64,000 bases of DNA from an uncultured virus (IMG/VR IMGVR_UViG_3300020046_005824) (lineage: Duplodnaviria; Heunggongvirae; Uroviricota; Caudoviricetes). This document shows positions 1-64,000 of this stretch, one piece after another. Within the stretch, counting starts at the first letter, position 1. Each line of letters opens with the position of its first letter. The notes below the pieces were generated by a model. It searched no databases. It was not told the DNA's origin and saw only the letters and a list, made by a program, of their open reading frames with translations. The DNA lies in the IMG/VR virus record IMGVR_UViG_3300020046_005824. The stretch is one strand, 5' to 3'. Both the position numbers and the translations under genes were made by a program.

Positions 1-328
1 ATGCTGCGGGACTGCACTTGATGGTGGCGATGATGGCCTCGTGGTTCTCGAACGCCACAACGCCGCACTCGTCGTACTTGGTGCCCGGAGCGGACAGGCC
101 GACCATCGCGATGTGGCCGAGACCGGTGGTGACGTCCCACTCCTTGATGTTGTGGGCTTCGGTCAGGTGCGCCGGCCGGTCAGAGCCATCCTTACGGGCA
201 CCGGGCTCGACGGGGTGGTAGATGCCCAGAAAAATCCAGCCGTTCTGCAGGATGACGATGCGCTTGTCCGGCGTACCGTCGTCGGTGAACACGGTGGGGG
301 TGGTTTGCTTTGCACGTTTCGTGGCCAT
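1..328 (-). CDS. Conserved hypothetical phage protein, runs off the window end (MATKRAK...RIVILQNGWIFLG...TTGLGHIAMVG)
   Basis: Translated by hand (not in ORF track); AAGGAG RBS before ATG at 328; frame open to position 1. Confidence 0.7.
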   Translation of the reverse strand, partial: MATKRAKQTTPTVFTDDGTPDKRIVILQNGWIFLGIYHPVEPGARKDGSDRPAHLTEAHNIKEWDVTTGLGHIAMVGLSAPGTKYDECGVVAFENHEAIIATIKCSPAA

Positions 329-402
329 GAGAGACTCCTTGTGGTTATGATGCGCGACATGCGCATCGGGCGGGGCACGGCATGCCCCGCCCGATGGACA
401 CT

Positions 403-615
403 CTAGTCGAGGAAAAGGAACGCGTCAAATATGCGGGCGGCGCGCCGCTCCGATATCAGGGAACGTCCGACGCCGCGGCCGGAACTAAATCGCGGTTTCG
501 GACGGGTGTAATAGGCAGCGGCTAGCTCAAAGCCGTCGTGTATGTATATTCCTTCTATAGAATGCCACACGCGCCCGCGTACGACGACGGGGTTTAGATC
601 GGAGGGGATAATCAT
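403..615 (-). CDS. Small hypothetical protein, C-terminal tag array 1 (degenerate end FLFLD)
   Basis: ATGA-coupled to upstream ORF; last member of the array. Confidence 0.65.
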   Translation of the reverse strand: MIIPSDLNPVVVRGRVWHSIEGIYIHDGFELAAAYYTRPKPRFSSGRGVGRSLISERRAARIFDAFLFLD

Positions 616-815
616 TCTAATATCAGTAAGTCAGACAAAACCGTACCGCGGTTAAACGTGCATGCTTTGCCGTACACGGGCCATATAAGTATGTGGCGCA
701 TTGGATATACGGCGTAGTCAACTCGATTAAGTCGTCGCGTACCGAACGGACTTCTTTGCGCTCGTACGCGGGCAGCGCGCACTACCCTCTGCAAGTTAAA
801 ATTCTCGGCGATCAT
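612..815 (-). CDS. Small hypothetical protein, C-terminal tag array 1 (ends VLSDLLILE)
   Basis: ATGA overlaps at both ends; shared C-terminal motif. Confidence 0.75.
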   Translation of the reverse strand: MIAENFNLQRVVRAARVRAQRSPFGTRRLNRVDYAVYPMRHILIWPVYGKACTFNRGTVLSDLLILE

Positions 816-1024
816 TCTAGGAGCAGTAGAAAAGCCAGCGTGTCAAATTTATCCGTCGGGTGGCCATCGGTAATGGGTGCGACACCCGTGTACGCATACA
901 GCTCTATATACCCTGCAGACCACATGGCCAGAGCACGGCTAGAGGCGCGAAAGTATACGGTGTAATCCGGCCCGAAGCGCATAGCGGGCTCGCACGAACG
1001 CCCGAGAAGAATTGGACTGTTCAT
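812..1024 (-). CDS. Small hypothetical protein, C-terminal tag array 1 (ends TLAFLLLLE)
   Basis: ATGA overlaps; shared C-terminal motif. Confidence 0.75.
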   Translation of the reverse strand: MNSPILLGRSCEPAMRFGPDYTVYFRASSRALAMWSAGYIELYAYTGVAPITDGHPTDKFDTLAFLLLLE

Positions 1025-1230
1025 TCCAATAGTAAAAGTTGGACGAGAACGTCGTACGCTTCGGCGTCTCTGCCTGAATCACAGTAAAAATATTCCTGTT
1101 GCTGTGCTTCTGGATGTTGCTGTGCTTCTGGATTTGTGCTCCAGTTACGCGAATAATCCCAGAAGATACCTATTGGACCTAGATCGCAAGGATACCTATC
1201 TATCTTCGTCGGGTGTTGTTCGGGTGTCAT
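1021..1230 (-). CDS. Small hypothetical protein, C-terminal tag array 1 (ends VLVQLLLLE)
   Basis: ATGA overlaps; shared motif; internal 18-bp duplication. Confidence 0.75.
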   Translation of the reverse strand: MTPEQHPTKIDRYPCDLGPIGIFWDYSRNWSTNPEAQQHPEAQQQEYFYCDSGRDAEAYDVLVQLLLLE

Positions 1231-1457
1231 TCTAATAAAAGAAGTTCAGTCAACGGGTTCTCATACCGCCGGTCTATCCATACAGCGACGCCGCGCGCAC
1301 TGATAGTACGCGCCACTTTCCCAACAGGTTCAATTCCGATACGATACACGCGAGCGCCGCGCCCAACGTACCGACCTGTATTGCCCTTCATGGCAATAGC
1401 AACGCCACTCAATACAACCGTAGGTGCGATCCTCAGATGCCGGCGCTGGTAGGTCAC
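1227..1457 (-). CDS. Small hypothetical protein, C-terminal tag array 1 (ends PLTELLLLE)
   Basis: GTG start overlapping upstream stop (GTGA); shared motif. Confidence 0.7.
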   Translation of the reverse strand: MTYQRRHLRIAPTVVLSGVAIAMKGNTGRYVGRGARVYRIGIEPVGKVARTISARGVAVWIDRRYENPLTELLLLE

Positions 1458-1675
1458 ACGCCCGCCGGCCAAAGGTCATCGTGGAGCCCAGCGAAGACGG
1501 CGATGACGTGATAGTCCTCGGGCTCGGCGTCCTCGGCTGTAGAGACGATTTCAGTCCGCGCAGCATGTACTGCAGCGACAGGGTCCTCGGCGCGAACGTG
1601 CGTGCAGTAGGTGTCCTGCCCGAAATTGTCGGTGTCGTAGTCCGGGTAGAGGAGGATGACGGTGTAGAGTTTCAT
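1454..1675 (-). CDS. Hypothetical phage protein (MKLYTVILLYPDY...)
   Basis: ATGA coupling, GC-rich codon usage. Confidence 0.7.
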   Translation of the reverse strand: MKLYTVILLYPDYDTDNFGQDTYCTHVRAEDPVAAVHAARTEIVSTAEDAEPEDYHVIAVFAGLHDDLWPAGV

Positions 1676-1800
1676 TGGGCTTCCCTTGCAAGTTGACGTA
1701 GCTCGGCCGTCGCGCGGTGCAGGCACCGGGCTTCGGACCAGCCGGGGTGGGCGCGCTTGAGCGCGGCGATAAGCCGGCGGAGTTCAAACGGGGACGGCAT
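1672..1800 (-). CDS. Small hypothetical protein (MPSPFELRRL...)
   Basis: GGAG RBS; fills the gap between coupled ORFs. Confidence 0.55.
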   Translation of the reverse strand: MPSPFELRRLIAALKRAHPGWSEARCLHRATAELRQLAREAQ

Positions 1801-1801
1801 G

Positions 1802-1993
1802 TCATGCTCCCCACGCGAAGCCGGCGATGGCGAACGCAAACATGGCCAACGCAGCGAACAACGCCCCGCTGAAACCATACCCGAGCGCCGACCATAAGTC
1901 GTCACCGAGCATGCGGTCGAGCATCGAGATCAACGCTCCGATGCACATGAACGCGCAGAACACGCCGCCTGCGAGAGCTAGAGAAGGATTCAT
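1802..1993 (-). CDS. Small membrane protein, two predicted TM helices
   Basis: Two hydrophobic segments; GGAG RBS. Confidence 0.7.
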   Translation of the reverse strand: MNPSLALAGGVFCAFMCIGALISMLDRMLGDDLWSALGYGFSGALFAALAMFAFAIAGFAWGA

Positions 1994-1996
1994 GGT

Positions 1997-2542
1997 TCAC
2001 TCCGGTTGTATACGTTTCACCTGCGCGCAGATAGCGTCGGCCATCTCGTACGCGGTCTCTTCGATGTACTTGTCATCGCTGTCGTCGATACCCCACAGCG
2101 ACTCTTCGATGTTGTCGCTCTCGACGAGCTCACCGTCTTCCCCCACTTCCATCAGCGTTACGATGACGCCGATGTAGTGCCACTCGTCGTTCGCCCAGCT
2201 ACGTAAAAACTCGTAGTTACGCTGCACGGCAGCGTGCACGATCTGGCCGCGAGTCGGCGTGCGCCGCAGCTTTTTCGTCAGCTGCTCGGTCTCGTCTTCG
2301 GAAAGGCCCCAGCCGTCTCGCTTCGCGACGCGTGTCGACTCGGCCCAATCGTAGAACCGCTTGCTGCCACGATCTTGGCATAGCTCACGCTCTCCGGGCT
2401 TCTTGTCGCGGGTTGTCCATTCAGACACTTCGCCGTGACCACATTCCTCTTCCCATGGTGGGCCAGAGCTGTCGTCAAACTCGGTGCGGAAGCGAAACTT
2501 CAAGCCGCCGCGCTCGAAGATATCACCATCGTATAGGCTCAT
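1997..2542 (-). CDS. Conserved hypothetical phage protein (acidic)
   Basis: GGAGG RBS before MSLYDGD; long ORF. Confidence 0.75.
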   Translation of the reverse strand: MSLYDGDIFERGGLKFRFRTEFDDSSGPPWEEECGHGEVSEWTTRDKKPGERELCQDRGSKRFYDWAESTRVAKRDGWGLSEDETEQLTKKLRRTPTRGQIVHAAVQRNYEFLRSWANDEWHYIGVIVTLMEVGEDGELVESDNIEESLWGIDDSDDKYIEETAYEMADAICAQVKRIQPE

Positions 2543-2559
2543 ACTGCCCTCCAAATAGA

Positions 2560-2590
2560 GGGAGGTACATTACAGTGTAATGTACCTCCC
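2560..2590. promoter_or_regulatory. 21-bp palindromic operator-like site, copy 1 (within a perfect 15-bp-arm inverted repeat)
   Basis: GGGAGGTACATTACA-G-TGTAATGTACCTCCC, intergenic. Confidence 0.7.
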
Positions 2591-2595
2591 ATGAA

Positions 2596-3750
2596 TTACG
2601 CGCGAATGGTCCTGCCCCACGGCGCAACGACGTCTGTGGACATGACCCACAGGCTCGGGCAGCCGGGCTCCTTGCCCCAGTCGCCGATGTACCCGTCGGT
2701 GAAGGTCATCAAGAAGCTGGGCTTGATGCTGTGGTCGCGCAGGTACTTGAGCACCGGAGCGAACGACGTACCGCCGCCGCCCTTGGGCCGCGTCACCGTG
2801 AGCACGGTCTCGTCGGCGGTGTCGTAGACCTCGTGTGAGCGCACACCATCGTCCCAGTAGATGATGTGCAGCCGCTGCACCGAGAACGACCGCAGGATGT
2901 CACGCACGCCACCCAGCGCGGCCGCGAGCTCCTCGGGCGAGCCCCAGACCGAGCCGGACGTGTCCAGCGTGACCACAGGCTCCTCCAACGTCTCGCCGAC
3001 ACTGGACGGCAGGTACAGCCCTTGGTAGGCGAAGCGTCGGTTGGGGCGGCGCCACGTGGAGTTCTGGCCGGCCGCTGCGGCGGCGGAGACGAACTCCGCC
3101 AACAGGGTGTAGGTGTCATACGTCGGCTCTTTCAAGTCGTCGATGATCGCCTCCAGCGCGCCGGCGCCTGAGCCACTGATGCGCTGGCCCATGCGCATGG
3201 CCAGATCGACCGTGCGTTCGAGCTCCGCGCGTTCTTCCGGCGTCAGCTCGCGGTCGAACTCGTCGTGGTTGTCGATCGTGCCAGTTCCTTTCCCTCCACC
3301 GTTCTGCACGAGGTCGTCGAACACGCGCTGGACCGACCAGCCACGGTACTTGACATCGTGGCATGCGCCGGGTGGCAACGTGGCGACGCTGGTCGCTTGG
3401 TCGGACGCGACGATGGCGTCGTTCACCACAAAGTCCATCGCGATGTTGCACAGCTGCGGGTTGCGCTTGCGCAAGTGCTCCCACTGGGTAGTGTGGCGCA
3501 TCATGCGGTGCAGGCCCTCATGGGCCACAAGCCCTGCCAGCTGCTTGTTGTCGAGTCGCTCGACAAACGACGCCGCGTAGTACGTGTCCACCCCGTCGGT
3601 GTACGCCGTCTGCATCGGGCCGTTGAGCTTGTCGAGCACCTCGTTCTTGCCCATGATCAAAATGCCGCTCATCGCGGCGAACATGGGCGAGCCTTGGAGG
3701 CGAAGTATCGCCCCCTTGACTCGTCGTTGTTGCTTGTACACGTCAGTCAT
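2596..3750 (-). CDS. Metallopeptidase-like plus vWA domain protein (DUF2201-like), MoxR partner
   Basis: HExxH (AHEGLH); MIDAS DTSGS, GGGGTSF and FTDG motifs; adjacent to AAA+ gene. Confidence 0.85.
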   Translation of the reverse strand: MTDVYKQQRRVKGAILRLQGSPMFAAMSGILIMGKNEVLDKLNGPMQTAYTDGVDTYYAASFVERLDNKQLAGLVAHEGLHRMMRHTTQWEHLRKRNPQLCNIAMDFVVNDAIVASDQATSVATLPPGACHDVKYRGWSVQRVFDDLVQNGGGKGTGTIDNHDEFDRELTPEERAELERTVDLAMRMGQRISGSGAGALEAIIDDLKEPTYDTYTLLAEFVSAAAAAGQNSTWRRPNRRFAYQGLYLPSSVGETLEEPVVTLDTSGSVWGSPEELAAALGGVRDILRSFSVQRLHIIYWDDGVRSHEVYDTADETVLTVTRPKGGGGTSFAPVLKYLRDHSIKPSFLMTFTDGYIGDWGKEPGCPSLWVMSTDVVAPWGRTIRA

Positions 3751-3761
3751 GTCGTCCTCCT

Positions 3762-4838
3762 TCAGACGCCAGCGCTCAGGCGGGCAGAGTCCTTGAACAG
3801 GGTGGCCATGCTCTTGGTGCCCGTGACGGCGTTCACGTGGGCGCGGATGGCCAGCGTGGCGAACAGCGCGCCATGCTCCTCGGGCATGCGGGTGATGTAC
3901 TGCCCGAGCGCCTCCAGCTGCGGGGCCTTGAGGCTGCCGATGCGCGTCGCCGCAGTGACTGCGAACACCAGCCCGGCGATCGCATCCTCGGGCAGCTTGG
4001 CCTTGAGCGGGTTGGCCAGCACCTGCTCCATGGGGGTGAGGCGGTCAGCGACCGTGATCAACGACGCCATGTCCGCCGCAGCCTGCCGCCCGATGGTGCC
4101 AGCCAGCGCTGCGGAGAACGCCTCGTGGTCGCCGATGCTGGCGCGCTGCTTGACGATGTGGCCGGCCTTGTGCAGGGAGCGCGGGGTGACAAACGCCGTG
4201 TCCTTGCTGTCGGGCTTGTTGATGTACGGGTTGGACTTGGAAGTCTTGGGGTCGTAGTCTTCCAGCGTCGCGCCGATCTGCGTCACAAACGCGATGACCT
4301 CGGGCGCAACGTCGTTGGCGATCGCCCACTGCGTCCACTCGCTCGGCGTGGGCTTGCGCACAATGATCTCGGTCATCCGGTTGTAGCCGTGCTTGGGCAT
4401 GCGGTCGCCGACACCTTCACCCGCGAGGTTGCCGGTGCCGAACACCAGCGAGCCAGTGGGCAGCTTGTGCTCACCCAGCCGGCCTTCTTGCATCAGCGGG
4501 AGCAGCGCATTCATCACCGCCGGGGATGCCTTGGTCAGCTCGTCGAGCATGATCATCAGCGGCGCACCGTGCTGGAGGCCGAAGCGCGTGCTCGGGGCGA
4601 ACTGCGTCACCTTCACACCGTTGTGCTCGCCCATGAACGGCAGGAACAAGTCCTGCAGATCGGCCAGCGTGCAGTCCACGTACACCGGGATGTGGTTGGC
4701 GAACTCGGGGCGCTCCGCGAGCATGCTCAGGATCGACGACTTGCCGATGCCCATCTCACCACGCAGCATGTACGTGTTGGTCTGGCCGGTCAGGGCGATC
4801 AGGTTGGCGGCTTGGTTCAGGCTGAGTTTGGAGTCCAT
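3762..4838 (-). CDS. MoxR-like AAA+ ATPase
   Basis: Walker A GEMGIGKS, Walker B IMLDE, NALLPLMQEG; paired with vWA gene. Confidence 0.85.
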   Translation of the reverse strand: MDSKLSLNQAANLIALTGQTNTYMLRGEMGIGKSSILSMLAERPEFANHIPVYVDCTLADLQDLFLPFMGEHNGVKVTQFAPSTRFGLQHGAPLMIMLDELTKASPAVMNALLPLMQEGRLGEHKLPTGSLVFGTGNLAGEGVGDRMPKHGYNRMTEIIVRKPTPSEWTQWAIANDVAPEVIAFVTQIGATLEDYDPKTSKSNPYINKPDSKDTAFVTPRSLHKAGHIVKQRASIGDHEAFSAALAGTIGRQAAADMASLITVADRLTPMEQVLANPLKAKLPEDAIAGLVFAVTAATRIGSLKAPQLEALGQYITRMPEEHGALFATLAIRAHVNAVTGTKSMATLFKDSARLSAGV

Positions 4839-5083
4839 TACATTTCCTTCATTGCGTCGGGTTGTGAAACATCAGTGAGCCCTCGACGAGCAGGCTCATA
4901 GATGGATTGGATACCCTGCAGAATAGCCATCTGCTCGGGTGTGAAGTCACTGAAAACGAAGTCGCGCACGATGCAACGACCCAAGGGGGTTGACTTCCTA
5001 AGTTCAAAGGTCGGCAACGCGAAAAGAACCGCCGCGCATTCATCTTCAGTGAAATCGACGATCGTCCATTTATTGATTTTCAT
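4838..5083 (-). CDS. Small paralog family C member (EDECAAVLFALP...TPEQMAIL..IY)
   Basis: TAATG overlap with AAA+ start; similar to the next three ORFs. Confidence 0.7.
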   Translation of the reverse strand: MKINKWTIVDFTEDECAAVLFALPTFELRKSTPLGRCIVRDFVFSDFTPEQMAILQGIQSIYEPARRGLTDVSQPDAMKEM

Positions 5084-5273
5084 TGTATAGCCTCGCTACT
5101 GCGCACAAGATTTCTCTTTGTTCTTTGGTTAGCATCTGATAGGTCGGTAGCGTTAACCTATACCTGTAATTCATCTGCGTGGTCACATATACCAGCATAG
5201 GAACAGCCATCTGTATCGCCGCGGCTTCTTCGTCCGTGCTCACGTACACGGAGTACGCTCCGACTTCTATCAT
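5070..5273 (-). CDS. Small paralog family C member (MIEV...TDEEAAAIQMAVP...TKEQREIL..LY)
   Basis: ATGA coupling; paralogy. Confidence 0.75.
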   Translation of the reverse strand: MIEVGAYSVYVSTDEEAAAIQMAVPMLVYVTTQMNYRYRLTLPTYQMLTKEQREILCAVARLYNENQ

Positions 5274-5479
5274 TTGTAAATATCCTGCACACCGCACGCG
5301 ATGAGTATCTGCTGCGGGGTGAAATGCCACACGCCTGCTGGTGGGCGAAACAGATAAGTAAACCATGCCTTGCTTGCGCCCTTCAGGCGTTCCCGCTTCA
5401 AGCCGGGTATTGCCAGCTCCAGAGCCGCGGCTTCTTCGTCCGTGTCGCAGTATATGCAAATGTCGCTTACGGTTATCAT
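5270..5479 (-). CDS. Small paralog family C member (MITV...TDEEAAALELAIP...TPQQILI..IY)
   Basis: ATGA coupling; paralogy. Confidence 0.75.
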   Translation of the reverse strand: MITVSDICIYCDTDEEAAALELAIPGLKRERLKGASKAWFTYLFRPPAGVWHFTPQQILIACGVQDIYK

Positions 5480-5667
5480 TTGTACAACTCCGCTACCGCG
5501 CGGGCTCGCGCTTGTAACTCCGGGGGAATCCCGGTGCTCCCGGGCATCACGAATATGATGCCGGGCAAGTGTGGTAAGTATTCTTCAAGCTCTGGACACG
5601 CCATCCGTATCGCTTGCTTTTCTTCTTCAGAATCGCAAGCGACGCTGACATTGCTGACCTCAATCAT
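5476..5667 (-). CDS. Small paralog family C member (MIEV...SEEEKQAIRMACP...LY)
   Basis: ATGA coupling at 5664-5667; paralogy. Confidence 0.75.
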   Translation of the reverse strand: MIEVSNVSVACDSEEEKQAIRMACPELEEYLPHLPGIIFVMPGSTGIPPELQARARAVAELYK

Positions 5668-5843
5668 CCCGCCGACAGCTTGCGCTTGAGCGCCCGCAGC
5701 TCCGCAATGTAGGTGGGCTGTCGCACCTGCTGGCCGTGCGCCCGGGCAAGTGCCAGAGAGACGAGCAGACGCAGCGTAGCCCACTGCTCGGGTGTCAGTT
5801 CGCCGAATTCATCTGTGTCGGGTTCAATAAGTTCGATGTTCAT
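5664..5843 (-). CDS. 59-aa hypothetical protein (MNIELIEPD...LTPEQWATLRLL)
   Basis: Translated by hand; ATGA overlaps at both ends. Confidence 0.7.
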   Translation of the reverse strand: MNIELIEPDTDEFGELTPEQWATLRLLVSLALARAHGQQVRQPTYIAELRALKRKLSAG

Positions 5844-6091
5844 TTGAACTCCTTAAAGGTATAGCCGTACATGGAAAGAATTTTGCACGCCAGATCACGG
5901 CGTTCGACCGACCCAAAATAATAGGTAACCCAGCGCCTGTCTACGTCTATGTGCCTCGGTACGTCTATGTGCCTCGGGCTGGCACCTGCCATCTCGAGCG
6001 CGGCGAGATGTTCATCGGACAGAGGGATTGTGTCCCCCGTCTGCGTACAGATAGCTTCATCATACGATTTGAAAATTTCAAGCTTTCTCAT
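5840..6091 (-). CDS. Small paralog family D member (LSDEHLAALEMAG...ILSMYGY)
   Basis: Paralogy with the next three ORFs. Confidence 0.75.
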   Translation of the reverse strand: MRKLEIFKSYDEAICTQTGDTIPLSDEHLAALEMAGASPRHIDVPRHIDVDRRWVTYYFGSVERRDLACKILSMYGYTFKEFK

Positions 6092-6329
6092 TTTCTTCTA
6101 CCTTGAAATCGTACATGGAACAAAGAATGTTGATGGCTAGCCACATCTGATTCTGGTCGTGGAACACCCAGTAGCGTCCTATGTTGTGGCTCGACGGTAG
6201 CAGCTGGGTAATGGTGCACGCGCACCCGGCCATCTGCAGAGCGGCGGTCTGCTCATTGCTGAGGTTGGCGCAGTCCGGCGACCGAGTGAAGAACGCATCG
6301 ATAGATGGCATCGGGCAGAGAATCCTCAT
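6078..6329 (-). CDS. Small paralog family D member (LSNEQTAALQMAG...ILCSMYDF)
   Basis: Paralogy. Confidence 0.75.
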   Translation of the reverse strand: MRILCPMPSIDAFFTRSPDCANLSNEQTAALQMAGCACTITQLLPSSHNIGRYWVFHDQNQMWLAINILCSMYDFKVEENEKA

Positions 6330-6333
6330 ACTG

Positions 6334-6573
6334 TCACCTGATATCTTCTATGGTGTATCCGTACACAGACACGAGAATGTGCGCGGCGGTAGCAGCGGAC
6401 TCTCCATTCTTGAACCGAAAGGCGAGCCAATTGCCGGCGCTGTTGTTATGTAGATGTGTGCGCACAACAGGTACGCCGGCCATTTCGAGCGCCGTTAGCT
6501 GTTCATCTGGCAGTAGCGCGGTGTCGCCGGCCACGGTGAAAAGCGCTTTCGTGGCTAGTTCAAGTGTTCTCAT
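6334..6573 (-). CDS. Small paralog family D member (LPDEQLTALEMAG...ILVSVYGY)
   Basis: Paralogy; ATGA coupling. Confidence 0.75.
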   Translation of the reverse strand: MRTLELATKALFTVAGDTALLPDEQLTALEMAGVPVVRTHLHNNSAGNWLAFRFKNGESAATAAHILVSVYGYTIEDIR

Positions 6574-6791
6574 ATTTTACTGATTCGATACCCGTACAGG
6601 TCGCGGAGCAGCATGGCAACGGCGGGCGCGTCATCCACGGTGTACGTCCAATACGGAAATGAATTCGCCGGTGGCGACGAACGTGCTGAGTATCCCGCCA
6701 ACTCTAAAGCGGCCAAATGCACGGGGTCTAACTGCGCGGTGTCTCCATTCGTGGTGAAAATGGTGTACGTAGCGTACTCAATCGTTCTCAC
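6570..6791 (-). CDS. Small paralog family D member (LDPVHLAALELAG...LLRDLYGY)
   Basis: GTG start overlapping upstream stop; paralogy. Confidence 0.7.
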   Translation of the reverse strand: MRTIEYATYTIFTTNGDTAQLDPVHLAALELAGYSARSSPPANSFPYWTYTVDDAPAVAMLLRDLYGYRISKI

Positions 6792-7060
6792 TTCTTCCCC
6801 GCCTTGGCGTACACGTGGAAAGCCTTCGGGTCGAGGCCGCGATGCGTGGACTTGTCGGACTTGTCGGACAGCCCATACATGGTCCCCGTGTTGCGCCCCG
6901 TGTCGCTCTCCATGCGCTCGCGGGACGCTGTAGCAGCCGCGCCGGCGTTCGCCCGGAAGTACGGGTCGCGGGCGAACACGGTGGGCTCGCCGGTGTCCCA
7001 GTTGAAGCCCGTGTGCGTGGACTTGATGATGTTCGTACCGGGCCAGTAGATGACTTTCAT
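6788..7060 (-). CDS. Hypothetical phage protein (MKVIYWPGTNIIKS...)
   Basis: GC-rich codon usage; coupled on both sides; separates families D and B. Confidence 0.75.
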   Translation of the reverse strand: MKVIYWPGTNIIKSTHTGFNWDTGEPTVFARDPYFRANAGAAATASRERMESDTGRNTGTMYGLSDKSDKSTHRGLDPKAFHVYAKAGKK

Positions 7061-7278
7061 TTATATTCCTCAGGGTTAAAAATAGCGGATATCTGTTCAT
7101 GAGTGAGCCGTACTAGCCCGTCTAGTGCTCGCTCACCTACCATGCTAAAAACCGTCCACCCTAGCTCTGTGCAAGTAGACCTACTTAAATAAATATAGTC
7201 GTGCCCCAATGTACGCAGCGTGCTACGGCAAGCATTACACAGGCGGGGGACAATGAGCTCGTCTATTCGGTACATCAT
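7057..7278 (-). CDS. Small paralog family B member (MYRIDEL...TELGWTVFSMVG)
   Basis: Paralogy; ATGA coupling. Confidence 0.75.
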   Translation of the reverse strand: MMYRIDELIVPRLCNACRSTLRTLGHDYIYLSRSTCTELGWTVFSMVGERALDGLVRLTHEQISAIFNPEEYK

Positions 7279-7490
7279 TTTCTCCCGAGCAGGGCTCTCA
7301 GCTGCCCCACGGTGGGGTAGTAATACTCGTCGAAGTCATTCGACACGCCCATCATGTTGAACGCTGCTACGCACAGCGGTGTGAGTTGTGAGTCGTGTAG
7401 AGTTATACGCGCCGATGGACGTCGGCCTCTCAGGACGCGGAGCATCTTTGCTCGTTCACCCTCGACGAACAACTCTCGCTTCTTATACAC
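7275..7490 (-). CDS. Small paralog family B member (MYKKREL...TPLCVAAFNMMG)
   Basis: Paralogy. Confidence 0.7.
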   Translation of the reverse strand: MYKKRELFVEGERAKMLRVLRGRRPSARITLHDSQLTPLCVAAFNMMGVSNDFDEYYYPTVGQLRALLGRK

Positions 7491-7704
7491 GGTAACTCTC
7501 CGGGTTGAACAGGGCAGCGAATGCTTTTCCGTCTACCCTATTATCGTCAGTGATTCCGATCATCTGCAGGGCGGCCAGACCGAGGGGAGTAAAATCTTCG
7601 GGGTTTACTTGTACAGACCAATCGCACGTCTGTGCGAACTGTCGTAGCCATCGAAGCACATTATTTTCACGGTCCCGATCGAGCATTTCTTCAACTGTGA
7701 ACAT
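7483..7704 (-). CDS. Small paralog family B member (MFTVEEM...TPLGLAALQMIG)
   Basis: Paralogy. Confidence 0.75.
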   Translation of the reverse strand: MFTVEEMLDRDRENNVLRWLRQFAQTCDWSVQVNPEDFTPLGLAALQMIGITDDNRVDGKAFAALFNPESYRV

Positions 7705-7707
7705 GAT

Positions 7708-7728
7708 GTACGTTACACTGTAATATAC
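7708..7728. promoter_or_regulatory. 21-bp palindromic site, copy 2
   Basis: GTACGTTACACTGTAATATAC fills the intergenic gap. Confidence 0.7.
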
Positions 7729-7940
7729 TAATCGAAGAGGGCGGCCAAGGTTTCAGCGGAAATACGCTCGTCGACACGGCCGGCCATGTCTAGGACAGCG
7801 ATGCCTAACTCAGTAAGCGCGTAGTCTGGCATGGAGACTTCTTTAATTTGTGTGCGGAAATATCTTTTTTTCCACTCGCGCATACTGCCAGCCCACTTGC
7901 CGCACAATTCCTCCGCCGTGTACGGGGCTTGCTGTTTCAT
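7728..7940 (-). CDS. Small paralog family B member (YTAEEL...TELGIAVLDMAG)
   Basis: Paralogy. Confidence 0.75.
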   Translation of the reverse strand: MKQQAPYTAEELCGKWAGSMREWKKRYFRTQIKEVSMPDYALTELGIAVLDMAGRVDERISAETLAALFD

Positions 7941-8191
7941 ACCAGTTCTTCCGGTTCTGCGGCGAGAAGTTGGAGCTCGAGCTCGATGGATATCTTAATC
8001 CTACGCCCAGACGTGTCGACGCCCGCCATACCGAATACTGCCAGCCCGAGTGGGGTGAATATTTCCCGGCCGGCGTTGGTAATGCCTAACGATTTGACGC
8101 CCGTACGCACAGCTTTACGTTTCAGAGCCAACCACTCCCGTACGCCTGGCACATATTCTGGCACGTAGAGGTCTTCAACTTTGTACATCAC
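7937..8191 (-). CDS. Small paralog family B member (MYKVEDL...TPLGLAVFGMAG)
   Basis: Paralogy; ATGA coupling. Confidence 0.75.
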   Translation of the reverse strand: MMYKVEDLYVPEYVPGVREWLALKRKAVRTGVKSLGITNAGREIFTPLGLAVFGMAGVDTSGRRIKISIELELQLLAAEPEELV

Positions 8192-8436
8192 GGCTCCGCC
8201 GAAAGAAGCGATACTTGCACATGTGAGGGGAGTCTGATAGTAGGGCGACTGCTTATGCCTTCTACGGTTCCTCCCGCCATCGTGAAAACAGCCACGCCGA
8301 GCGGCGTGATGTTATTCACATAATCCGCCGTAGAGTCGCCGACGTCTGGGGGATGCGCCCTACGGACGCGAAGCCACCCACGGACATTCCTGCGAGCATC
8401 ATCCCGATCATTGAAAATTTCATCTACGGTGTACAC
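8188..8436 (-). CDS. Small paralog family B member (MYTVDEI...TPLGVAVFTMAG)
   Basis: Paralogy. Confidence 0.75.
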   Translation of the reverse strand: MYTVDEIFNDRDDARRNVRGWLRVRRAHPPDVGDSTADYVNNITPLGVAVFTMAGGTVEGISSRPTIRLPSHVQVSLLSAEP

Positions 8437-8669
8437 GGTTGATCCATCCCGTAGAGCGCCAATTCTGTTTTCATGGGTAGCTCGTACTCGTTATTCTCTT
8501 CGTCGTATTGTGCGCCGACCATTGAATACACGGCTTCGCCCAGCTCCGTTAGCGTATCTTTCGAAACTTGAACTATGGTATCCGGGCTAGTATGTTTCCT
8601 AGCGTCTTCGAACCATATCTTCACAGTTTTATGGTACCGGGGGAGAAACAGCTCTTCTATCGTGTACAT
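8424..8669 (-). CDS. Small paralog family B member (MYTIEEL...TELGEAVYSMVG)
   Basis: Paralogy. Confidence 0.75.
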   Translation of the reverse strand: MYTIEELFLPRYHKTVKIWFEDARKHTSPDTIVQVSKDTLTELGEAVYSMVGAQYDEENNEYELPMKTELALYGMDQPCTP

Positions 8670-8980
8670 ACGTGCCGTCCTTTACCGTCGACGCGTGGGA
8701 TGACGCCGCCTGATGGGCCAACGAAATACTGGCACCCTGTCAACTCGTCCGTGGACACCTTGAGCCCTGAGCGGGGGGAGAACCACTCCTGCTGGTCGGA
8801 GTTGTCGCGCCCCAGTGGGGAGGCGGACACGAGGTACAACGCCGCGGCGATGACGGCGCACAGCCGGCCTAGCCGGTTGGCGGCGATGCCCGCAGCGGCG
8901 AGGGCAGCGGCCATGATGGCCGACGCAGCCTCTTGCATGGTGGCGTCAGCCAGCTTGACGGGCTCGGGAGTGGGTTTCAT
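8657..8980 (-). CDS. Hypothetical membrane-anchored protein (RSGLKVSTDELTGCQYF...PRVD)
   Basis: AGGAG RBS; hydrophobic segment. Confidence 0.7.
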   Translation of the reverse strand: MKPTPEPVKLADATMQEAASAIMAAALAAAGIAANRLGRLCAVIAAALYLVSASPLGRDNSDQQEWFSPRSGLKVSTDELTGCQYFVGPSGGVIPRVDGKGRHVCTR

Positions 8981-8981
8981 T

Positions 8982-9176
8982 TCATTCTCCTACGAAGAAG
9001 TACACGCGGCCGACAACGATGGGCAGCCGAGTGCGTGAGGGCACAACGGAGCGGGTGATCTTCACCCACCCGTCGGGGATGTCCCGCGTGGGGACGTCGG
9101 GGGCAACGGCGGGGGGTGCCGTGTGCCGCACGAATGGCTTGGCCGTGGCCAGCTGATCACGGAGGGAGAGTTTCAT
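8982..9176 (-). CDS. Hypothetical protein (MKLSLRDQL...)
   Basis: Start chosen after GGGG leader; tight packing. Confidence 0.6.
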   Translation of the reverse strand: MKLSLRDQLATAKPFVRHTAPPAVAPDVPTRDIPDGWVKITRSVVPSRTRLPIVVGRVYFFVGE

Positions 9177-9178
9177 GA

Positions 9179-9355
9179 TTACCCCCTGAGCAGCGTGTGT
9201 ATGCTGCGGTTCAGTAAGTTGTACGCGAGACCCAGAACCCACATGCGCAGCCGCACCGGTGCGCCAATGGCGTGCAGAATCTCGCGGGCCTGCAGAATCT
9301 CACGCGCCAGCTTCAGGTAGAGGCGGACGCGGAACAGCCGGAAGATGGGGGTCAT
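9179..9355 (-). CDS. Hypothetical basic protein (MTPIFRLF...)
   Basis: ATGA coupling, GGAG RBS. Confidence 0.55.
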   Translation of the reverse strand: MTPIFRLFRVRLYLKLAREILQAREILHAIGAPVRLRMWVLGLAYNLLNRSIHTLLRG

Positions 9356-9651
9356 GCTGGTCTCCCCTGCGTGAACGCATCGAGCTGCGTCCGAAGATTC
9401 TTCACGTCGCTCTCCAGCGCGAACAGCCGGTCCGCAGTGTCGCCGGCCAGCTCGCTGACATCTTCGAGCTCTTCCATCGGGCGGCGACCGCTCTCCCGCC
9501 ACGCGTCGAGCAGCGCGCGCCGCTCGTCGACGTTGAGGCGGGCGTGGATGAGTTTGCCGTCGACGAGAACATTGCCGTAAGCAACGCTGCCGACAGCGGA
9601 CAGCTTGTCGAGGTCGATGACAGTGTCATCAGGTAAGGTATAGAGTCGCAC
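9352..9651 (-). CDS. Hypothetical protein with C-terminal coiled coil
   Basis: AGGAG RBS plus GTG start. Confidence 0.65.
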   Translation of the reverse strand: MRLYTLPDDTVIDLDKLSAVGSVAYGNVLVDGKLIHARLNVDERRALLDAWRESGRRPMEELEDVSELAGDTADRLFALESDVKNLRTQLDAFTQGRPA

Positions 9652-9694
9652 GGTATTGCTCCTATGAAACGCGCCCCGAAGGGCGCTGGGTTGA

Positions 9695-10072
9695 TCAGAA
9701 TTTCGGGATCGACGCGAGTGCGTCGGCCAGCGCCTGCTGCGCGTCGCCATCGGACAGCAGCAGCTTGTCTTCGAGGGCTTGGTAGGGCGCCGCCTCCGGC
9801 GCGTAGTGTTTGAGATCGCAGTGCGCGTAACCGAAATTTTTCGGTATCTGCACGCCGAGCCCCGCCGCCACTTGCAGAGACCCGCGGTCAATCGTGTCGT
9901 TGAGCTTGTCAATCTTGGCCGAGATAGCCCGCCGCTGGGCGGACAACTTCTCGCGTTCGGCGCGCAGCTTCTTGAGTTTCGGGTTGTCTTCCACCGCCCG
10001 CTCGATAACCGCCGCGTGCGCCGCTGTGAAGCGCTGCAGAATGTGCTCGCGCTGTTCTTTGCTGAGTTTCAT
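9695..10072 (-). CDS. Hypothetical coiled-coil protein (MKLSKEQREH...)
   Basis: AGGAG RBS; GC-rich codon usage. Confidence 0.75.
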   Translation of the reverse strand: MKLSKEQREHILQRFTAAHAAVIERAVEDNPKLKKLRAEREKLSAQRRAISAKIDKLNDTIDRGSLQVAAGLGVQIPKNFGYAHCDLKHYAPEAAPYQALEDKLLLSDGDAQQALADALASIPKF

Positions 10073-10095
10073 GATTACTCCTGTTTCAAGGTTAG

Positions 10096-10116
10096 GTATG
10101 TTACGTTGTAACATAC
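10096..10116. promoter_or_regulatory. 21-bp palindromic site, copy 3
   Basis: GTATGTTACGTTGTAACATAC upstream of RBS. Confidence 0.65.
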
Positions 10117-10429
10117 AGTGAGTGACACCCACTGTTATGGATACGCATGTCGCACCAGTTCTGCGAACGCACATATGCATAACACTGGGTGTAAGCCAGT
10201 GTGGGAGCGCCGGGTTTGTCCGGAACTCCCCTCGGCATACGTATGAAAGCGGGCATATAAGGTGTAGGGCCTCGCTGTATGTTGTGCGTGTGCGGTTGGT
10301 ACCGCAGTATCCTGTGGCGGGGTTAGCCGCATATATGCGCTCGGAAGCGCAGGGATAAGTCTCACATAGATACGCACGCGCCATACATATTCATGGTCGT
10401 ATGCTGCCCCTGCTGTGGACACATGCATC

Positions 10430-10815
10430 GCCCTCCACTAGGGAGGTACGTTGGATGATTCTTATGCCGCCTTGTGATTTGGCCCTGTGGGCTTTCTAGT
10501 CTTTCAACTAGAGTCGGTGGTCAGTCTGCTGTTACCGTTCGACGGTGGTGGGATTCGACAGTAGCTTCGCTTTTGGGGCGGTATCCAATTGCAAGTCCAC
10601 TCCGGTAGTGTTGCTTGCTTCACGCTGCGTATGTGTAATGCGACGGATACGTCAGGCTGTCTGTCTATCCCTATCTTGGACTGGCCGCGGGAAGAACCTA
10701 TGCATGCCGCTTGGCTAGGGGGATTCTTCAGCAGGTATATTACACTGTAATTTACCTGTCGAAGTGTCTGTTGGTTGTTAATGAACTCAGGCCAGTGAGA
10801 ACGATCTCTCACTGT
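10430..10815 (-). ncRNA. Candidate structured non-coding RNA or long 5' leader
   Basis: Begins just downstream of a consensus promoter; several hairpins including a GAAA tetraloop stem; no convincing ORF. Confidence 0.4.
10735..10755. promoter_or_regulatory. 21-bp palindromic site, copy 4
   Basis: GTATATTACACTGTAATTTAC, arms extend as CAG...CTG. Confidence 0.65.
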
Positions 10816-10823
10816 CTGAATAT

Positions 10824-10852
10824 ATTATACCACAGGTAGAGTAATTTGTCAA
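10824..10852 (-). promoter_or_regulatory. Consensus sigma70 promoter
   Basis: TTGACA-17 bp-TATAAT, perfect match on the minus strand. Confidence 0.85.
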
Positions 10853-10863
10853 GTTTCTGACAC

Positions 10864-11280
10864 TTAGAGCAAACCGCCGAGAAACCCTTTCTTTTTCTCT
10901 TTGAGCTTTGCTACATCGTTTACATATCTGGCTTGTATCTGCGCGTAATGATTATCCTCCGCCTCCTTCACCCTCCGCCAGTGTTCTTGCCGCTCGGCGC
11001 CGCTACTGATAGCCATACCCATGTAGGCGCGGGCATTGACATTGGCATGAGGGTCCGGTTTCACCTGCCGACGCGCGTCGAGACAGAAATCGAACTCGCA
11101 CTGGGCAGCGCGCAGGGACACGATCGCATCGGCCATGGCCGTCGGGGTGTCCGGCGGCAGCATGTCCTGCCGGCCGGCATTGATGCCGCCCTCCGTCCAG
11201 TTGAGCATCTTGAGCGCGGCGATGGCCACGAGGTCCGAGGTCGAGATGACGGCGTCGCCGATGTAGGTATGTGTGATCAT
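10864..11280 (-). CDS. Hypothetical protein (MITHTYIGDAVIST...)
   Basis: AGGAGTCTCTC-ATG leader, the same as before the ORF starting at 328. Confidence 0.7.
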   Translation of the reverse strand: MITHTYIGDAVISTSDLVAIAALKMLNWTEGGINAGRQDMLPPDTPTAMADAIVSLRAAQCEFDFCLDARRQVKPDPHANVNARAYMGMAISSGAERQEHWRRVKEAEDNHYAQIQARYVNDVAKLKEKKKGFLGGLL

Positions 11281-11341
11281 GAGAGACTCCTGTCGTGGGT
11301 GTGGTTGTGGGTGGTAAGGGTTGGCGTGTCCAGCGTTCATA

Positions 11342-11545
11342 TTATTCAATCAGTAGAAGTGAAAAAAGAACTGGTTCGACTGGGCGTTGTTTATGGTGGA
11401 TGTTGTGCCATTCAAACTTGAGCGCTAGCCCTCTAATACGCTGGCCCCTATATGTTGCGACAGCGTACGCAGAGCGAGAGTACACTAGGTGAGTACGCTT
11501 GGCCAAGCGAATGTATATCTTATCTGTGAACGCGGAGAATATCAT
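11342..11545 (-). CDS. Small hypothetical protein, C-terminal tag array 2 (ends VLFSLLLIE)
   Basis: Shared C-terminal motif; TAA stop. Confidence 0.7.
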   Translation of the reverse strand: MIFSAFTDKIYIRLAKRTHLVYSRSAYAVATYRGQRIRGLALKFEWHNIHHKQRPVEPVLFSLLLIE

Positions 11546-11548
11546 GTG

Positions 11549-11752
11549 TTACTCGATCAGCAAGAGCGAGACAAGGAGTGATGGCGGGTAGGGGCGTCCG
11601 GAAGTAAACGCGGCGTCGAGCAAAAGGTCCGGGCTCCTGTGCTGCAGGGACGTAGTCACACGCGAGCCCGAGCGCACGTTGTACATGGTGTTGTACCACC
11701 ACTCCAAATGAGCTACTCGGTGCGGGGCGCGGCGAGAGACGGATGCAATCAT
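11549..11752 (-). CDS. Small hypothetical protein, C-terminal tag array 2 (ends LLVSLLLIE)
   Basis: Shared motif; GAG-TAA end. Confidence 0.7.
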   Translation of the reverse strand: MIASVSRRAPHRVAHLEWWYNTMYNVRSGSRVTTSLQHRSPDLLLDAAFTSGRPYPPSLLVSLLLIE

Positions 11753-11907
11753 TCGATCAGCAGCAGTTGGGTGAGTACATTCTCGCGCAGCGTCATACCA
11801 TACATTTTACCGCCTACTCGGACTGCGCTGAAGTAGCCCCGTAGTACAGCAGAATACATCGAGAGAGCGCAAGCTGGGGAATAGCGATAACCGTTAAGTA
11901 GAGTCAT
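11749..11907 (-). CDS. 52-aa hypothetical protein, C-terminal tag array 2 (MTLLNGY...NVLTQLLLIE)
   Basis: Translated by hand; ATGA overlaps at both ends. Confidence 0.7.
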   Translation of the reverse strand: MTLLNGYRYSPACALSMYSAVLRGYFSAVRVGGKMYGMTLRENVLTQLLLIE

Positions 11908-12092
11908 TCAATCAGCAGAAGTTGGGTGAGTATATCTTCGATCGTCCAACTGTACGTGTAGCCTGTAGCGGCGTCTACTTGTACGTTACCCCATGGAATT
12001 GCGTGTGCGCGGTACATAGTCATAATATTGAGTACCCGCGGTCCGTCACCGCACCAACATTGAAACACGGTAGAGGGCGCGATAAACATCAT
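11904..12092 (-). CDS. Small hypothetical protein, C-terminal tag array 2 (ends ILTQLLLIE)
   Basis: ATGA overlaps; shared motif. Confidence 0.7.
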   Translation of the reverse strand: MMFIAPSTVFQCWCGDGPRVLNIMTMYRAHAIPWGNVQVDAATGYTYSWTIEDILTQLLLIE

Positions 12093-13699
12093 TCAAGCCC
12101 GAGCATGTAAGGCTGCTGCATGTGCACCGACGGGGGGGTGCCGGGCAGCGTGGGCAGGCCGGCATACACGGGCTTCATCCAAGCGTGCGAGGACCCCACG
12201 AGCTTGGCCCGAGCGACGGTGAACGGTATCTCGATGCGGGCATACAGCACACCGTCAAACACGTCGAGGACCATCTCGGGTGGGTGCTTCTCCCAGAGGG
12301 CCAACAGAGAGTTTGCGTCGCTGGCAGCGTCGGGTCGCCGATGCTGGTCTGTGTGGGCGGCGCGGACCGGCCGACCCGGGCGCACGGGCTGGCACAGGGC
12401 CGCCCAAAGAAAATACTCGGGGTGGATGATATTAACTGCGCCAGAGGGCAGCGGCAAGGGTGCAGGTTGTGCATACACCGGCAGTGAGGCGCTGTGCGCG
12501 AACGGGATCACGGGAGTGAATGTGGTGTGGCCAGCTGTCCACGAGCCCGGTACGTCGTACTTGTGCAAGTAGGGCAGGCGGCTCTCCATGGGTACAGTGT
12601 CGGGGCGGGTGGCACGGGCCGCGGCACGCACGGTGCGCCACATCTGGTCCACACCCTCGCGCCGACGGTTCACCTTCTGGACATCGGTGGGTACGCCGGT
12701 GGCGGCGCCCCCACCCCCACCCTTCTGCGGGCGAGGAACTGGTGCGGCACGAGAGATGCGCGTGTCGGACGGGGTCGTGCGCGGCTGGGCTGCAGCAGGG
12801 GGCAGCAGGGCCGACATCTGGGTCATCGCCTCAAACATGAGCATGGGGGTCGCCGGCCCGAAGTAGGGGAGATAGAACGTGTGCGGCGTCGGCTGGTTGA
12901 GGGCGGATGTGGGGGTGTAGTGCACCCAGCGGGAATGTATGGCCGGGGTGGATGTGCGCAGGCTGTCGAACGGCGTGAGCAGCACGTCGCAGACGGGCCG
13001 GTGCGGGTCGAGCTCGTCCGTGGTCGGAGGCAGGCGGGAGCCGATCAGGGCGCACTGCTGCAGCGTCGAGTGCACGAGAGGCAGCCGCACAGGGGTGGGC
13101 GACGCTGCAACGGTGGAAGTCTGATGGTACGAGCCCCACGGAAACAGGTTGAGCTTCAGGTGGGTGAGCTTGAGAGCGGCGAACGGCTCACCGGTGGGCA
13201 GCGGCACACTGACCTTGACCCGGCCGTGAGGCATGCGCGAGCCGAGCGAGAGCCCCGGGAACTCCACAGGGTAGGCGAGTGGGGTGGGGGTGGCGGGTGA
13301 GGCAGCGAGCGAGAGGGGGATCGGGACATTGATCGGCAGGGCCGCGAGGGCGGCATGCTCAGGGGAGTCGACGGGGAACGTAGGCAGCGCGCAGTTGAGC
13401 CCGAGACGGTAGAAGCCGGGCTGGTCGAGCGAGGGGTCGAGCTCGGGGGAGTCGGCTGGGTTGATGTAGGCCGGGGGGGTAGGCGCAGAAGGGATACGCG
13501 CTGTATGTTCTGCTGGCAGCATCGATTCGCCGATGCTGCTGACGGCATCGGTGGAAGGGGGTGTGGGTTCGATGGGGGTCGATTCGGCGAGGCTGATGCC
13601 GGCTTCGGCAGTGTATTCAGGCGTGCAGGCTTCGGCAGTGTATTCAGGCGTGCAGGCTTCGGCACGGGGGATTTCGGCGGGGGTTTCAGTGTGATTCAT
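12089..13699 (-). CDS. Pro/Thr/Ala-rich 536-aa hypothetical protein
   Basis: Long ORF coupled to array 2; 27-bp tandem repeat near N-terminus; ends MLGLE. Confidence 0.65.
   Translation of the reverse strand: MNHTETPAEIPRAEACTPEYTAEACTPEYTAEAGISLAESTPIEPTPPSTDAVSSIGESMLPAEHTARIPSAPTPPAYINPADSPELDPSLDQPGFYRLGLNCALPTFPVDSPEHAALAALPINVPIPLSLAASPATPTPLAYPVEFPGLSLGSRMPHGRVKVSVPLPTGEPFAALKLTHLKLNLFPWGSYHQTSTVAASPTPVRLPLVHSTLQQCALIGSRLPPTTDELDPHRPVCDVLLTPFDSLRTSTPAIHSRWVHYTPTSALNQPTPHTFYLPYFGPATPMLMFEAMTQMSALLPPAAAQPRTTPSDTRISRAAPVPRPQKGGGGGAATGVPTDVQKVNRRREGVDQMWRTVRAAARATRPDTVPMESRLPYLHKYDVPGSWTAGHTTFTPVIPFAHSASLPVYAQPAPLPLPSGAVNIIHPEYFLWAALCQPVRPGRPVRAAHTDQHRRPDAASDANSLLALWEKHPPEMVLDVFDGVLYARIEIPFTVARAKLVGSSHAWMKPVYAGLPTLPGTPPSVHMQQPYMLGLE
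13601..13664. repeat. 27-bp tandem repeat x2.4 (AEACTPEYT)
   Basis: GGCTTCGGCAGTGTATTCAGGCGTGCA repeated exactly. Confidence 0.9.
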
Positions 13700-13736
13700 G
13701 GGGCGGCCTTCAGGGGGATTGCGGACATGTGAGGGA

Positions 13737-13757
13737 GTATATTACAGCGTAACATAC
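13737..13757. promoter_or_regulatory. 21-bp palindromic site, copy 5, overlapping a possible minus-strand promoter (TTGCGC-17-TAATAT)
   Basis: GTATATTACAGCGTAACATAC. Confidence 0.65.
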
Positions 13758-13805
13758 CGGGGCGCAAGGGGAATGTTTGGATTTGTTAGGTTCGTGGGGG
13801 TTCGG

Positions 13806-13933
13806 CATGTGGGATAATTAGGGGTGGGGAAAGGGAACATGTGGGATTATTTGGGGGAAAATGGGGGTGGAGGGGAGGGGGACATGTGGGATAATTAGGG
13901 TAAAAAGGGGTCGCTATAATTCATAATTAGGGG
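13806..13933. repeat. Direct repeats CATGTGGGATAATTAGGG (3 copies, one degenerate, plus a partial) in a G-run tract
   Basis: Copies start at 13806, 13838 and 13883. Confidence 0.75.
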
Positions 13934-14334
13934 TAAAAAAGTTGAGTTAGAAATTTAACACAGAAAAAACGAGTTCGTAGGATGGCGTGTCGGCGATTAA
14001 ATAACGTGCACTAGGGTGAGGAAACTCAGAAAAAAACTCGTGGATATGTCGATGTAATTATCTCATATAGAGGGGGTAATTACCTCATATAAGGGTGTGT
14101 TATCGTCGTATACGGTGTGTGAAAATAAGTCGTGTTTTTCTCATTTTCGTAGACCGTATACGGCTATAGTGATATTCACTGCAGGTAGCCGGAAAAAGAA
14201 TAGCGAGTAGTTTTTTTCGCCCCCGTACGAAAACCCTATAACCTAGTCAACAATAGGGGTATTCGATTTTAGTTCCCGAATAAAGGGAGCGATATGGCGG
14301 GAATTAGCTATGGACCCACGCCCCCTACGATTTT

Positions 14335-14455
14335 ACAGTTTCCTTCGTTTTCTATATATTATTTATTTATCTATTCTTATCCTTATTATATGTAATAAAT
14401 AAATAAATATAAATAAAATAAAGAAAATAAAGAAGAAAAAAATAAATCATATAGT
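14335..14455. other. Very AT-rich tract with (TAAA)n-like runs
   Basis: Almost only A/T in a GC-rich genome. Confidence 0.85.
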
Positions 14456-14613
14456 TGGGAAACTAGCTCATATAATCCCTCGCGCTGGCGCGCGTTTCGG
14501 CGTGCCGGACCCCGCGAGTGGGCTCCACGTATGCGGGAGTTGCCCATTACGCCCAGTAATGTATGACGCCATAAAATACTATCCCCCACCGTTGGAGTAT
14601 GATATTCCTGCTA

Positions 14614-14634
14614 GTATGTTACAGTGTAATATAC
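14614..14634. promoter_or_regulatory. 21-bp palindromic site, copy 6
   Basis: GTATGTTACAGTGTAATATAC. Confidence 0.7.
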
Positions 14635-14764
14635 CCGGCGTGCTCGCTACTCAGTAGGGAACTGGCATGAAAGCGCCTACCCGGTGCAGGGGTGGCGCGG
14701 TCCGGTGCTCTTAACCCAGTTGGGAACTGGCACGAAAGTGCCATACACAGAAACTGCGGGCAAA

Positions 14765-14798
14765 GAAAAAGCCCCCAGACCGTATGGTCTGGGGGCTT
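14765..14798 (-). terminator. Rho-independent terminator
   Basis: AAGCCCCCAGACC/GGTCTGGGGGCTT stem followed by a U-tract on the minus strand. Confidence 0.75.
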
Positions 14799-14804
14799 GA
14801 TGGG

Positions 14805-15092
14805 TCAGAGATCGACTACTGTCAATCGATATCGAATGCCTGCGGCTTCAACAATGAAAGTATCGGCGCCAGCATCAAGCAGGGCGCTCAACGCGCAAGA
14901 ATCGACGGCTTCAAACGCGCCGACAATCACCTCGCGAGTTTCCGGATGCACAATCTCCTCACAGAACCGCGCGGGATAGTCGGTGTGCGGTATCACGCTA
15001 CGCGCGTCAATCGCGCCTATCAGCGCGCGCGCTGCGTCAATGCGTGCTATCAACATAGCGCGGCATTCTGTATCTGATTTGTTTTTTGCCAT
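14805..15092 (-). CDS. Hypothetical protein (MAKNKSD...)
   Basis: GGAG RBS within a duplicated leader. Confidence 0.7.
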   Translation of the reverse strand: MAKNKSDTECRAMLIARIDAARALIGAIDARSVIPHTDYPARFCEEIVHPETREVIVGAFEAVDSCALSALLDAGADTFIVEAAGIRYRLTVVDL

Positions 15093-15132
15093 GAGTTACT
15101 CCAAAGGTTAAAAACCCCCCGCAGTGCGGGGG
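15078..15132 (-). repeat. 55-bp unit copy A: terminator hairpin + RBS + codons MAKNK
   Basis: 53/55 identical to 15440-15494. Confidence 0.9.
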
Positions 15133-15139
15133 CTTGAGG

Positions 15140-15454
15140 TCAGCGCGGGAACAGCTCACATACGCCGCATGGGCTGTCGCCTGCATAGCGTACGAAAGTG
15201 TATGTGTAGTGCCCGACGTCGTTATACGATGCGTAGGCATGAGCAAACACATAGGCTTGCGCAGTAGCACGCGAAATATTGTGTATCGCGGCGATTAAGT
15301 ATCGCGTTTCAATATCGCGGGAAGTGAATGGGCATCCCGTGCGCGATGCCTCCAAATCTGTCACTGTGGCGATGGTGACGTATTCAACACGCAATTCAGT
15401 GCGGATGCGTCGGCCTACTTTCACCATCGGCGCAGCGAGTTTGTTTTTTGCCAT
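15140..15454 (-). CDS. Hypothetical protein (MAKNKLA...)
   Basis: GGAG RBS within a duplicated leader. Confidence 0.7.
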   Translation of the reverse strand: MAKNKLAAPMVKVGRRIRTELRVEYVTIATVTDLEASRTGCPFTSRDIETRYLIAAIHNISRATAQAYVFAHAYASYNDVGHYTYTFVRYAGDSPCGVCELFPR

Positions 15455-15494
15455 GATTTACTCCAAAGGTTAAAAACCCCCCGCACTGCGGGGG
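15440..15494 (-). repeat. 55-bp unit copy B: terminator hairpin + RBS + codons MAKNK
   Basis: 53/55 identical to 15078-15132. Confidence 0.9.
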
Positions 15495-15504
15495 GTCCGG
15501 TCAC

Positions 15505-16149
15505 TTACTTGCTGGCTTTCTTCGCGGCTTCTTCTTTCGCTGCGTCAATCGCAGCGTCGAGCATTTTCAGCACCTTGTCGCGGGTCGCCTCACCGTCGGC
15601 GATTTTCTTCGCGAGACTGGTGATTGTCTTACCCAGCCAATCGCCCTTGGTGCCAGTCTTACCTTGCATCGCCTGAGCCAGCCGGCGCAGGGGCTGCATG
15701 GCATTGGCACGGTCAGCGGATGACAGCTGCAAGGTATCGGCCGTCACGCCGCACGCCGATACCATGGCCAGCACCACGCGACCCTTTGCCTTGTCGGCCA
15801 TGATCGCCTGAGCATAGCTGTAGGCGGCGACGCTCTTTTCCGTGCGCCCCCGGCCCTCGGTGGGCAGCGGGATACCAAACACGGCGCGAACCATGGGCGA
15901 CGTCGTTTCGCTCAGTTGGCTCAGGAACACGGCGGCAGGGATTTTCGCGCCCGTCAATTCCTTACGGGCCAGATCGAGAATCTCAGCACGCAGTCCGGCG
16001 CCAGTCTTGAGTACCTTGCGGGCATGGTCCAGTGCCTCCACGCCAGAATGCGCCAGCGTCCAGATGTTGCGGGTATCGAGCCGCAGCCCGATTCGCTTCG
16101 CGTCGGATGCGATGGCCGACAGGGTGCGAGTTACTTGTTTCTTTGCCAT
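15505..16149 (-). CDS. Hypothetical basic, Ala/Lys-rich early protein (MAKKQVT...)
   Basis: GGAGTAA RBS; first gene of the leftward arm. Confidence 0.75.
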   Translation of the reverse strand: MAKKQVTRTLSAIASDAKRIGLRLDTRNIWTLAHSGVEALDHARKVLKTGAGLRAEILDLARKELTGAKIPAAVFLSQLSETTSPMVRAVFGIPLPTEGRGRTEKSVAAYSYAQAIMADKAKGRVVLAMVSACGVTADTLQLSSADRANAMQPLRRLAQAMQGKTGTKGDWLGKTITSLAKKIADGEATRDKVLKMLDAAIDAAKEEAAKKASK

Positions 16150-16276
16150 TTGATTACTCCAATCACACACTATCATATATGTACGTCGCAGCCTAGTGTG
16201 TGCCTCAGCATTGACGTATGCAATGGGCTATCCCTTTGCATGGCTGTATTATAGCATAGCACTGAATAGCAGCATG

Positions 16277-16297
16277 GTACGTTACACTGTAATATAC
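16277..16297. promoter_or_regulatory. 21-bp palindromic site, copy 7, upstream of an extended -10 (TGCTATAAT, 16248-16256, minus strand)
   Basis: GTACGTTACACTGTAATATAC, identical to copy 2. Confidence 0.7.
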
Positions 16298-16500
16298 CTA
16301 TGGAGTGGGTGGGGAAACAATTAGGGGGTGCGCGCTTGTGTGGTCAGTGATACGAAGTCAGCCCCGCAATATAGAATTTCTCCATAAACCTACCATTTTC
16401 CCCCAGCGTCCGACGAAAACCTAACATTTTCTCCCGGCCCAGCCGAAGTTAGCGCTCACTGACCCCTTGACAACCGCCGAAAATCTGACAAAATCGGCGC

Positions 16501-16680
16501 ATGATGTCTCCCGACACCCCCCTTTCGGTTCATGCCGCGGCCAAGTACCTCGGCGTGAGCATCCGCACGCTCCACGAGTGGGAGAAGCGGAATCATCTGG
16601 TGCCGGCCTTCCGCACGCTGGGCGGCCACAGGCGCTACCTCGTCCGCCAGCTCGAGGAGGTCCGCAGTGGAGCCCGATGA
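16501..16680 (+). CDS. MerR/excisionase-type helix-turn-helix protein, 59 aa
   Basis: Translated by hand: AAKYLGVSIRTLHEWEKRNHLVPAFRTLGGHRRY; TTGACA at 16467. Confidence 0.8.
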   Translation: MMSPDTPLSVHAAAKYLGVSIRTLHEWEKRNHLVPAFRTLGGHRRYLVRQLEEVRSGAR

Positions 16681-17086
16681 GCAGAAGAAAAGTGAGTGGA
16701 CACTAACTCTCCCCCCGCTGCCGAACACCCCCGTGTTCGGAACCGAGAAGTTCGAGGGGCCGGATGCCGCTGAACTGCGGGAGCGCGAGTTCAAGTCGTA
16801 CGCCTACTCCCGGCAGATTTTTCACGACATCCTTGATCGGATCAAGGACGCGAACGTAGACGGCCCAGTTGCCGCGGAAGAGCTGCGGGCGTACGCGATG
16901 CGCCAGCTGATCGCGCTCACCGGCAACCCCGACCCGAAGGTCGCCCTGCAGGCAGTGAAACTCCTCGGCCAAGTGAAGAACATCGCTATTTTCGAGGAGA
17001 AGTCCGCGGCTCGGTCGTCTGCCGCCCTCTCGGATGCAGAACTCCAAGCCCGCGTCCGCGAGGCGATGCGCAAGGTACAGAAGTAA
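16667..17086 (+). CDS. Putative terminase small subunit
   Basis: GAGGAGG RBS; abuts terL; call is positional. Confidence 0.55.
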   Translation: MEPDEQKKSEWTLTLPPLPNTPVFGTEKFEGPDAAELREREFKSYAYSRQIFHDILDRIKDANVDGPVAAEELRAYAMRQLIALTGNPDPKVALQAVKLLGQVKNIAIFEEKSAARSSAALSDAELQARVREAMRKVQK

Positions 17087-19783
17087 GTGAGCGCTAACTT
17101 CTCGCAGGAGGATTTCCTCGCCCTCCCTCCGGAGCGGCAGCTGGAGCTGTTGCCGCTGCTGGAGGAGCTCGCCGCCCGCGGGCACCGCGCCCGGGCGAAG
17201 GACGACTTTTACTATTTCTGCCAGTCGGTGTACCCCGGGTACGTGAAGGGGACCCACCTGAAACTGTTGTGTGAGAAGCTCGACGCTGTCGCGCGCGGGG
17301 AGATCAAGCGGCTGATCATTGCGATGCCGCCCCGGCACTCTAAAAGCCAGCACTCGTCGATCTTCTTCCCGGCGTACTTCCTCGGGCGCCAGCCGAACGC
17401 GCAGATCATCACGGCGTCGCACACGGCCGACCTTGCCAAAGGCTTCGGGCGGAAGGTCCGGGATTTGATTGACTCCACTGCGTACCGGGACGTCTTCGGC
17501 TCGGCGATCGCGCTGCGTGCAGACGTGAAAGCCGCCGGCCAGTGGCAGACAGATCAGGGGGGCGCATACTACGCCGCTGGCGTAGACTCCGCCCTCGCCG
17601 GCCGCGGCGCGAGCTTGCTGTGTCTGGACGACCTGATCGATGAGCAGAAGGCGATCGAGGCGCAGCATCGCCCGGAGGTCTTTGAGAAGGTCTATGAGTG
17701 GTATTTGCTCGCCCGCCAGCGTCTGATGCCCGGCGGCGCGGTGGTGCTGTGCGCCTGTGTGGAAGAGAACCAACGCGTGGCCATGGCCGATGGCTCATGG
17801 CGCCCGATCAAGGATGTGCGGGTCAATGACAGCGTGATTGCGCATGGCGCGGATCGTAGCGCGACGCCGCGGCGCGTCAGCGCCGTGATCCCGCAGAAAG
17901 TGGACGACCTCATCGAGATTGTTTCGCGGTCGTGCGCGGTTAAAGTGAACGCCCGGCACCCGTTTCTTGTAGTTCGTGGGGGTCTCAAGACCGCGGCGCG
18001 GACGCAGGTAGAGGTTAATCAGGCGCACAACTGGGCGCTGGAGTGGGTTCGCGCCGATGCCTTGCAGCCCGGCGATACCGTCGTGACGCTTAAGAGTATT
18101 GACGATTCACAGCGGAAGATTTATCGGCCCTATGCTTACGACGGGTTGCAGATGTCGCAGGAGCATTTGTGGGGGCTCGGGTTCCTTTTTGGCGATGGGT
18201 GGCTCGTGAAATCCAGTCAGCGCGGTGTTGTCGGTCTCTGCATCGCTGCCGGCGTATACCCGGAGCTCAACGACCGCGCCGTCGCTGCGGTATCGGGAAT
18301 GCTTGGAGGTGTGAACTTCACACTGCGCACTAAGGCTCGGTACTACCGGGCGGAAGCTCAGGCGCAAGCTCGCTGGCTGCAGGGGATCGGGTTCGACGGC
18401 AGCGCACATACGAAGCGTATTCCGGAGTGGGTTTATCGGCTTCGCGCCGGTGCGAAACGGGCGTTTCTGCGCGGGTTCTTCGCGGCGGACGGGTATCTGC
18501 GCAAAGCCGAGACCGAGCGCGAGACTTACCGTGTTGGACTCTGCAACCGCGAGCTGCTCGACGATTTGCGGCTGCTGGCACGCACGTGCGGGGTAAAAAC
18601 GACGAAGATTCGTATGGACTCGGCCGTCGGTAAGCCCCCGAACACGTGCGTGGCCCGCGTGTTCACCCGCTACTCAGCTGAGTTTTCATTCCGTGAAAAC
18701 ATGATTGAACTCAGTGATCGCTACCGCCGGCAAGACATCGCCGGCAACCAGAAACAGCATTTTCGGTTCGAAGATGTTGAGATTGTGCGCCCCGCGGGGC
18801 GCGGTATGGTGTACGACCTCACGGTCGAAGGTGATGAGAACTTCGTAGCTGAAGGCTTCGTCACTCACAATACACGTTGGGCGCTGAATGACCCGACGGG
18901 GTTGATCCTCGAGCGGTCCAAGGAGGACTGGGAGATTCTCACCCTGCCGGCGCTGTGGGAGGACGGCCGCACGCTGTGGCCGGAGTTCTGGAAGCCGGAG
19001 GAGATTCTCAAGCTCAAGGAGGAGATGCCGCCTCTGCGGTGGTCAGCGACATACCAGCAGGCGCCCGAGCAGGGCGGCGGTACGCTGATCCAGCCCGACT
19101 GGCTGCAGTGGTGGCCGCACGAGAACCCGCCGAAAAAGATCGAGTCGATCATCGTGTCACTGGACCCCGCGTTCAGCGACAAGGACCGCGCGGACCCGTC
19201 GGCGTTCGTGGTGGCGGGGATATTCACGGCCGGCCCCGGCGAGTTGGGAGGACCGAGACCGGGAGACCCGTCGGACGCTCCGATCGCGAACATCATCGTG
19301 CTGGATGCGTTCGAGACGCGGGAGAATTTTCCTGATCTGAAGCAGACGTGTGTGGACATCTACCGGCAGTGGCGCCCGGAGGGGTTCATGATCGAGGCGA
19401 AAGCCAGCGGCGTGCCGTTGATTCAGGAGCTCAAGCTAATCGGCCTGCCGGTGACGGCGTTCGACGTCAACCGGGGCACGAAAGGGAACGCGAATGACAA
19501 GATTTCACGCGTGAACCGCACGTTGCCGATCTATCAGGCGCTGCGGGTGTGGTTGCCGGAGAATAGGGCGTGGGCCGACCATTTTGCGACCCAGCTGACG
19601 CGGTTTCCGATGGTCTCCCACGACGACTTGGTGGACGCGATGACCCAGATTCTGGTGTATTTCCGCAACACTCGGCTGATTACGACCCCGACGGACGACT
19701 CCATCGGCGACTTTTCGGACTCCGACAGCGAAAAACCCGGCTTGGCCGGGTTTGGGGGTTATCTCTCTTCGGTCTTCAAGTGA
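17087..19783 (+). CDS. terL: Terminase large subunit, intein-containing
   Basis: MPPRHSKS Walker A, LLCLDD Walker B, nuclease SLDPA...HDDLVDA. Confidence 0.95.
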   Translation: MSANFSQEDFLALPPERQLELLPLLEELAARGHRARAKDDFYYFCQSVYPGYVKGTHLKLLCEKLDAVARGEIKRLIIAMPPRHSKSQHSSIFFPAYFLGRQPNAQIITASHTADLAKGFGRKVRDLIDSTAYRDVFGSAIALRADVKAAGQWQTDQGGAYYAAGVDSALAGRGASLLCLDDLIDEQKAIEAQHRPEVFEKVYEWYLLARQRLMPGGAVVLCACVEENQRVAMADGSWRPIKDVRVNDSVIAHGADRSATPRRVSAVIPQKVDDLIEIVSRSCAVKVNARHPFLVVRGGLKTAARTQVEVNQAHNWALEWVRADALQPGDTVVTLKSIDDSQRKIYRPYAYDGLQMSQEHLWGLGFLFGDGWLVKSSQRGVVGLCIAAGVYPELNDRAVAAVSGMLGGVNFTLRTKARYYRAEAQAQARWLQGIGFDGSAHTKRIPEWVYRLRAGAKRAFLRGFFAADGYLRKAETERETYRVGLCNRELLDDLRLLARTCGVKTTKIRMDSAVGKPPNTCVARVFTRYSAEFSFRENMIELSDRYRRQDIAGNQKQHFRFEDVEIVRPAGRGMVYDLTVEGDENFVAEGFVTHNTRWALNDPTGLILERSKEDWEILTLPALWEDGRTLWPEFWKPEEILKLKEEMPPLRWSATYQQAPEQGGGTLIQPDWLQWWPHENPPKKIESIIVSLDPAFSDKDRADPSAFVVAGIFTAGPGELGGPRPGDPSDAPIANIIVLDAFETRENFPDLKQTCVDIYRQWRPEGFMIEAKASGVPLIQELKLIGLPVTAFDVNRGTKGNANDKISRVNRTLPIYQALRVWLPENRAWADHFATQLTRFPMVSHDDLVDAMTQILVYFRNTRLITTPTDDSIGDFSDSDSEKPGLAGFGGYLSSVFK
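17756..18871 (+). mobile_element. Intein with LAGLIDADG homing endonuclease (372 aa)
   Basis: Starts CVEENQRVAMADG, ends FVAEGFVTHN followed by T; LGFLFGDG and LRGFFAADG motifs. Confidence 0.92.
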
Positions 19784-19938
19784 GCTTCGACTTCCGCCAG
19801 CTCACGCAGAAGAAACTCGCGGTACTCCTGCGCCCCGTTGCCGCTGCGGCCGAACCGCAGGGTGCCGACGGACCACAGCACAGCGGCTGCGATGAGGAGC
19901 GCAAGAAAAACACCGCCGAGAATCGCGAGAAGGACCAT
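19759..19938 (-). CDS. 59-aa single-TM membrane protein, antisense to the packaging operon
   Basis: Translated by hand: MVLLAILGGVFLALLIAAAVLWSVG...; GGAG RBS. Confidence 0.6.
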   Translation of the reverse strand: MVLLAILGGVFLALLIAAAVLWSVGTLRFGRSGNGAQEYREFLLRELAEVEAHLKTEER

Positions 19939-20087
19939 GTCGGGCTCCGAAAAAATGCCCCAGAAGCGACGAATCGCCTCTGGGGCGAGGGGCCGGGGCC
20001 GACGGAGGGGGTATCGGGCGCCCGGCTAGGAGACGCCTCCAGTATAGCCCGCTTGCTGCGGAAGTAAATATCGACGATACTGCGGCC

Positions 20088-20309
20088 ATGCGCTTGTCGA
20101 AACGTCCTCGGCCGTTCCCGGTCGATACTTCACCGCGACCGTTTACGGCGCGCACCGGCGCGCTCCCTGCGGCGCCGAAAACGCCCGCCCCGGCGAAGCT
20201 CACGCTGCCCAAACCCCAGAAACGCATGCCTGTTGACCCCATTGCTGCGCGGTCAACGGCGCCAATTCGCAAGGGGCTGCTCTCCGGCAAAGCCCGCGCG
20301 AAGAAATAA
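20088..20309 (+). CDS. Small basic Pro-rich hypothetical protein
   Basis: ORF ends just before the portal RBS. Confidence 0.45.
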   Translation: MRLSKRPRPFPVDTSPRPFTARTGALPAAPKTPAPAKLTLPKPQKRMPVDPIAARSTAPIRKGLLSGKARAKK

Positions 20310-20319
20310 CGAGGTCCCC

Positions 20320-22818
20320 ATGGCTGTCGAGAACACTTCCTACCTGTATGAGCAAGGTGCTCCGGTCTCGCCGTCAGGCGGCCCCGCCGTGGAGATTGAG
20401 ATCGTGCCGGACGCGCCGGCCGCGGGCGACACCATCGTCGACATTGACGAGGACATCGAGAACGCGGGTGACGCTCCTGTAGACGAGGCGGTCCTTGCGG
20501 TGATGCCGCACACCGCCAACTGGGCCGAAGCGATGACGGCAACTGGGCGCTCCGCGCTCGCGTCTGACCTGATCCGCGACGTCGACCAAGACGAGATGGA
20601 CCGTTCGGATTGGTATGACACCGTCGTCAAGGGCATCAAGTTGCTGGGGTTCAAATTCGACCAAGTGTCAGAGCCTTGGGACGGCGCAAGCGCGGTGTTC
20701 GACCCCCTGCTGGCTCAAGCAGCTGTCGCGTTCCAAGCGCGTACGGCCAAGCAGCTCTTCCCCGCGAGTGGGCCGGCGAAAAGCAAGGTGCGGGGCGTTG
20801 CGACCGCAGTGAAACTCGCAACCGGTGCGCGCGTGGCGGCGTTCCTGAACGACCTCTTGACGGGCCACGTCGACTACCGCAACGAGCTGGAGAAAGCGCT
20901 CTTCAACTGTGGGCTGACAGGCTCAGGGTTCATCAAGGTGTTCTGGTCGGCATCCGCGGGTCGGCCGCTGGCTCGCAGCGTGCCGCCTGAGAACGTGGTT
21001 CTCTCACCTGACGCGACGAGTATCGCCACCGCGATGCGCGTGACCCACGTCCAACGTTGGACGCTCAACGAGATCAAGCAGTTCCAGTCCGACAAGACGT
21101 ACCGCGAGTGCGTGGTGCAGGAGTCTCCCGCCGGCGCGGAGAACGAGGCGACAACGCAGAAGGGCGAGATCAGCGGTATCGAGATGACCAACGATACGCG
21201 CCCGACGCTCTACGAGACGCAGATGTTCCTGCGGCTGTCGAACTATGACAAGGCTCTGGAGAGTCTGGACCCCACCGATGGTACGGCCCTGCCGTACGTA
21301 GTCACCGTGGACCGCTACAGCCACGAGGTGCTGGCGATCCGGCGCAACTGGGAAGAGGGCGACCCAAAGAGCCGCCCCCTGCAGCATTTTGTGCATTACA
21401 TGTACATCGTGTCGGACATCTCCCCGTACGGTCTGGGGCTGGTGCATCTGATCGGACAGGCGTCGCTGGCGGCCACCGGTATCGACCGCTCGACGCTGGA
21501 CGCCGCGGCGTTGGCGAATCTGGGTGGCGGGTTCAAAGCCCGCGGGTTGCGCTCGCGCGAGGACAACACGCCGATGCGCCCGGGCGAGTGGCGCGACCTC
21601 GACGTGCCCGCCGGCGCGCTGCGCGACAACCTCGTGCCGCACATGTTCAAGGAGCCCAGTGCGTCGCTGATCACGCTGCGCGACAAACTCGTGGAGGCTG
21701 CGCAGCAGCTTGCCTCCGTGCCGGCCGCGGGGATGGATGATCTCCCGCACAACGCCGCGGCGTTCGCTGTTCTTGCGCTGCTCGAGCGCGAGATCGAGCC
21801 GCAGGCGTCGGTGCATATCCGGTTGCACGCGGCGCTGGGCTACCAGCTGCAGTTGATCGCGTCGATCGTACGCGAGGAGATGGCCAAGGACGGCGGCCCC
21901 GAGACTCCGCAGGAGATGGATTTCGCGCAGACCGACATCGTGCCGGTCAGCAACCCCAACGAGTCGACAGCCGGCACGAAAATGCTCAAGCTGCAGACGG
22001 TCATCGACATGATGACCAAGTTCCCCGACGAGTTCGACAAGTCACAGGTGATCTCCTACGGCATGGCGCTCATGGGTGAGCCCGAGTTCGAGCCCATGCT
22101 GGCGAAGAAGAATCCGCCACCGCAGCTTGACCCCGTCAGCGAGAACATGCGGCTGCTCACCGGGCAGCCGATCAAGGCATTCCTCGAGCAGGACCATGAC
22201 GCGCACCTGATGGTGCACACCTCGGCGATGAAGGACCCCAAGATGCAGCAGACGCTGCAGACGAACCCGAACGCGATGGTCATCATGCAGGCTGCAAACG
22301 CGCACGTCGCCGAGCATCTCGCGATGAAGTACCGCACGGACATCGAACGCGAGCTTGGTACATCGCTGCCCCCTCCCGGCCAGCCGCTGCCCCCGGACGT
22401 CGAGGCGCGCGTTGCATCGCTCACGGCGCAGGCGGCGGACCGGCTGCTCAAGCGCAACGAAGCCATCGCCGCGCAGGACCAACTCAAGGACCCCGTTGTG
22501 CAGGCGCAGCTGCAGGACACCGCGAACGAGACCCGTCGCGTAGAGGTCGACGCCGAGGACAAGCGCGGCCGGCGCCAGATCGAGGCGGTGAAGGTCATGA
22601 ACGACCTCCTGAAAAACCAGTCGACGATGGAGCTCGGCGTCCTCAATATCCTGAAGGACATCGCCGGCGGCGTCGACGGGTCGATGCAGAAAGACGCCGA
22701 CCGCGTGCTGAACGCCGCGCTCAAGGACGCCGATCGATCGAGCCGCGAGAAGCAGACCGAAGCCCAGCGCGCGGCGAAGGACGCGGCTGGCGCCAAGCCG
22801 AAAACGGGTGAAAAATGA
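20320..22818 (+). CDS. Portal protein
   Basis: Follows terL; PWDGASAVFDPLL, YGLGLVHLIG, PGEWRDLDVP, FKEPS motifs; GAGG RBS. Confidence 0.85.
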   Translation: MAVENTSYLYEQGAPVSPSGGPAVEIEIVPDAPAAGDTIVDIDEDIENAGDAPVDEAVLAVMPHTANWAEAMTATGRSALASDLIRDVDQDEMDRSDWYDTVVKGIKLLGFKFDQVSEPWDGASAVFDPLLAQAAVAFQARTAKQLFPASGPAKSKVRGVATAVKLATGARVAAFLNDLLTGHVDYRNELEKALFNCGLTGSGFIKVFWSASAGRPLARSVPPENVVLSPDATSIATAMRVTHVQRWTLNEIKQFQSDKTYRECVVQESPAGAENEATTQKGEISGIEMTNDTRPTLYETQMFLRLSNYDKALESLDPTDGTALPYVVTVDRYSHEVLAIRRNWEEGDPKSRPLQHFVHYMYIVSDISPYGLGLVHLIGQASLAATGIDRSTLDAAALANLGGGFKARGLRSREDNTPMRPGEWRDLDVPAGALRDNLVPHMFKEPSASLITLRDKLVEAAQQLASVPAAGMDDLPHNAAAFAVLALLEREIEPQASVHIRLHAALGYQLQLIASIVREEMAKDGGPETPQEMDFAQTDIVPVSNPNESTAGTKMLKLQTVIDMMTKFPDEFDKSQVISYGMALMGEPEFEPMLAKKNPPPQLDPVSENMRLLTGQPIKAFLEQDHDAHLMVHTSAMKDPKMQQTLQTNPNAMVIMQAANAHVAEHLAMKYRTDIERELGTSLPPPGQPLPPDVEARVASLTAQAADRLLKRNEAIAAQDQLKDPVVQAQLQDTANETRRVEVDAEDKRGRRQIEAVKVMNDLLKNQSTMELGVLNILKDIAGGVDGSMQKDADRVLNAALKDADRSSREKQTEAQRAAKDAAGAKPKTGEK

Positions 22819-23009
22819 ACAACGTCTTCGGCTACATGATCCACGAGTTTCGCGAGCGGGCGAACTCCGTGCGCGACGCGCTGCTCGGCGGGCAGGCTAC
22901 GTCTTTTGACGAGTACAAAGCCCTGTGCAAGCAGTACGCGACGTATCTCGACGCTGCGAATTTTGTAGCAGACACCGAACAGCGGCACGAAAATCCAGAT
23001 AGGGGTTGA
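22815..23009 (+). CDS. Small conserved head-module protein
   Basis: ATGA-coupled to portal. Confidence 0.7.
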   Translation: MNNVFGYMIHEFRERANSVRDALLGGQATSFDEYKALCKQYATYLDAANFVADTEQRHENPDRG

Positions 23010-23034
23010 CAAACCCCGCAAAACCTCCTATAAA
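23006..23034 (+). promoter_or_regulatory. sigma70-like promoter
   Basis: TTGACA-17-TATAAA upstream of groES. Confidence 0.6.
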
Positions 23035-23118
23035 CTGCTCCAAGTGAGTAATCGCTCACTTCGCGCAATCCACCGGCGTCGCTGCCAGTCCATGACTCCG
23101 GTGCACTTTGGAGGTTCT

Positions 23119-23475
23119 ATGGACGACAAGCTGCCAAATCCGGTCGGGTACACACTGCTCTGCCGCGTTCCCAAGTTCAAAGACACTGACGCTACCGCCC
23201 AGCGCGCGGCCGCGGCCGGCATCGTCATGCCGGAAAGTGCCACCAAGCGCGAGGAGACTGCTACCGTCGCAGTCCAAGTCGTGAAGATTGGCCCGGAAGC
23301 CTACAAAGACCCCAAGAAATTCCCCGCTGGCCCGTGGTGCACGGTCGGGGATTTCGTGATCATCCGTGCCTACTCTGGCACCCGTTTCGTGTACGACGGT
23401 AACGAGTACCGCCTGCTGGACGACGACAGCATCCAAGCCGTCGCACCCTCGCTCGAAGGTTTCGCGCGCATTTGA
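23119..23475 (+). CDS. groES: Phage-encoded GroES-like co-chaperonin
   Basis: PVGYTLL, GIVMP, VVKIGP, VGDFV, YSGT, YRLLDDDSIQAV. Confidence 0.85.
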   Translation: MDDKLPNPVGYTLLCRVPKFKDTDATAQRAAAAGIVMPESATKREETATVAVQVVKIGPEAYKDPKKFPAGPWCTVGDFVIIRAYSGTRFVYDGNEYRLLDDDSIQAVAPSLEGFARI

Positions 23476-23485
23476 AGGAGCCACC

Positions 23486-24487
23486 ATGGCCGATAAAGAC
23501 ACCACCCCCCAAGTCACAACCAACGAAGATGGCACCGCTGATGTCGTGTTCGCCGGCACCGGCGACAACGCACTCAACGTCAATGATCTCGGTTCTGAAG
23601 CGCCGGCGAAAACCGAGATTGAGGTCGTAGACGACACCCCGCCGGAGCAGCGCGGCTCGACGGATGATTTCGCCATTGGCGAGATCACCGACACCGAGAT
23701 GAAGGACTACACGGAGGGCGCCAAAAAGCGTATCTCTCAACTCACCGCGAAGTACCGTGCGAAGGAGCGCGCCGCTGCAGCGCTCGAGCGCGAGAACAAC
23801 GAGGCAGCTGAACTCGTCAAGCGCCAGCAGGACGAACTCAAGCGCCTGACCGGCATGCTCAAGGGCGGCGAGAGCAACTACGTGGCCGTGGCCAAACATG
23901 CCGCGCAGGCCAGCATGGCGAACGCCAAAGCGATGCTCAAGGAGGCGCTGGAGACCGGCGACGCTGAGAAGATCGCCGATGCGCAAGTGGCGCTGTCTCA
24001 GGCGGCCGCGCAGGCAAGCACGGTGGCGGCGTACCAGCCGCAGGCCGAGGCACTGGAGCAGCAGCTCAAACCCCTGCTGGAGCCGCAGAAACGCGCCCCG
24101 GCCGAGCCCGTGGACGAGATTGACGCCCCCACGCGCGCGTGGATGGGCCGCAATCCGTGGTTCAATAGCAACATTGCCGCCACAAATTACGCAGTCGACT
24201 TCGCACGGCGTGCGCTGGAGGCACAGGGCATCACCGCCGAGGGTGATCCGAAGACCTATTTCTCTGAAGTGGACAAAGAAATGGCGCGCCGTTTCCCCGA
24301 GCTGGTCCAGCGCAAGCCCGCCGGCAATGGCAACAACAGCCCTGTCGTTGGCGCCGGCACGAGCTCACCACGTTCGGGTGGAGGTACGAAAGTACGTCTG
24401 ACCGAGTCTCAAGTGCGTCTGGCGGAGCGCATGGGCGTGCCGCTTGAGGTTTACGCGCGCGAATACGCGATGCGCAATTCCGCTTGA
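23486..24487 (+). CDS. Putative capsid scaffolding protein
   Basis: Acidic coiled coil, W..RNPWF, position before capsid genes. Confidence 0.7.
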   Translation: MADKDTTPQVTTNEDGTADVVFAGTGDNALNVNDLGSEAPAKTEIEVVDDTPPEQRGSTDDFAIGEITDTEMKDYTEGAKKRISQLTAKYRAKERAAAALERENNEAAELVKRQQDELKRLTGMLKGGESNYVAVAKHAAQASMANAKAMLKEALETGDAEKIADAQVALSQAAAQASTVAAYQPQAEALEQQLKPLLEPQKRAPAEPVDEIDAPTRAWMGRNPWFNSNIAATNYAVDFARRALEAQGITAEGDPKTYFSEVDKEMARRFPELVQRKPAGNGNNSPVVGAGTSSPRSGGGTKVRLTESQVRLAERMGVPLEVYAREYAMRNSA

Positions 24488-24530
24488 CAATCCCGTTAGC
24501 GAGTGCTAACTTACATACCAAGGAACCGAA

Positions 24531-25025
24531 ATGGAACCAACTTCGTCGCCTGACCGCACAGATCGAGCATCGACGGCTCGCACCGAGGAAACGCGTGAGA
24601 TGAAGCAGCGCCAGTGGGCGCCGCCCTCCACCTTGCCGGACCCTCACCCCCGCCCGGGTTGGGTGCATCGCTGGATTCGCCACCGCGTCCTTGGAACGGA
24701 CGACGCAATGCGTGCCAGCGCTGCCATGCGAGAAGGGTGGGAGCCCTGCAAACTGAAAGACTATCCGGAAATGCGCATGGCGTTTCACTCCGGGGCGTCT
24801 GGTCAGGTTGCGGACATGATCCAAGTTGGCGCATTGATGCTGTGCCGGATGCCGAAAGAAGTGGACGATCAGCGCAAGGAATACTACGCTGGGCTGTCCG
24901 AGCGGCAATCGCGCGGTGTGGATGCGCAAGTGCGACAGGTGAGTGATCACCGCGTGCCACTGACTTCGGAGTTCCGCTCCGGCGTCGAGTTCGGCAAGCG
25001 TGGTGGCCCCGAGCCTACCGCGTGA
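24531..25025 (+). CDS. Conserved hypothetical head-module protein
   Basis: AAGGA RBS; TTGACA at 24484. Confidence 0.75.
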   Translation: MEPTSSPDRTDRASTARTEETREMKQRQWAPPSTLPDPHPRPGWVHRWIRHRVLGTDDAMRASAAMREGWEPCKLKDYPEMRMAFHSGASGQVADMIQVGALMLCRMPKEVDDQRKEYYAGLSERQSRGVDAQVRQVSDHRVPLTSEFRSGVEFGKRGGPEPTA

Positions 25026-25047
25026 ACCATTTCGAAAGGAACTGACC

Positions 25048-25659
25048 ATGGCTGCTGCAGCCGCTCCCTACGGGCTCATCCCCGTTTCGAAGCAAGGTGG
25101 ACGTTACAACGAAGGTGGCTCCGCTCGTGAGATTCAGATGACGACCAACGTGGCTCTGGCGTTCTACGTCGGCCAAGTCGTTGTTCTGGGTACCAACGGG
25201 CAGGTGACTCCTCCGGCGACTTCCCCCTACGCTTCCGACACCGTCCCCGTCCTCGGCGTTGTGACCGGTATCCGGTTCGTCGACCCCGTGTTGAAGTATT
25301 CGGTGCAGGACTCGTACCTGCCTTCCGGTGCCGTCAACTCGGGCTACACCGACATCTGGATCACTGTGAACGATGACCCCGATCAGCTGTATCAGGTGCA
25401 AGCAAACGGCACCGTTGCGGCCTCGTCTCGCGGTCTGAACTTCCAGCTCACCGGCACGCAATCCGGCTCTGCCACGACCAAGCGTTCTTCGATCGCCGTC
25501 GTGTTTGGTTCCGGTGCCGCCGCTGTCACCACCTCCACCGTCCGGCTGGTCGATTTCGTCCGCTCGGTGGCTTCCCAACCCGGTGATGCTTACACCGACC
25601 TCATCGTCCGTTTCTCGCCCGGCGTTCACGCCTACGAGAAGACGACTGGTCCGAGCTGA
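25048..25659 (+). CDS. Putative capsid decoration/minor head protein
   Basis: Precedes MCP; beta-rich with DDPD motif. Confidence 0.6.
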   Translation: MAAAAAPYGLIPVSKQGGRYNEGGSAREIQMTTNVALAFYVGQVVVLGTNGQVTPPATSPYASDTVPVLGVVTGIRFVDPVLKYSVQDSYLPSGAVNSGYTDIWITVNDDPDQLYQVQANGTVAASSRGLNFQLTGTQSGSATTKRSSIAVVFGSGAAAVTTSTVRLVDFVRSVASQPGDAYTDLIVRFSPGVHAYEKTTGPS

Positions 25660-25685
25660 TCTGAACACCTGAAGGAGCTACAAAA

Positions 25686-26618
25686 ATGGCTATCTCCCGT
25701 GCACAGCAGCTCAAGGAACTGCTCCCCGGCCTCCATGCCCTGTTCGGGCTGGAGTACAAGCGCTACCCCGAAGAGTGGAAGTCGCTGTTCGCAGTCAACA
25801 AGTCCGACCGTTCGTTCGAAGAAGAGACCAAACTCTCTGGCTTCGGCGTGCCGGGCTCGAAGTCTGAAGGACAGGCGATCAACTACGACACGGCTCAGGA
25901 AGCGTGGACTGCCCGCTACACCCCGGAAACCGTCGCGATGGGCTTTGCCCTGACCGAGGAAGCCATGGAGGACAACCTCTATGACTCGCTCGGCCCGCGT
26001 TACGTCAAGGCCATGGCCAAGGCGATGACGTATGCGAAGGAAGTTCGTGGTGCGTCGGTGTTCAACAACGCGTTCAGCGGCTCGTATCTGGGCGGTGACG
26101 GCGTGGCGCTGTGTTCGACTGCGCACCCCTTGGTGGGTGGCGGCACGAACTCGAATCGCCCCGTGTCTGGCGCCGACTTGACCGAGACATCGCTGGAAGC
26201 TGCGCTGATCGCCATCAGCAAGTGGACCGACGAACGTGGCCTGCTGGTCGCCGCCAAGGCGAAGAAGCTGGCCATCTCGACGGACAACGACTACGTCGCT
26301 ACCCGCCTGCTGAAGACCGAGCTGCGCTCCAGCGTTCAGGGCTCTGCCCCGACGTTCGCGCCGAACGATGTGAACGCCATCTACACCATGGGGGCGATCC
26401 CCGAGGGGTATGCGGTGAATCACTACTTCACCGACACGAACGCGTGGTTCCTGACCACCGACGTTGCGGACGGGTTCAAGCACTTCGTGCGTGTCCCGTA
26501 CAAGACGTCGTCCGAAGCCGATTTCGACACCGGCAACATGCGCTTCAAGGCGCGTGAACGGTACGTTTTTGGCTGGTCTGACCCACTCTGCGTCTACGGC
26601 TCGCCCGGTTCGACCTGA
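25686..26618 (+). CDS. Major capsid protein
   Basis: MAISRAQQLKELLPGL..., DGVALCSTAHP, DFDTGNMRFKARERY; followed by terminator. Confidence 0.9.
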   Translation: MAISRAQQLKELLPGLHALFGLEYKRYPEEWKSLFAVNKSDRSFEEETKLSGFGVPGSKSEGQAINYDTAQEAWTARYTPETVAMGFALTEEAMEDNLYDSLGPRYVKAMAKAMTYAKEVRGASVFNNAFSGSYLGGDGVALCSTAHPLVGGGTNSNRPVSGADLTETSLEAALIAISKWTDERGLLVAAKAKKLAISTDNDYVATRLLKTELRSSVQGSAPTFAPNDVNAIYTMGAIPEGYAVNHYFTDTNAWFLTTDVADGFKHFVRVPYKTSSEADFDTGNMRFKARERYVFGWSDPLCVYGSPGST

Positions 26619-26630
26619 TCCGGCGCCCCG

Positions 26631-26657
26631 AAAAACCCCGCTTCGGCGGGGTTTTTT
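26631..26657. terminator. Bidirectional Rho-independent terminator
   Basis: AAAAACCCCGC-TTCG-GCGGGGTTTTTT between convergent genes. Confidence 0.9.
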
Positions 26658-26660
26658 ACG

Positions 26661-27014
26661 TCATCGCATGAAGAATGGCAGTGCGTCGGGTGGCCGTGCG
26701 CCGCCGTTCAACTGCTCCGGGCTGAAAAACAAGCGGCTCGCCACGCACGAGATAGCCACTTGCAGGTCTGGATTGTCGCGAATTATTTGGGTATCACACT
26801 GCGCGTTCAAACTTTTTGCGGCCCAGTCCAACAGTGCGAGGTCTACAAATAGCCCTCCAGCGTCGTCGTTGTCCAACAGCCAGCAGAGGTTGTGCGCAAC
26901 AGCGTTGGCAACTGAGCGAGTCGGGCTGAATGGGCCGGCGTACGGAATCCCACTGCTCGCGCTTCTACGGCATAGGGTCCTCAGATCGCGAAAATTATCC
27001 GCAGGCGCGACCAT
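26661..27014 (-). CDS. Hypothetical protein (MVAPADNF...)
   Basis: TGATG coupling to the upstream Zn-ribbon gene. Confidence 0.55.
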   Translation of the reverse strand: MVAPADNFRDLRTLCRRSASSGIPYAGPFSPTRSVANAVAHNLCWLLDNDDAGGLFVDLALLDWAAKSLNAQCDTQIIRDNPDLQVAISCVASRLFFSPEQLNGGARPPDALPFFMR

Positions 27015-27310
27015 CAATCGTAATACTGGTACACCCCACAGTTGGCGCACAAGTGGCCTTCCGGGGTCAGGTAGAAGAGGTGGTTCCCGCAGTTGCATTC
27101 GCGCACCAGCTGATCTTCCGCCGGCGCAAATTCAAACTTGAAATGGCCGGTCACGCGCTGGCAGCTCGGGCATTCGAACACCGTCATCCCTGTCGGGGCG
27201 GTCGCAACCCACTCGTGCTTGCAGTTGATGCAGAAGGCTGGCCCAACGCCTGTTTGTACGTCGGGCTCGGCGGAAGCCGGCCGGCCAAAGGGTATGACTG
27301 TGGCGCTCAT
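27014..27310 (-). CDS. Zinc-ribbon protein (CxxC, CxxC, CxC, CxxC)
   Basis: Four Cys pairs; AAGGAG RBS. Confidence 0.75.
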   Translation of the reverse strand: MSATVIPFGRPASAEPDVQTGVGPAFCINCKHEWVATAPTGMTVFECPSCQRVTGHFKFEFAPAEDQLVRECNCGNHLFYLTPEGHLCANCGVYQYYD

Positions 27311-27323
27311 ACGTCTCCTTATT

Positions 27324-27400
27324 TGGTTGCGCGGGCAAGATTTGAACTTGCGGCCTTCGGGTTATGAGCCCAACGATCTACCAGACTGATCTACCGCGCG
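27324..27400 (-). tRNA. tRNA-Met(CAT), initiator (fMet) type
   Basis: Cloverleaf; C1:A72 mismatch; three G:C pairs in anticodon stem; GTTCAAATC T-loop; encoded CCA. Confidence 0.92.
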
Positions 27401-27484
27401 CTGAAATTGTACTCAGAATCCGCTTGACGCGGGGCGTTTCCCTTGAATATACTCGGAGTGACCACTCACTTTTGAGGAGCCCCT

Positions 27485-27793
27485 ATGCGGCCGGCGATCA
27501 TCACTCAGACAGGCACCGGGACCACGAACTGGGTGCCGGTGGACTACATCCAAAGCCCATTCAATCTCGGCCTGCAGTGCGCCGTCGATGGGACAGTTAC
27601 CTACACGATCCAGTACACCGCGGATGATCCGCTGACGGGCACGCCCACAACGGCGCTGCCGGTGACTGGGCTCTCCGCGACGACCGTCGCCGCAGGCGCC
27701 AACATGCAAATCCCCTGCCGCGCGGTACGTGCAAGCGTCTCCGCTGGCGCAGGCAGCGTCACGTTGACGCTGCTGCAGGGGACGTCAGCATGA
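27485..27793 (+). CDS. Hypothetical virion protein
   Basis: GAGGAG RBS; possible promoter TTGACG-18-TATACT upstream. Confidence 0.7.
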   Translation: MRPAIITQTGTGTTNWVPVDYIQSPFNLGLQCAVDGTVTYTIQYTADDPLTGTPTTALPVTGLSATTVAAGANMQIPCRAVRASVSAGAGSVTLTLLQGTSA

Positions 27794-28422
27794 CGTTCTC
27801 CATTGATCTTTTGCAGCGCCAGATTCGCGCGGCTGCGCCCGAGCTGCCCGAAGCTCGCGTCGCTCCCATCGCAGCTGCGCTTTACCCGAAGATGGTGGCC
27901 GCCGAGATCACTGAAGGCCGCTCCGAAGAATTCGTCGGCCAACTCGCTGCCGAGTCCGGCGGGTTCACGCGCACGCGTGAGTCGTTGGACTACTCTCCGT
28001 CTGGCTTGCTCAATACATGGCCAACACGCTTCTCGGACCAGTCTGCGCGGCAGTTCGGTCGTGGATCGCAGACGCCAGCTGATCAGACGAAGATCGCTCA
28101 GATCGTGTACGGCGGCCGCGGTGGAAATGTGAACCCCGGAGACGGATGGAATTTCCGCGGCCGCGGGTGGATTCAGACTACTTTCCGCGACAACTATCAG
28201 GAGCTCGCTGACGCCACCGGCCTCGACTGCGTGCGTAACCCCGACCTCCTGTGCACCGACGAAGGCGCCGCTACCGCCGCGGTGTTCTACTGGACTAAAC
28301 GCAAGATCAACGAAGCCGCTGACCGCGACGATGACGCGGCGGTGACGAAGAAAATCAACGGCGGCCTCATCGGGCTGGACAAGCGCGTCGCGCGCACCAA
28401 CGCAGCTCGAAAGGTGAAGTGA
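27790..28422 (+). CDS. Endolysin, glycoside hydrolase family 19
   Basis: GQLAAESGG...E, GDGWNFRGRGWIQTT...NY, TKKINGG. Confidence 0.9.
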   Translation: MTFSIDLLQRQIRAAAPELPEARVAPIAAALYPKMVAAEITEGRSEEFVGQLAAESGGFTRTRESLDYSPSGLLNTWPTRFSDQSARQFGRGSQTPADQTKIAQIVYGGRGGNVNPGDGWNFRGRGWIQTTFRDNYQELADATGLDCVRNPDLLCTDEGAATAAVFYWTKRKINEAADRDDDAAVTKKINGGLIGLDKRVARTNAARKVK

Positions 28423-28766
28423 TGGACGCGCAACAGACTGCCCCCACCGTAGAGGCGTTCAGCATGTTCAAGTTCGTTATCGCGGTGCTCGGCTCCGCGG
28501 TCTCGATGAGCTTCATCAAGGGTGAGTGGAAGCACAAGATTCCGATGGGCATCGGTGGCGTCGTGCTGAGTTACACCGGCGCAGCGCCGGCGGCGGCATG
28601 GTTGAGCGCGCCGGCGGACTCTGTGGGCCTCATCGGCTTCCTGCTGGCCATGCTCGGTATGGCGTTTCTCGAGCGCGTGTTTGACGCCATCGAGCGGCTG
28701 GACTTGACGGCGTGGATCAACGATATCTGGGGCGCGGTCAAGAAGCGCTTTGGAGCCGGCGAATGA
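28422..28766 (+). CDS. Putative holin
   Basis: Three hydrophobic segments, follows endolysin. Confidence 0.65.
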   Translation: MDAQQTAPTVEAFSMFKFVIAVLGSAVSMSFIKGEWKHKIPMGIGGVVLSYTGAAPAAAWLSAPADSVGLIGFLLAMLGMAFLERVFDAIERLDLTAWINDIWGAVKKRFGAGE

Positions 28767-29017
28767 CTGAATTCATTTCAACCATTACACTCACTGTCGC
28801 GGCGCTCGCCTCCCTGCTGGGCATCTACGCGCCGAAGTTCCATGACACCACCGCGCAGCGGCTGGCGATGTCTGGCATCGTCATCACTGCCGTCGTGCTC
28901 ATCGCGCGGCATCCGTCGGAGATGTTCTCCGACAAGTCTTTCGCGCTGTTCGCCTGCAGCGTTGCGCTCTACGCCAGCGCAACCGCGCTGAAAATCTGGC
29001 GTGTCAAGGGGGTCTGA
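28763..29017 (+). CDS. Small membrane protein (holin/antiholin-like)
   Basis: ATGA coupling; three hydrophobic segments. Confidence 0.6.
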   Translation: MTEFISTITLTVAALASLLGIYAPKFHDTTAQRLAMSGIVITAVVLIARHPSEMFSDKSFALFACSVALYASATALKIWRVKGV

Positions 29018-29682
29018 TGGCCTTCACGTTCGATCTCCTCGAAATCTTCGAAGAAGCCGCCGAACAGGCCGGCTATGGAGAGCTGCGGACTGGCTACGAC
29101 TTCAAGACCGTGCGCCGTTCACTGGCGCTGCTCACGCGCACATGGGCCAACCGCGGGTACAACCTGTACTCGATTCAGGAAGGCACGCTGTCCCTCGTGC
29201 AGGGCACAAACACGTACGAGTTGCCGGCGGACATCATCGATGTGACGGACGCCGCGTTGCGCAGCAACGCCGGTACGACGTCGCAGTTTGATCTCACGCT
29301 CCTGCGCATCTCCACGGTGGACTATTACCAGTCGCCGTACAAGCTGCAGCAGCAGCAACCCAATCAGTTCTACGTGCAGCGTGCGGAGACATCCAACTTT
29401 GTTGTGTGGCCTACGCCGGATCAGGCGTACACCATCGTGTATTGGTACATGGCGCTCCCGAGCGACCAGACGACTGGAAGTCAGACCATGGGTCTGCCCG
29501 AGCGTTTCATCCCGGCGCTCGTGTCCGGCCTCGCGCACCAGCTCGCGCTCAAGCGTCCGGAGCTCGCCGCGCGCGTCCCGCTCCTGCGCGAGCAGGCCGA
29601 CATTCAGTGGCAGCTGGCGTCTGAGGAAGACCGCGATCGCGCCCCGATGCGCGTTGTGCCGTACATGGGAGCGATCGTATGA
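29017..29682 (+). CDS. Putative head-tail adaptor protein
   Basis: WANRG, VWPTPD, EDRDRA motifs; position. Confidence 0.65.
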   Translation: MAFTFDLLEIFEEAAEQAGYGELRTGYDFKTVRRSLALLTRTWANRGYNLYSIQEGTLSLVQGTNTYELPADIIDVTDAALRSNAGTTSQFDLTLLRISTVDYYQSPYKLQQQQPNQFYVQRAETSNFVVWPTPDQAYTIVYWYMALPSDQTTGSQTMGLPERFIPALVSGLAHQLALKRPELAARVPLLREQADIQWQLASEEDRDRAPMRVVPYMGAIV

Positions 29683-29993
29683 GCTCCGCGTTTGCCACCG
29701 GCAAATGGGCGCTCGCAGAGTGCGACCAGTGCGGGTTCCAGTGCGACTACCGCCGGCTGCGCCCGCTCGTCATCAACGAGGGGCGCACGAACATCCTCGT
29801 GTGCCCTGACTGCTGGGTCCCTGATCAACCGCAATGGCGCATTTCGCCCAAGGTGGCTGACGACCCGCAGGCGCTGCGCAACCCTCGCCCCGTCGGCAAT
29901 TTGGCCGAGCAGCGCGAGATCACCGAGACACCGCAGTACATCTCACTGATGGACGGCGTGTGGCCCCCGCAAGTTTACCCACCGATCGAATGA
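29679..29993 (+). CDS. Small Zn-binding virion-module protein
   Basis: CDQC and CPDC pairs; DPQALRNPRP. Confidence 0.7.
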   Translation: MSSAFATGKWALAECDQCGFQCDYRRLRPLVINEGRTNILVCPDCWVPDQPQWRISPKVADDPQALRNPRPVGNLAEQREITETPQYISLMDGVWPPQVYPPIE

Positions 29994-30004
29994 AAGGAGC
30001 CATC

Positions 30005-30214
30005 ATGGCCAAGCCCTCGTTTCCGTTCCCGCCCAAGAAAGGCGGCGGCGCCGCCCCCGCCAATGCGCTGAAAGCGCACATGAAGAAAGGCCCCGCGACT
30101 GCGCACCCCGACGCCGCAGCGAAGAAGTTCGCCTGCGGTGGCGGCGTGTCCAACAAGCAGCTCGGCTCCATGGGCCGTAACCTCGCCAAGACCGCAGCCA
30201 GCCGCGGACGCTGA
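30005..30214 (+). CDS. Small basic hypothetical protein
   Basis: AAGGAG RBS; TGATG coupling to the next gene. Confidence 0.65.
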   Translation: MAKPSFPFPPKKGGGAAPANALKAHMKKGPATAHPDAAAKKFACGGGVSNKQLGSMGRNLAKTAASRGR

Positions 30215-30840
30215 TGAACTACGCCGCGCTCGTCACCGCCATTGAAAATTACTGTGAGAACTACGAGACGACTTTCGTCTCGCAGATTCCTACGTTCGTC
30301 AAAGCGGCGGAGCAGCGCGTCTACGACACGGTGCGCATCCCCGATCTGCGCCGCGCGCAGACGGCGGAGTTGACACCGAACAATGCGTTCCTCACGTCGC
30401 CCACGGACTTCCTCGCCCCGCAATCGCTGTCGGTCACGCTGGCGGATGGTTCGATCGAATACCTGATGAACAAGGACGTGGAGTATCTGCGTTCTGCGTA
30501 CCCGGGCAACACGGCTGGCCAGCCCAAGCTGTACGCGCTGTGGGACGACGCCACGTTCCAACTCGCTCCGCCGCCAGACGACAACTACACCGTCGAGCTG
30601 CAGTATTTCTACTACCCCGAGAGCATCGTCACCGCGGACAACACGTGGCTCGGCGATAACTTCGAGTTCGTGCTGTTGTACGGTTCGTTGATTGAGGCGT
30701 ACACGTTCATGAAGGGCGAGGCAGACGTCGCAGCGGCGTACCTCGCGCAGTACCAAGCATCGCTGGCACTCCTTGTGGAGTACGCGGAGCGCTATACGCG
30801 GCAGGACACCTACCGCAATCTCCAGAAAAGGAAAGTGTGA
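30214..30840 (+). CDS. Putative adaptor/tail tubular protein A-like
   Basis: GQPKLYA, LAPPPD, TWLGDN...LLYGSL. Confidence 0.65.
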   Translation: MNYAALVTAIENYCENYETTFVSQIPTFVKAAEQRVYDTVRIPDLRRAQTAELTPNNAFLTSPTDFLAPQSLSVTLADGSIEYLMNKDVEYLRSAYPGNTAGQPKLYALWDDATFQLAPPPDDNYTVELQYFYYPESIVTADNTWLGDNFEFVLLYGSLIEAYTFMKGEADVAAAYLAQYQASLALLVEYAERYTRQDTYRNLQKRKV

Positions 30841-31346
30841 TGAACACCGTACACCGTATCCCTACGTTCGGCTTCGTCTGGCGCGTCGAGTGCGTCGGTC
30901 CCGACGGCAAAGTCAAGTGGGTCGAAGAGAACCACAATCTGACGACCACTGGCGGCTTGAACGACATCCTCGACAAGTATTTCGCCGGCGCCGCGTACAC
31001 CGCTGCGTGGTATCTCGGGCTCGTCGACAACGCGGGGTTCTCGGCTTACGCTGCCGGCGACACCATGGCGTCGCACGCTGGCTGGTCTGAGTCAGTCGTG
31101 TATTCGAACGCCACGCGGCCGGCTGTCTCGTTCTCCGCCGCTGCGGGCGGCGTGAAGTCGACGTCAGCTGCGTCGTCCTTCACGATCAATAGCGGTGGCA
31201 CAGTGCGCGGGTGTTTTCTCGTGACTGATTCCACCAAGGGTGGCGCGAGCGGTATCCTGTTCTCGGAAGTTGATTTCACTTCTGGCAGCCGCGCGGTGTT
31301 GAGTGGTGACACGCTCAACGTCACCGGTGCGATCACGGGGACTTGA
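30840..31346 (+). CDS. Virion/tail structural protein
   Basis: Beta-rich composition; position. Confidence 0.65.
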   Translation: MNTVHRIPTFGFVWRVECVGPDGKVKWVEENHNLTTTGGLNDILDKYFAGAAYTAAWYLGLVDNAGFSAYAAGDTMASHAGWSESVVYSNATRPAVSFSAAAGGVKSTSAASSFTINSGGTVRGCFLVTDSTKGGASGILFSEVDFTSGSRAVLSGDTLNVTGAITGT

Positions 31347-31347
31347 C

Positions 31348-31533
31348 ATGGACATCGGCACCCGCGTTCGCGTCAAGCCGCCCTTCGGACTCACGTTCTC
31401 CGGGGTGTACACAGTGGTCGAGCCGCCCGCGCTGGAAGACGGCGCGGACCCGCACCCGGAGGGCCTGGTGTGGCTGGATGGAGCGCCGGGGGCGTGGTCC
31501 GTGGAGCATCTTGAAGAGGAGCAGGCGTCGTGA
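31348..31533 (+). CDS. Small hypothetical protein
   Basis: Fills the gap; GTGA coupling to the next gene. Confidence 0.55.
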   Translation: MDIGTRVRVKPPFGLTFSGVYTVVEPPALEDGADPHPEGLVWLDGAPGAWSVEHLEEEQAS

Positions 31534-32342
31534 CAATCAGCACGCCCGACAACGTAGTTGCGGCGCTCGCCGCAGGCCAGCCGCAGACGACGTACTTCCC
31601 TTCAGTGACTACGGTCGCGGGGCGCATGACGTTCATGAACGCCGCGAGTACGCAGAATCAGTGGGGGCAGCTCGCTACCCCCACGGTGCGAGGGTCCGGG
31701 GGCCAGCTCGTAGACGCGGGCGACGCGGGGTTCTTCCCTTGGACAGCTGCGGGTGGCGGCACGCAAGACTACCTGCTGCTGGTGGCGCCGTCCAACGTGA
31801 CGCTCGGGTCTTTGCTGATTTACGACGTGGTATACGCGGTATCAGGGTTCAGCGGCACCGTGACCACGGCACAGACAATAACGTCGATGCCCACGCTCAC
31901 GCGGCCGACGAACGGCGAGGGGCTGCAGTTGTTTGCCGCTATCTGGGGGCAGATAGGCACGACAGGCACTACGGTCACAGCGAGCTACACGAACCAAGCA
32001 GGCACCGCTTCGCGCACGACGATCGCTGCCAGCATTGGCGCCACCGGCCTGCGCGAAGTGTACCGGCTCATCCCCATGCCGTTGCAGGTTGGGGACAGCG
32101 GAGTTCAGGCTATTGCGAGTGCTACCCTCGCCGGTACAACCGGCACTGCGGGCGACTGGGGCCTCGTGCTCGCGCGGCCGATTACCCAAGTGCCGGCGTT
32201 CAGCGGCGGGGGGTGCAGGCCGCTCGACTTCGCCAAGCTGGGGCTCCCCCCGATCGACGTTGATACGGCGTTTGGTGTGTTCCTGCTGGCATCCACAACC
32301 ACATCCGGCCTGTCATTCATGGGTTGGAAAATCGGCAGCTAA
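31530..32342 (+). CDS. Virion protein, paralog 1 of a tandem pair
   Basis: YTNQAG...PLQVGDSGV...LVLARP shared with next gene. Confidence 0.7.
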   Translation: MTISTPDNVVAALAAGQPQTTYFPSVTTVAGRMTFMNAASTQNQWGQLATPTVRGSGGQLVDAGDAGFFPWTAAGGGTQDYLLLVAPSNVTLGSLLIYDVVYAVSGFSGTVTTAQTITSMPTLTRPTNGEGLQLFAAIWGQIGTTGTTVTASYTNQAGTASRTTIAASIGATGLREVYRLIPMPLQVGDSGVQAIASATLAGTTGTAGDWGLVLARPITQVPAFSGGGCRPLDFAKLGLPPIDVDTAFGVFLLASTTTSGLSFMGWKIGS

Positions 32343-32344
32343 TC

Positions 32345-33163
32345 GTGGCGATCACAACGGTTGCGCAACTCTCTGCGGCGCGCAAAGTACTGATCCAGCG
32401 CGGATACAACAACGTCTTCACGGGCTCAATACTCATGGTTGTGGGTTTTGGTGGCTTGTTGAATCCGCTGACGCGCGTTGGCTCGACAACGCCGGGGTCC
32501 CCGGCAGCAGGGGGGGCGCTGCTGTCAAAGGCGTCCACAGGATTCTACAACTTTGCGGACCCCGACACGGGTGAGTCGGTGTACCTTGAGCGCGGGCGAT
32601 ACACGCTGAGCAGCACGACGAGTAGCGCGTCGAACAACTGGATGGATGCCATCTGGGCCTGCCGATCGCTGGACGGGACGCTCACCACGGCGCAGAACAT
32701 TACGGGATTCCCCGCGTACACTCGCACGGACAGTAACGGCGTTGGGCTCATGATGTTTCTGTACGCGTATTTGGCGGCAGGGGCTACCGCCACGAACGCC
32801 ACCATCACGTACACGAACACGGCGGGCACAGGCGGGCGCACTTCGGTCGTTGTCGTGCCGACGAATGGCTTGTCTGTGACAGGACACTGCTTCGTAGCGC
32901 CGTTGCAGGCTGGTGATCTGGGGGTAAAGTCGGTTGAGTCTGTGCAGCTCTCCGCGTCGACAGGCACCGCAGGCAGCTTGGGCGTGTTGTTGGCGCGTCC
33001 GGTCGGGTTCGAGGGGTGCGCTGGCCCACAAGCATCCGGCGACGGTGTAGACGACGACTGGATGCACACTGGGCTGGGGCTTTTGGACGACGACGCTGCG
33101 CTCATCCCCATCGCGCTCGGCAGCGCCATCATGAACGGCACACTAGAGCTGGCTTACGGATGA
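32345..33163 (+). CDS. Virion protein, paralog 2 of a tandem pair
   Basis: YTNTAG...PLQAGDLGV...VLLARP; GTG start. Confidence 0.7.
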   Translation: MAITTVAQLSAARKVLIQRGYNNVFTGSILMVVGFGGLLNPLTRVGSTTPGSPAAGGALLSKASTGFYNFADPDTGESVYLERGRYTLSSTTSSASNNWMDAIWACRSLDGTLTTAQNITGFPAYTRTDSNGVGLMMFLYAYLAAGATATNATITYTNTAGTGGRTSVVVVPTNGLSVTGHCFVAPLQAGDLGVKSVESVQLSASTGTAGSLGVLLARPVGFEGCAGPQASGDGVDDDWMHTGLGLLDDDAALIPIALGSAIMNGTLELAYG

Positions 33164-34416
33164 ACCGGTACACAGCGCCTTGGTTTGATGCGGAGCAAAT
33201 ACTCAGTGGGGGCACCCTTGGGCCTGTCGCAACGGACTGGTTCTTTGAAGGCGGCGGAGGGACAGTCTACAACGACACTTTCGCTGTAGCGGTCGATTTC
33301 GATTTCGCCGCGAACACGCAACTCGATGCCTCCGCGGCGTACGCTGGCGCGGCTACGTTCGCGTTCGCGGCTACTACCACAGCTACAAGCAACGCGGTGT
33401 TCGCCGCGACCGCTGATTTCGATTTCTCCGCCGGTGGCGGTCTCGCGCTCGACTCAGCGTTTGCCGCGGCTGTTGATCTTGATTTCACCGCTGCGAGTAA
33501 TCTCTCCGTGCCAGCGTCATTCGCTTCGACCGTTGACTTCGATTTCGCCGCGAACGCGCAACTCGATGCCTCCGCAGCGTACGCAGGGGCGGCCACGTTC
33601 GCGTTTGCGGCTACTACCACAGCTACAAGCAACGTAGCGTTCGCCGCGGCCGCCGATTTTGATTTCTCCGCCAATGGCGGACTTGCGCTCGACTCGGCGT
33701 TCGCCGCGGCGGTCGATCTCGATTTCACCGCCGGGGGTAACCTCGGCATGCCAGCGGCGTTCGCTGCAGCCGCCGACTTTGACTTCACCGCTGCGGGCAA
33801 CCTCGACATGCCGGCGGCATACGCTTTTTCGGCCGACTTCGATTTTACCGCCGGTGTGGGCGTAGGGGTCACGTCGACTTTCGCCGCGGCGGTTGACTTC
33901 GATTTTGCCGCGACGGGGGCGAGCAGTTTGGCCGCGTCCTTTGCGTCGACGGCCGACTTCGACTTCGCCACTACGACGCAGATGAACGCCGTGGGCGCGT
34001 TTGCGGTCCCGGTCGATTTCGATTTCGCCGCCACGACGCAGATGGTCATGCCGGCTGCCTTTGCGGGCACTGTGGGGTTGGATTTCTTGGCCGACGCCGG
34101 GACAATGATCCCGACTGCCTTCGCGGCCGCCGTAGACCTCGATTTCGCCGCGAACGCCGTAACGATTATCCCGGCCACTTTCGCTGACGACGTCACGCTG
34201 GTGTTCGCTGCAGATGGCTCGACGAGCGGGATTCCAGTAACCCCGTGGGACCCGGATACTCCCACTGGCGGTTCCGGGTGGACGACGGTATCCGCCGGCG
34301 GCGGAGTGTGGTCTCCTGCGACGCCCAGCGGCGGGTCAAGCTGGACGCCTGTCACCCCCGGCGCAGGTATCTGGACACCCCACGATCCGACAGGCGGCGG
34401 GGGTTGGAATAGTTGA
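33160..34416 (+). CDS. Ala/Phe/Asp-rich 20-aa repeat virion protein with Trp-periodic C-terminus
   Basis: About 16 'FAAAVDFDFAA' units; ATGA coupling. Confidence 0.75.
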   Translation: MNRYTAPWFDAEQILSGGTLGPVATDWFFEGGGGTVYNDTFAVAVDFDFAANTQLDASAAYAGAATFAFAATTTATSNAVFAATADFDFSAGGGLALDSAFAAAVDLDFTAASNLSVPASFASTVDFDFAANAQLDASAAYAGAATFAFAATTTATSNVAFAAAADFDFSANGGLALDSAFAAAVDLDFTAGGNLGMPAAFAAAADFDFTAAGNLDMPAAYAFSADFDFTAGVGVGVTSTFAAAVDFDFAATGASSLAASFASTADFDFATTTQMNAVGAFAVPVDFDFAATTQMVMPAAFAGTVGLDFLADAGTMIPTAFAAAVDLDFAANAVTIIPATFADDVTLVFAADGSTSGIPVTPWDPDTPTGGSGWTTVSAGGGVWSPATPSGGSSWTPVTPGAGIWTPHDPTGGGGWNS

Positions 34417-34454
34417 CAGGTTAGCGTACACTCACTTCATTTCTGGAGCTCACC

Positions 34455-35741
34455 ATGCCGAGCACATACTCTTCAGCGCTGCGCCTTGAATTGATCGGCG
34501 ACGGCGAGCAGGGCGGGACGTGGGGCGATACCACGAATCGCAACCTCGGAACGCTTCTCGAACAGGCGATCACCGGTGGGTTGGCCGTCAGCGTCACTGC
34601 GGGCAATGTCACACTGACCGAAAACGACGGCCTCTCGGATGAATCACGCAACGCATATCTGAAGTTCACGGGCACACCCGGCACGGCGCGCAACGTGATT
34701 GCGCCCGATGCCGCGAAGTTGTATTTTGTCTACAACGCGTCAGACTCTACGGTCACACTGAAGAGCGCGACGCAGACCGGCTTCGCTGTTGGCGCCGGCC
34801 AGTACGCCGTTGTTTACCTGTACGCCGCTGCGACCGCCGAAGGCGCGCGGTTCTCTTCGGTATCCTCCGCCGGCGTGATCACCGCGGCGCTGACTGGCAA
34901 CGTGACGGGCAACTTGACCGGCAACGTGACGGGCAACGTGACCGGAAACGTCACCGGCAACGTGACGGGTAACCTGACCGGAAACGTCACGGGCAATCTC
35001 ACGGGGGCCGTTACGGGCACCGCGAGCGGCAATACAACGCCAGCGAACATCCAGAACCAGACGAATCGCGCGTTCACAACTGGGGGGACAGCGTCGGCGT
35101 TCACCGGTGGAACGACTCCGGCGCTGACTGCGCTGGCAGAGAATCAGAGCTTTGACGTCGAGTTTCACACTGCGAGTTCTGGCGCGGCCACGCTCAACAT
35201 CGACAGCCAAGGCGCAGTCGCGCTCATGTACCGGAACAAGGCCGGTACGAAGACTTCCGTTGCGGCGCTCATTCCATCTGGGTGGCGCAGCGAAGTGACG
35301 TACGACGGCACGGACTACATCGTGCGCGAGTTGCCGCAGTGGCCGCCGAGCTTCTACTTCGGCAACGGCTGGATTAACGCAGGTTCGTTCAATAGTTCAT
35401 CGTTTACGTCGTTGTATGTCGCGACGACGAGTGTGAGTAACAACTCCGGATTTTCCTCTGGGACCGTTACAGTTCCGTATTCTGGGTGGTATGAAGTCAT
35501 TTGCCCCCGCATGTCCTACAGCTACATCAGCGGCACCGTGACGAGCGTTGACTTCCGCGTCGGGCACAACGGGTCGAACATCAACCCTGAGTTTTCGCTG
35601 ACTGCGGACACGCAGCGGATGGCGTTTCATGTCGTGTTCGCTGTCACTGCTGGTGACACCGTGGAGTTCCGTGGCCGCGTAACTGGCGGTGGTACGGTCG
35701 GGTATTCTCTGGTCGGCGTGCAGATGCGGATGCTGTCATGA
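34455..35741 (+). CDS. Tail fibre-like protein with (GNVT)n repeats
   Basis: GEQGGTWGDTTN N-terminus; 12-bp repeats at about 34893-35010. Confidence 0.75.
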   Translation: MPSTYSSALRLELIGDGEQGGTWGDTTNRNLGTLLEQAITGGLAVSVTAGNVTLTENDGLSDESRNAYLKFTGTPGTARNVIAPDAAKLYFVYNASDSTVTLKSATQTGFAVGAGQYAVVYLYAAATAEGARFSSVSSAGVITAALTGNVTGNLTGNVTGNVTGNVTGNVTGNLTGNVTGNLTGAVTGTASGNTTPANIQNQTNRAFTTGGTASAFTGGTTPALTALAENQSFDVEFHTASSGAATLNIDSQGAVALMYRNKAGTKTSVAALIPSGWRSEVTYDGTDYIVRELPQWPPSFYFGNGWINAGSFNSSSFTSLYVATTSVSNNSGFSSGTVTVPYSGWYEVICPRMSYSYISGTVTSVDFRVGHNGSNINPEFSLTADTQRMAFHVVFAVTAGDTVEFRGRVTGGGTVGYSLVGVQMRMLS

Positions 35742-36139
35742 TCCGTGCCATCTTTCTCCTCCTGCTGTCGGCCCCCGCCGCCGCAACCACAATCGGCCTG
35801 CACCTTGGCAGCGTGCACAGCACGCCCGGCTGGTGCAACTACAACCCCGGCGTGTACATGCGCACCGACGCTGGCCTGACGCTGGGCGCGTACCGCAACA
35901 GCGAATGCACATCGAGCGCCTACGCCGGATGGACGTGGGAAGCGCGCCGCGGGAAGCTGGCCGCAGCCGTTACGGCCGGCGCCGTTACTGGCTACGCTGC
36001 TCGCTCGGTACAATTTTTGCTCGTGCCCAGTATTGCAGTCGACGTCGCCAGTCGTACCGCACTGCGCTTGACCTACATCCCGAAGATCGAGCGCGCCGGT
36101 GCACACGCGCTCCATCTGAGCATTGAGCGCCGGTTCTGA
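35738..36139 (+). CDS. Putative small outer-membrane beta-barrel protein (PagP-like fold suspected)
   Basis: Signal peptide, alternating strands, NYNPG and GAYRNS motifs, C-terminal Phe. Confidence 0.5.
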   Translation: MIRAIFLLLLSAPAAATTIGLHLGSVHSTPGWCNYNPGVYMRTDAGLTLGAYRNSECTSSAYAGWTWEARRGKLAAAVTAGAVTGYAARSVQFLLVPSIAVDVASRTALRLTYIPKIERAGAHALHLSIERRF

Positions 36140-36621
36140 TGATTTCTCTCCCCTACCGCCTCCTCATCCTCGGCCTCATCATCGCGGCCGTGGGTGGGCT
36201 CGGCTTCATGAAGGGCTGGTCGGCGCAGGGCGCACGGTTTGAGAAGTACAAGGTTGATACGGCGCTGGCCACCAAGACGCGCATGATCGAGCGCCAGAAG
36301 ATCGTCAACAAGGTGATCGTTGAAGTTCAGACGGTGCGTGAGGTCGTCGAGAAACAAGGAGTTCAGAATGAAGAACGCATTCGCGAGGCAGCAGCTGCAG
36401 GCGATCTTGATGGTGAGTTGTCTGGCCATTTCCGGCTGCTCTACAACGCCGCCGTCACAGGACTCGGGTTTGAGCGAGCTGACGCCGCTACTGCGCCGCC
36501 CGTCCCCGTTGAAACCGTTGCCCGAGCCCTCCAAGCCAACTTCACCACCTGCCGGAAAAACGAAATCGACCACAACGGTCTGATCGACGCCATCGAGCGA
36601 ATTCAGCGCAAGGAGAAATAA
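36139..36621 (+). CDS. i-spanin (Rz-like)
   Basis: N-terminal TM followed by coiled coil; embedded lipoprotein gene. Confidence 0.75.
   Translation: MISLPYRLLILGLIIAAVGGLGFMKGWSAQGARFEKYKVDTALATKTRMIERQKIVNKVIVEVQTVREVVEKQGVQNEERIREAAAAGDLDGELSGHFRLLYNAAVTGLGFERADAATAPPVPVETVARALQANFTTCRKNEIDHNGLIDAIERIQRKEK
36368..36583 (+). CDS. o-spanin (Rz1-like) lipoprotein embedded in Rz, +1 frame
   Basis: AAGGAG RBS, lipobox LAISGC, Pro-rich mature region. Confidence 0.7.
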   Translation: MKNAFARQQLQAILMVSCLAISGCSTTPPSQDSGLSELTPLLRRPSPLKPLPEPSKPTSPPAGKTKSTTTV

Positions 36622-36622
36622 C

Positions 36623-38536
36623 TTGCCGTTTCAGAAGCTTCAATTTCGCCCGGGGCTGGTTCAAGACGCAACGCGCTACTCCGCGGAGGGCGCGTGGTGG
36701 TCAGGTGACAAAGTCCGTTTCCGCCAAGGATTCCCGCAGAAGATCGGCGGCTGGGCACGCGCGTTCACTGACGTGCTGTATGGCACCTGTCGCGCTGTGA
36801 TTACGTGGATGACGAATACCGGGCAGCAGCTGATGGGATTCGGCACCTCGCGGCGCTATTACGTTCAGACGGGCGGCACGCTGTACGACATCACACCGGT
36901 TGGCTCAACCGCGACGCTGGCAAACCCTCTGACGTCTGCGAATGGCTCTGACGAAATCGTCGTTGCAGATGCCTCGCATGGGCAGCAGGATGGTTCTACG
37001 GTGATCATCTCTGGCGCCACAGGGTTCAATGGGCTCGTCACCGGCGAACTGAACGCTGAACACATCATCCAAGTGATTGACGTCAACAGCTACAAGATCA
37101 AGGTGGCTACGCCGGCTTCGGGCAACGGCGCCGGCGGCGGCGCGACTGTTACCCTGACCTATCTCATCTTCCCCGGCGCTGACATGATCAGCTACTCCGG
37201 TGGATGGGGTACTTCTGGTTGGGGGTCTGGCGGGTGGGGATCGTCGTACACGTCGACTACAGTGACTACGCAGGTAGCGTTGTGGACACACGACAACTAC
37301 GGTGAAGACCTTTTCGCCGCGGTTCGTGGCGGCCCACTGTATTGCTGGCAGTACGCCAGTGGGACTGGGCTCTCTACGCGCATGGAGTTGGCTACAACGT
37401 TTTCTGCGACGCTGCCTGTGCCCCCGGACCCGGCGTGGATTCCGACGGCGGTGAACGTCATCGTGTTCAGCGGGAATTCTGATTTGCTCGTTGCGTGCGG
37501 GGTGAACCAGTCGGACACGTCCACGGATTTGGACCCGATGTTCGTGCGGTGGTCGGATCAGAGCAATCCCTACGATTGGGAGCCTCGGGACGACAATCAG
37601 GCCGGCGGCCAGCGACTGTCCTCTGGGTCGGAGATCGTAGCTGCGAAGCGTTCTCGACAGGAGCTCTTGATCTGGACGGATACCGCGCTCTACTCTTCGC
37701 AGTATGTCGGTCCCCCGGATGTCCTGTCGCTCATCGCTGTCAGCGAGAATATCTCCATTATGGGTCCGAACGCTGCGGCTGTACGCAACGGCGTAGCGTA
37801 CTGGATGGGCACTTCCAAGTTCTACGTCTACGATGGGTCGGTTCGCGCGATCCCGTGCCCGATTCTGACACGTGTGTTTGGCAATATCAGCGTGCCGAAT
37901 CGGTATCAGGTGTTCGCCGGAATCGTAGAAGAGTTCGACGAAATTATCTGGCACTACTGCTCATTCGACGCTGATTTGCCCGACCGCTACGCCGCGTTCA
38001 ACGCCGCGACGCAGGAGTGGACATTCGGCACGTTCGACCGTACGGCTTGGGTGTACTCACCTTTTGACGGCCTGCCCGTCGCCGCGCAGCCGAATGCGAC
38101 TACGGACGTGTGGGGCGACACAGTTTACGAGTCCACCATCTTGTTTCACGAGGTCGGCAACGACGACAATTCGACCGGTACGCCGGTAGGCATGGAAGCG
38201 TTCATCGAGTCCGCTGACTTCGATATCGGAGAGGGGCACCAGTTCTCATTCGTCACGCACGTCATCCCCGACGTGCGTTTTGACGGCTCTACCGGAACTG
38301 ACCCGTCGCTGACCATGACGTTGACTCCGCGCAATCAGCCCGGGAATGCGTATGAATCCGAGCCGGCGGAATCCGTCATCCGCAGCGCGACGCTGCCTGT
38401 GGAGCAGTACACACCCATGCTGTATGTGCGCCTGCGCGGCCGGCAGATGAAGCTGCGCATTGACAGCAGCGATCTCGGCGTGCAGTGGCGCCTCGGCGTC
38501 CCTCGCGTATCGATTCGCCCCGACGGCCGGCGCTGA
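36623..38536 (+). CDS. Tail tubular protein B/nozzle-like protein
   Basis: AAGGAG plus TTG start; VRWSDQ, ESADFDIGEG, VRLRGRQ, ends DGRR. Confidence 0.75.
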   Translation: MPFQKLQFRPGLVQDATRYSAEGAWWSGDKVRFRQGFPQKIGGWARAFTDVLYGTCRAVITWMTNTGQQLMGFGTSRRYYVQTGGTLYDITPVGSTATLANPLTSANGSDEIVVADASHGQQDGSTVIISGATGFNGLVTGELNAEHIIQVIDVNSYKIKVATPASGNGAGGGATVTLTYLIFPGADMISYSGGWGTSGWGSGGWGSSYTSTTVTTQVALWTHDNYGEDLFAAVRGGPLYCWQYASGTGLSTRMELATTFSATLPVPPDPAWIPTAVNVIVFSGNSDLLVACGVNQSDTSTDLDPMFVRWSDQSNPYDWEPRDDNQAGGQRLSSGSEIVAAKRSRQELLIWTDTALYSSQYVGPPDVLSLIAVSENISIMGPNAAAVRNGVAYWMGTSKFYVYDGSVRAIPCPILTRVFGNISVPNRYQVFAGIVEEFDEIIWHYCSFDADLPDRYAAFNAATQEWTFGTFDRTAWVYSPFDGLPVAAQPNATTDVWGDTVYESTILFHEVGNDDNSTGTPVGMEAFIESADFDIGEGHQFSFVTHVIPDVRFDGSTGTDPSLTMTLTPRNQPGNAYESEPAESVIRSATLPVEQYTPMLYVRLRGRQMKLRIDSSDLGVQWRLGVPRVSIRPDGRR

Positions 38537-38537
38537 T

Positions 38538-38777
38538 ATGGCTACTCGTCTTCCTGTTCTCCCCGAGCTTCCAGCTGACGCTCCGGAATGGGCGCGTACG
38601 CTCAATCAAAATCTTCGCACCTACTTCCAGATCGCAGCGAATCCTGCCACAATTGGGGCTGCGAAGATTCTTCTTCCGTTCGATCGTTTCCCCACAGACG
38701 CAAATTTGGCCAATTTGCGGCAAGGGGAGGTGTATCGGGATACCACGGCGGCCGACGTTTTGAAAGTGAAAACTTAA
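38538..38777 (+). CDS. Small hypothetical virion protein (MATRLPVLP...)
   Basis: Fills the gap between coupled genes. Confidence 0.6.
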   Translation: MATRLPVLPELPADAPEWARTLNQNLRTYFQIAANPATIGAAKILLPFDRFPTDANLANLRQGEVYRDTTAADVLKVKT

Positions 38778-39777
38778 ATGTTCTGGATGCTCGCCCCCTT
38801 TCTCGGTCAAGCGATGGGCATGACAGCCGGCGCGACCGCTGCCCTCGGCGCTGGTATCGGCGCTGCCACCAACAAAGACAATCCCTTGATGGGCGCCGTC
38901 TCCGGCGGTCTCGGCGCGTTCGGCGGCGCGAACATGCTCGGCGCCGCGAAGGACTTCGGCACTGGCGCAGCTGCGGATGTCATGGCTGGGGGCGCGACCA
39001 ACGGCGCGGCTCCGAACATTGGGCAAAGCCTTTTGGGTCCGCAAACGACGCCGTCGTTGGTCAATCCTCTTGGCGGTGGTATGGGCGCGCCCATCCCCGG
39101 TATGACGCCACCGGCAGCGCCCGGTGCATCACTTTTTGGCGGTGCCGGTGTGAATACTCCGTCGTGGGGCGCGCTGGGCGCAACGCCGGCGCCCGCAGCG
39201 CCTTCCGGGTTCAACATTTCTACCCCGCTGATGAACGCTACGCCGCAGGCGTCGTTGAGCGACGGCATGAGCGCGGTCATGAAGGACCCGGGCGGCTACT
39301 TCAAGAGCCTCGACAGCATGAAGACCATCTACCCGCTCGCGGGCAGCGCGATGCTGGGCGGCTTCAACAAGCCGGTCAAAGAGGTTGAGGAAGAAGGCAG
39401 CAACGTCAAGGCCAAGGACATCAAGTACACCCACTATGGCGAGAATGCCACGCCCACGTCGAACGGTCCGCACTGGTCGAGCGAGATGTCGTACTTCTCG
39501 CCGGTGGCGCGCGCTCGCGGCGGCCCCATTGATCCGCACGCCGAGCACGGCGATGGTATGGACGACGCAACCCCGGCGCTGATTGACGGTAAGCAGCCCG
39601 CTGCGCTCGGCTCTGGTGAATACGTCATGGACGCGACCACTGTGGCGCATCTCGGTAATGGCTCCTCCGCCGCCGGGTTCAAGAAGCTGGACAAGATGCG
39701 CGAGCGCGTCAACAAGGCGCGCACCGGCGGCCTCGCGNNNNNNNNNNATCAACCCTGAGAAGTACATGCCGGCATGA
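38778..39777 (+). CDS. Gly/Ala-rich internal virion (ejection) protein, spans an assembly gap
   Basis: GDGMDD..PA...GEYV...LGNGSS motif; probable end INPEKYMPA after the N gap. Confidence 0.6.
39738..39747. other. Assembly gap (10 N)
   Basis: N run in the sequence. Confidence 1.
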
Positions 39778-40196
39778 GCTTTCGGTTTGCACTCATTCCG
39801 AAGCACAGCGTGGTGCGTACGTTTGGCGCGCGCCTTGATTTGCTCGAGCGCTTGGCCGCGGAGACTGAGGGGAGGGCGAGCCCTGACTCGATCATGCAAG
39901 TGGCGCTTCAGGGGAATGTGATGGTGTGGGTGCTGTACTTCGACGGTGCTCCGGTTGGGTTTATGACGGCGCTGTTTACGCCGCTGGAAATGGGCAGGGC
40001 GTTTCGGATCGTCGACGCGGTAGCGGATACCGGTACGATGGAAGCGGCGGGTGAGCTGGTGCAGTCAACGCTGGAAACGTATGCGAAGGTGTCTGAGTGC
40101 CGGTGGATTGAATTTGAAGGCCGTCGCGGTTGGCGCGGCTGGGCGCGCAAAGCTGGTTACGACGAGCGGCGCGTCATCTACGTGAAAGAGGTGTGA
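39774..40196 (+). CDS. Hypothetical protein, acetyltransferase-like fold suspected
   Basis: IEFEGRRGW motif; position among podovirus internal genes. Confidence 0.55.
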   Translation: MSFRFALIPKHSVVRTFGARLDLLERLAAETEGRASPDSIMQVALQGNVMVWVLYFDGAPVGFMTALFTPLEMGRAFRIVDAVADTGTMEAAGELVQSTLETYAKVSECRWIEFEGRRGWRGWARKAGYDERRVIYVKEV

Positions 40197-40197
40197 T

Positions 40198-41187
40198 ATG
40201 GGCGGCGGCGGTGGCGGCGGACAAAGCACGACGCAGGTTCGGTCTCTCGATCCGAAACTTGCGCCGTACGCAGAGGCGACGGTAAGCGAGGCGCAGAATG
40301 TTGCGTCGACGCCGTATCAAGCATACGGCGGGCAGCGCATCGCCGACTTCAACAACTTCCAGACCGGCGCAATGGACAAAGTGGCCGAGATGGAAGTGCC
40401 GGGACAGTACGGCACGGCCACTGGGCTCGCGGGCGCGGCGGCTACTCAGGGTGGCGCTGGCACAGCCGGTCAGATGGGTCTGGCCAGCGGGATGATGGGG
40501 TCACAGACCGGCCGGTTCACCGACGGCGGTGTGGCTGCGTCGTACATGAATCCGTACGTCGAGAACGTTCTCAACACGCGCATGCGGTTGGCGAATGAGC
40601 AGTTCTCTGGCCAGCTCAATGCGGCGAACGCGAAATCGGTCGGGACCGGCGGTCTCGGCGGCTACCGCAATCAGCTGACGAACGCGCAGATGCGCGACGA
40701 TCACATGCGCAACATGGATGACATCGTGTCGTCTGGCTTGAATACCGCGTATGACAAAGCTGGCACGATGTACGGCACGGATGAAGCGCGTCAACTGCAG
40801 GCTGCGCAGCAGCGGGGGCAGCTCGGCGCAAGCCTGTACGGGACCGACATCGAGGGCCGCAAAACGGGGCTCGCCGCAGCGGGGCAACTTACCGACATCG
40901 GTGAGAAGCAGTTCGGCGCACAGGGTCAGCTCGCTGACGCGTGGAACAAGGTCGGGTCGCAGATCGAAGGCAAGGAGCAGGCCGGCCTTACGCAGGCGTA
41001 CGACGACTGGCAGACCCAGCGCGACTACGCCAAGGACCAGCTCGGCTGGATGACGAGCATCATCTACGGCAACCCGATGGCCACGGCCACGCAAACTCGC
41101 AACACGACGTCTGGCGGCGCCGGCGGCCTCGGCTCGGGACTGAGCTCCGCTGCGCTGTACGGTCTCGCCAACAAAGCACTGGGGTAA
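40198..41187 (+). CDS. Putative DNA ejection protein
   Basis: MGGGGGG start, YQAYGGQRIA, YMNPY; Gln/Gly/Ala-rich. Confidence 0.7.
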   Translation: MGGGGGGGQSTTQVRSLDPKLAPYAEATVSEAQNVASTPYQAYGGQRIADFNNFQTGAMDKVAEMEVPGQYGTATGLAGAAATQGGAGTAGQMGLASGMMGSQTGRFTDGGVAASYMNPYVENVLNTRMRLANEQFSGQLNAANAKSVGTGGLGGYRNQLTNAQMRDDHMRNMDDIVSSGLNTAYDKAGTMYGTDEARQLQAAQQRGQLGASLYGTDIEGRKTGLAAAGQLTDIGEKQFGAQGQLADAWNKVGSQIEGKEQAGLTQAYDDWQTQRDYAKDQLGWMTSIIYGNPMATATQTRNTTSGGAGGLGSGLSSAALYGLANKALG

Positions 41188-41190
41188 GTC

Positions 41191-42444
41191 ATGCTGTCGA
41201 AAACTCTTCCGGACATGAGCAAGTTCACGGACGAGCAGCTCGTCCAGATCGTGCGCGACGGCTCCGCCGCAGGCGGGATTGCGCCGTCGCTCGCGCTCAC
41301 CGAATTGCAGCGTCGCAAGCAGCTCCGCGCCGGCGCGAACCGGCCGCCAGAAGCCTCGATGGCGGAGATGGCTGCTCCACAGATGCCCGTCCAGCAGTTT
41401 CAGGTCGGCGGGGGCGTGCCGGACCTCCAGCTCACCCCTGTACCGTCTGGCACGCCGCAGTACCAGCCGTGGGTTCCTTTTACCCCGCCGCCCAAACAAC
41501 CATTGGTGGTGCGCGGTGCCCCACCGAAAGCGCAAGAGAAGAAAGACCCGGCGCTCCCTGTGACGGACGAGCCCCAGCGCGCGGGGCTGGGTATGGCGGT
41601 GCCTCCGAAGAAGTCTTTTGAGGAGTACCTCGCCATGGTGCGCGGTGCTACCGGCGAATTCGACGGCGAAGCGCCGAAAGCGTTGACCCCCGAAGAACTG
41701 CAGAGCGCTGCCGACGCGTGGAGCCAGCGGTACGGTACGGACTACAGCAAGTACGAGGGTGGCCTGACCAAGCGTCGCGAGGAGATGGGCGATCGCGAAA
41801 ATCGCGCGTTCAAGGCCGGGCTGCTGGCGGCGTTCGGCCGCGGCGTGCAGGGTGGCCCGAATCGCGGCGCTGCGTGGGGCTCCGGCATCATCAGCGGTAT
41901 CCAAGCCGCAGACGGCGCGCGTGACAAGTTCAACCGCGAAGCGCGCGACATCGACGGCGAACTGCTCGGCATTGCCAAAGCTCGTGCCGCTGAAGGTCGT
42001 GGGTTCGGCGATATGGCGTTGCGCATGGAAACTGAGAATCGTGGCGCGCGTCGGGACTACACGACCGCCAAACGCAATTGGAACAAGGACACTGGGCTTA
42101 CCGCTCTCGGCCTGCTCAAGAGCGACGAAGCCGAGCGCCGCGCGGCGTCGCGCGGGCTCGCAGGCGCAGCCGCGGGCGGAGAGAAATTGGGTAAGCCTGA
42201 TCCGAAACTGATGGAACAGGCAAACGCGCACGCTGAGCAAGACCCAGCACTGAAAGAGGCGGCGGACGCAATCAAGACCGCGAGTACACCCGAGCTCCGC
42301 GCCAAGGCGTATGAGCGGTACAACGCTATCAAGCTCGCGGGTGTGCGCGATTACTTGCAAAATTATGCTGGTGAAGCCCAGTACGGCAACCGCGCGCCGC
42401 GCGCCGGCGCCGGTGGCGTCGTATATCTCCCCAATAAGAAATGA
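41191..42444 (+). CDS. Putative internal virion protein
   Basis: Position; ATGA coupling to the giant ORF. Confidence 0.65.
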   Translation: MLSKTLPDMSKFTDEQLVQIVRDGSAAGGIAPSLALTELQRRKQLRAGANRPPEASMAEMAAPQMPVQQFQVGGGVPDLQLTPVPSGTPQYQPWVPFTPPPKQPLVVRGAPPKAQEKKDPALPVTDEPQRAGLGMAVPPKKSFEEYLAMVRGATGEFDGEAPKALTPEELQSAADAWSQRYGTDYSKYEGGLTKRREEMGDRENRAFKAGLLAAFGRGVQGGPNRGAAWGSGIISGIQAADGARDKFNREARDIDGELLGIAKARAAEGRGFGDMALRMETENRGARRDYTTAKRNWNKDTGLTALGLLKSDEAERRAASRGLAGAAAGGEKLGKPDPKLMEQANAHAEQDPALKEAADAIKTASTPELRAKAYERYNAIKLAGVRDYLQNYAGEAQYGNRAPRAGAGGVVYLPNKK

Positions 42445-45400
42445 AGAAATTTCGCCACCCCGTAACGGGGCAGGTATTTCAGTTCGATGATGACGTCGAT
42501 GGGAATCGTGCGCGCGAATTGATGGACGACTACTACCGCGAGCAAGCGGAAGTGGCCCACAAACTTCGCATGGACAACCTGCGGGCGAACAATAATTCAC
42601 TGGCGTACGGCGCCAAGAAGAGCTTCCAGCAGTTCATTCCGGGCCTGCGCAATGCGCTCGGCGCGGGGGCCAAGTTTCTCGGCGCGGACGAGTTCGGTCG
42701 CGCAGCGACTGACAACGCCAACGCCGAACTCGCGCGGATCGAGGAGGAACGGCCGACGTTGTACGACTCGTTCTCCGAGAATCCACTCGGGTACACCGGC
42801 GAGATGATCGGCCAACAGGCTGCCCCGATGCTGTCGATGGTGGCTGGTGGTTGGGCCGGCGCGGCCGGTAAGGCAGGCGCCCTCCCCGCTGGCGCCGCTC
42901 GCGCCGCTGCCATGCAGCGCGGTGGGCTGATGGCCGCTGCCGCTGTTGGTTACCCGCAACATGTCGGTGAAAATTTTGGCCAGTACGCGCGCGAGTATGG
43001 ATACGACGCTGCGCCGGCTGGCACCGCGCTCGCCGTGGCCGCGCCGCAGACCGCGCTGGACACGCTCAGCTTGGGCCGACTGGCTAAAGGATTCGGCGCG
43101 CCAGTGATGCGCGAGATGTCTGAAAAAGGGCTCGGAGCGATCGCCGACCGCGGGATGCTCTCCAATATCGGCCGCTACGCCGCGCGGGAGATTCCGGCCA
43201 GCATGGCCCACGAAGGGGGCACGGAATTCGCGCAGGAGGCGCTGAAGATCGGCGGCGGGGCGTGGGGCACCGGTGGTAGCCCCATGGACGAATTGCGCCG
43301 CCCTGAGCGCATCGACCAGATGCTCGACGCCGCTGGCAGCGGCGCGCTCGTTGGCGGTGTGTTTGGCGGCCTCGGTGGCGCCCGGCAAGGGGTTGGCGCT
43401 CGCGGTGGAGCGCAGGAAGAGCTCGCTCGGCGTCAAGCTCAGCTCTCGGAAATGCCCGTTGACGCGCCGGTTGCACCGCCAATGGACGAAGCGCCGCCTG
43501 CTACGGACCAATTCGCCATGCGTCGCCGTGTTGCGGCTGTCAATGCGCAGATGGATATGGCTGGCCGCGGTGGACTCGCCGCCGCACAGGCGCAGCAGCC
43601 CGCGGCGCAGGCTGACCCCGAGGAGATGCTCAACGAGCGCGCGATGGAGCTCACAGCCCAGCTGGAGACTATCCGCGAGTTTCACAAAGGTGAGCCCGAG
43701 CAGGGCACTCTCGCCCGCGTACAGTACGACCAACTGCTGAGTCAGCTGGCCCAGACTCAGTCCGAACTGGAGACGATCTGGGCGAACACGGTGACACCGT
43801 ACAACGCCAACGCGAATCGCCCCACACTGCCTCCGACAGCGCAACCCGGCCAGATTGGCGAGCTGTTCACCGATCTCCCGGTTCCGAAACAGCCCAAGCC
43901 GAAGAAGATGGTCGAGGACGCGTATGTCCCACCCGAAGAGCGCAACTACCTGAAACCAGCCAACCAGCGCACGGAACCCGTGGATTCCACGGGCGCGCTG
44001 CTGGATGACACGCCCGAGAAGCGCGACAAGCTGATGGCCCCGCTGCAGGCCGCCGGCATTGCGCCAGTGCAGGATACGCGCCCGCTGGCGCTCCTGCGCC
44101 TGACGCCGTACCAGCGCGCCGCTGCGCAGCTCTACGACAAGATGTCGCGCCTGCAAGTGGATGTTGGCGAGCCTTCACAGCGCGGTATGTTCGCCGGTGA
44201 GCTGCGCCGCCTCGCCGAGACCCCCGGCGCCACGCCCGAGCAAGCAGCTGGACTGCAAGCGCTGCGCGAGGCTCTGGAGCCGCCGGTAGATTTCGGCAAG
44301 ATGGTTGCGGAGATTGCGAAGCCAAAGTCCGCAAAACCTGCGGAGAAACCAGCTACGATGCGGCCGGCCAAGGAGGCGCTCCCGGTCGCCGACGAAGCCG
44401 CGGCGGAGAAGGTCTGGGACGCGAACGCCAAAGCGGCGCAGGTATTCAAGTGGGCCGATCTGTCCAAACTGCCGGAGGCGGGCAACGATGTCGCCGGCGT
44501 AGACCCGGAGGCTGACGCTGCGCTGCGCGCCGACGCGCGCCAGAAGTTCGCCGAGTGGGTCACTGCGAATCCCAAAGCGACGCCCGAGGAAACGCGCGCG
44601 GAGATGGCTCGCGCAGTCGAGACGGTCATGAAGCCGCTGGACGCCGAGTACAAAGCCAGCGACATGCAGGAGCACCGCGCCAAAATGAGCGCGGCCGCGG
44701 ATCAGTTCGCTCGTGCGGTGAACCGCAAAGATGCAAAGCTGCAGCGGAAGATCATCTCGGACCTGTCGGAGCACACGAAAGAATGGTCGGCGATGATCGA
44801 CGACGCCTACGTCAAGGGCGAGTTCGATCAACGTCTTGCCGAGCTTGAGGGTAAGGCGCCCGTCAAGAAGACGTGGCGTGAGACCCAGAAAGAGAAGCGC
44901 GAAAAGCCGAAGGAGAAGAAAGCTCCGAAGCGCGAACCCAAGCCCAGCTCCGAAGACAAGGTCGGTGCGCTGGAGGAGGACCTGTACGACGATGACACGT
45001 CGGGCATCCTCGCGCAGAAGCAGCGGCAGAAAGTGCCGTCGTTGCCGGCCACCGCCCGTGCGGCGCTGGAGAAGGGTGACCTCAAGGAGGCGCTTCGCGC
45101 GGCGTACCGCGATCTCACCGGCCCTCTCGCGCGCGAAGCGTGGATTGGGCAGCGCCTCGTGCAGGCGCTGAATCGTGTCGGCGCGCCGGATAAGGTGCGA
45201 GTGGATGCGTCGCTCCCTCACGCCGGGCAGTACGAGTGGGGTGGCGGCCGCTCGGAACTTGTTGTGCGCCCCGATGCAAACGTCGTCACCCTTGCGCACG
45301 AAGCCACGCACCATTTGACTGCTAGCACGATTCAGCGGTACATGGAAAAGAAGGCGCTCTCGCCGGCCGAGACCGCGGCGATGAAGGACTTGCAGGCCGC

Positions 45401-48400
45401 GTACGACGCTGCCAAGGCAGCTGGACTGGAAGAGAAATTCGCAGATCAGATGGCTGATCTCCATGAGTTCGCTGCCGAGGTATACACGTCGCCCACGTTT
45501 CGAAGCGCGCTCGCCGATGTGAAGATGCCCGGCGCGTCGCGCAACGCGTTCAACACGTTTGTGCGCGCGGCGATGCGCTTGCTTGGACTGAACCCTGACA
45601 CGGCTGCGGCCAAGGCGTTCGACGCCGTCGAGCGAATCATTGCGCTGAAAGAAGAGCAAGGCAAGCCGACAGACCCGGGCGGGGGTCGACAAACGGATAC
45701 CCCAGCCTTTAAGGCGTGGTTCGGTGACTCCAAGGTAGTTGACGACGCCGGGAAGCCGCTGGTGGTGTATCACGGAACGCCACACGACATCACTGAGTTC
45801 AACACGAAAGATTTTGGCGCGCTGCTTGGAAAGGGCGCGTATTTCACTGCCAACCCGGAAGACGCTGCTCAATACGCCGGGAAAATGACTGGCATTGTTG
45901 GGTCAAGGCCGAATATCGTACCGGCTTTCATTTCGATAAAAAACCCTTATCGGGTTGATTCTGTGCTTGCAAAAGTTCCAAGCCGCGCAAGCCTAGAGGC
46001 TGATGGCTACGACGGCGTGATCCTCGAAAAAGATGGAGCCGTCCGCTGGGCTGTCGCCTTCTTCCCCGAGCAAATCAAGTCTGCCATCGGCAACCGTGGC
46101 ACGTTCGATCCCAAAGACGGGAACATTCTGCGCCGCACTGACAAAGCAGCCGACGCCGACCCGAAGCCGCTGCGCCTCACTGATCTCGATAAAGACGGCG
46201 CCATCGCCGCCGAGATTATGGAGAAGGTGAAGGCGCAGCGCGTGCAGATGAACGTCGCTATTGAGAAGACGGGTGGTGTCGCGCGCAAGTTTGCGCTGAA
46301 GACGCTCGATTTCAAGTCACTCGGCAAGCGCATCGACGCCATCGCGGAGCGTGTTGGCTTTGGCACGCCGGCAGCGAATGCGTATGAAGCCATGAAGCGT
46401 CAGGACGCAATTCGCCAATCGATCGAAGCCACCATCGAGCGCGGCGCGTCCGAGCCTATTCGCAAGCTGAAGCAGACCGACCCCACTGCGTACAAGAAGG
46501 TGTCGGACATTATTTTCGCCGCCACGACGTTGCGCTATGACCCATCCGCGGCGGATTCAGAAATCCCGGCGGACAAGCGCAACATCCACTCGCCGAAGGG
46601 CGCGGAAGCTGCCACGGACCAGAAAGAGCTGCAGGATCGTTATGACGCGTTGAAGCCGAACGAGCGCGCTGCGATTGTGTCGTACTTCAAAACGATGCGG
46701 TCAATCCGCAACGAGATGATCAATGGCGTCATCGGTTTCGCGAAGAACAATCTCGAAGCGCTTCGCACCGCCGTGAACGCAGCCGAGACTGACGAAGAGA
46801 AAGCTTCTGCACAGGCCAAGGCGGCCAGCGGGCAAGGCGCGTTCGATCGTCTGGAGCAGCAGCTGCGTGATCTGCGCTGGGTGAACCCCTACGCCCCGCT
46901 AATGCGTTTTGGCGACTACATGGTGCACTACGTGAACGCCAACGGCCAGCCGGGTGTGATGGCGTTCACGTCTGAGACTGCGCGCGACGCCGGTATCAGC
47001 GAGCTCAAACGGCAGCAAGAAGCCGCGAAAGCCAAGGGTGAGACTGGGCCGCGGTTCGAAAAATTCAACCGCTACGAAAAGCCGGAGCTGTTTCTCGACG
47101 CGCTGGACAAGCGCGGTCAGTCGTTGGTGAAAGCACTGCGCGAGGTCGGTGAGCATGTTGAAGACACCGACATGCCCAAGGACGTATTCGACCGGATCGT
47201 TGAGCGGATCGCCGATGAACTCGCCGCGTCAACGCCCGCCAACAAATTGTTGGAGAGCGAAGCCGCGCGGAAAAATTATCTCGGGTTCGACCGCGATCTT
47301 CTGCGCGCCACTGGAAAGTACGCCGTTGCAGCTGGCCGCGCGATCAGCGCCGTGCGTGAAGGCCGCAACGTAGGCCGCGGGATGTACGACATCAACCGGC
47401 TCGCAGCCGGCACGGTGGCAGGACAGGATGAACCTGTTGGCGTGGCCAAGGGCAAGACCTACATGTCGGATGAAGACCTCGCGCAGATGAAAGACCTCGC
47501 GAGCGAAGTCAACGGGCGCTACGCATTCATCATGTCGCCCGAGTACGCGGGCTGGGCGAATGCACTCACGAAGACGGGGTTCATGTGGTTCATGGGGTTG
47601 AACCCGTCGAACGCCATCATGAACATGATGCAAATCCCCATGGTGCAGCTCCCCGTGCTGGCCGGCCGCTACGGTGTCAATCGTGCGTCCGCGGCGCTGA
47701 CGGCCGCTGTAAACAAAGTTTACACCGGTGAAGACAGCCTGAATGACTTCCTCAAGTCTGGCCGTGCGCACGAGCTCGCGCGCTATGACGCCGGCGCGCT
47801 GACTGAGGGCGGCGCTATCAAAACGGGAGCAGAAGCCGACGCTATTACGAAAGCGTACTCGGCTCTGCGCACCAGTGCGAACCCCTTCGACCAGTATCGG
47901 GCGATGATGGTTGACCAGATGCGCATGGGCTCACTGGAGGACAGCGCTACGCAGGACTTGATGAATGAAGCGCAAGGCAAGGACCCTGACAGCAAGCTTG
48001 CAAAAGCCGAGCTGATTGCTGCCGGCATGATGCGCAAGGCGGAGCAATTCAACCGCCTCGTGTCGGCCACCGGCGCGTTTGAGCTCGTGAATACCGAGCG
48101 CGACGCTGACTGGCAGAGCAAGATGCGGCAGGTGGCGCAGCTCGTGTACGAAGGCCACGGGGACTACTCACCACAGAACGCGCCGAAGTTGTTCCAGTCC
48201 AACCTCGGCAAAGTGCTTCTGCTGTTCAAGAAGTTCGGCTTTCACATGTATACCCAGATGTGGGGGTACGCCAAGGACGCACTGGACAAGCAGAATCTTT
48301 CGCCGGAGGAGCGCAAGATCGCAGCGAAGAAGCTGGGTACGATGATGTTCACCACCGCTGCCGTCGCAGGTGGCGCCGGCCTGCCGCTGTTCGGGATGTT

Positions 48401-49211
48401 GTCGTTGTTCTACGCCGGCATGATGGCGGCGTTCGGCGATGACGACGAGACGCGCGATCTGGTGACGAAGCTGCGTCAGCTGATGGACGCCGGCGGCGTG
48501 TCGAAGACGGCGCGCGAAGCGCTCCTGCAGGGGCTGCCGACGCTGCTGAATGTGAACGTGAGCTCACGACTTGGCTACAGTGACATGTTCTTCCGCAACC
48601 CTGAGGAGAACATGGACTCGACCAGCTGGTACAAGTACGCGTTCGAGACGATCGCTGGCCCGGTGGGCGCGATCCCCGCCTCCGCCGTACGCGGTACTGC
48701 GAAGATCATGGACGGCCAAGTAGCTGACGGTATGGCCACGATGATGCCGGCTGCGTTGCGCAATCTGGGCAACTCGCTGTTGATGATGGACCGCGAACAC
48801 GTACTGACCAAGCGTGGCGATGTCATCGCCGACGTAGACCTGACCGATGCGCTCAGTCAGCTCGTTGGTTTCACGCCGGCGCACGTAGCGCTCCAGCGTA
48901 GCGCCAATACGTCGGCCAAGGCCGTTGACGAGCGTCTCGCCGGTCAGCGGCGCGATCTGCTGGCCAATTGGCGCAACGCCGACGCACGCAACGACACCGA
49001 CGCGCGCGACAAGTTCAAGGCACGCATCGACAAGTTCAACGCGCACATGCGCGAGATCGACGCCCCGAAGATGGTCATCACGCCAAGCACGATGGAAAAA
49101 TCGCGCGAGCAGATGAAGACCAACAACCAGCTGGTGCGTAACGGCGTGCTGTACAACAAGAATCTGCTGGACGTCACGAAGCGTATTCGTGACGTGGCAG
49201 AGGACGATTAG
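42441..49211 (+). CDS. Large polyvalent/internal virion protein (2256 aa): zincin HExxH, ADP-ribosyltransferase-like and PLxRFG domains
   Basis: LAHEATHH...LHEFAAE; FKAWFGDSKVVD..PLVVYHGT..GAYFT..GYDG..QIKS; YAPLMRFGDY. Confidence 0.8.
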   Translation: MKKFRHPVTGQVFQFDDDVDGNRARELMDDYYREQAEVAHKLRMDNLRANNNSLAYGAKKSFQQFIPGLRNALGAGAKFLGADEFGRAATDNANAELARIEEERPTLYDSFSENPLGYTGEMIGQQAAPMLSMVAGGWAGAAGKAGALPAGAARAAAMQRGGLMAAAAVGYPQHVGENFGQYAREYGYDAAPAGTALAVAAPQTALDTLSLGRLAKGFGAPVMREMSEKGLGAIADRGMLSNIGRYAAREIPASMAHEGGTEFAQEALKIGGGAWGTGGSPMDELRRPERIDQMLDAAGSGALVGGVFGGLGGARQGVGARGGAQEELARRQAQLSEMPVDAPVAPPMDEAPPATDQFAMRRRVAAVNAQMDMAGRGGLAAAQAQQPAAQADPEEMLNERAMELTAQLETIREFHKGEPEQGTLARVQYDQLLSQLAQTQSELETIWANTVTPYNANANRPTLPPTAQPGQIGELFTDLPVPKQPKPKKMVEDAYVPPEERNYLKPANQRTEPVDSTGALLDDTPEKRDKLMAPLQAAGIAPVQDTRPLALLRLTPYQRAAAQLYDKMSRLQVDVGEPSQRGMFAGELRRLAETPGATPEQAAGLQALREALEPPVDFGKMVAEIAKPKSAKPAEKPATMRPAKEALPVADEAAAEKVWDANAKAAQVFKWADLSKLPEAGNDVAGVDPEADAALRADARQKFAEWVTANPKATPEETRAEMARAVETVMKPLDAEYKASDMQEHRAKMSAAADQFARAVNRKDAKLQRKIISDLSEHTKEWSAMIDDAYVKGEFDQRLAELEGKAPVKKTWRETQKEKREKPKEKKAPKREPKPSSEDKVGALEEDLYDDDTSGILAQKQRQKVPSLPATARAALEKGDLKEALRAAYRDLTGPLAREAWIGQRLVQALNRVGAPDKVRVDASLPHAGQYEWGGGRSELVVRPDANVVTLAHEATHHLTASTIQRYMEKKALSPAETAAMKDLQAAYDAAKAAGLEEKFADQMADLHEFAAEVYTSPTFRSALADVKMPGASRNAFNTFVRAAMRLLGLNPDTAAAKAFDAVERIIALKEEQGKPTDPGGGRQTDTPAFKAWFGDSKVVDDAGKPLVVYHGTPHDITEFNTKDFGALLGKGAYFTANPEDAAQYAGKMTGIVGSRPNIVPAFISIKNPYRVDSVLAKVPSRASLEADGYDGVILEKDGAVRWAVAFFPEQIKSAIGNRGTFDPKDGNILRRTDKAADADPKPLRLTDLDKDGAIAAEIMEKVKAQRVQMNVAIEKTGGVARKFALKTLDFKSLGKRIDAIAERVGFGTPAANAYEAMKRQDAIRQSIEATIERGASEPIRKLKQTDPTAYKKVSDIIFAATTLRYDPSAADSEIPADKRNIHSPKGAEAATDQKELQDRYDALKPNERAAIVSYFKTMRSIRNEMINGVIGFAKNNLEALRTAVNAAETDEEKASAQAKAASGQGAFDRLEQQLRDLRWVNPYAPLMRFGDYMVHYVNANGQPGVMAFTSETARDAGISELKRQQEAAKAKGETGPRFEKFNRYEKPELFLDALDKRGQSLVKALREVGEHVEDTDMPKDVFDRIVERIADELAASTPANKLLESEAARKNYLGFDRDLLRATGKYAVAAGRAISAVREGRNVGRGMYDINRLAAGTVAGQDEPVGVAKGKTYMSDEDLAQMKDLASEVNGRYAFIMSPEYAGWANALTKTGFMWFMGLNPSNAIMNMMQIPMVQLPVLAGRYGVNRASAALTAAVNKVYTGEDSLNDFLKSGRAHELARYDAGALTEGGAIKTGAEADAITKAYSALRTSANPFDQYRAMMVDQMRMGSLEDSATQDLMNEAQGKDPDSKLAKAELIAAGMMRKAEQFNRLVSATGAFELVNTERDADWQSKMRQVAQLVYEGHGDYSPQNAPKLFQSNLGKVLLLFKKFGFHMYTQMWGYAKDALDKQNLSPEERKIAAKKLGTMMFTTAAVAGGAGLPLFGMLSLFYAGMMAAFGDDDETRDLVTKLRQLMDAGGVSKTAREALLQGLPTLLNVNVSSRLGYSDMFFRNPEENMDSTSWYKYAFETIAGPVGAIPASAVRGTAKIMDGQVADGMATMMPAALRNLGNSLLMMDREHVLTKRGDVIADVDLTDALSQLVGFTPAHVALQRSANTSAKAVDERLAGQRRDLLANWRNADARNDTDARDKFKARIDKFNAHMREIDAPKMVITPSTMEKSREQMKTNNQLVRNGVLYNKNLLDVTKRIRDVAEDD

Positions 49212-49408
49212 GCGAACGCCGCCTTCGGCGTCCGCTTGATCTTGCGCACCAACTGTTTGGCGCGCGCCTCACTTATACCCTTCTTGAAGCGGTACACAGT
49301 CTGCCCGTCGTCCCGACGCAGTTTGATGATGGTGAGCTCACTGGTCGGAGCCACCGATGCGATCGCCGCTGCGAGCCCGGCGCGTGAATCTACTACGATA
49401 TGGTTCAT
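49208..49408 (-). CDS. Hypothetical basic protein
   Basis: AGGAG RBS; converges with the late operon. Confidence 0.65.
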   Translation of the reverse strand: MNHIVVDSRAGLAAAIASVAPTSELTIIKLRRDDGQTVYRFKKGISEARAKQLVRKIKRTPKAAFA

Positions 49409-49417
49409 GTCGTTCTC

Positions 49418-49648
49418 CTAGTCGTCTTTCAAAATTAGCCCGCGCGCCTTTGTCCACTTGCGGACATCAGCTTTCCAATTCAGCATGGAGCGACGTTCGA
49501 CCGTGTTGATCGACGTTATCACGTCCGCGCTGTTCCCCTGTCTGTCTACCACTGTCACACTGAAGTGTGAACTTTTGCGCGGGGTTAACTTCACCACGCG
49601 CAGCCCCAGCTGCTCCAGTATTCGCTGTTGATCACGCGGCAAGCGCAT
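49418..49648 (-). CDS. Hypothetical basic protein
   Basis: AAGGA RBS; overlaps primase end. Confidence 0.6.
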   Translation of the reverse strand: MRLPRDQQRILEQLGLRVVKLTPRKSSHFSVTVVDRQGNSADVITSINTVERRSMLNWKADVRKWTKARGLILKDD

Positions 49649-52589
49649 TCACGGTTTCCTTACGTTGTACAGACTGCATTGTGTCTCGCGGCATCTCGAT
49701 GCGCAAGTACGAGGACTTGAACCCGAGGAGGAATTCTTCGACACGCGATACACGGTAGCCTGTGCCTTCGAGCGCGAGCCCGAGAGTTTTCATTGGGTCG
49801 GTGCGGATGGAGGGGAAAATCTTCGTCCCCATCGCCATGACTTTTGATTGGCTGATGTACAGCGCAGGGACGCCGGGGCCGATAGTGGCAAGGCCCGGAG
49901 TCGCCCAGTCGTTTGCCACAATGAAACAATCTGTCGATGCGTTGAAGTTGGTGTTGCCTACGGCGTTCATGTTGCCGAGCAGGAACCCATCGATCTTTCG
50001 AGCCAGTTCCAATCCTCCCTGTGGCGTGCGGACCATACGCGTGATGGCGCCACCGCTGGCGGTGATGAACGCGCGAATATCCTGTACCGTATTGTTCGTG
50101 GCACTGACTGCTTCGTTCTCAACGGCGATCGCGAGCTCGGCGATTGTCTGTTCCAGTGCACTGGCGGCGAAAAATGTCAGGCCGCTGGCGGTGGTGATCT
50201 CATTGGCTACGAGGATAGCGGCGAACGCATCCAGCTTGAAACGCATCATGCTGCGGTGCGCCTCGTTGCGGCAGAACTTTGCCGCGAGCTGCTCGACCTT
50301 ATCGCTGATGGCGTGCCGGGTCGCTGTGACGCCGCGACGCAGTACAGCCCCAACGAACTCCCGGCCGGCGAGCCCGTAGTTGTCGAAAATCTGCTCGAAG
50401 CGGGAACGGTTCGCCGCCGCAAGTCGCCCGGGTGGAATGAGCACGCTGGTCATACGTGCAAGCTCGCCCTCTGCGTTGCCGTTGCGTTTGATCTCGTACT
50501 CGATATCCACGTTCGCCGATGACACCCCCAACAGGCACCACGGCGCGCCGGACGGCAGGAGTTCACCGCTCTGCGAGAGTCGCTGCCGCGGCTCGCCGGA
50601 CGCAAGGTCGAACGCCAACGCGCGGTAGTTGTCTGCGCCATACAACGTGATTTCATCCACGATGCCGGGCAAATTACCGTACGCGGAGAAGCGGTCAACG
50701 AGCGCCTTGTACGTAGAGTTCGCAGTCTTGATCTGCAGCGGGTTGGCCCAGATAGACCAGATGGTTGCCTGCACTGAAGTCTTGCCTGAGCCGCTGGCTT
50801 GGCTGTACAGGTGCAGCAGGTGTGAGCGCCGGTGCGGCGTCAGCGGCATGAGGACGGACGCGAAGCCCGCCGTGATGGCGAATTGGTGGTGGGCGCGCTC
50901 TGGCCCGCAGAACGTCGCTACGGCGTCCTGCCACTTCTGCAATGACCCGTGTCCGGTGAGGTCGAGGTTGTACCGTGCAAGCCGCTCCGGCATCATCGCC
51001 GGCACCGTTGAGGGGGCGCCGTTGACTGTGGTGATGTGTTGAAAGCCGAGGTTGAAGCGGCTGAAGTTCGAGGACCAACCGAGTGCCTCCAGCAGCGGGG
51101 AGTCGTCGACAAGCCGGTTGATAAGGTCAAGTGAGAGGTTGAAAAAATTCGTGGCCATCTTCGGGTTCACCGCCGCGCGGGGGAACCCAAACTTCACGAG
51201 CATCGAAACGACTTTCGCGGTGTTGCCGAAAGTGTCGTCGGGGATGATGTGGCGCACGGGCCGTTCGGTTTTCTTGGCCCAAAAAACAAACTCGTAGCAG
51301 AGGATGCCCTGAGCGTTGCGAAATTTGAACTGGGGCCAGAAGACGCCGTCCCACACTGGGATGACGACATACTCTTTCTCACCCTCGGGGGAATCAACCT
51401 GCTTGCGCACCAGCGTGCGAAACTGGACCGGGTCGAACCCGAATGTGTCGGGCCACTTCGTCGGAGGTTGATACAGCCGCAGGTGTGCTTCATCTTCCGT
51501 CGGGTGGAACTCGCGCAGGAGCGAGTAGATCACATCCCCCGGGTCCGGCGCGGAGGCGGCTGATGCGTTTTCCGGAGGCATGTACCCGAACCGAATGGGT
51601 GAGCCTGCCCCAGTCTGATGCTTGCATCCGCCGCACTTCCCATGTGCGGCCATCACAGCACAAGTCCGAGGGTGCTGCTGTCCAGCCCACGCGCTGAGTT
51701 TGGCCTCAACGGCGGCCCCTTCCCCGTAGCGGGCCGTGTCATGCATCGATACGGCGTGGGCGTACTGCCGACCATCCTCGGCCTTGCTGCACGTAGCGAG
51801 AAGGTCCACCCACAGGCCCTCGGACATTTGGTCCGGCTGCTGGTTCTCGGGGCGCAGCGCGTTGGCGAACAGCACGCATTCGCCGGACGCGACGATCGAT
51901 TCAATCCAGTACGTTTTGTGTGTCGGCTTGAGCGAGATGTCCAGAAGCGCAAGCGCGTTGCCCGGCACGGCGGGCACAACAGGGGCGCTGGTGGGGGCCA
52001 GCGACGCAAACGCTTCGACGGCGTATTGCACGCCTGTCTCAACCCATGTGACAGCGCGCGGTGGCGCGTACTTATAGTTCTTTGTGCCCGGGCAGCGCAG
52101 GAGTCGCACGACGTCCGCCGGCACCGTGGGGTCGACTTTGAAATCGACCGCGGCGCACGCGGCCTTGAGGGCTGTGCCGTACTGCTTCCACACGGCGGGG
52201 GCCAGCGGCGCCGTGAGCGACCAGTAGATGTGGACGCCGCCCCCGGACTCGACAACCATCGTGGGGACGGGCAAGGAGTACGTGCGGCGCAGTAGCGCCA
52301 GCTTGCGCTGTGCGTAGCGCGCGGGGTCCGGGTCGTCGATGTCCTTGTAGTCGATGTCCAGCATGAACGCCTGCTTGGACACCGCGTTCAAGCCATTGCG
52401 CTCCTGCCGAGACAGGAGCGCAGTGCAGAAGTAGGCGTCGTGCCCGCGGGCGTCTATGGCGTGGAGTTCATGTTCGAGTCCGTCGAGAGTCTTGTGATAG
52501 GTATGGTGGCGTGCCTGAAGATCGAAAGCGCAATAGAACGCTGCGCCATCGTTCGCTGGGAGCGCCAGCGACAGAAACTTAGTGGACAT
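49632..52589 (-). CDS. Primase-helicase (RepB/AEP-type primase plus DUF927 ATPase)
   Basis: LDID, SGGGVHIYW, RLLRCPGT, Cys cluster, SGSGKT, IVDE. Confidence 0.8.
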   Translation of the reverse strand: MSTKFLSLALPANDGAAFYCAFDLQARHHTYHKTLDGLEHELHAIDARGHDAYFCTALLSRQERNGLNAVSKQAFMLDIDYKDIDDPDPARYAQRKLALLRRTYSLPVPTMVVESGGGVHIYWSLTAPLAPAVWKQYGTALKAACAAVDFKVDPTVPADVVRLLRCPGTKNYKYAPPRAVTWVETGVQYAVEAFASLAPTSAPVVPAVPGNALALLDISLKPTHKTYWIESIVASGECVLFANALRPENQQPDQMSEGLWVDLLATCSKAEDGRQYAHAVSMHDTARYGEGAAVEAKLSAWAGQQHPRTCAVMAAHGKCGGCKHQTGAGSPIRFGYMPPENASAASAPDPGDVIYSLLREFHPTEDEAHLRLYQPPTKWPDTFGFDPVQFRTLVRKQVDSPEGEKEYVVIPVWDGVFWPQFKFRNAQGILCYEFVFWAKKTERPVRHIIPDDTFGNTAKVVSMLVKFGFPRAAVNPKMATNFFNLSLDLINRLVDDSPLLEALGWSSNFSRFNLGFQHITTVNGAPSTVPAMMPERLARYNLDLTGHGSLQKWQDAVATFCGPERAHHQFAITAGFASVLMPLTPHRRSHLLHLYSQASGSGKTSVQATIWSIWANPLQIKTANSTYKALVDRFSAYGNLPGIVDEITLYGADNYRALAFDLASGEPRQRLSQSGELLPSGAPWCLLGVSSANVDIEYEIKRNGNAEGELARMTSVLIPPGRLAAANRSRFEQIFDNYGLAGREFVGAVLRRGVTATRHAISDKVEQLAAKFCRNEAHRSMMRFKLDAFAAILVANEITTASGLTFFAASALEQTIAELAIAVENEAVSATNNTVQDIRAFITASGGAITRMVRTPQGGLELARKIDGFLLGNMNAVGNTNFNASTDCFIVANDWATPGLATIGPGVPALYISQSKVMAMGTKIFPSIRTDPMKTLGLALEGTGYRVSRVEEFLLGFKSSYLRIEMPRDTMQSVQRKETVNALAA

Positions 52590-52613
52590 GAAACCTCCGG
52601 CCGGACGAGTATC

Positions 52614-52880
52614 CTACTCGTCCAGCTCGCCTTCTTCAAGAGGGTACATCGCCTCAATGGCGCCGATGATCTTCTCCGCGGTCTCATAAATTGGCAATGA
52701 GTCCGGGCGGGTAGTTTTGTACAGCGTGTTGACGCTGAGTTCTGTAGCAGCCTGCAGGTCGGGCATCCGCAGCCCCAACCCGAAAGCTCGCAGGTACGGG
52801 GCGCGCAGCGGATGCCACATGGGCATCCGTGCGACGCTCTCGATCACTCGCTGGCTCGTCGCACGGGGCTTGCGCCCCAT
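52614..52880 (-). CDS. Putative HTH DNA-binding protein
   Basis: DLQAATELSVNTLYK; AAGGAG RBS. Confidence 0.55.
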   Translation of the reverse strand: MGRKPRATSQRVIESVARMPMWHPLRAPYLRAFGLGLRMPDLQAATELSVNTLYKTTRPDSLPIYETAEKIIGAIEAMYPLEEGELDE

Positions 52881-52912
52881 GACGATCTCCTTCGGAGCGG
52901 CGTCGTCCACGC

Positions 52913-53758
52913 TCACTCCTCAGTCTGCCAAGCGGTGACAGCGGCTGACATCGTGCTCGCCGCGCCGGCTGGCACGACCGGTACGGTGGGAGCCACTGCG
53001 GCCGTGACCGTAGCGGGGGTGACGCCAGAGGCGGCCGTGTCCTGCTTGAACACCTTGAGCTCGATCAGCTTGGCGACTTCATCGCGCTCCATCTGCTTGC
53101 GCACGATGGGGACGTTCTCGTCACCGATGTAGCCACTGCCGGCGCAGCTGAACAGCAGCTTCGGGACCGCGGAGTTCGTGTCGAAGCGCATCTTCGTCAC
53201 GACCGAGGGCATGGGCACCTTCTGGCTGGACAGGAAGGTCGCGTACGGGCGGAACGGGGCACCGCCGTTGACCGTGTCGCCGAAGATCGACATCGCCGGA
53301 AGCTGCACGCCGTAGACGTCGCCGCCCATGTCGTTGGCCAGCGCCACCGCGATGCGTTGCACGTACCGACAGGCTTTCCCCTTACCGTCGGTCGCGGAAC
53401 CCTTCACGTTCTTCGGGCAGGTGTTGCAGGTGTCGCTTTGCTTGCGCGCGTCGGCGTCGGGGGCATTCCCGTCGGACGACCAGCAGGCGGGGGAGGCATC
53501 GACGCCTTCCTGATACGCACCTTCATAGAACTGCCGGTGCACGTGCGGCGCAGCGCCAACAACCACGACGTCGAGAGAGCGCTCCTCGCGTACGGCGATC
53601 TCCTGCTTGCCAGACATCAGGCGGAACATGCCGCCCCGGATGCTGATGCGCTTGAGGTTGTCGCCAGCGACAGATTGCGTGAAATCCTTGCCGGCGAACG
53701 CATTCTGCGCCGTCGCGAGGGCCGTGGCATTGGAAGGAAGAACCAGATCATTTGACAT
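52913..53758 (-). CDS. Putative ssDNA-binding/annealing protein
   Basis: RISIRGG, PACWSSDG, CNTCP, KACR; replication context; acidic end. Confidence 0.6.
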   Translation of the reverse strand: MSNDLVLPSNATALATAQNAFAGKDFTQSVAGDNLKRISIRGGMFRLMSGKQEIAVREERSLDVVVVGAAPHVHRQFYEGAYQEGVDASPACWSSDGNAPDADARKQSDTCNTCPKNVKGSATDGKGKACRYVQRIAVALANDMGGDVYGVQLPAMSIFGDTVNGGAPFRPYATFLSSQKVPMPSVVTKMRFDTNSAVPKLLFSCAGSGYIGDENVPIVRKQMERDEVAKLIELKVFKQDTAASGVTPATVTAAVAPTVPVVPAGAASTMSAAVTAWQTEE

Positions 53759-53779
53759 GTAGAAACTCCATAGTCGCCG

Positions 53780-54184
53780 TTACGATGCCCGCACGATGGC
53801 CTTGGCCGTCTGCTCGAGCTGCAACCCGGACGGCGATTGCCCGGGGTGATCTTCAAGAAAGGTTTGCATGTTCGCTTGCGCAATGCGGCGCTCGAACAAG
53901 TGATACGCCTTGTGGAGGTCCACAAACTTGTGGAACGCTTCCCAGTCGGTCGTTGAATAGCGAGTCTTCTTCTGCAGAAGAACGGTGAACTTCCCAACGC
54001 CCGTCTCGACGCGGAAAGATGAGAGGCTCGCGTCGAGGCAGTGATGGCGCAGTACCTCTTCATAGGCCGCCATTTTTTCGTCGAACGCGTTGTCTATGCG
54101 CTCCCACGCTTTCTTGGCGCTCTCACGCTCGTCGCGCAGTTGGATATACGCTGCGACAGTGTCGCTCATGTCGTTGGTGCTCAT
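53780..54184 (-). CDS. Conserved replication-module protein
   Basis: YIQLRD, DWEAF, LFERRI, PSGL; between helicase and SSB-like gene. Confidence 0.7.
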   Translation of the reverse strand: MSTNDMSDTVAAYIQLRDERESAKKAWERIDNAFDEKMAAYEEVLRHHCLDASLSSFRVETGVGKFTVLLQKKTRYSTTDWEAFHKFVDLHKAYHLFERRIAQANMQTFLEDHPGQSPSGLQLEQTAKAIVRAS

Positions 54185-55740
54185 CAGTCCCTCGCGATTT
54201 CGCCGAACAGATCAACTATCTTCTCGTGCACGGCGATGTTTTGCCTGAGAAGCTTGTACATCTTGGCCTCAGCGGGCGAAGACGACAAGTGAAAGATTGT
54301 GACTGGGTTCTTTTGTCCGATCCGGTGCGGCCTGTCGTTGGCCTGCTTATATAGTTCTACTGACGCCGGAGGTCCCCACCAGACCACTGTATCTGCGGCG
54401 GTGAGTGTAACACCGTGCGCGGCCGCCGCGGGCTGAATGACCAACCCCCGCAGTGGGGAATGCTCGATCTGGAAAGCATTGAACAGCGTGCTGCGCACGT
54501 TCATTGGCGTGTCCCCGGTGATCGTTGCGGTCTCAATGTGGAGCTCCCGCAGCATGCGGTGAAGCATGGCAATCGGTGCGCGGTAGTTGGCGAAGATGAT
54601 GAACTTGCGCGTTGTCCCCGTCACGATGTCTACGAGGTCATTGAACCGGTCTTTGCACTCGACTTCGAGGACGCCGCCGTCGCTGGTCTTCACTGCACCC
54701 GAGCTGATCTGCAGAAGCTTGTTGAGCATGGCTCCGGCGTTCGCGGCCGTGAGTTTGTCCCCGCTACCGAGGGCTATAAGCGCTTCCTTGCGGAGCTGCT
54801 CATAGACCTTCTTCTGCTCCACGCCCATCTCCGTTGCACGGTCAACGTACATCTGTTCCGGGAGGTCGAGGCAGTCCTCTTTGCGGAAACGGATCGATGG
54901 CTTGAGTATCTCCGCCACGCGCTGCGGGGCGTCGGGTTTCGCGCGCCACTTGAACTGTGTGATCTGGGTCATCACAGCGGCCTGCCACGTAGAGAAGTAG
55001 GCCGGGCACTGCGGGTTGTCCAACAGCTTCGCGAGCCCATAGGCATCTTCTGGCGACTGGCTCGCCGGGGTGCCGGTCATGAGGACAAGCCGCGTGTCTT
55101 TCGTGAGCAGCCGCCGCAGTACCTTCGAGCGGTCGCTGCGGAAGTTCTTGAACGCATTCGCTTCGTCCGCCACGATCATGTCGAACTTGCCTTTGAGATG
55201 GGACTCCATGAGCTTGATGCCGTCGAAGTTCATGACGACAAACTCGCTCTCGGCGTCGATCGCCGCTATACGCTTGTCCTTTGTACCATGCGCAACCGTG
55301 ATCCGCCGGTGTGGGGCGAAGTTGTTCATGTCTGCGCACCACGCTACACGCATCACACTGAGCGGGCACAAAATCAACACTCGCCGAACGGCGCCGCGCG
55401 ATAGCAGGTAGTCGCACGCAGCGATGGCGCTCAACGTTTTTCCTGTTCCTTGCGCGGACCACACGCCGCAGCGGCGGTGTACCGAAATGAACTCCGCGGT
55501 GCGAATTTGGTGGGCGAACGGCTGGACATGCCATTTGTGGGTATGTCGAAGAGGGGAAGGTGGATCGAAGCCCGCCAGCGCGAGTTTCTGGGCGTTCGCC
55601 AGTGTCCAGTGGACGCCGAGGCGCCCGTCCGGCAGTTGCGTCGTGTTGTCGAGGAGGGACTCGAGCTGGTCAGTCCACGTGGATACCGCGAGCGCGGCCG
55701 GCGTCAGAATTTCGATTCGGTGATCATGCGCGAGGGACAT
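54184..55740 (-). CDS. SNF2-family (SF2) helicase
   Basis: QGTGKT, VADEA, MTGTP, QANDRPHRIGQ. Confidence 0.9.
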   Translation of the reverse strand: MSLAHDHRIEILTPAALAVSTWTDQLESLLDNTTQLPDGRLGVHWTLANAQKLALAGFDPPSPLRHTHKWHVQPFAHQIRTAEFISVHRRCGVWSAQGTGKTLSAIAACDYLLSRGAVRRVLILCPLSVMRVAWCADMNNFAPHRRITVAHGTKDKRIAAIDAESEFVVMNFDGIKLMESHLKGKFDMIVADEANAFKNFRSDRSKVLRRLLTKDTRLVLMTGTPASQSPEDAYGLAKLLDNPQCPAYFSTWQAAVMTQITQFKWRAKPDAPQRVAEILKPSIRFRKEDCLDLPEQMYVDRATEMGVEQKKVYEQLRKEALIALGSGDKLTAANAGAMLNKLLQISSGAVKTSDGGVLEVECKDRFNDLVDIVTGTTRKFIIFANYRAPIAMLHRMLRELHIETATITGDTPMNVRSTLFNAFQIEHSPLRGLVIQPAAAAHGVTLTAADTVVWWGPPASVELYKQANDRPHRIGQKNPVTIFHLSSSPAEAKMYKLLRQNIAVHEKIVDLFGEIARD

Positions 55741-55797
55741 TAGAAGCTGTAGAAATCTAGAAGACAGACCTCTACTATAACAGCCCCCGAGGAAAAA

Positions 55798-56022
55798 TCA
55801 AGGCTTTAGCGCGCGCTTCCGAAGTTTATTTTTTATCCCCGGCATGCTCGTCTTGGGCTGGCTGGTCAGGTGCCATTTGTGGCATATCATGCAATGGTAT
55901 GGTGTGAGCCCAAGCCGCGCGCCGGCGTCGCGTGCGGCGGTCTTCTTTTCGTACGGGCGCTTGTCGAAGCACGCGCGCTGCAGATCGGGGAGTTTGAATC
56001 CCGTATTGATCTCATGCTTCAT
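55798..56022 (-). CDS. Small Zn-binding hypothetical protein
   Basis: C..K..Y...YHCMICHKWHLTS. Confidence 0.7.
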   Translation of the reverse strand: MKHEINTGFKLPDLQRACFDKRPYEKKTAARDAGARLGLTPYHCMICHKWHLTSQPKTSMPGIKNKLRKRALKP

Positions 56023-56318
56023 CGTTTGGCGCGTTCTCGCTTGGACACCTCGCTCTTGACGCCGTGGTTTGAGTCGCGGGCGAACGATCGGTTCGCACTG
56101 GGCGACTGCAGCTTGAGGTTGCTCGGCGCGTTCGAGCCGCCTTTGGACAGAGCCTTCACATGGGCGATGTCTTTGCCCGTGCGGTCGACGCCCTTCTTGT
56201 CCAGCGCGTACCGCGCCCGGGCGCGCGCGAGGCGGTTCTCACGTTCGTCCTTTCCCCGGGCGAGCTGGGTTTGATAGTCCCGCTTGTAGTTACGATCTTT
56301 AGGGTCTTTGTACGGCAT
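56019..56318 (-). CDS. HNH endonuclease-like protein
   Basis: DIAHVKALSKGGSN...NL...NRS. Confidence 0.8.
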   Translation of the reverse strand: MPYKDPKDRNYKRDYQTQLARGKDERENRLARARARYALDKKGVDRTGKDIAHVKALSKGGSNAPSNLKLQSPSANRSFARDSNHGVKSEVSKRERAKR

Positions 56319-56487
56319 TCTGGGGCTCCATCGAAGTTTGGGGCGACGCTGGTACGGTGTAGCGCTTCTCCAATGTGGCGAGAAGATTTTCAGCCTCCCA
56401 GCGCGGGATGGCGAAGACGATGTGCTCGGTTGGCGCTACGCGCAGCTCGGTCCGCAGGCGCTCGCAGAAAGACGGGATCGACATCAT
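56299..56487 (-). CDS. Small hypothetical protein
   Basis: ATGA coupling. Confidence 0.5.
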   Translation of the reverse strand: MMSIPSFCERLRTELRVAPTEHIVFAIPRWEAENLLATLEKRYTVPASPQTSMEPQNAVQRP

Positions 56488-57155
56488 TTCCGGTTCAGTT
56501 TCCACGAAGGGTGCTCGACGCAGTGGCGCACCGGGCAAAACTTGCACAGCCCCGAGGGGTTCGTCGGCCAGCTGTTGAAATCCTTGGCCCGACGAATTTT
56601 ATCGAGCTTGGCGATCCATTTCAACCACAAATCCGCAGCCTGTGCGCGCGTAACTGTGTTCTGGTGGGTGACGTCTTCCTTGACGAAGAGGAGCATACCG
56701 GTGACGGTGTGGACCTCGGGGAAATGGCAGAAGGTGAGGAGAGCGTAGAGCTCGAGCTGCGACAGGTCCGCATAACGCGCTTTCCCTGTTTTGAAATCCG
56801 CCACCAGTGCGCGATCGCCGCTCACAAGAAGGAAATCCGCGAAGCCCTTGCACCATACATCGCTGGCGTCGGATGCGCAGGGTGAGTAGTCCATGCGGAT
56901 GGACAGATCGTACTCACTGTGGTGGGCGCCAGAGAGTTTCGTCAGCGACGCCACGACCGGCGCAACGTAGCTGAACTCGGGCGGTATCGGAGCGCCGTCC
57001 TTGATGTGGGCTTCGATCGACTCATGCACCAACGTGCCGTAGGCCGCGGCCTCATGGGTTTCGCCGACTACGCTGCGGGCGATGCGCTCTTCGTAGTAGC
57101 GGCGTGCGCAGTTATCAAAGGACTTAAGGGCTGAGAAAGACCAGTGTTGTGACAT
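56484..57155 (-). CDS. PD-(D/E)XK exonuclease (Cas4/RecB-like)
   Basis: WSFS..C, GTLVH, ADFKTGK, QLELYA, LCKFCP..C; TGATG coupling to polymerase. Confidence 0.85.
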   Translation of the reverse strand: MSQHWSFSALKSFDNCARRYYEERIARSVVGETHEAAAYGTLVHESIEAHIKDGAPIPPEFSYVAPVVASLTKLSGAHHSEYDLSIRMDYSPCASDASDVWCKGFADFLLVSGDRALVADFKTGKARYADLSQLELYALLTFCHFPEVHTVTGMLLFVKEDVTHQNTVTRAQAADLWLKWIAKLDKIRRAKDFNSWPTNPSGLCKFCPVRHCVEHPSWKLNRK

Positions 57156-59089
57156 CAAGCGTCCCCGTAATTGGGTCCAAATCCGACTTCGCATGATACT
57201 GGAAGATCGGCGGCCCAAGAAGGGGGAGTTGACATGATTTTGCGGGTCTTGCGCGTGGTCTCGGCAGCGGCGACCTCGGGCACAACGGCGACGATTTCGT
57301 CGTGCGTCAGTGTCACGATCGGGGCCAATCGCTCAACGCGAATCGCCTGATGCCCAACGATGTCGCGCGCAATCGCTTGCACGATATTCTCACACAGCAG
57401 GCCGGGGTGGACACGGACAAGAAACTCTGTGCGCCCCTTGCGGCGCTTGTAGACGAACACCGTCCGCCCGGTGGTTTCGTCCTGCGTCGCGTGCAGCCCT
57501 TGGTAGTAGAGGTAGCGGCCGGATGGGAGGCGGATACGCTTTTCCTCATGGTCAGCGAACAGGCAGTTGTTGCGGCCGAACGAAAAACTCTGCCCCGTCG
57601 TGAGCCCTTCGAGAATGCGCCGGCAGATCGCCCATCCATTTGCGATCGCGGCGAAGCGCAGCCGATATGCTTGAATCACCAGCGCCGCCTCTTCGTCCGT
57701 GATGAACATGCCAGTATTCACGCGGACAACTTCTTGGAACCGCCGCGAACCGAGCATAAATCCTGCAGCAAGGACTGCTTCCTTTCCTACAGCTCGTTGC
57801 TGTTTGGTGATGTGCGCGGGTGGAACATGATACACCGAGTCAGCCGCAAACTCGCGGTACAGGTCGAACATCTTCTTGATGTTCTCAAGCTCTTCAGCTG
57901 TCGCGTCGCGCTCCCACGCTTTGGCCATGAGCTCGCGCTCGCGCCGCCACGTATCGAGAAGATCGTCTTGCTCCCACAACCATGCGTTGACGCGCAGCTC
58001 GATCTGCGACGAGTCACCAGACATGACCACGTACCCCGGCGGAGCGCGCATCGCGCGCTTGAGGACTGGCGCCCGCTTACGCGCAGACAGGTTCTGCATG
58101 TTGATCTTCATCGTGCCGCCCCATCTCGCCGTGTGGGCAGCGGAGTAGCGCAGCGGGACCGGAAGCACGCCACCAGTGAGGCCGTGCAGGTCGATCAATC
58201 GTTTGGTGCGCGTGTGCTCGATGGTGGACTTGATGCCCAAGCGCGCCGCGGCGAGGTCAGCTACATTGTCGTCCTCGGAGTCGACGAGCGCTTGAAACCC
58301 GGCGTCTGATTTTGCAAAAGCGAACGTAGGTTTGCCCGTACGCGCGCTGATCTTCATGGGCACTTCGGCGCCGACAGCCTCAAGCGCGATCGCGAACTTC
58401 GGGTTCGACTGCAGCTCCGACTCGCTCATGCCTACGCGGTCGAGGAGCGCCTGACGATCATCAGTGAGCCGCTCAAGGTAATCCTGAAGCATGGGCTTGT
58501 CGAGCTGCAGCAAGGGGCGCGCCAACATTCGCGTAGTGAGGTCCATGAGCCCCCACTCCATTGCCGGAACTTGGTCTTGCATGCGCAGAAACAGCGCGTA
58601 CGTCAGGTCCACATCGTTGTCGCAGTATTGCCCGTATCGTGCCAGTTCTCCCGGCGAGAAGTCGGCGCGGCGCTTGCCGACGGCGTTCAGAACCTCCGTC
58701 CCCTTGGCGCCGATACCGAAGAAGCCCGACAGCTTGGCCAGCGAGCCTCCTGCGAGGTCGGCGTAGCCGAGGAGCCGAGCGATCTGCAGCGTGCAGACGA
58801 ACTGCTTGGGGAGTACGCCCAGCCGCGAGAGGATCAGCGCGTCGAACTCGGAGCCGTTGTGCATGACGCATACAGCGTCTTGTACCCCGGCGCGTGTGAG
58901 GACGTCACGGTAGAAGTCGAACCCGACCCCGCTATGCCATTGGGAATCACCGCCGTTGCGCTTGATGCTGACGCCGATGATCTCGAACCGGGTGTCGTAG
59001 ACGTATTCGATACCTGTCATCTTGGACAGGGTGTATCCGCTCGCTGGGTCGTAGTACGTTTCGAAGTCGATAGTGAGAACGTCGGTCAT
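57155..59089 (-). CDS. polA: DNA polymerase, family A, with 3'-5' exonuclease
   Basis: IDFET, HN..FD, YC..D; motif A DSSQIELR, motif B RAVGKEAVL, motif C THDEI. Confidence 0.92.
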   Translation of the reverse strand: MTDVLTIDFETYYDPASGYTLSKMTGIEYVYDTRFEIIGVSIKRNGGDSQWHSGVGFDFYRDVLTRAGVQDAVCVMHNGSEFDALILSRLGVLPKQFVCTLQIARLLGYADLAGGSLAKLSGFFGIGAKGTEVLNAVGKRRADFSPGELARYGQYCDNDVDLTYALFLRMQDQVPAMEWGLMDLTTRMLARPLLQLDKPMLQDYLERLTDDRQALLDRVGMSESELQSNPKFAIALEAVGAEVPMKISARTGKPTFAFAKSDAGFQALVDSEDDNVADLAAARLGIKSTIEHTRTKRLIDLHGLTGGVLPVPLRYSAAHTARWGGTMKINMQNLSARKRAPVLKRAMRAPPGYVVMSGDSSQIELRVNAWLWEQDDLLDTWRRERELMAKAWERDATAEELENIKKMFDLYREFAADSVYHVPPAHITKQQRAVGKEAVLAAGFMLGSRRFQEVVRVNTGMFITDEEAALVIQAYRLRFAAIANGWAICRRILEGLTTGQSFSFGRNNCLFADHEEKRIRLPSGRYLYYQGLHATQDETTGRTVFVYKRRKGRTEFLVRVHPGLLCENIVQAIARDIVGHQAIRVERLAPIVTLTHDEIVAVVPEVAAAETTRKTRKIMSTPPSWAADLPVSCEVGFGPNYGDA

Positions 59090-59328
59090 CTGTCAGGTTT
59101 CGGGCAGTGGGGTGGCGGAACAACGACGCACCAGACAGCGGCGAGAGGGCCGCGCTGGTGCCGTACCCAGCGATCAATGTACGCATCGGGCATGCCGGTG
59201 AGTGTACGCCGCAGCGACCGGTGCTCGGCGCCGGCGATTCCTACGCGGGAAGCGATCTCGCTCGCGGTAAGTCCGTCCGGAAACCTCTGGAGCAACTCGC
59301 GAATTTTGGATTGGTTGGAAGGGCGCAC
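59086..59328 (-). CDS. Small winged-helix-like protein
   Basis: DGLTASEIA...MPDAYIDRW...PP.CPKP. Confidence 0.65.
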   Translation of the reverse strand: MRPSNQSKIRELLQRFPDGLTASEIASRVGIAGAEHRSLRRTLTGMPDAYIDRWVRHQRGPLAAVWCVVVPPPHCPKPDR

Positions 59329-59528
59329 TACTGTTTCTTTTGGGGTTTGCGTCGGCGCGCGGCCGTCGCTCGGCGGTTCACACGGACGGCTATGCCGATG
59401 GGTTTTTTGTTGCTGGATACGAGAACCATGTCGTGCACGAGCCCGCAGTCACAACAGGCGATGCGCGTGATCTCGCCGGATGGAATCGCCCAGCTGTCGC
59501 CGTCCGTCCGTTGAATATACCGCGTCAT
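59328..59528 (-). CDS. Small Cys-rich hypothetical protein
   Basis: ACCDCGLVH; AGGAGG RBS. Confidence 0.7.
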   Translation of the reverse strand: MTRYIQRTDGDSWAIPSGEITRIACCDCGLVHDMVLVSSNKKPIGIAVRVNRRATAARRRKPQKKQ

Positions 59529-59848
59529 GTCGCCTCCTGATTTGTGCCCAGCAGTTCTCGGCGGATGGCGCTGGCGCACTTCTCCAATGTGCCTGCGTGA
59601 CTGAGATATTCCATGCGAAGTGTCGGCGTCAGTCTCGGGTCACCGGAATCCTCGACAATGCCCCTCTGAGCCGTTTCGCACATCACAGCCGCAGCCTCAG
59701 CCCCATCGCGGAAAGCGCGGCGGTAGATGGCTACTGCGTCGGCAGAATTGAAGAAGTCAGTCTTGACAATTGCACCCTCGTGGGTGAACTGATTCGGCTG
59801 GCGCACAGCTTCCCGGATCAGCGCCAGAATCTCAGCGTCGGTTTTCAT
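59525..59848 (-). CDS. Hypothetical protein
   Basis: AAGGA RBS; coupling. Confidence 0.65.
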   Translation of the reverse strand: MKTDAEILALIREAVRQPNQFTHEGAIVKTDFFNSADAVAIYRRAFRDGAEAAAVMCETAQRGIVEDSGDPRLTPTLRMEYLSHAGTLEKCASAIRRELLGTNQEAT

Positions 59849-59888
59849 CGTGTGTCCTTTCTAGGGTCAATCCTTGGAACGCGGGCGT

Positions 59889-60260
59889 TCATTCTTTCTC
59901 AGCTATTTCGTAGTCGCAGCAGTGCGCTCTGGCAACGATGCCGCCGGTGTGTACGTGGTGACCTGCAAGGCTATGTGCGCTCGGGAGGCCAAGCGCAATC
60001 GCTTTCTGTTCGCATTTGGCGCACAGAATGGAGTCAACTGGCGGGGCTTCCATGAACGTGAATTTGTCCGTCCCTGTTGAGCCGTTACCACACAGAAAGT
60101 GGACCGCCATGTGAGGGTGTTTGTGTAGTCGATACACATCAACGCTGCTCGGTCGGTGGATAAGTAATGCCCGTTTGTTTTGAACAAAAGGTAGTGCAGA
60201 CTGCCATTGCAAAAATGGCTTGTAGCCCTTTACATCGGTCTTGCTGAGAGCTAGCTTCAC
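59889..60260 (-). CDS. Hypothetical Cys/His-containing protein
   Basis: GTG start overlapping upstream stop. Confidence 0.6.
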   Translation of the reverse strand: MKLALSKTDVKGYKPFLQWQSALPFVQNKRALLIHRPSSVDVYRLHKHPHMAVHFLCGNGSTGTDKFTFMEAPPVDSILCAKCEQKAIALGLPSAHSLAGHHVHTGGIVARAHCCDYEIAEKE

Positions 60261-60604
60261 ATCGCCCTCCCCACAGCAGCAGCCAGCTTGACGGAGGCGT
60301 AGCGTCGTGCGCGGCTCTTGTCGTTGGCGTGGTCGGTGTAGTCGCCTATTGCCCATTTGCGAACTTCCGTTTGGAAATTCTTTCCAATCATGGTTGTGCT
60401 CGCAACTAGGTGATCCCGACCGCGCTCAATGTTGATCCCAACAACATCCTCCATGCGCGCACAGTCGCCGTCGTCTTCGGCTGGGTTCCAATACAGTTCG
60501 TTTGCCGTGTGCAGCCCGCCTCCAGCAACCCTTCTTCCTTGCGGATTGCCAGCCGCCTTAGCCGCCATTTCCAGGTCTTCGCGTGTGATTGGGTCAGTCG
60601 TCAT
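60257..60604 (-). CDS. Conserved hypothetical phage protein (LEMAAKAAG...WNP..DDGD)
   Basis: Motif; GGAG RBS. Confidence 0.7.
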   Translation of the reverse strand: MTTDPITREDLEMAAKAAGNPQGRRVAGGGLHTANELYWNPAEDDGDCARMEDVVGINIERGRDHLVASTTMIGKNFQTEVRKWAIGDYTDHANDKSRARRYASVKLAAAVGRAM

Positions 60605-60845
60605 AGCGCACTCCGGTTGCTTCCATGTGGTCGAATTCGGAGTACCAAGCCTCATTGAATGAAAACCAATATCCGACGCTTTCCAGTTGAGTGGTCCACC
60701 ACTTGATATCGACCACGGCAAATTTAGGTTTCGCGCCGCGTCGGTTGTATTTGTGCTTGCTCGCCACCAGCACAGCGAACACTCCCGGCACTCCAGCATC
60801 CCGCAGCTTTGTCGCCAGCGCGTCTTGTTGCTTGGTGAGGGTCAC
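60594..60845 (-). CDS. Hypothetical protein
   Basis: GTGA coupling. Confidence 0.6.
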   Translation of the reverse strand: MTLTKQQDALATKLRDAGVPGVFAVLVASKHKYNRRGAKPKFAVVDIKWWTTQLESVGYWFSFNEAWYSEFDHMEATGVRYDD

Positions 60846-61183
60846 TTCACCACCTCCACAGCAGGAACACCGTTGGTTATGGTGTGCTTGACGATGTAGT
60901 CACCCTCGTCATCGGCAAATTTGCGGGCTTCTTCCAGTGTTGATCTGTCAAGAATATGGCAACCATAGCAGTCGTGAACGTGATACACCACCGTCACCAC
61001 TGGCGGCAGGGGGACGCGGAAATTAAGTTGGCAAACATCGACGACTTTCCAAGCCTCCGGCGTGATTACTCGCGACCATTGACAATCTTCCAGCCACTCC
61101 ACCACCGGCCCGCCCTTGCTCTGAGCAAGCAGCGCAGCGAATGCTTCCTCGGGCGTGAACAGGTATTTGTATTGGTCAGTCAT
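60842..61183 (-). CDS. Hypothetical protein
   Basis: AAGGAG RBS. Confidence 0.65.
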   Translation of the reverse strand: MTDQYKYLFTPEEAFAALLAQSKGGPVVEWLEDCQWSRVITPEAWKVVDVCQLNFRVPLPPVVTVVYHVHDCYGCHILDRSTLEEARKFADDEGDYIVKHTITNGVPAVEVVK

Positions 61184-61571
61184 GGTTCTTCTCCTTTAGC
61201 CTACGTGATGTTTCGGCAATCAGATCTTCTGGAAAGTTGTACCAGTCAACCGCGTCCAAAACTTCGATGTTTTCATCATCAGTCAGCCCCACCCACTCCC
61301 GCTGTGCCAGTGCCATGCGCAGGGCGGTTTCGAGTTCGTCCTCGAACAGCGTCTGCGCGGTAGCATCACACCCCTCGCCATTGGCGTCTTGCAGTCCCGC
61401 CACGTAAGCAGCGTTTGATACTTTCGCTACCAACTCCATCAACCCCGCCACATCCACCTTTGATGCTGCTAGCAGGATGGCTGCGACCTTCTCAAGATCG
61501 TCTTTGGTGAAGCGATAGCGGCCCTCGGAAACGTCTTCCAGCACGACAGCCAGTCTTTCAAGCTCGTTCAT
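61176..61571 (-). CDS. Hypothetical protein with WVGLTD...LKEKN C-terminal module
   Basis: ATGA coupling; motif. Confidence 0.65.
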   Translation of the reverse strand: MNELERLAVVLEDVSEGRYRFTKDDLEKVAAILLAASKVDVAGLMELVAKVSNAAYVAGLQDANGEGCDATAQTLFEDELETALRMALAQREWVGLTDDENIEVLDAVDWYNFPEDLIAETSRRLKEKNHD

Positions 61572-61852
61572 TTCTTGCTCCCTTGCAGGACACTACAAAC
61601 ACCAAACACATCGCCCATGGGAATGTCGTCTGCCCAATGCTTTTCCCGCTGTGGCACCAACTTATTTCCATCAGCTACGCTGCCTTCCACGCATCCACCA
61701 TGCACGCGATGTTGAACACCAGCGGCGTCGCGCACTAAATGGAAATAGAACAGACCAAGCCCTTTTCCGGGAGCGCGCTGCAACTGGCGATTGCAGTGCC
61801 AACAAAACGAGGGGGCGCCAGAACCTTGGCGGGTGAGTGGTGCCTTGCTCAT
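61568..61852 (-). CDS. Hypothetical Cys/His protein (MSKAPLT...)
   Basis: ATGA coupling. Confidence 0.6.
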   Translation of the reverse strand: MSKAPLTRQGSGAPSFCWHCNRQLQRAPGKGLGLFYFHLVRDAAGVQHRVHGGCVEGSVADGNKLVPQREKHWADDIPMGDVFGVCSVLQGSKK

Positions 61853-62232
61853 CCCTTTCTCCCGCCGGCGTCCTCGCGGCCGTCCTTGCATAGCCGCACG
61901 AGGTCCTGTACGTCGAAGTGCGGACCGAAGATGCGCGCGCCTTGGTACTTGAACGCCTCGCGCGTGCGGTGCTCCATGCTGGTCATGCACAGCTTGAACG
62001 CGGTCTGCACGATCTCGCTGTCCGTCATCTGCGGGGACAGCAGCCAGCGACGAGTGGTCTGTAGCTCCTCGCGCCCGGTGTAGATGTCGGCGTCAGGGTA
62101 ATACCCCTGCAAGTAGACCTCGCCGCGCGGGCTCGCGTTCACGCCGAACGTGTAGTTCATGAACGCCACAGGTTGCAGAACTTCCATGCAGCGCGCGACC
62201 AGAGCTTCGCTCGGATTCAAATTGTCGCTCAT
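61849..62232 (-). CDS. Conserved hypothetical phage protein
   Basis: RRWLLS..MTDSEIVQTAF...EH.TRE.F...FGPH; AGGAG RBS. Confidence 0.75.
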   Translation of the reverse strand: MSDNLNPSEALVARCMEVLQPVAFMNYTFGVNASPRGEVYLQGYYPDADIYTGREELQTTRRWLLSPQMTDSEIVQTAFKLCMTSMEHRTREAFKYQGARIFGPHFDVQDLVRLCKDGREDAGGRKG

Positions 62233-62240
62233 ACGATCTC

Positions 62241-62786
62241 CTAACAAGAACAAGAAAAATACTCGGGCTGGCCCTTACCCTCGATGCCGGTGACAACCTT
62301 CACATGGTTCCAGACTTCGTCCGAGATATTGCCGTGGGCGTCCATTCCTCGAATGGTCAGGTACTCTTCTCCATCCCAGTTTTCCGCCGCCTCAATCAGG
62401 CTGTCGTAGTCCGGCGCATCGCCGCTGCCTGCGCAGAACTCGCGCAGCCACGACTCGGACAAGCGGCGAACTTCCGCCGGGTTCACAGACTCCACGGTCG
62501 GCGCGTCGGCGAACGCCGGGTGCGCCCAGTCGTGCCGTAACGACGTGATGGTGCCCGGGTACAGAAACAGGAAAAAGCGCTGGCCACGTTTGACCGCGGC
62601 GCGCAAGAATGGGTCCACGATGCCAACTGTGTCGCCGCCAAGCGCTGCGGACCCATCACCCTTGACGCGCACATGATCTCCGGGGGACAGCTTCTCAGAC
62701 GCAATGACAGGGGCTACAGCAACGTGCACAGCGTCGCGCTGTGCGTCAGCCGTAGCGAGCCTGCCCAACCCTATATCTCCGCTCAT
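62241..62786 (-). CDS. Conserved hypothetical phage protein
   Basis: RDAVHVAV, GIVDPFL, LYPGTITSLRH, ends FSCSC. Confidence 0.75.
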   Translation of the reverse strand: MSGDIGLGRLATADAQRDAVHVAVAPVIASEKLSPGDHVRVKGDGSAALGGDTVGIVDPFLRAAVKRGQRFFLFLYPGTITSLRHDWAHPAFADAPTVESVNPAEVRRLSESWLREFCAGSGDAPDYDSLIEAAENWDGEEYLTIRGMDAHGNISDEVWNHVKVVTGIEGKGQPEYFSCSC

Positions 62787-62829
62787 ACGATCTCCTTGAA
62801 AGGTGCCCCGCCGAAGCGGGGCTGGGTGG

Positions 62830-63633
62830 TTACTTGACGTGGATGAACGGAGTCACACCGCCGGCCTGCGTGGTAGGCAGCTTACCGTCCCATTTCTCGA
62901 TGGCTTGCAACTGGACATACTCTGCGCCGCCCTGCTTGGACACGGATTCGGCCTTGATGCGGATGGCATCGGCTTCCCCTTGCGCTTCGATGCGCTTGCG
63001 GTCAGCTTCGACCATGGCCGTCTTCTTCTTGCCTTCTTCCTCCTGCAGGCGGAATTGCTGTTGGGCCGCGGCTTTGATGTTGGCTTCCAGCGCAGGGTCG
63101 GTAATCATGTTCTTCACATTGGCGCTGCGAATGGAGAACATACCCTTGCCAGCTTCTGCATCAAGGTTTGCTTGCAGCATCTTGACCGTTTCTGCGGCAA
63201 TGCGAACACGCTCGGTGTGGATGGTGCCGCTGCCGATCTTGGACGATACGTCGTACACGACTTCGCGGGCTTGGCGTTGAACATAGTTCATGCCGAGGCG
63301 CAGGCAGCCTTCACCCTTCACTTCACTGATGTCTCCCGGCCACTTGGTGCGCATGGCGGAGGCACGGCTCGGGTCGATCTGCACGTAGATGTCGAGGTCG
63401 AGGTCGGCCAGCGTGATCTTGTCGCTGGTCTGCGGCTTCATGTTCTCCAGCGTGAGCGGGATTTCCTTGGCGCAGATTTCATCCACGTTCTTGAACAACG
63501 TGAAGTAGACGCCCGGCTGCAGCGTCTCGGTCTTGACCTGACCGAAGGTGGACTCGACGCCGACATTGCCGGTATCGATCTGTGTGCAGCCGCCGAGAGC
63601 GGCGAGCGCGAGTGCAATCAGAATTGATTTCAT
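62830..63633 (-). CDS. SPFH/band-7 (prohibitin-like) lipoprotein
   Basis: Lipobox LGGC, GNVGV..FG, AQGEADAI, IEKWDGKLP. Confidence 0.85.
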   Translation of the reverse strand: MKSILIALALAALGGCTQIDTGNVGVESTFGQVKTETLQPGVYFTLFKNVDEICAKEIPLTLENMKPQTSDKITLADLDLDIYVQIDPSRASAMRTKWPGDISEVKGEGCLRLGMNYVQRQAREVVYDVSSKIGSGTIHTERVRIAAETVKMLQANLDAEAGKGMFSIRSANVKNMITDPALEANIKAAAQQQFRLQEEEGKKKTAMVEADRKRIEAQGEADAIRIKAESVSKQGGAEYVQLQAIEKWDGKLPTTQAGGVTPFIHVK

Positions 63634-63824
63634 TACCAGAATCTCCAAGAAGAAGTTGAAAGAACAATGAGCGCGCCGAACACGATCGTGCACGACACTA
63701 TGAGAGCAGCTGCCACGCGGCGCCCCCATTTGCCGACTACACGCTTCTCCCCCCGGGAGAGCGTGTAGCGCCACACAAAGAACGCCCCTGCAAAGAGCAG
63801 GAGCAGTGCAGCGACCTGTCTCAC
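63633..63824 (-). CDS. Small two-TM membrane protein
   Basis: Two hydrophobic segments; TAATG coupling to SPFH gene. Confidence 0.65.
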   Translation of the reverse strand: MRQVAALLLLFAGAFFVWRYTLSRGEKRVVGKWGRRVAAALIVSCTIVFGALIVLSTSSWRFW

Positions 63825-64000
63825 TTGACGCGCCAGATGCCCACAGAGCCGTCAGGGAGCGCACGGCGGGCGTACTTGCGGCCTTCGTCGCCGACGGACG
63901 CTGCGCTGATGCAGCTGGCGATCCGCTTGGCGCCGCCTTCCGCGCCGGCGTCCTCGGGGCTGACGATGATGGGGGAAGTCGGGTCGACTTTCATCACCCG
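63821..64000 (-). CDS. Partial hypothetical protein (ends DGSVGIWRVK)
   Basis: Translated by hand; open to the window end. Confidence 0.5.
   Translation of the reverse strand, partial: RVMKVDPTSPIIVSPEDAGAEGGAKRIASCISAASVGDEGRKYARRALPDGSVGIWRVK

Follow-up and report, generated by a model that had tools for sequence, protein, structure and literature searches.

A shared, acid-tipped hydrophobic C-terminal tail on nine dissimilar microproteins of a wastewater phage, and a candidate reader

Why would a phage encode a series of small proteins that resemble one another only at their C-terminal ends, and what might read those ends? The question is raised by the window, as we call the whole 64,000-nucleotide stretch of DNA that was analysed, which is nearly the whole genome of an uncultured wastewater phage, the contig that encodes its proteins being 64,118 bp long. 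Besides a terminase and a portal, the window has a family A DNA polymerase and a helicase region of the SNF2 type, both of which were named from sequence and homologues. Judged by the polymerase, the closest cultured phages are Rhizobium phage RHph_TM3_14A (34%) and Pseudomonas phages Rollin and KPP25 (both 32%). The terminase large subunit gene (17087-19783, plus strand) carries an intein and a LAGLIDADG domain, and a single tRNA gene (27327-27400, minus strand) is the sole Rfam match in the window.

The original prediction described five coupled minus-strand ORFs with such ends, and all five are present as claimed. They make up array 1 (403-1457) and are linked by 4-base stop/start overlaps. 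ORF a (1227-1457, 76 aa) has a GTG start and ends ..ENPLTELLLLE; ORF b (1021-1230, 69 aa), which is acidic (net charge -8) and has an 18-nt tandem repeat inside, ends ..YDVLVQLLLLE; ORF c (812-1024, 70 aa) ends ..FDTLAFLLLLE and ORF d (612-815, 67 aa) ends ..TVLSDLLILE. ORF e (403-615, 70 aa) is the last gene of the array, no gene overlaps its end, and its tail is degenerate, ..IFDAFLFLD. Four more minus-strand ORFs of 62, 52, 67 and 67 aa, for which alleles are also known, form array 2 (11342-12092), and their ends are ..LTQLLLIE (twice), ..LVSLLLIE and ..LFSLLLIE. Thus, there are nine ORFs of 52-76 aa in two arrays, and the end of each is L-x-x-L-L-[LI]-[LI]-E or differs from it conservatively. 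An in-register alignment of the tails gives the pattern [DEN]-x-L-x-x-L-L-[LI]-[LI]-E. With G+C contents of 0.53 (array 1) and 0.52 (array 2), compared to 0.61 in the window and 0.63 in the structural block, the array genes are indeed richer in AT than the core.

Array 2 is coupled to a proline-rich orphan ORF of 536 aa (12089-13699, minus strand), whose end, ..YMLGLE, matches the tail in part. It has no match in Pfam, PHROG or NCBIfam. A 9-aa repeat is present at its N-terminus, and before the ORF lies non-coding DNA of low G+C that contains repeats (about 13800-14480).

The tail is a real and statistically clear feature of this genome. Only 10 of the 2925 stop-ended frames in the window end in three hydrophobic residues followed by E or D; five of these belong to array 1, four to array 2, and the last is a plus-strand frame of 19 codons. 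Four hydrophobic residues plus E or D end nine frames in the window. In 200 block shuffles, such ends occurred 0 times in 135, once in 52, twice in 10, three times in two and four times in one, which is a mean of about 0.4. The last residue is E or D in all nine tails.

The conservation is in the peptide and not in the DNA, as had been proposed from the Leu codons of array 1, which were quoted correctly. The last five positions of the nine tails contain 29 Leu codons, and all six Leu codons occur among them. When tail codons are compared pairwise, 129 of the 180 pairs specify the same residue and only 43 use the same codon. Strain alleles give the same picture. Among 21 alleles representing eight of the nine ORFs, 4 of 80 tail positions are variable compared to 83 of 443 body positions (P=0.0016), a contrast that is inflated to some extent, because some alleles were found with a tail-weighted profile, which biases part of the set toward intact tails, and because some of the body differences are possibly start-site calls. 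The tail varies by four substitutions, namely T to A, I to V, L to F and, in one sequence, L to P. For example, the last 11 aa are unchanged in alleles P0148 and P0150 of ORF a, and allele P0158 of ORF d has two changes in the tail, of which one is the I to V; alleles are also known for ORF c (P0154 and P0156) and ORF e (P0129 and P0130).

One could still ask if the tail is a by-product of a signal in the mRNA, that is, a U-rich unstructured stretch that allows re-initiation at overlapping starts lacking a Shine-Dalgarno sequence. Six of the nine tails do end at a stop/start overlap of the GAATGA or GATGA type, with no Shine-Dalgarno match at any of the six junctions; moreover, the most degenerate tail, at 403, is the one that has no gene close behind it, and the 536-aa ORF that is coupled to array 2 ends in LGLE. 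However, third codon positions are free and include CTG and CTC, and the tail is present at only six of the 40 4-base overlaps that are predicted in the window. The junction leading into array 1, where the start of ORF a overlaps the stop of a 73-aa ORF (1675-1454), has no tail. Furthermore, the three tails without a start-codon overlap keep both the peptide pattern and the final acid (GAG TAA, GAA TAA and GAC TAG). Free codon use, together with tails that lack the overlap and overlaps that lack the tail, means that neither a DNA repeat nor translational coupling explains the tail well, and we consider an mRNA signal improbable. A tail produced by an embedded ribosome-binding site or by a repeat in the DNA was rejected because the six junctions have no Shine-Dalgarno match and the codons are not fixed.

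It is more improbable still that the nine ORFs are untranslated or decaying. They match no family, and several have a low GC3, as might be expected of such frames. On the other hand, the 4-base overlaps are exact, and the frames and tails are kept over the 21 strain alleles, including those with in-frame indels. An independent contig, from run X18, has an in-frame deletion of 18 nt within ORF b. In another contig (depth 7.4), 358 nt between 1390 and 1031 are missing, possibly as an assembly artefact; by arithmetic, this gap would bring the start of ORF a into frame with ORF c and leave a shorter array that is still tail-ended.

None of the nine proteins matched a family in Pfam, PHROG or NCBIfam at E<=0.01, a search that ORF a entered with a longer TTG start, and none did so at E<=0.05. 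A profile search of 258 candidates returned 14 hits, all of them strain alleles, and a search of 1.84 billion representatives returned 10, of which eight were alleles and two were long proteins. In the ESM Atlas, ORF c and the array 2 ORF at 11749-11907 had no usable match, only unnamed clusters at 0.80 or less. An AlphaFold2 model of ORF a built from three sequences had a pLDDT of 34 and was unusable. Therefore, the view that this is not a described family holds for these databases, the hits being strain alleles apart from the two long proteins.

Whether the bodies are truly unrelated is a finer point. Only two of the 36 body pairs reach p<0.1 and none reaches p<0.05, which agrees with the original prediction of no similarity except at the ends. 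However, the nine bodies aligned jointly score 18.8 compared to 9.6 +/- 5.2 for shuffled sequences, a value equalled by only two of 40 shuffles, and to that extent the prediction is not fully borne out. This brings up the first serious alternative, that the nine genes are one very old and fast-evolving paralogue family, in which the tail would be a core helix of a small beta-rich fold or a homo-oligomerisation helix with no outside reader. The uniform ORF lengths would fit, as would two array 2 tails that are 86% identical in DNA over 37 nt. In addition, the same region holds three true paralogue arrays, and many of the tagged proteins of relatives, described below, have bodies that look similar by eye. 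Several observations speak against it: no body pair is significant, net charge ranges from -8 to +8, and the joint signal is much weaker than those of the three neighbouring arrays, whose scores were each reached in none of 40 shuffles. An acidic residue that is exactly terminal in nine of nine proteins would also fit a recognition end better than a core helix. We regard a single old family as unlikely.

The three paralogue arrays just mentioned are on the minus strand at 4838-5667 (four genes), 5840-6791 (four) and 7057-8669 (seven), upstream of an ATPase gene. Many of their proteins share an internal helix of the AALEMAG type, which resembles the AMLLG motif of Rhizobium phage RHph_TM3_14A.

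That ATPase is encoded near array 1. The MoxR-type AAA+ ATPase (3762-4838, minus strand, 358 aa) is like gp24 of phage N4, as indicated by Pfam AAA_5, phrog_1297 and tblastn matches to N4-like phages, and its Walker A and B motifs, at residues 27 and 95, are intact. It is followed by a gp25-like protein of 384 aa (2596-3750, minus strand) that combines DUF2201_N (PF13203) and DUF2201 (PF09967), a metallopeptidase joined to a vWA domain. Its HExxH motif (H77, E78, H81) and its MIDAS residues (D263, S265, S267, T328, D352) are invariant in 60 homologues; its model has a pLDDT of 78.8 and gives weak matches to vWA/MIDAS folds (best E 9e-4). The nearby AAA+/vWA pair suggested as a partner at the outset is, therefore, intact. 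The two proteins are 22-29% identical to N4-like gp24/gp25 homologues, and searches for the locus with the ATPase or the vWA protein singly gave no matches. PHROG (phrog_1314) and several phage records call the gp25-like protein an 'HNH endonuclease'; by Pfam and by its model, it is DUF2201_N plus vWA.

The pair lies 1.1 kb upstream of array 1 and array 2 is 6.5 kb away, so neither array directly adjoins it. The immediate neighbours of the pair are the four paralogous small proteins at 4838-5667, just before the ATPase gene, and these have another end helix (e.g., ..LTKEQREILCAV..); one of them scores 12 bits on a tag profile of the relatives. A complex prediction for the ATPase with the last 32 residues of ORF a scored 0.00 in two runs for which controls were not folded.

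Arrays and pair may nevertheless be expressed together. A 21-bp palindrome (2565-2585, repeat family D1) is found upstream of the operon with array 1 at its end, and six further copies are at 7708, 10096, 10735, 13737, 14614 and 16277. All seven matches fall within 2565-16297, the early region, and none was found in 100 shuffles. Copies head the array 1 operon, the gene run that ends in the pair and, at 13737, the 536-aa ORF with array 2. The palindrome is a candidate operator for a phage regulator that could co-regulate the arrays and the pair. The early region has other elements as well. A perfect match to a sigma-70 promoter (12/12, with TG; 10824-10852, minus strand) lies about 70 bp upstream of one palindrome, and a 55-nt repeat, consisting of a hairpin and a gene start, is found at 15078-15132 and 15440-15494 before two genes whose products start MAKNK; the product of the gene at 16149 starts MAKK.

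How widely is the tail distributed? Database searches returned the exact LLLLE tail from no source other than strains of the phage in the window. At least half of the words of 300-5000 are present in sequencing runs that amount to 18 rows from seven studies, mostly of wastewater, among which no RNA runs are listed, and contigs from four runs in four studies span most of array 1. Beyond these strains, blastn of 300-8200 against phages gave a sole match of 159 nt, to Xylella phage Sano, and the nearest record, a 42.6-kb fragment (G001), has nothing that matches positions 1-16400 of the window. A search of viral contigs for the tandem-tail DNA pattern returned eight stretches, none with an array.

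More distant relatives were collected as 160 loci around ATPases of 39-47% identity, in which the polymerases, where present, are 34-41% identical; a vWA gene is present in 128 of 165 entries, many of the loci being short. An LLLLE tail array occurs in none of the 160 and in none of 88 further loci. Other tails are present, however. Helices of the LTxxEAxAxxKL or ITKEVADIM type are at the ends of 53 small proteins, which come from 35 loci and have bodies of 41 families, as found with profiles whose seed motifs were chosen by eye from genes near the pair; a third profile, with IDPAFDVLL seeds, drifted to unrelated families and is excluded from all counts. Within two genes of the pair are 37 of the 53 tagged proteins compared to 342 of 1724 small ORFs overall, and after removal of the nine seed families the figures are 25 of 32 tagged families compared to 119 of 463. 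A pattern that needs no seed, hydrophobic-x-x-hydrophobic-hydrophobic in the last 16 aa, is enriched about twofold near the pair (35 of 117 families vs 59 of 340, P=0.005), whereas the same pattern in mid-protein is not (21 of 117 vs 56 of 340, P=0.77). Thus, unrelated small proteins with common C-terminal helices do cluster beside the pair in relatives. None of 44 tagged proteins of the relatives reached the cut-off against Pfam.

For the predicted co-occurrence of tail and pair, the outcome is mixed: other tails are enriched beside the pair in part of the relatives, and LLLLE itself forms no array in these loci. None of the nine tails of the window reaches even 8 bits on the tag profiles of the relatives, so the link between the two is one of analogy. 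The tags are also patchy and clade-restricted, which counts against the pair as the reader, as does the different helix on the four genes that adjoin the pair in the window. In a quick ATPase tree, from which loci with a short ATPase or with less than 4 kb downstream were left out, tags are found in 34 of 93 distinct rows and are clustered by clade, one clade of 34 rows having only two; the ATPase of the window is on a long branch. The profiles scored none of 250 small ORFs in 10 hold-out loci that have the pair and were chosen by polymerase. It should also be remembered that short hydrophobic C-terminal helices are common.

Hundreds of cultured phages have the gp24/gp25-like pair (450 and 553 records, respectively). 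In 10 of the 14 cultured phage regions with the pair that were inspected, no common tail was obvious by eye. Clear shared motifs are present in two phages. In Vibrio phage 1.026.O, 10 of 31 small proteins end hydrophobic-x-x-hydrophobic-[LM]-E compared to 16 of 1724 in the background, a pattern that was defined after viewing the sequences. The 12 of its tagged proteins that were checked have no body similarity, and many of them flank the gp25-like gene. GGAG is present within seven of these 12 tails, so their LE is partly a ribosome-binding site. In RHph_TM3_14A (L171, 21650-25026), an AMLLG-type motif is present in nine of 19 small ORFs, near the N-terminus, and the proteins are encoded just upstream of the ATPase and metallopeptidase-vWA genes. 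By eye, three small proteins in a row in LIT1 have hydrophobic tails that look alike, and VBP47 has a few shared motifs. KPP25, which is complete and is without the pair, has no shared tail by eye or by profile, although this is one case. In Vibrio phage D281 (L271, 1569-4660), a run of small Cys-rich proteins with CxxCxxC-like motifs lies upstream of the pair, again by eye.

What, then, might read the tail? An exactly terminal, acid-tipped hydrophobic motif on unrelated bodies would most simply imply one reader. We favour the pair, beside which analogous tails cluster in relatives; moreover, a MIDAS site takes the sixth ligand of its metal from the target protein (PMC13036017 and PMC7159879, accessible text). 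We would put the prospects as evenly balanced that the nine tails are a docking helix for the MoxR ATPase/metallopeptidase-vWA machine of the phage itself. The nine ORFs would then be real, fast-evolving early phage proteins, each consisting of a body of 40-65 aa that is specific to the lineage, followed by a short hydrophobic C-terminal helix that docks on one partner. Either they would be adaptors, in which the tail brings different host or phage proteins to the machine for unfolding or cleavage, or they would be clients that the machine loads or removes. The terminal Glu or Asp could plausibly supply the MIDAS metal of the vWA domain with its sixth ligand, and it would also stop the hydrophobic tail from acting as a host degron. 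A variable body with a constant docking peptide for one partner, as originally proposed, thus stands with regard to the peptide conservation, the lack of a match to known families, the intact pair and the shared C-terminal helices on small proteins beside the pair in relatives; the pair as the partner, and a role as adaptor, client or effector, are putative.

The same peptide-level evidence would apply equally to another reader, either a host factor (a chaperone, a protease, RNA polymerase or a membrane complex) or some other phage protein. The arrays, as noted above, do not adjoin the pair, which has an adjoining family of its own with another helix. In addition, the pair is near-universal in the family, so its presence says little: it is in 10 of 15 polymerase-chosen records and in both complete ones, the five records without it being 43-77% complete. 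Against this, the analogous tails of relatives lie mostly within two genes of the pair. C-terminal degrons, such as ssrA and the substrates of tail-specific proteases, are likewise short hydrophobic peptides on unrelated proteins, but they end in non-polar residues, and the acidic last residue in nine of nine tails weakens the host-protease option. A degron of the ssrA/Tsp type was rejected for this reason. In Mycoplasma, proteins whose last residue is charged are degraded more slowly than those that end in a hydrophobic one (PMC7246954, accessible text), which also argues against a simple host degron. The highest 19-residue Kyte-Doolittle mean is 0.32-1.11 across the microproteins, so that no transmembrane anchor is indicated; the hydrophobic stretch is too short for a tail-anchored membrane protein, and this candidate was rejected. 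LLE is also the type of site cut by prohead proteases; here the E is terminal, and a processing site was rejected. We consider a reader other than the pair to be rather unlikely.

Returning to docking on the pair, a hitherto undescribed tagging scheme probably recurs around phage MoxR/vWA-peptidase pairs, and the tail would be one of its dialects. A larger scheme is tentative and, in our opinion, somewhat doubtful: a modular system for targeted proteolysis or remodelling, with a core of MoxR ATPase and MIDAS-vWA/zinc-peptidase and an expandable library of microprotein adaptors, that would recur in N4-like and other tailed phages with clade-specific tail dialects. In such a system, the variable body would select a host target, e.g., a defence protein, and the acid-tipped helix would plug into the core. 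If the tails do address small proteins to the pair, many orphan early genes would gain a common logic, and the role of the pair would become testable with one peptide fusion.

A search of titles and abstracts, with subscription papers mostly outside it, found no report of tail-tagged small proteins with a MoxR/vWA pair, and the literature examined contains no experimental function for the gp25 of such pairs. The two-gene architecture itself is known. A MoxR ATPase with a vWA domain fused to an N-terminal metallopeptidase is present in group 2.2 jumbo phages and as gp24/gp25 of N4, and a role in virion assembly or processing has been proposed for it (Iyer et al. 2021, PMC7824862, accessible text). 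In the accessible text of Chan et al. 2014 (PMC4193335), gp24/gp25 are among the N4 middle genes and are near the second structural module in roseophages. In contrast, the pair in the window sits in the early region amid motif-sharing arrays of small proteins, and tagged small proteins are not mentioned in the accessible text of either paper. NorQ/NorD and other MoxR-vWA chaperones also combine a MoxR ring with a vWA partner whose MIDAS binds targets by way of a metal ligand, and the C-terminus of NorD docks on NorQ (PMC13036017 and PMC7159879, accessible text). However, NorQ/NorD serves one fixed client, and the accessible descriptions include neither a metallopeptidase domain nor a library of small tagged proteins.

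The design predicted for the microproteins is that of adaptors for AAA+ proteases, in which a substrate-binding body carries a short element that docks on the ATPase. SspB, for example, is a tethering adaptor of ClpX, and ClpS serves ClpA in the same way. A phage-encoded ClpS is mentioned in the accessible text of PMC7824862. The nine ORFs have the conserved short element on a variable body that marks this type of adaptor, the docking being predicted. SspB and ClpS are single conserved adaptors for host Clp proteases, whereas here there are nine unrelated bodies and presumably a machine of the phage itself, and there is no relation in sequence. An adaptor library, if true, would place in a bacterial virus the substrate-receptor design known from ubiquitin ligases.

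What the first reader, a model, noticed from the sequence alone, without database searches (positions are those of the whole stretch)
2596..8669. Candidate system: MoxR AAA+/vWA-metallopeptidase pair coupled to about 16 diversified small proteins sharing an 'AAlxMAG' helix
Seen: a near-continuous minus-strand run from 8669 leads into the ATPase (TAATG overlap at 4836-4840) and then the HExxH+vWA gene. Three different paralog families in this run carry a similar helix: DEEAAAIQMAVP (C), DEHLAALEMAG (D) and TPLGLAALQMIG (B). Established: MoxR ATPases work with vWA proteins as remodelling chaperones, and phage AAA/DUF2201 pairs are known but poorly understood. Inference: the small proteins may be an expandable set of substrate adaptors or clients docking through the shared helix, giving a modular host-takeover or anti-defence machine. 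Adjacency alone does not prove a functional link.
Basis: partly seen in the sequence, partly recalled or inferred. Interest (0 to 1): 0.85.

Follow-up and report, generated by a model that had tools for sequence, protein, structure and literature searches.

The report
Mini-gene accordions beside phage MoxR-vWA pair
One wastewater phage carries fifteen fast-changing small genes in three tandem families next to a common ATPase plus protease/vWA gene pair; they likely encode interchangeable host-target binders, and whether they plug into that ATPase machine is untested.

Summary
Between 8669 and 4838 lie 17 coupled small ORFs: families B (7), D (4), C (4) and two singletons. An intact AAA+ ATPase and an HExxH/vWA (DUF2201) gene follow. 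The shared helix beats chance: it is in 14 of 15 paralogs against 15 of 2340 decoy ORFs, and B-D and D-C profiles outscore all 96 decoy families, while B-C does not. B and D are predicted to have different folds (D ACT/ferredoxin-like, B unmatched). Strains gain, lose and recombine copies, and D varies most in one beta-hairpin. The functional link is unproven. None of 80 related AAA loci carries B, C or D, and the same genome has a fourth array with another tag. In favour of a link, the arrays fill the slot of a gene that precedes the ATPase in 65 of 72 relatives, and this genome lacks that gene and the usual DUF3150 partner. Best reading: diversifying host-interaction genes co-transcribed with the pair (0.5). 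Exchangeable adaptors of the pair: 0.3. The scan noted other, unrelated arrays beside this pair on other DNA (unchecked).

The parts
8424..8669 (-). B1, family B paralog (81 aa)
8188..8436 (-). B2 (82 aa); an extra B2-like copy stands upstream in contigs of two runs
7937..8188 (-). B3 (83 aa); AlphaFold2 model pLDDT 92, order alpha-alpha-beta-alpha(motif)-beta-alpha, no fold match
7728..7940 (-). B4 (70 aa)
7708..7728 (.). 21-bp palindrome, one of 7 copies in the early region (operator-like)
   Evidence: chance expectation 0.02
7483..7704 (-). B5 (73 aa)
7275..7490 (-). B6 (71 aa)
7057..7278 (-). B7 (73 aa)
6788..7060 (-). X, unrelated singleton (90 aa, GC3 0.90 like core genes)
6570..6791 (-). 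D1 (73 aa, GTG start); replaced or skipped in contigs of two runs
6334..6573 (-). D2 (79 aa); model pLDDT 95, ACT/ferredoxin-like; hairpin 38-53 hypervariable between strains
6078..6329 (-). D3 (83 aa)
5840..6091 (-). D4 (83 aa)
5664..5843 (-). Y, singleton (59 aa) with a TPEQ helix like the second helix of C; weak likeness to vWA residues 163-191
5476..5667 (-). C1 (63 aa)
5270..5479 (-). C2 (69 aa); best window hit of the D profile outside D (E 0.037 among 10,796 ORFs)
5070..5273 (-). C3 (67 aa); four allele combinations across the motif helix
4838..5083 (-). C4 (81 aa), lacks the M-x-G/P motif; TAATG-coupled to the ATPase
3762..4838 (-). MoxR-clade AAA+ ATPase (PHROG 1297, Pfam AAA_5); Walker A, Walker B, N137, R154 and R220 conserved
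2596..3750 (-). Metallopeptidase-vWA protein (DUF2201_N + DUF2201, PHROG 1314); H77-E78-H81 and MIDAS D263/S265/S267/T328/D352 intact
10824..10852 (-). perfect sigma-70 consensus (12 of 12), candidate promoter of the whole leftward early run

Best explanation
These are three tandem arrays of small phage genes that gain, lose and recombine copies between strains and likely encode variable binders of host proteins (anti-defence or takeover), probably co-transcribed with, but likely working apart from, a standard phage AAA+/peptidase-vWA pair. Shown: the arrays, their coupling to the ATPase, copy-number change, allele mosaics, and a conserved helix beside hypervariable segments. Predicted: D is a stable ACT/ferredoxin-like domain whose helix 1 is the motif and whose beta-hairpin 38-53 varies, and B is a different compact fold. 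Inferred: C and D descend from one gene. B shares only a 14-residue segment, most likely inherited or spread by recombination and kept because it packs the core. Inferred mechanism: duplication at short shared DNA makes new copies, the variable surface changes target specificity, and host defence selects among them, as shown for T4 tifA amplification and the T-even internal proteins. The ATPase/vWA pair is inferred to remodel or cleave its own, unknown substrate through its MIDAS site.
For: Homologues are narrow: 12 D hits among 102 candidates and 16 C hits among 46 candidates. B gave 15 hits among 1.84 billion representatives, 13 of them B-like 70-87 aa proteins; two long proteins were set aside as spurious. 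The pair occurs without the arrays: 0 of 80 AAA loci have B, C or D (73 also hold the vWA gene, 55 have at least 4 kb upstream), and 0 of 5 whole related genomes have B or D (C not searched, no positive control). The N4-like RiverRider pair has neither the arrays nor the usual partner genes nearby. Duplication here is not tied to the pair: nine family-A genes with a different C-terminal tag lie at 403-1457 and 11342-12092, and an E pair at 14805-15454. Relative L082 has four small genes sharing a C-terminal tag 6.7 kb downstream of its ATPase. Dynamics in 4 runs: a back-joint 8376->8172 (extra B copy; X1, X4), 12052->11751 (extra A copy; X4, X9), D1 replaced (X1), and 358 nt of array A skipped (X4). 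The motif changes at 7 of 126 allele positions against 288 of 1369 overall. C3 alleles show all four combinations of the N-terminal and middle blocks. The motif is small and hydrophobic with no acidic residue common to B, C and D, whereas MIDAS sites bind a carboxylate (PMC4660213, passages).
Against: No host target or anti-defence activity is shown, and no family match exists. The arrays sit exactly where 65 of 72 relatives with enough flank carry a conserved gene of about 290 aa (F0). This genome lacks F0 and the DUF3150-like gene (57 of 59 relatives), although its ATPase nests inside that clade; that looks like replacement. C4 is TAATG-coupled to the ATPase. A motif with a conserved Met shared by two different folds is easier to explain by a common partner than by packing. 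C has an invariant Glu (E16) that could serve a MIDAS site. Contig joints at 80% likeness can come from related organisms.
Confidence: 0.5

Rival explanations
1. The small proteins are exchangeable third components of the AAA+/vWA machine: the shared helix docks on the pair and the variable surface picks a host substrate for remodelling or cleavage, replacing the lost F0 and DUF3150 partners.
For: The arrays fill the F0 slot, and both F0 and the DUF3150-like gene are missing from this 64-kb genome (best E 0.33 and none at E<=5; PF11348 0 of 1). Even the sister loci L074 and L082 keep F0 directly upstream. Translational coupling runs into the ATPase. The motif is conserved beside hypervariable parts. 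HExxH and MIDAS are intact, while 30 of 96 otherwise near-invariant vWA positions differ (that consensus comes from the relatives themselves). MoxR-vWA ternary systems with variable third parts are described in bacteria (PMC7159879, section 8 and passages).
Against: 0 of 80 AAA loci share the families, and none has a BLAST-detectable array of three or more small paralogs (13 of 80 have pairs, a test that also splits the window's own arrays). B-C similarity is background. B has no conserved acidic residue. In known systems the vWA protein is itself the adaptor (PMC4660213). An N4-like pair has no such partners nearby. B, C and D show no similarity to F0 or DUF3150.
Confidence: 0.3
2. The shared helix is a handle for some other common partner (a host protein or a phage loading factor), in the way the T4 capsid-targeting sequence tags diverse internal proteins.
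For: One short conserved segment occurs in two folds. Family A in the same genome is a pure tag-plus-variable-body design (its tag is in 0 of 3478 small ORFs of the 80 relatives). Precedent: PMC3012670, passages.
Against: The motif is internal and hydrophobic rather than terminal, and in D it is helix 1 of a ferredoxin-like fold, which normally packs on the sheet (established knowledge of the fold). No partner has been identified.
Confidence: 0.14
3. The arrays are by-products of a recombination-prone early region, with little selected function.
For: GC3 is low and drifting (0.47-0.71 against 0.87-0.91 in the pair), and copies come and go.
Against: All 15 frames are open and coupled, the models fold confidently (pLDDT 92-95), and strain changes spare the motif helix and cluster in surface segments.
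Confidence: 0.06

Closest known systems
Phage AAA+ ATPase plus metallopeptidase-vWA pair (PHROG 1297 + 1314; Pfam DUF2201_N/DUF2201; e.g. RiverRider genes 30-31; the label 'N4 gp24/gp25' is recalled and appears in earlier scan notes)
   Same: Same two families, order and catalytic motifs. 450 of 50,697 phage records match the ATPase, and about 1200 IMG/VR stretches are estimated to match.
   Different: In its own clade the pair is flanked by F0 and a DUF3150-like gene. Here both are undetectable and 15 small paralogs stand upstream.
MoxR-vWA chaperone pairs CbbQ/CbbO and bacterial MoxR-vWA ternary conflict systems (PMC4660213; PMC7159879)
   Same: MoxR-clade ATPase with a MIDAS-bearing vWA partner; the ternary systems have a variable third part.
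   Different: Here the vWA is fused to an intact HExxH domain and the genes are viral. The candidate third parts are 60-85 aa orphans, not VMAP, iSTAND, FtsH or beta-propeller proteins.
T4 tifA segmental amplification and T-even internal proteins (PMC9391042; PMC3012670)
   Same: Small accessory genes amplified in tandem by recombination at short homology; a diverse set with one conserved tag.
   Different: No sequence or fold relation was found. Here the copies are diverged (24-41% identity), the shared segment is internal, and no target is known.
ACT / ferredoxin-like domains (Atu0741 1zhv, aspartate kinase 3l76, CASTOR1 9kp4)
   Same: D2 model: Z 7.4, rmsd 2.4, 70 aligned; Z 6.8 and 6.3 for the next two; ESM Atlas TM 0.70 to ACT clusters.
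   Different: Z under 8 may be a common arrangement only; identity is 9-13%; there is no Pfam ACT hit; no ligand site is shown.

Membership tests
MoxR-clade AAA+ ATPase | Walker A and B, sensor I, arginine finger, sensor II | tested here: met
   G27/G30/G32/K33/S34, D99/E100, N137, R154 and R220 invariant in 51 sequences; the role names come from established knowledge
MoxR-clade AAA+ ATPase | helix-2 insert | tested here: inconclusive
   a conserved segment lies between Walker A and B and Pfam AAA_5 is over its cut-off (24 against 22 bits), but AAA_3 and bpMoxR are under theirs; no structure was predicted
MoxR-clade AAA+ ATPase | adjacent vWA partner with intact MIDAS | tested here: met
   DUF2201 E 3e-17; D263, S265, S267, T328 and D352 invariant in 47 sequences
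DUF2201 metallopeptidase-vWA | N-terminal HExxH domain plus C-terminal vWA | tested here: met
   DUF2201_N E 2e-22; H77, E78 and H81 invariant
Four-gene cassette of this phage clade (F0-AAA-vWA-DUF3150) | F0 gene directly upstream and DUF3150-like gene downstream | tested here: not met
   no hit in six frames of the 64,118-nt genome. Caveats: no terminal repeat, and gene 1997-2542 has a weak profile match to DUF3150-like (E 0.029, 124 columns, one of 9 genes tried)
MoxR-vWA ternary system | conserved third component co-occurring with the pair across genomes | tested here: not met
   B, C and D in 0 of 80 AAA loci
MoxR-vWA ternary system | physical binding of the third component to the pair | not tested
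ACT domain (family D) | ferredoxin-like fold | tested here: inconclusive
   Z 7.4 to 1zhv, under the level the tool calls clear; Foldseek best E 0.016
ACT domain (family D) | sequence profile or amino-acid binding | tested here: inconclusive
   no Pfam ACT hit at E<=0.1; ligand binding cannot be tested with these tools
One B/C/D superfamily | homology over the domain length | tested here: inconclusive
   D-C 43 columns, above all 96 decoys; B-D 14 columns only; B-C background; no model of C

The most novel reading that the evidence does not exclude
This phage lineage has replaced the two fixed partner genes of the widespread AAA+/peptidase-vWA cassette with a recombining library of at least 15 mini-adaptors in two folds, one without a known match. 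They dock through one shared helix and steer an ATP-driven remodelling and cutting machine to changing host targets: a programmable phage protease.
Probability: 0.25. Interest if true: 0.85.

Novelty: new variant of a known kind. Interest (0 to 1): 0.55.

Why it matters
The AAA+/DUF2201 pair is in hundreds of sequenced phages, and I found no paper that tests its function (searches; subscription papers are largely missing from that library). A lineage that lacks both usual partner genes and carries small, soluble, well-folded candidates in their place offers a cheap binding test. Even without a link, B, C and D are three unnamed families caught in ongoing copy-number change and recombination. 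That makes them good candidates for anti-defence screens, and B may be an undescribed small fold.

Tried and rejected
Complex prediction of ATPase + vWA + D was not available, so there is no verdict on binding. Pfam and PHROG gave no convincing family for any of the 17 small ORFs; NCBIfam and PADLOC gave none for the 5 tried. The B model had no match with E<=0.001 in the PDB or BFVD, and its best Z was 4.0; this does not prove a new fold. The D model was not searched against BFVD, and C has no model; the ESM Atlas gave nothing for C3. Searches for close relatives with DNA context failed: ATPase and D in viral contigs, D and vWA in metagenome contigs, and the B alignment was too variable to search. 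The nearest non-self ATPase is 49% identical, and the best capsid relatives are 60-67% from a truncated scan. The six IMG/VR loci holding the palindrome share no protein with the genes tested. B, C, D and A as fragments of F0, DUF3150, the ATPase or the vWA protein: rejected, best E 0.035. Y as a mimic of the vWA linker helix: score 49, reached by 3 of 2340 decoys and 3 of 5000 shuffles, but found post hoc among about 35 genes and not seen with the vWA profile; kept only as a curiosity. No RNA holder was listed. A second read layout was not obtained, so the strain dynamics rest on 4 runs. Literature searches for such arrays found nothing specific.
Full report
Setting. The window is almost all of a 64,118-nt virus record (CheckV completeness 100, no terminal repeat). 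It is a tailed phage with terminase, portal, major head protein, DNA polymerase, primase and helicase genes. Its capsid protein is 59% identical to that of phage MinM2 and 52-53% to Pelagibacter phages HTVC023P/027P. The stretch 2500-8700 is held by 20 listed runs from 9 studies, mostly wastewater; I laid four of them. The host is unknown.

Observation. It is confirmed, with small corrections. There are seven B, four D and four C paralogs plus two singletons, nearly all overlapping their neighbours, then the ATPase and the HExxH/vWA gene. The paralogs have GC3 0.47-0.71 against 0.87-0.91 for the pair. A perfect sigma-70 consensus at 10852-10824 could drive the whole run; co-transcription is inferred, not shown.

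The pair is ordinary. The ATPase matches PHROG 1297 (E 1e-49) and the partner matches PHROG 1314 and DUF2201_N/DUF2201. Catalytic and MIDAS residues are invariant in alignments of 51 and 47 sequences. 450 of 50,697 GenBank phage records match the ATPase. In studied MoxR-vWA pairs the vWA domain captures a substrate peptide, usually through an acidic side chain, and the ATPase remodels it (PMC7159879, section 8 and passages; PMC4660213, passages). For viral pairs the function is called unclear (PMC7911831, passages). I read no supplements.

The shared helix is real but not uniform. The pattern is in 14 of 15 paralogs and 15 of 2340 decoy ORFs (the pattern was chosen after the fact). Profile comparison against 96 natural small-gene families puts B-D (14 columns) and D-C (43 columns) above every decoy, and B-C at background. 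AlphaFold2 gives confident but different models. D2 (pLDDT 94.7) reads beta-beta-alpha-beta-beta-alpha-beta and resembles ACT domains (best Z 7.4, rmsd 2.4, 70 aligned). B3 (pLDDT 92.3) is mainly helical and has no match. So C and D probably share an ancestor, while B shares only the helix. Model coordinates were not returned, so burial is unknown. The motif has no acidic residue common to all three families. C has an invariant E16, but Glu is also usual in the first turn of a helix (own knowledge).

The arrays are evolving fast. Strain alleles are 67-98% identical to the window's copies, with changes in blocks. In D2 the hairpin 38-53 is replaced again and again. C3 shows all four combinations of two N-terminal and two middle blocks, which points to crossovers at or near the motif. 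Motif positions change at 7 of 126 sites against 288 of 1369 overall (18 alleles of 7 genes). Contigs show an extra B copy (joint 8376 back to 8172 in runs X1 and X4; by eye the letters between encode the start of P0134), an extra A copy (X4, X9), replacement of D1 (X1) and a 358-nt skip in array A (X4) (laid at 80% likeness, so related phages may contribute). Six further B types, 33-53% identical to their nearest window copy (P0138, P0141-P0144, P0146), appear to come from the same contigs as D and C alleles, judged only from equal contig lengths.

Link to the pair, against. B, C and D profiles find nothing in 80 IMG/VR loci with the ATPase (best non-window E 0.012 among 10,796 ORFs; 73 loci hold the vWA gene, 55 have at least 4 kb upstream). 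B and D find nothing in 5 whole related genomes. None of the 80 has a BLAST-detectable small-gene array of three or more. The window duplicates other genes too: nine family-A genes share only a C-terminal LxxLLLxE-type tag, and there is the E pair. The N4-like RiverRider pair has no such partners within 4 kb.

Link to the pair, for. In this clade the pair normally sits in a four-gene cassette. An unnamed gene of about 290 aa (F0) lies directly upstream in 65 of 72 loci with enough flank, and a DUF3150-like gene lies downstream in 57 of 59 (the profiles were built from 25 of these sequences each). The window genome has neither. A FastTree of 37 ATPases nests the window inside the clade, next to L074 and L082 (support 0.94; no clade test run; 29 of the 80 loci used), and both of these keep a diverged F0 directly upstream. 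So F0 was probably lost here, and the C, D and B arrays stand in its slot. Caveats: the contig ends are not closed, very diverged copies could be missed, and gene 1997-2542 has a weak match to DUF3150-like (E 0.029). Earlier scan notes report other, unrelated arrays beside the same pair. They are unchecked and were retrieved by those very words, so I use them as a lead only; one of them prompted the DUF3150 test.

Mechanism and verdict. I commit to diversifying host-interaction genes that expand by recombination, on the model of T4 tifA amplification and the tagged T-even internal proteins (PMC9391042 and PMC3012670, passages), co-expressed with the pair but acting apart from it (0.5). Exchangeable adaptors replacing the lost partners is a serious rival (0.3). 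A handle for another partner gets 0.14, and no function 0.06. Class: new variant of a known kind; interest 0.55.

Noticed in passing
window 2565, 7708, 10096, 10735, 13737, 14614, 16277: Seven copies of a 21-bp palindrome, all intergenic in the early region and several shortly upstream of minus-strand starts; chance expectation 0.02. Likely an operator or phage promoter element. Six IMG/VR stretches hold an exact match but share no tested gene.
   Followed up: partly
window 403-1457 and 11342-12092: Family A: nine coupled 52-76 aa genes sharing only a C-terminal hydrophobic tag ending in Glu/Asp; the tag is in 0 of 3478 small ORFs of 80 relatives; copy gain and loss in strains. A terminal acidic residue makes them candidate MIDAS ligands (untested).
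   Followed up: partly
L007:8950-9891 and the same place in most of L007-L086: F0: a gene of about 290 aa with no Pfam or PHROG match (3 tested) directly upstream of the ATPase in 65 of 72 loci; an unnamed core part of the AAA/vWA/DUF3150 cassette.
   Followed up: partly
window 14805-15494: Two genes with the same first five residues, each behind a 55-nt duplicated hairpin plus ribosome-binding cassette (96% identical).
   Followed up: no
window 5664-5843: Singleton Y resembles residues 163-191 of this phage's own vWA protein (score reached by 3 of 2340 decoys) and shares 37 nt at 76% with C4; weak.
   Followed up: partly
window 12089-13699: 536-aa Pro/Ala/Thr-rich orphan with no family match, directly upstream of array A and ending in a similar hydrophobic-Glu terminus.
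   Followed up: no
window 1997-2542: PHROG 11104 gene right after the vWA gene, in the DUF3150 position, with a weak profile match to the DUF3150-like family (E 0.029, 124 columns).
   Followed up: partly
window 13750-14800: ORF-poor region with strong GC skew and short purine-rich repeats; possibly an origin or packaging site.
   Followed up: no
window 17087-19783: Terminase large subunit is 898 aa with matches in two separated parts, suggesting an insertion such as an intein.
   Followed up: no
L082:16684-17976: Four neighbouring small genes share a C-terminal tag, showing module shuffling among small genes elsewhere in this clade.
   Followed up: partly

Follow-up and report, generated by a model that had tools for sequence, protein, structure and literature searches.

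Several described phage and cellular systems bear on small proteins that have a terminal peptide in common. In T-even phages, the internal proteins are described as diverse defence proteins in which only the capsid targeting sequence is conserved, and anti-defence roles have been shown for IPI and IPIII (PMC3012670; PMC9391042). Phages also encode a pair composed of a MoxR ATPase and a peptidase-vWA protein. Virion assembly has been proposed as the role of this pair, in an account where small tailed proteins are not mentioned as clients or adaptors (PMC7824862). The metal of the MIDAS site has been described as taking its sixth ligand from an acidic residue of the target (PMC9976466), and MIDAS has been reported to bind extended peptides (PMC7159879). 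As judged mostly from titles and abstract openings, no published description of C-terminally tailed phage microprotein arrays was found.

Here, two arrays of small phage genes are described whose products end in a common Leu-rich peptide closed by an acidic residue. The nine small genes are a lineage-private, fast-changing set with exchange at the level of gene junctions. Within the collections scanned, the tail is found only in this lineage and, as far as sequence comparison can tell, is new.

The phage and its early region

The window, meaning the whole 64,000-nucleotide stretch of DNA that was analysed, is nearly all of one 64,118-bp contig of a podovirus-like wastewater phage. Its genes include those for terminase, portal, major head, ejection-type proteins, DNA polymerase A and primase/helicase (PHROGs and Pfam). 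The head protein shares 59% identity with its counterpart in phage MinM2 and 53% with the one in HTVC023P. The terminase gene (17087-19783) encodes 898 aa, and each end of the protein matches PHROGs; several relatives have about 450 aa, and the gene possibly contains an intein or other insert. A terminase scan for relatives yielded two near-identical contigs, neither of which reaches the arrays, and single-protein scans with the vWA, ATPase and 536-aa genes yielded zero loci. Most sequencing runs with array-2 sequence come from wastewater or sludge metagenomes, and 20 of 24 rows, from 13 studies, include part of the region. RNA runs X18-X20 have small word shares with the window, which were not counted as expression evidence.

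Both arrays lie on the minus strand in the early region. A 22-bp palindrome is found ahead of early gene blocks, with copies at 2565, 7708, 10096, 10735, 13737, 14614 and 16277. It is likely a phage promoter or operator, which at 13737 would serve the array-2 unit:

13737-13758, before the array-2 unit: 22-bp palindrome, one of 7 copies

Other features of the window were seen in passing. A perfect sigma-70 consensus (12/12, with an extended -10) lies on the minus strand at 10824-10852, just downstream of the array-2 unit. The AT-rich, non-coding stretch 13800-14460 contains three 18-nt repeats and long inverted repeats, and is possibly an origin or genome end. A 55-nt repeat (15078-15132 and 15440-15494, 96% identical) joins a terminator-like hairpin, a Shine-Dalgarno (SD) site and the start MAKNK in two neighbouring genes. 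An Rfam search of 1-16700 returned no match.

Two arrays of tailed small genes

The array genes, together with the large gene that heads array 2 and the gene downstream of it, are as follows:

12089-13699, minus strand: 536-aa Pro-rich ORFan; heads array 2, ATGA-coupled, ends YMLGLE
11904-12092, minus strand: a2-1, 62 aa, ends ILTQLLLIE, stop GAA-TGA
11749-11907, minus strand: a2-2, 52 aa, ends VLTQLLLIE, stop GAA-TGA; alleles P0126-P0129 and P0142
11549-11752, minus strand: a2-3, 67 aa, ends LLVSLLLIE, stop GAG-TAA; alleles P0122-P0124
11342-11545, minus strand: a2-4, 67 aa, ends VLFSLLLIE, stop GAA-TAA; allele P0140
10864-11280, minus strand: 138-aa gene that follows array 2; has its own SD
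1227-1457, minus strand: a1-1, 76 aa, GTG start, ends PLTELLLLE; alleles P0138 and P0139
1021-1230, minus strand: a1-2, 69 aa, ends VLVQLLLLE
812-1024, minus strand: a1-3, 70 aa, ends TLAFLLLLE; alleles P0141 and P0143
612-815, minus strand: a1-4, 67 aa, ends VLSDLLILE; allele P0144 ends LLVLE
403-615, minus strand: a1-5, 70 aa, degenerate F/D tail IFDAFLFLD; alleles P0136 and P0137

An earlier reading of the sequence alone had reported four coupled ORFs with LLLIE ends in array 2, and all four were recovered on the minus strand, ending as it stated. Their coupling held in part: the others overlap, but a2-3 and a2-4 are set apart by 3 nt between TAA and ATG. The same reading had proposed one consensus for nine tagged proteins. 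In its strict form this fits six of the nine, whereas L-x-x-L-L-[LI]-[LI]-E fits eight; the ninth (403-615) ends IFDAFLFLD. The split that it had noted between -IE in array 2 and -LE in array 1 was recovered in 4/4 of each array, array 1 (403-1457) being composed of four -LE ends and one FLFLD end. The tails of a2-1 and a2-2 are 86% identical in DNA over 37 nt, which fits local duplication.

The tails are far more frequent than expected by composition. The string L[LI][LI]E stands before a stop eight times in the window, compared with a mean of 0.2 and a maximum of 2 in 60 order-4 Markov genomes. A six-frame scan for a hydrophobic residue, two free positions, four hydrophobic residues and an acid gave 14 matches, namely the nine array tails and five scattered internal ones. 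GC3 is 0.40-0.63 in eight of the nine tagged genes and 0.75-0.91 in core genes.

The 536-aa gene may be a degenerate tenth tailed member. Only one relative of this ORFan was found, and it is 99% identical; a 9-aa tandem repeat within the protein differs in copy number between alleles. An AbiEii-type nucleotidyltransferase was considered for this protein and set aside as weak (score 0.91, 115/256 features in common, below the bar of the tool). At the other end of the array, an in-frame ATG lies 1 nt past the a2-4 stop and could also couple the 138-aa gene. A terminator-like hairpin on the opposite strand lies just past array 2. The array-2 junctions contain no sigma-70 site; one 9/12 match lies inside a2-1.

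Selection on the tail as a peptide

Codon use in the tails supports selection on the tail as a peptide. At five Leu/Ile positions in eight tails (40 codons), each of the six Leu codons and each of the three Ile codons is used. Where codons at these positions begin with T, they are TTA or TTG in 9/9 cases and Phe in none (p ~0.005). The terminal residue had been argued from the sequence not to be forced by the ATGA overlap, and the other genes with a 4-nt overlap bear this out: only 1/21 ends in Glu, which is the 536-aa gene, and 9/21 end in Lys. A terminal acid (Glu or Asp) is present in 9/9 tagged proteins, including those at the three non-overlap stops in the window, and the contig of run X7 has one further non-overlap stop with a terminal acid.

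The tail occupies the position of the following gene's SD site. Pairing to the anti-SD is absent at the eight starts that follow a tail (seven behind tagged genes and one behind the 536-aa gene) in comparison with 32 other genes (p 4e-5). These observations support the conclusion that the tail is retained at the expense of an SD. Shared tails in related loci are mostly purine-rich K/E/G ends that fit by-products of an SD; the tail described here is the opposite.

The same junctions could be read as signals acting in cis, with the tail unit serving as a U-rich or nascent-peptide reinitiation signal and as a crossover site for gene shuffling. Genes behind a tail have no SD, strain breakpoints fall at junctions and two tails are 86% identical in DNA, all of which would agree with such a role. 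Nevertheless, codon choice follows Leu and not U content, local mRNA folding energy at post-tail starts does not differ from that at other starts and is not weaker (p 0.19), and a1-1 is coupled although no tail lies upstream of it. A cis signal would account for the shuffling, but it would leave the peptide unexplained unless that peptide acts while nascent. This explanation is considered very unlikely.

A tail selected as a peptide could instead be a virion-loading signal that does at the C-terminus what the capsid targeting sequence does in T4, with the small proteins as injected anti-defence cargo. The T4 signal is N-terminal and cleaved, which counts against this role. The motif is present in no structural gene of this phage in the six-frame scan of the window, and coupling without an SD suggests low expression. 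In its favour, the phage has ejection-type and DarB-like genes, and the T-even internal proteins have the same design of diverse bodies with a conserved targeting sequence (PMC3012670). On this evidence, virion loading is regarded as quite improbable.

The bodies of the tagged proteins

Family searches returned little for the nine proteins. In PHROGs, 0/9 match at E 0.01; in Pfam, none lies above threshold, with one sub-threshold match at E 0.096; and the best hit of a profile search of the PDB has E 0.66. The Atlas feature score for a2-1 is 0.79. A profile built from the full set of nine picked up 10 of 912 candidate proteins, every one an allele of window genes. When the bodies were stripped of their tails and compared by hhalign, 0/36 pairs were related (best probability 2.5%), and their net charge ranges from -6 to +10. 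A weak [RKDE]-hydrophobic-small-P motif in 5/9 bodies gives a weak hint of common descent, with family-wise p values of 0.035 for 4-mers, 0.13 for 3-mers and 0.22 for 5-mers. It may be that the bodies are related after all, as very distant paralogues.

Common descent is the core of a further explanation, in which all nine proteins share one small fold, made of a few strands and a C-terminal helix, and are paralogues that have diverged to an extreme degree. The tail helix would pack against the core or oligomerise and would have no outside reader, and coupling and junction recombination would fix the stop. The uniform length (52-76 aa) suits a single fold, as do the motif in 5/9 bodies and the F/D variant at 403-615, which preserves hydrophobicity and not sequence. 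Three other tandem paralogue families in the region each have a conserved helix, and proteins with a TKEVADI tail in another lineage (see below) by eye resemble one diverged beta-barrel family. Set against these points are the absence of any related pair among the 36, the spread of charge, and the terminal acid: a helix in a core needs no acid as its last residue, yet one is present in 9/9 proteins, even at non-overlap stops. A single diverged fold is regarded as almost as likely as docking of the tail on the phage's own MoxR/zincin-vWA pair (see below).

Strain variation

The sequence-only reading had predicted gain and loss of bodies with the tail retained, and the contigs of four runs, read by hand, agree with it: genes are swapped or added, the tail is kept, and exchange is seen at gene junctions. 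Run X5 departs from the window just past the a2-1 start codons and rejoins within the a2-2 tail, and the incoming gene that replaces a2-2 also ends L-x-x-L-L-L-I-E. In run X7, which at a depth of 3.4 is weak alone, a2-1 is split over two genes. The first 13 codons of a2-1 open a gene with a tail and a TAA stop, and the a2-1 body sits in the second gene under a different N-terminus. Allele P0131 has the a2-1 body under another N-terminus similar to that in run X7. Given these two arrangements, a2-1 probably arose by a deletion that fused two tagged genes.

Run X1 provides a view of array 1. In its contig over 678-2658, 12 of 13 differences lie in array-1 bodies; 11 of the array-1 differences are in residue-changing codons and none is in a tail. 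The vWA gene in this run is identical over 1,099 nt, with 0 differences. Within 1286-1300 in the same run, all plus-strand C (8/8) in a 15-nt patch read T, so that six a1-1 residues are changed. The patch looks like processive deamination or patch replacement, and no template for it was found in the genome. A diversity-generating retroelement was rejected, as a simple motif scan found no template repeat and one FADDV motif in a non-RT context.

The expectation that the tail is more conserved than the body stood for one allele set and not for the other. Among 17 alleles of eight genes, a set that comes partly from a tail-weighted search, 73/448 body sites and 3/72 tail sites are variable (p 0.006); without the non-homologous N-terminus of a2-1, the body count is 64/438 (p 0.013). 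Among 10 alleles obtained without this bias by exact cluster look-up, 17/198 body sites and 2/36 tail sites are variable, and the difference is not significant (p 0.75). Allele P0129 has a change from Leu to Pro inside the tail.

A MoxR/zincin-vWA pair between the arrays

Two genes between the arrays are candidate partners of the tails, and three families of microproteins lie directly upstream of the ATPase gene:

2596-3750, minus strand: DUF2201_N zincin-like and vWA gene, candidate partner of the tails
3762-4838, minus strand: MoxR-type AAA+ ATPase (AAA_5, PHROG 1297), candidate partner of the tails
4838-5843, minus strand: microprotein family B
5840-6791, minus strand: microprotein family C
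7057-8669, minus strand: microprotein family D

The genes at 2596-4838 have the hallmarks of the phage MoxR/zincin-vWA pair, with AAA_5 beside DUF2201_N and DUF2201, HExxH and DxSxS...D. The zincin residues H77, E78 and H81 and the MIDAS residues D263, S265, S267 and D352 are invariant in 36 sequences. In a structural model of the zincin-vWA protein (mean pLDDT 80.5), the vWA domain matches MIDAS-bearing I-domains, and 553 phage records match the protein. The distance from the vWA gene to array 1, downstream of it, is 1.1-2.2 kb; array 2 belongs to a separate unit, about 6.5 kb upstream of the ATPase gene.

Families B, C and D contain about 5, 4 and 8 tandem genes, have no PHROG match and each have their own conserved helix. 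Many of their members have a common helix A-[AV]-[LIFV]-x-M-[AVI]-G, and allele replacement is seen in run contigs in 4838-8669 too. The LLLLE tail resembles the family C helix LAALE(MAG), a likeness by eye only. A by-eye likeness of family B tails and LLLLE to TKEVADIMRSV was dropped, as a profile gave no support.

Tailed microproteins in other phages

The tail of this phage is present in none of 5,362 small ORFs from 121 related loci, so the conserved vWA is not accompanied by a conserved tail. DNA patterns for two successive tails, restricted to one spacing range and TGA stops, gave 3 hits in IMG/VR, 5 in JGI metagenomes and 15 in GTDB genomes, and 0/23 were paired tailed small ORFs, so that all are chance hits.

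Other microproteins with a tail in common were found downstream of the vWA gene in 5/99 other vWA loci, a count drawn from loci with a vWA gene only, 82 of them with at least 2.5 kb downstream. Four loci (L003, L004, L010 and L022) have the tail [IV]TKEVADI[IM]RxV, and L114 has DINFYI[CA]QL[QH]. At L114:5084-6347, the vWA gene is followed directly by genes for four small Gly-rich proteins, whose common ending is RLLx(D/N)xxxDINFYI[CA]QL. In MinM2, three paralogues lie between the MoxR and vWA genes. A scan for the TKEVADI tail found 15 contigs, four of them already known, with a vWA gene nearby in 11/15; the remaining four have at most about 1.5 kb of upstream DNA. All 15 belong to one lineage (GC 41-43%), so the linkage to vWA may be synteny alone. 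This tail is mostly Val-ended and not acidic, and its profile placed no window tail above background (best rank 144/6,084). The TKEVADI lineage (L022:6187-11648, L003, L004, L010 and L145-L159) is from freshwater and has up to 7 microproteins, most of them placed downstream of the vWA gene at 2-5.5 kb; of 10 tested, none has a Pfam match at the curated cut-off.

Confinement of a tail to one lineage is what would be expected of a ligand specific to one host, and the tail might instead have a host reader. It could be a C-terminal degron that keeps toxic early proteins short-lived, or a host AAA+ protease or chaperone could use it as a handle, and its strictly terminal position suits both. Degrons of the ssrA type, read by ClpX and Tsp, have small non-polar ends and are blocked by terminal acids; as 9/9 proteins here end in Glu or Asp, an ssrA-type degron was rejected. 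DnaK disfavours acids next to its Leu core, which also counts against a host reader. Host-read tails are considered unlikely, even with the precedent of phage adaptors of host proteases such as SPO1 Gp53, which acts on ClpC (PMC6873191).

A proposed docking tail

It is rather probable that the tail docks on some common partner. That this partner is the phage's own MoxR AAA+/zincin-vWA pair is a tentative prediction, held with less than even confidence. The L-x-x-L-L-[LI]-[LI]-E peptide would be a docking handle for the pair. The four tail Leu/Ile would fill a hydrophobic groove beside the MIDAS, and the carboxylate of the terminal Glu would complete the MIDAS Mg2+ shell. The variable bodies would bind host proteins, probably of defence, and so would deliver a range of host targets to a single machine for remodelling or proteolysis.

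Several lines of evidence point towards docking on the pair: the constraint on the peptide, the terminal acid in 9/9 proteins, the cost of an SD, the swaps that keep the tail, and the invariant MIDAS and HExxH residues. It is also favoured by the tail-sharing microproteins at 5/99 vWA loci and the linkage of TKEVADI to vWA in 11/15 contigs. Other evidence weighs against it. Most vWA loci have no array, and array 2 lies about 6.5 kb away in a separate unit. The unbiased allele contrast (p 0.75) and the Leu to Pro change in P0129 do not speak for a strictly kept tail. The TKEVADI tail is Val-ended, mismatches by profile and comes from a single lineage. Finally, the role proposed in the published account of the phage pair is virion assembly (PMC7824862).

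Docking on the pair would allow a swappable adaptor library, in which every body would have its own host protein to bind and the common tail would fit into the MIDAS of the machine. This extended proposal is speculative and on present evidence improbable. If true, it would be the phage parallel to the way in which F-box or SOCS-box proteins serve ubiquitin ligases, and every phage lineage would evolve a tail of its own.

What would each outcome mean? Most small early phage genes have had no function assigned to date, and one tail is a handle on nine at once. If the partner is the MoxR/zincin-vWA pair, a widespread phage module would gain a function, and the phage would be seen to direct targeted protein remodelling or degradation. 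Should the tail be no more than a conserved helix of one family, the arrays would still clearly exemplify tandem microgene expansion, and gene swapping at junctions among co-occurring strains would stand.

Comparison with known systems

The T-even internal proteins IPI and IPIII are alike in being small and diverse, with a common short terminal peptide and a strain-variable locus, and the arrays have both the diverse bodies and the strain-variable locus. The N-termini of the tagged proteins have only Met in common, with no N-terminal targeting sequence. The array peptide is C-terminal, Leu-rich and without sequence likeness to that of the T-even proteins, and it belongs to an uncultured, podovirus-like phage. 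The arrays fall outside the T-even group because their shared peptide is C-terminal.

The PeSL cassettes of T4-type hyperplastic regions are similar in having repeated short elements where accessory genes shuffle (PMC2839356). As described in that account, PeSLs are non-coding and composed of a promoter and a stem-loop, whereas the array repeat is coding and selected as a peptide. A PeSL-type cassette was rejected for array 2, where a promoter and stem-loop are not present at each junction. SPO1 Gp53 is likewise made early by a phage and redirects an AAA+ machine; it is described as a single 25-kDa protein that acts on the host machine ClpC, without a family that shares a tail (PMC6873191).

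The phage MoxR and zincin-vWA pair itself (PHROG 1297 and 1314; AAA_5, DUF2201_N and DUF2201; N4 gp25-like) is present in the window. In cellular MoxR-vWA remodellers such as NorQ/NorD, the target supplies an acidic residue that the MIDAS binds, and the terminal Glu is proposed here to have the same role. NorQ/NorD is described with one fixed cellular target, no peptidase domain and no variable partner array (PMC9976466). Placed among these systems, the arrays are tagged or multigene accessory phage proteins.
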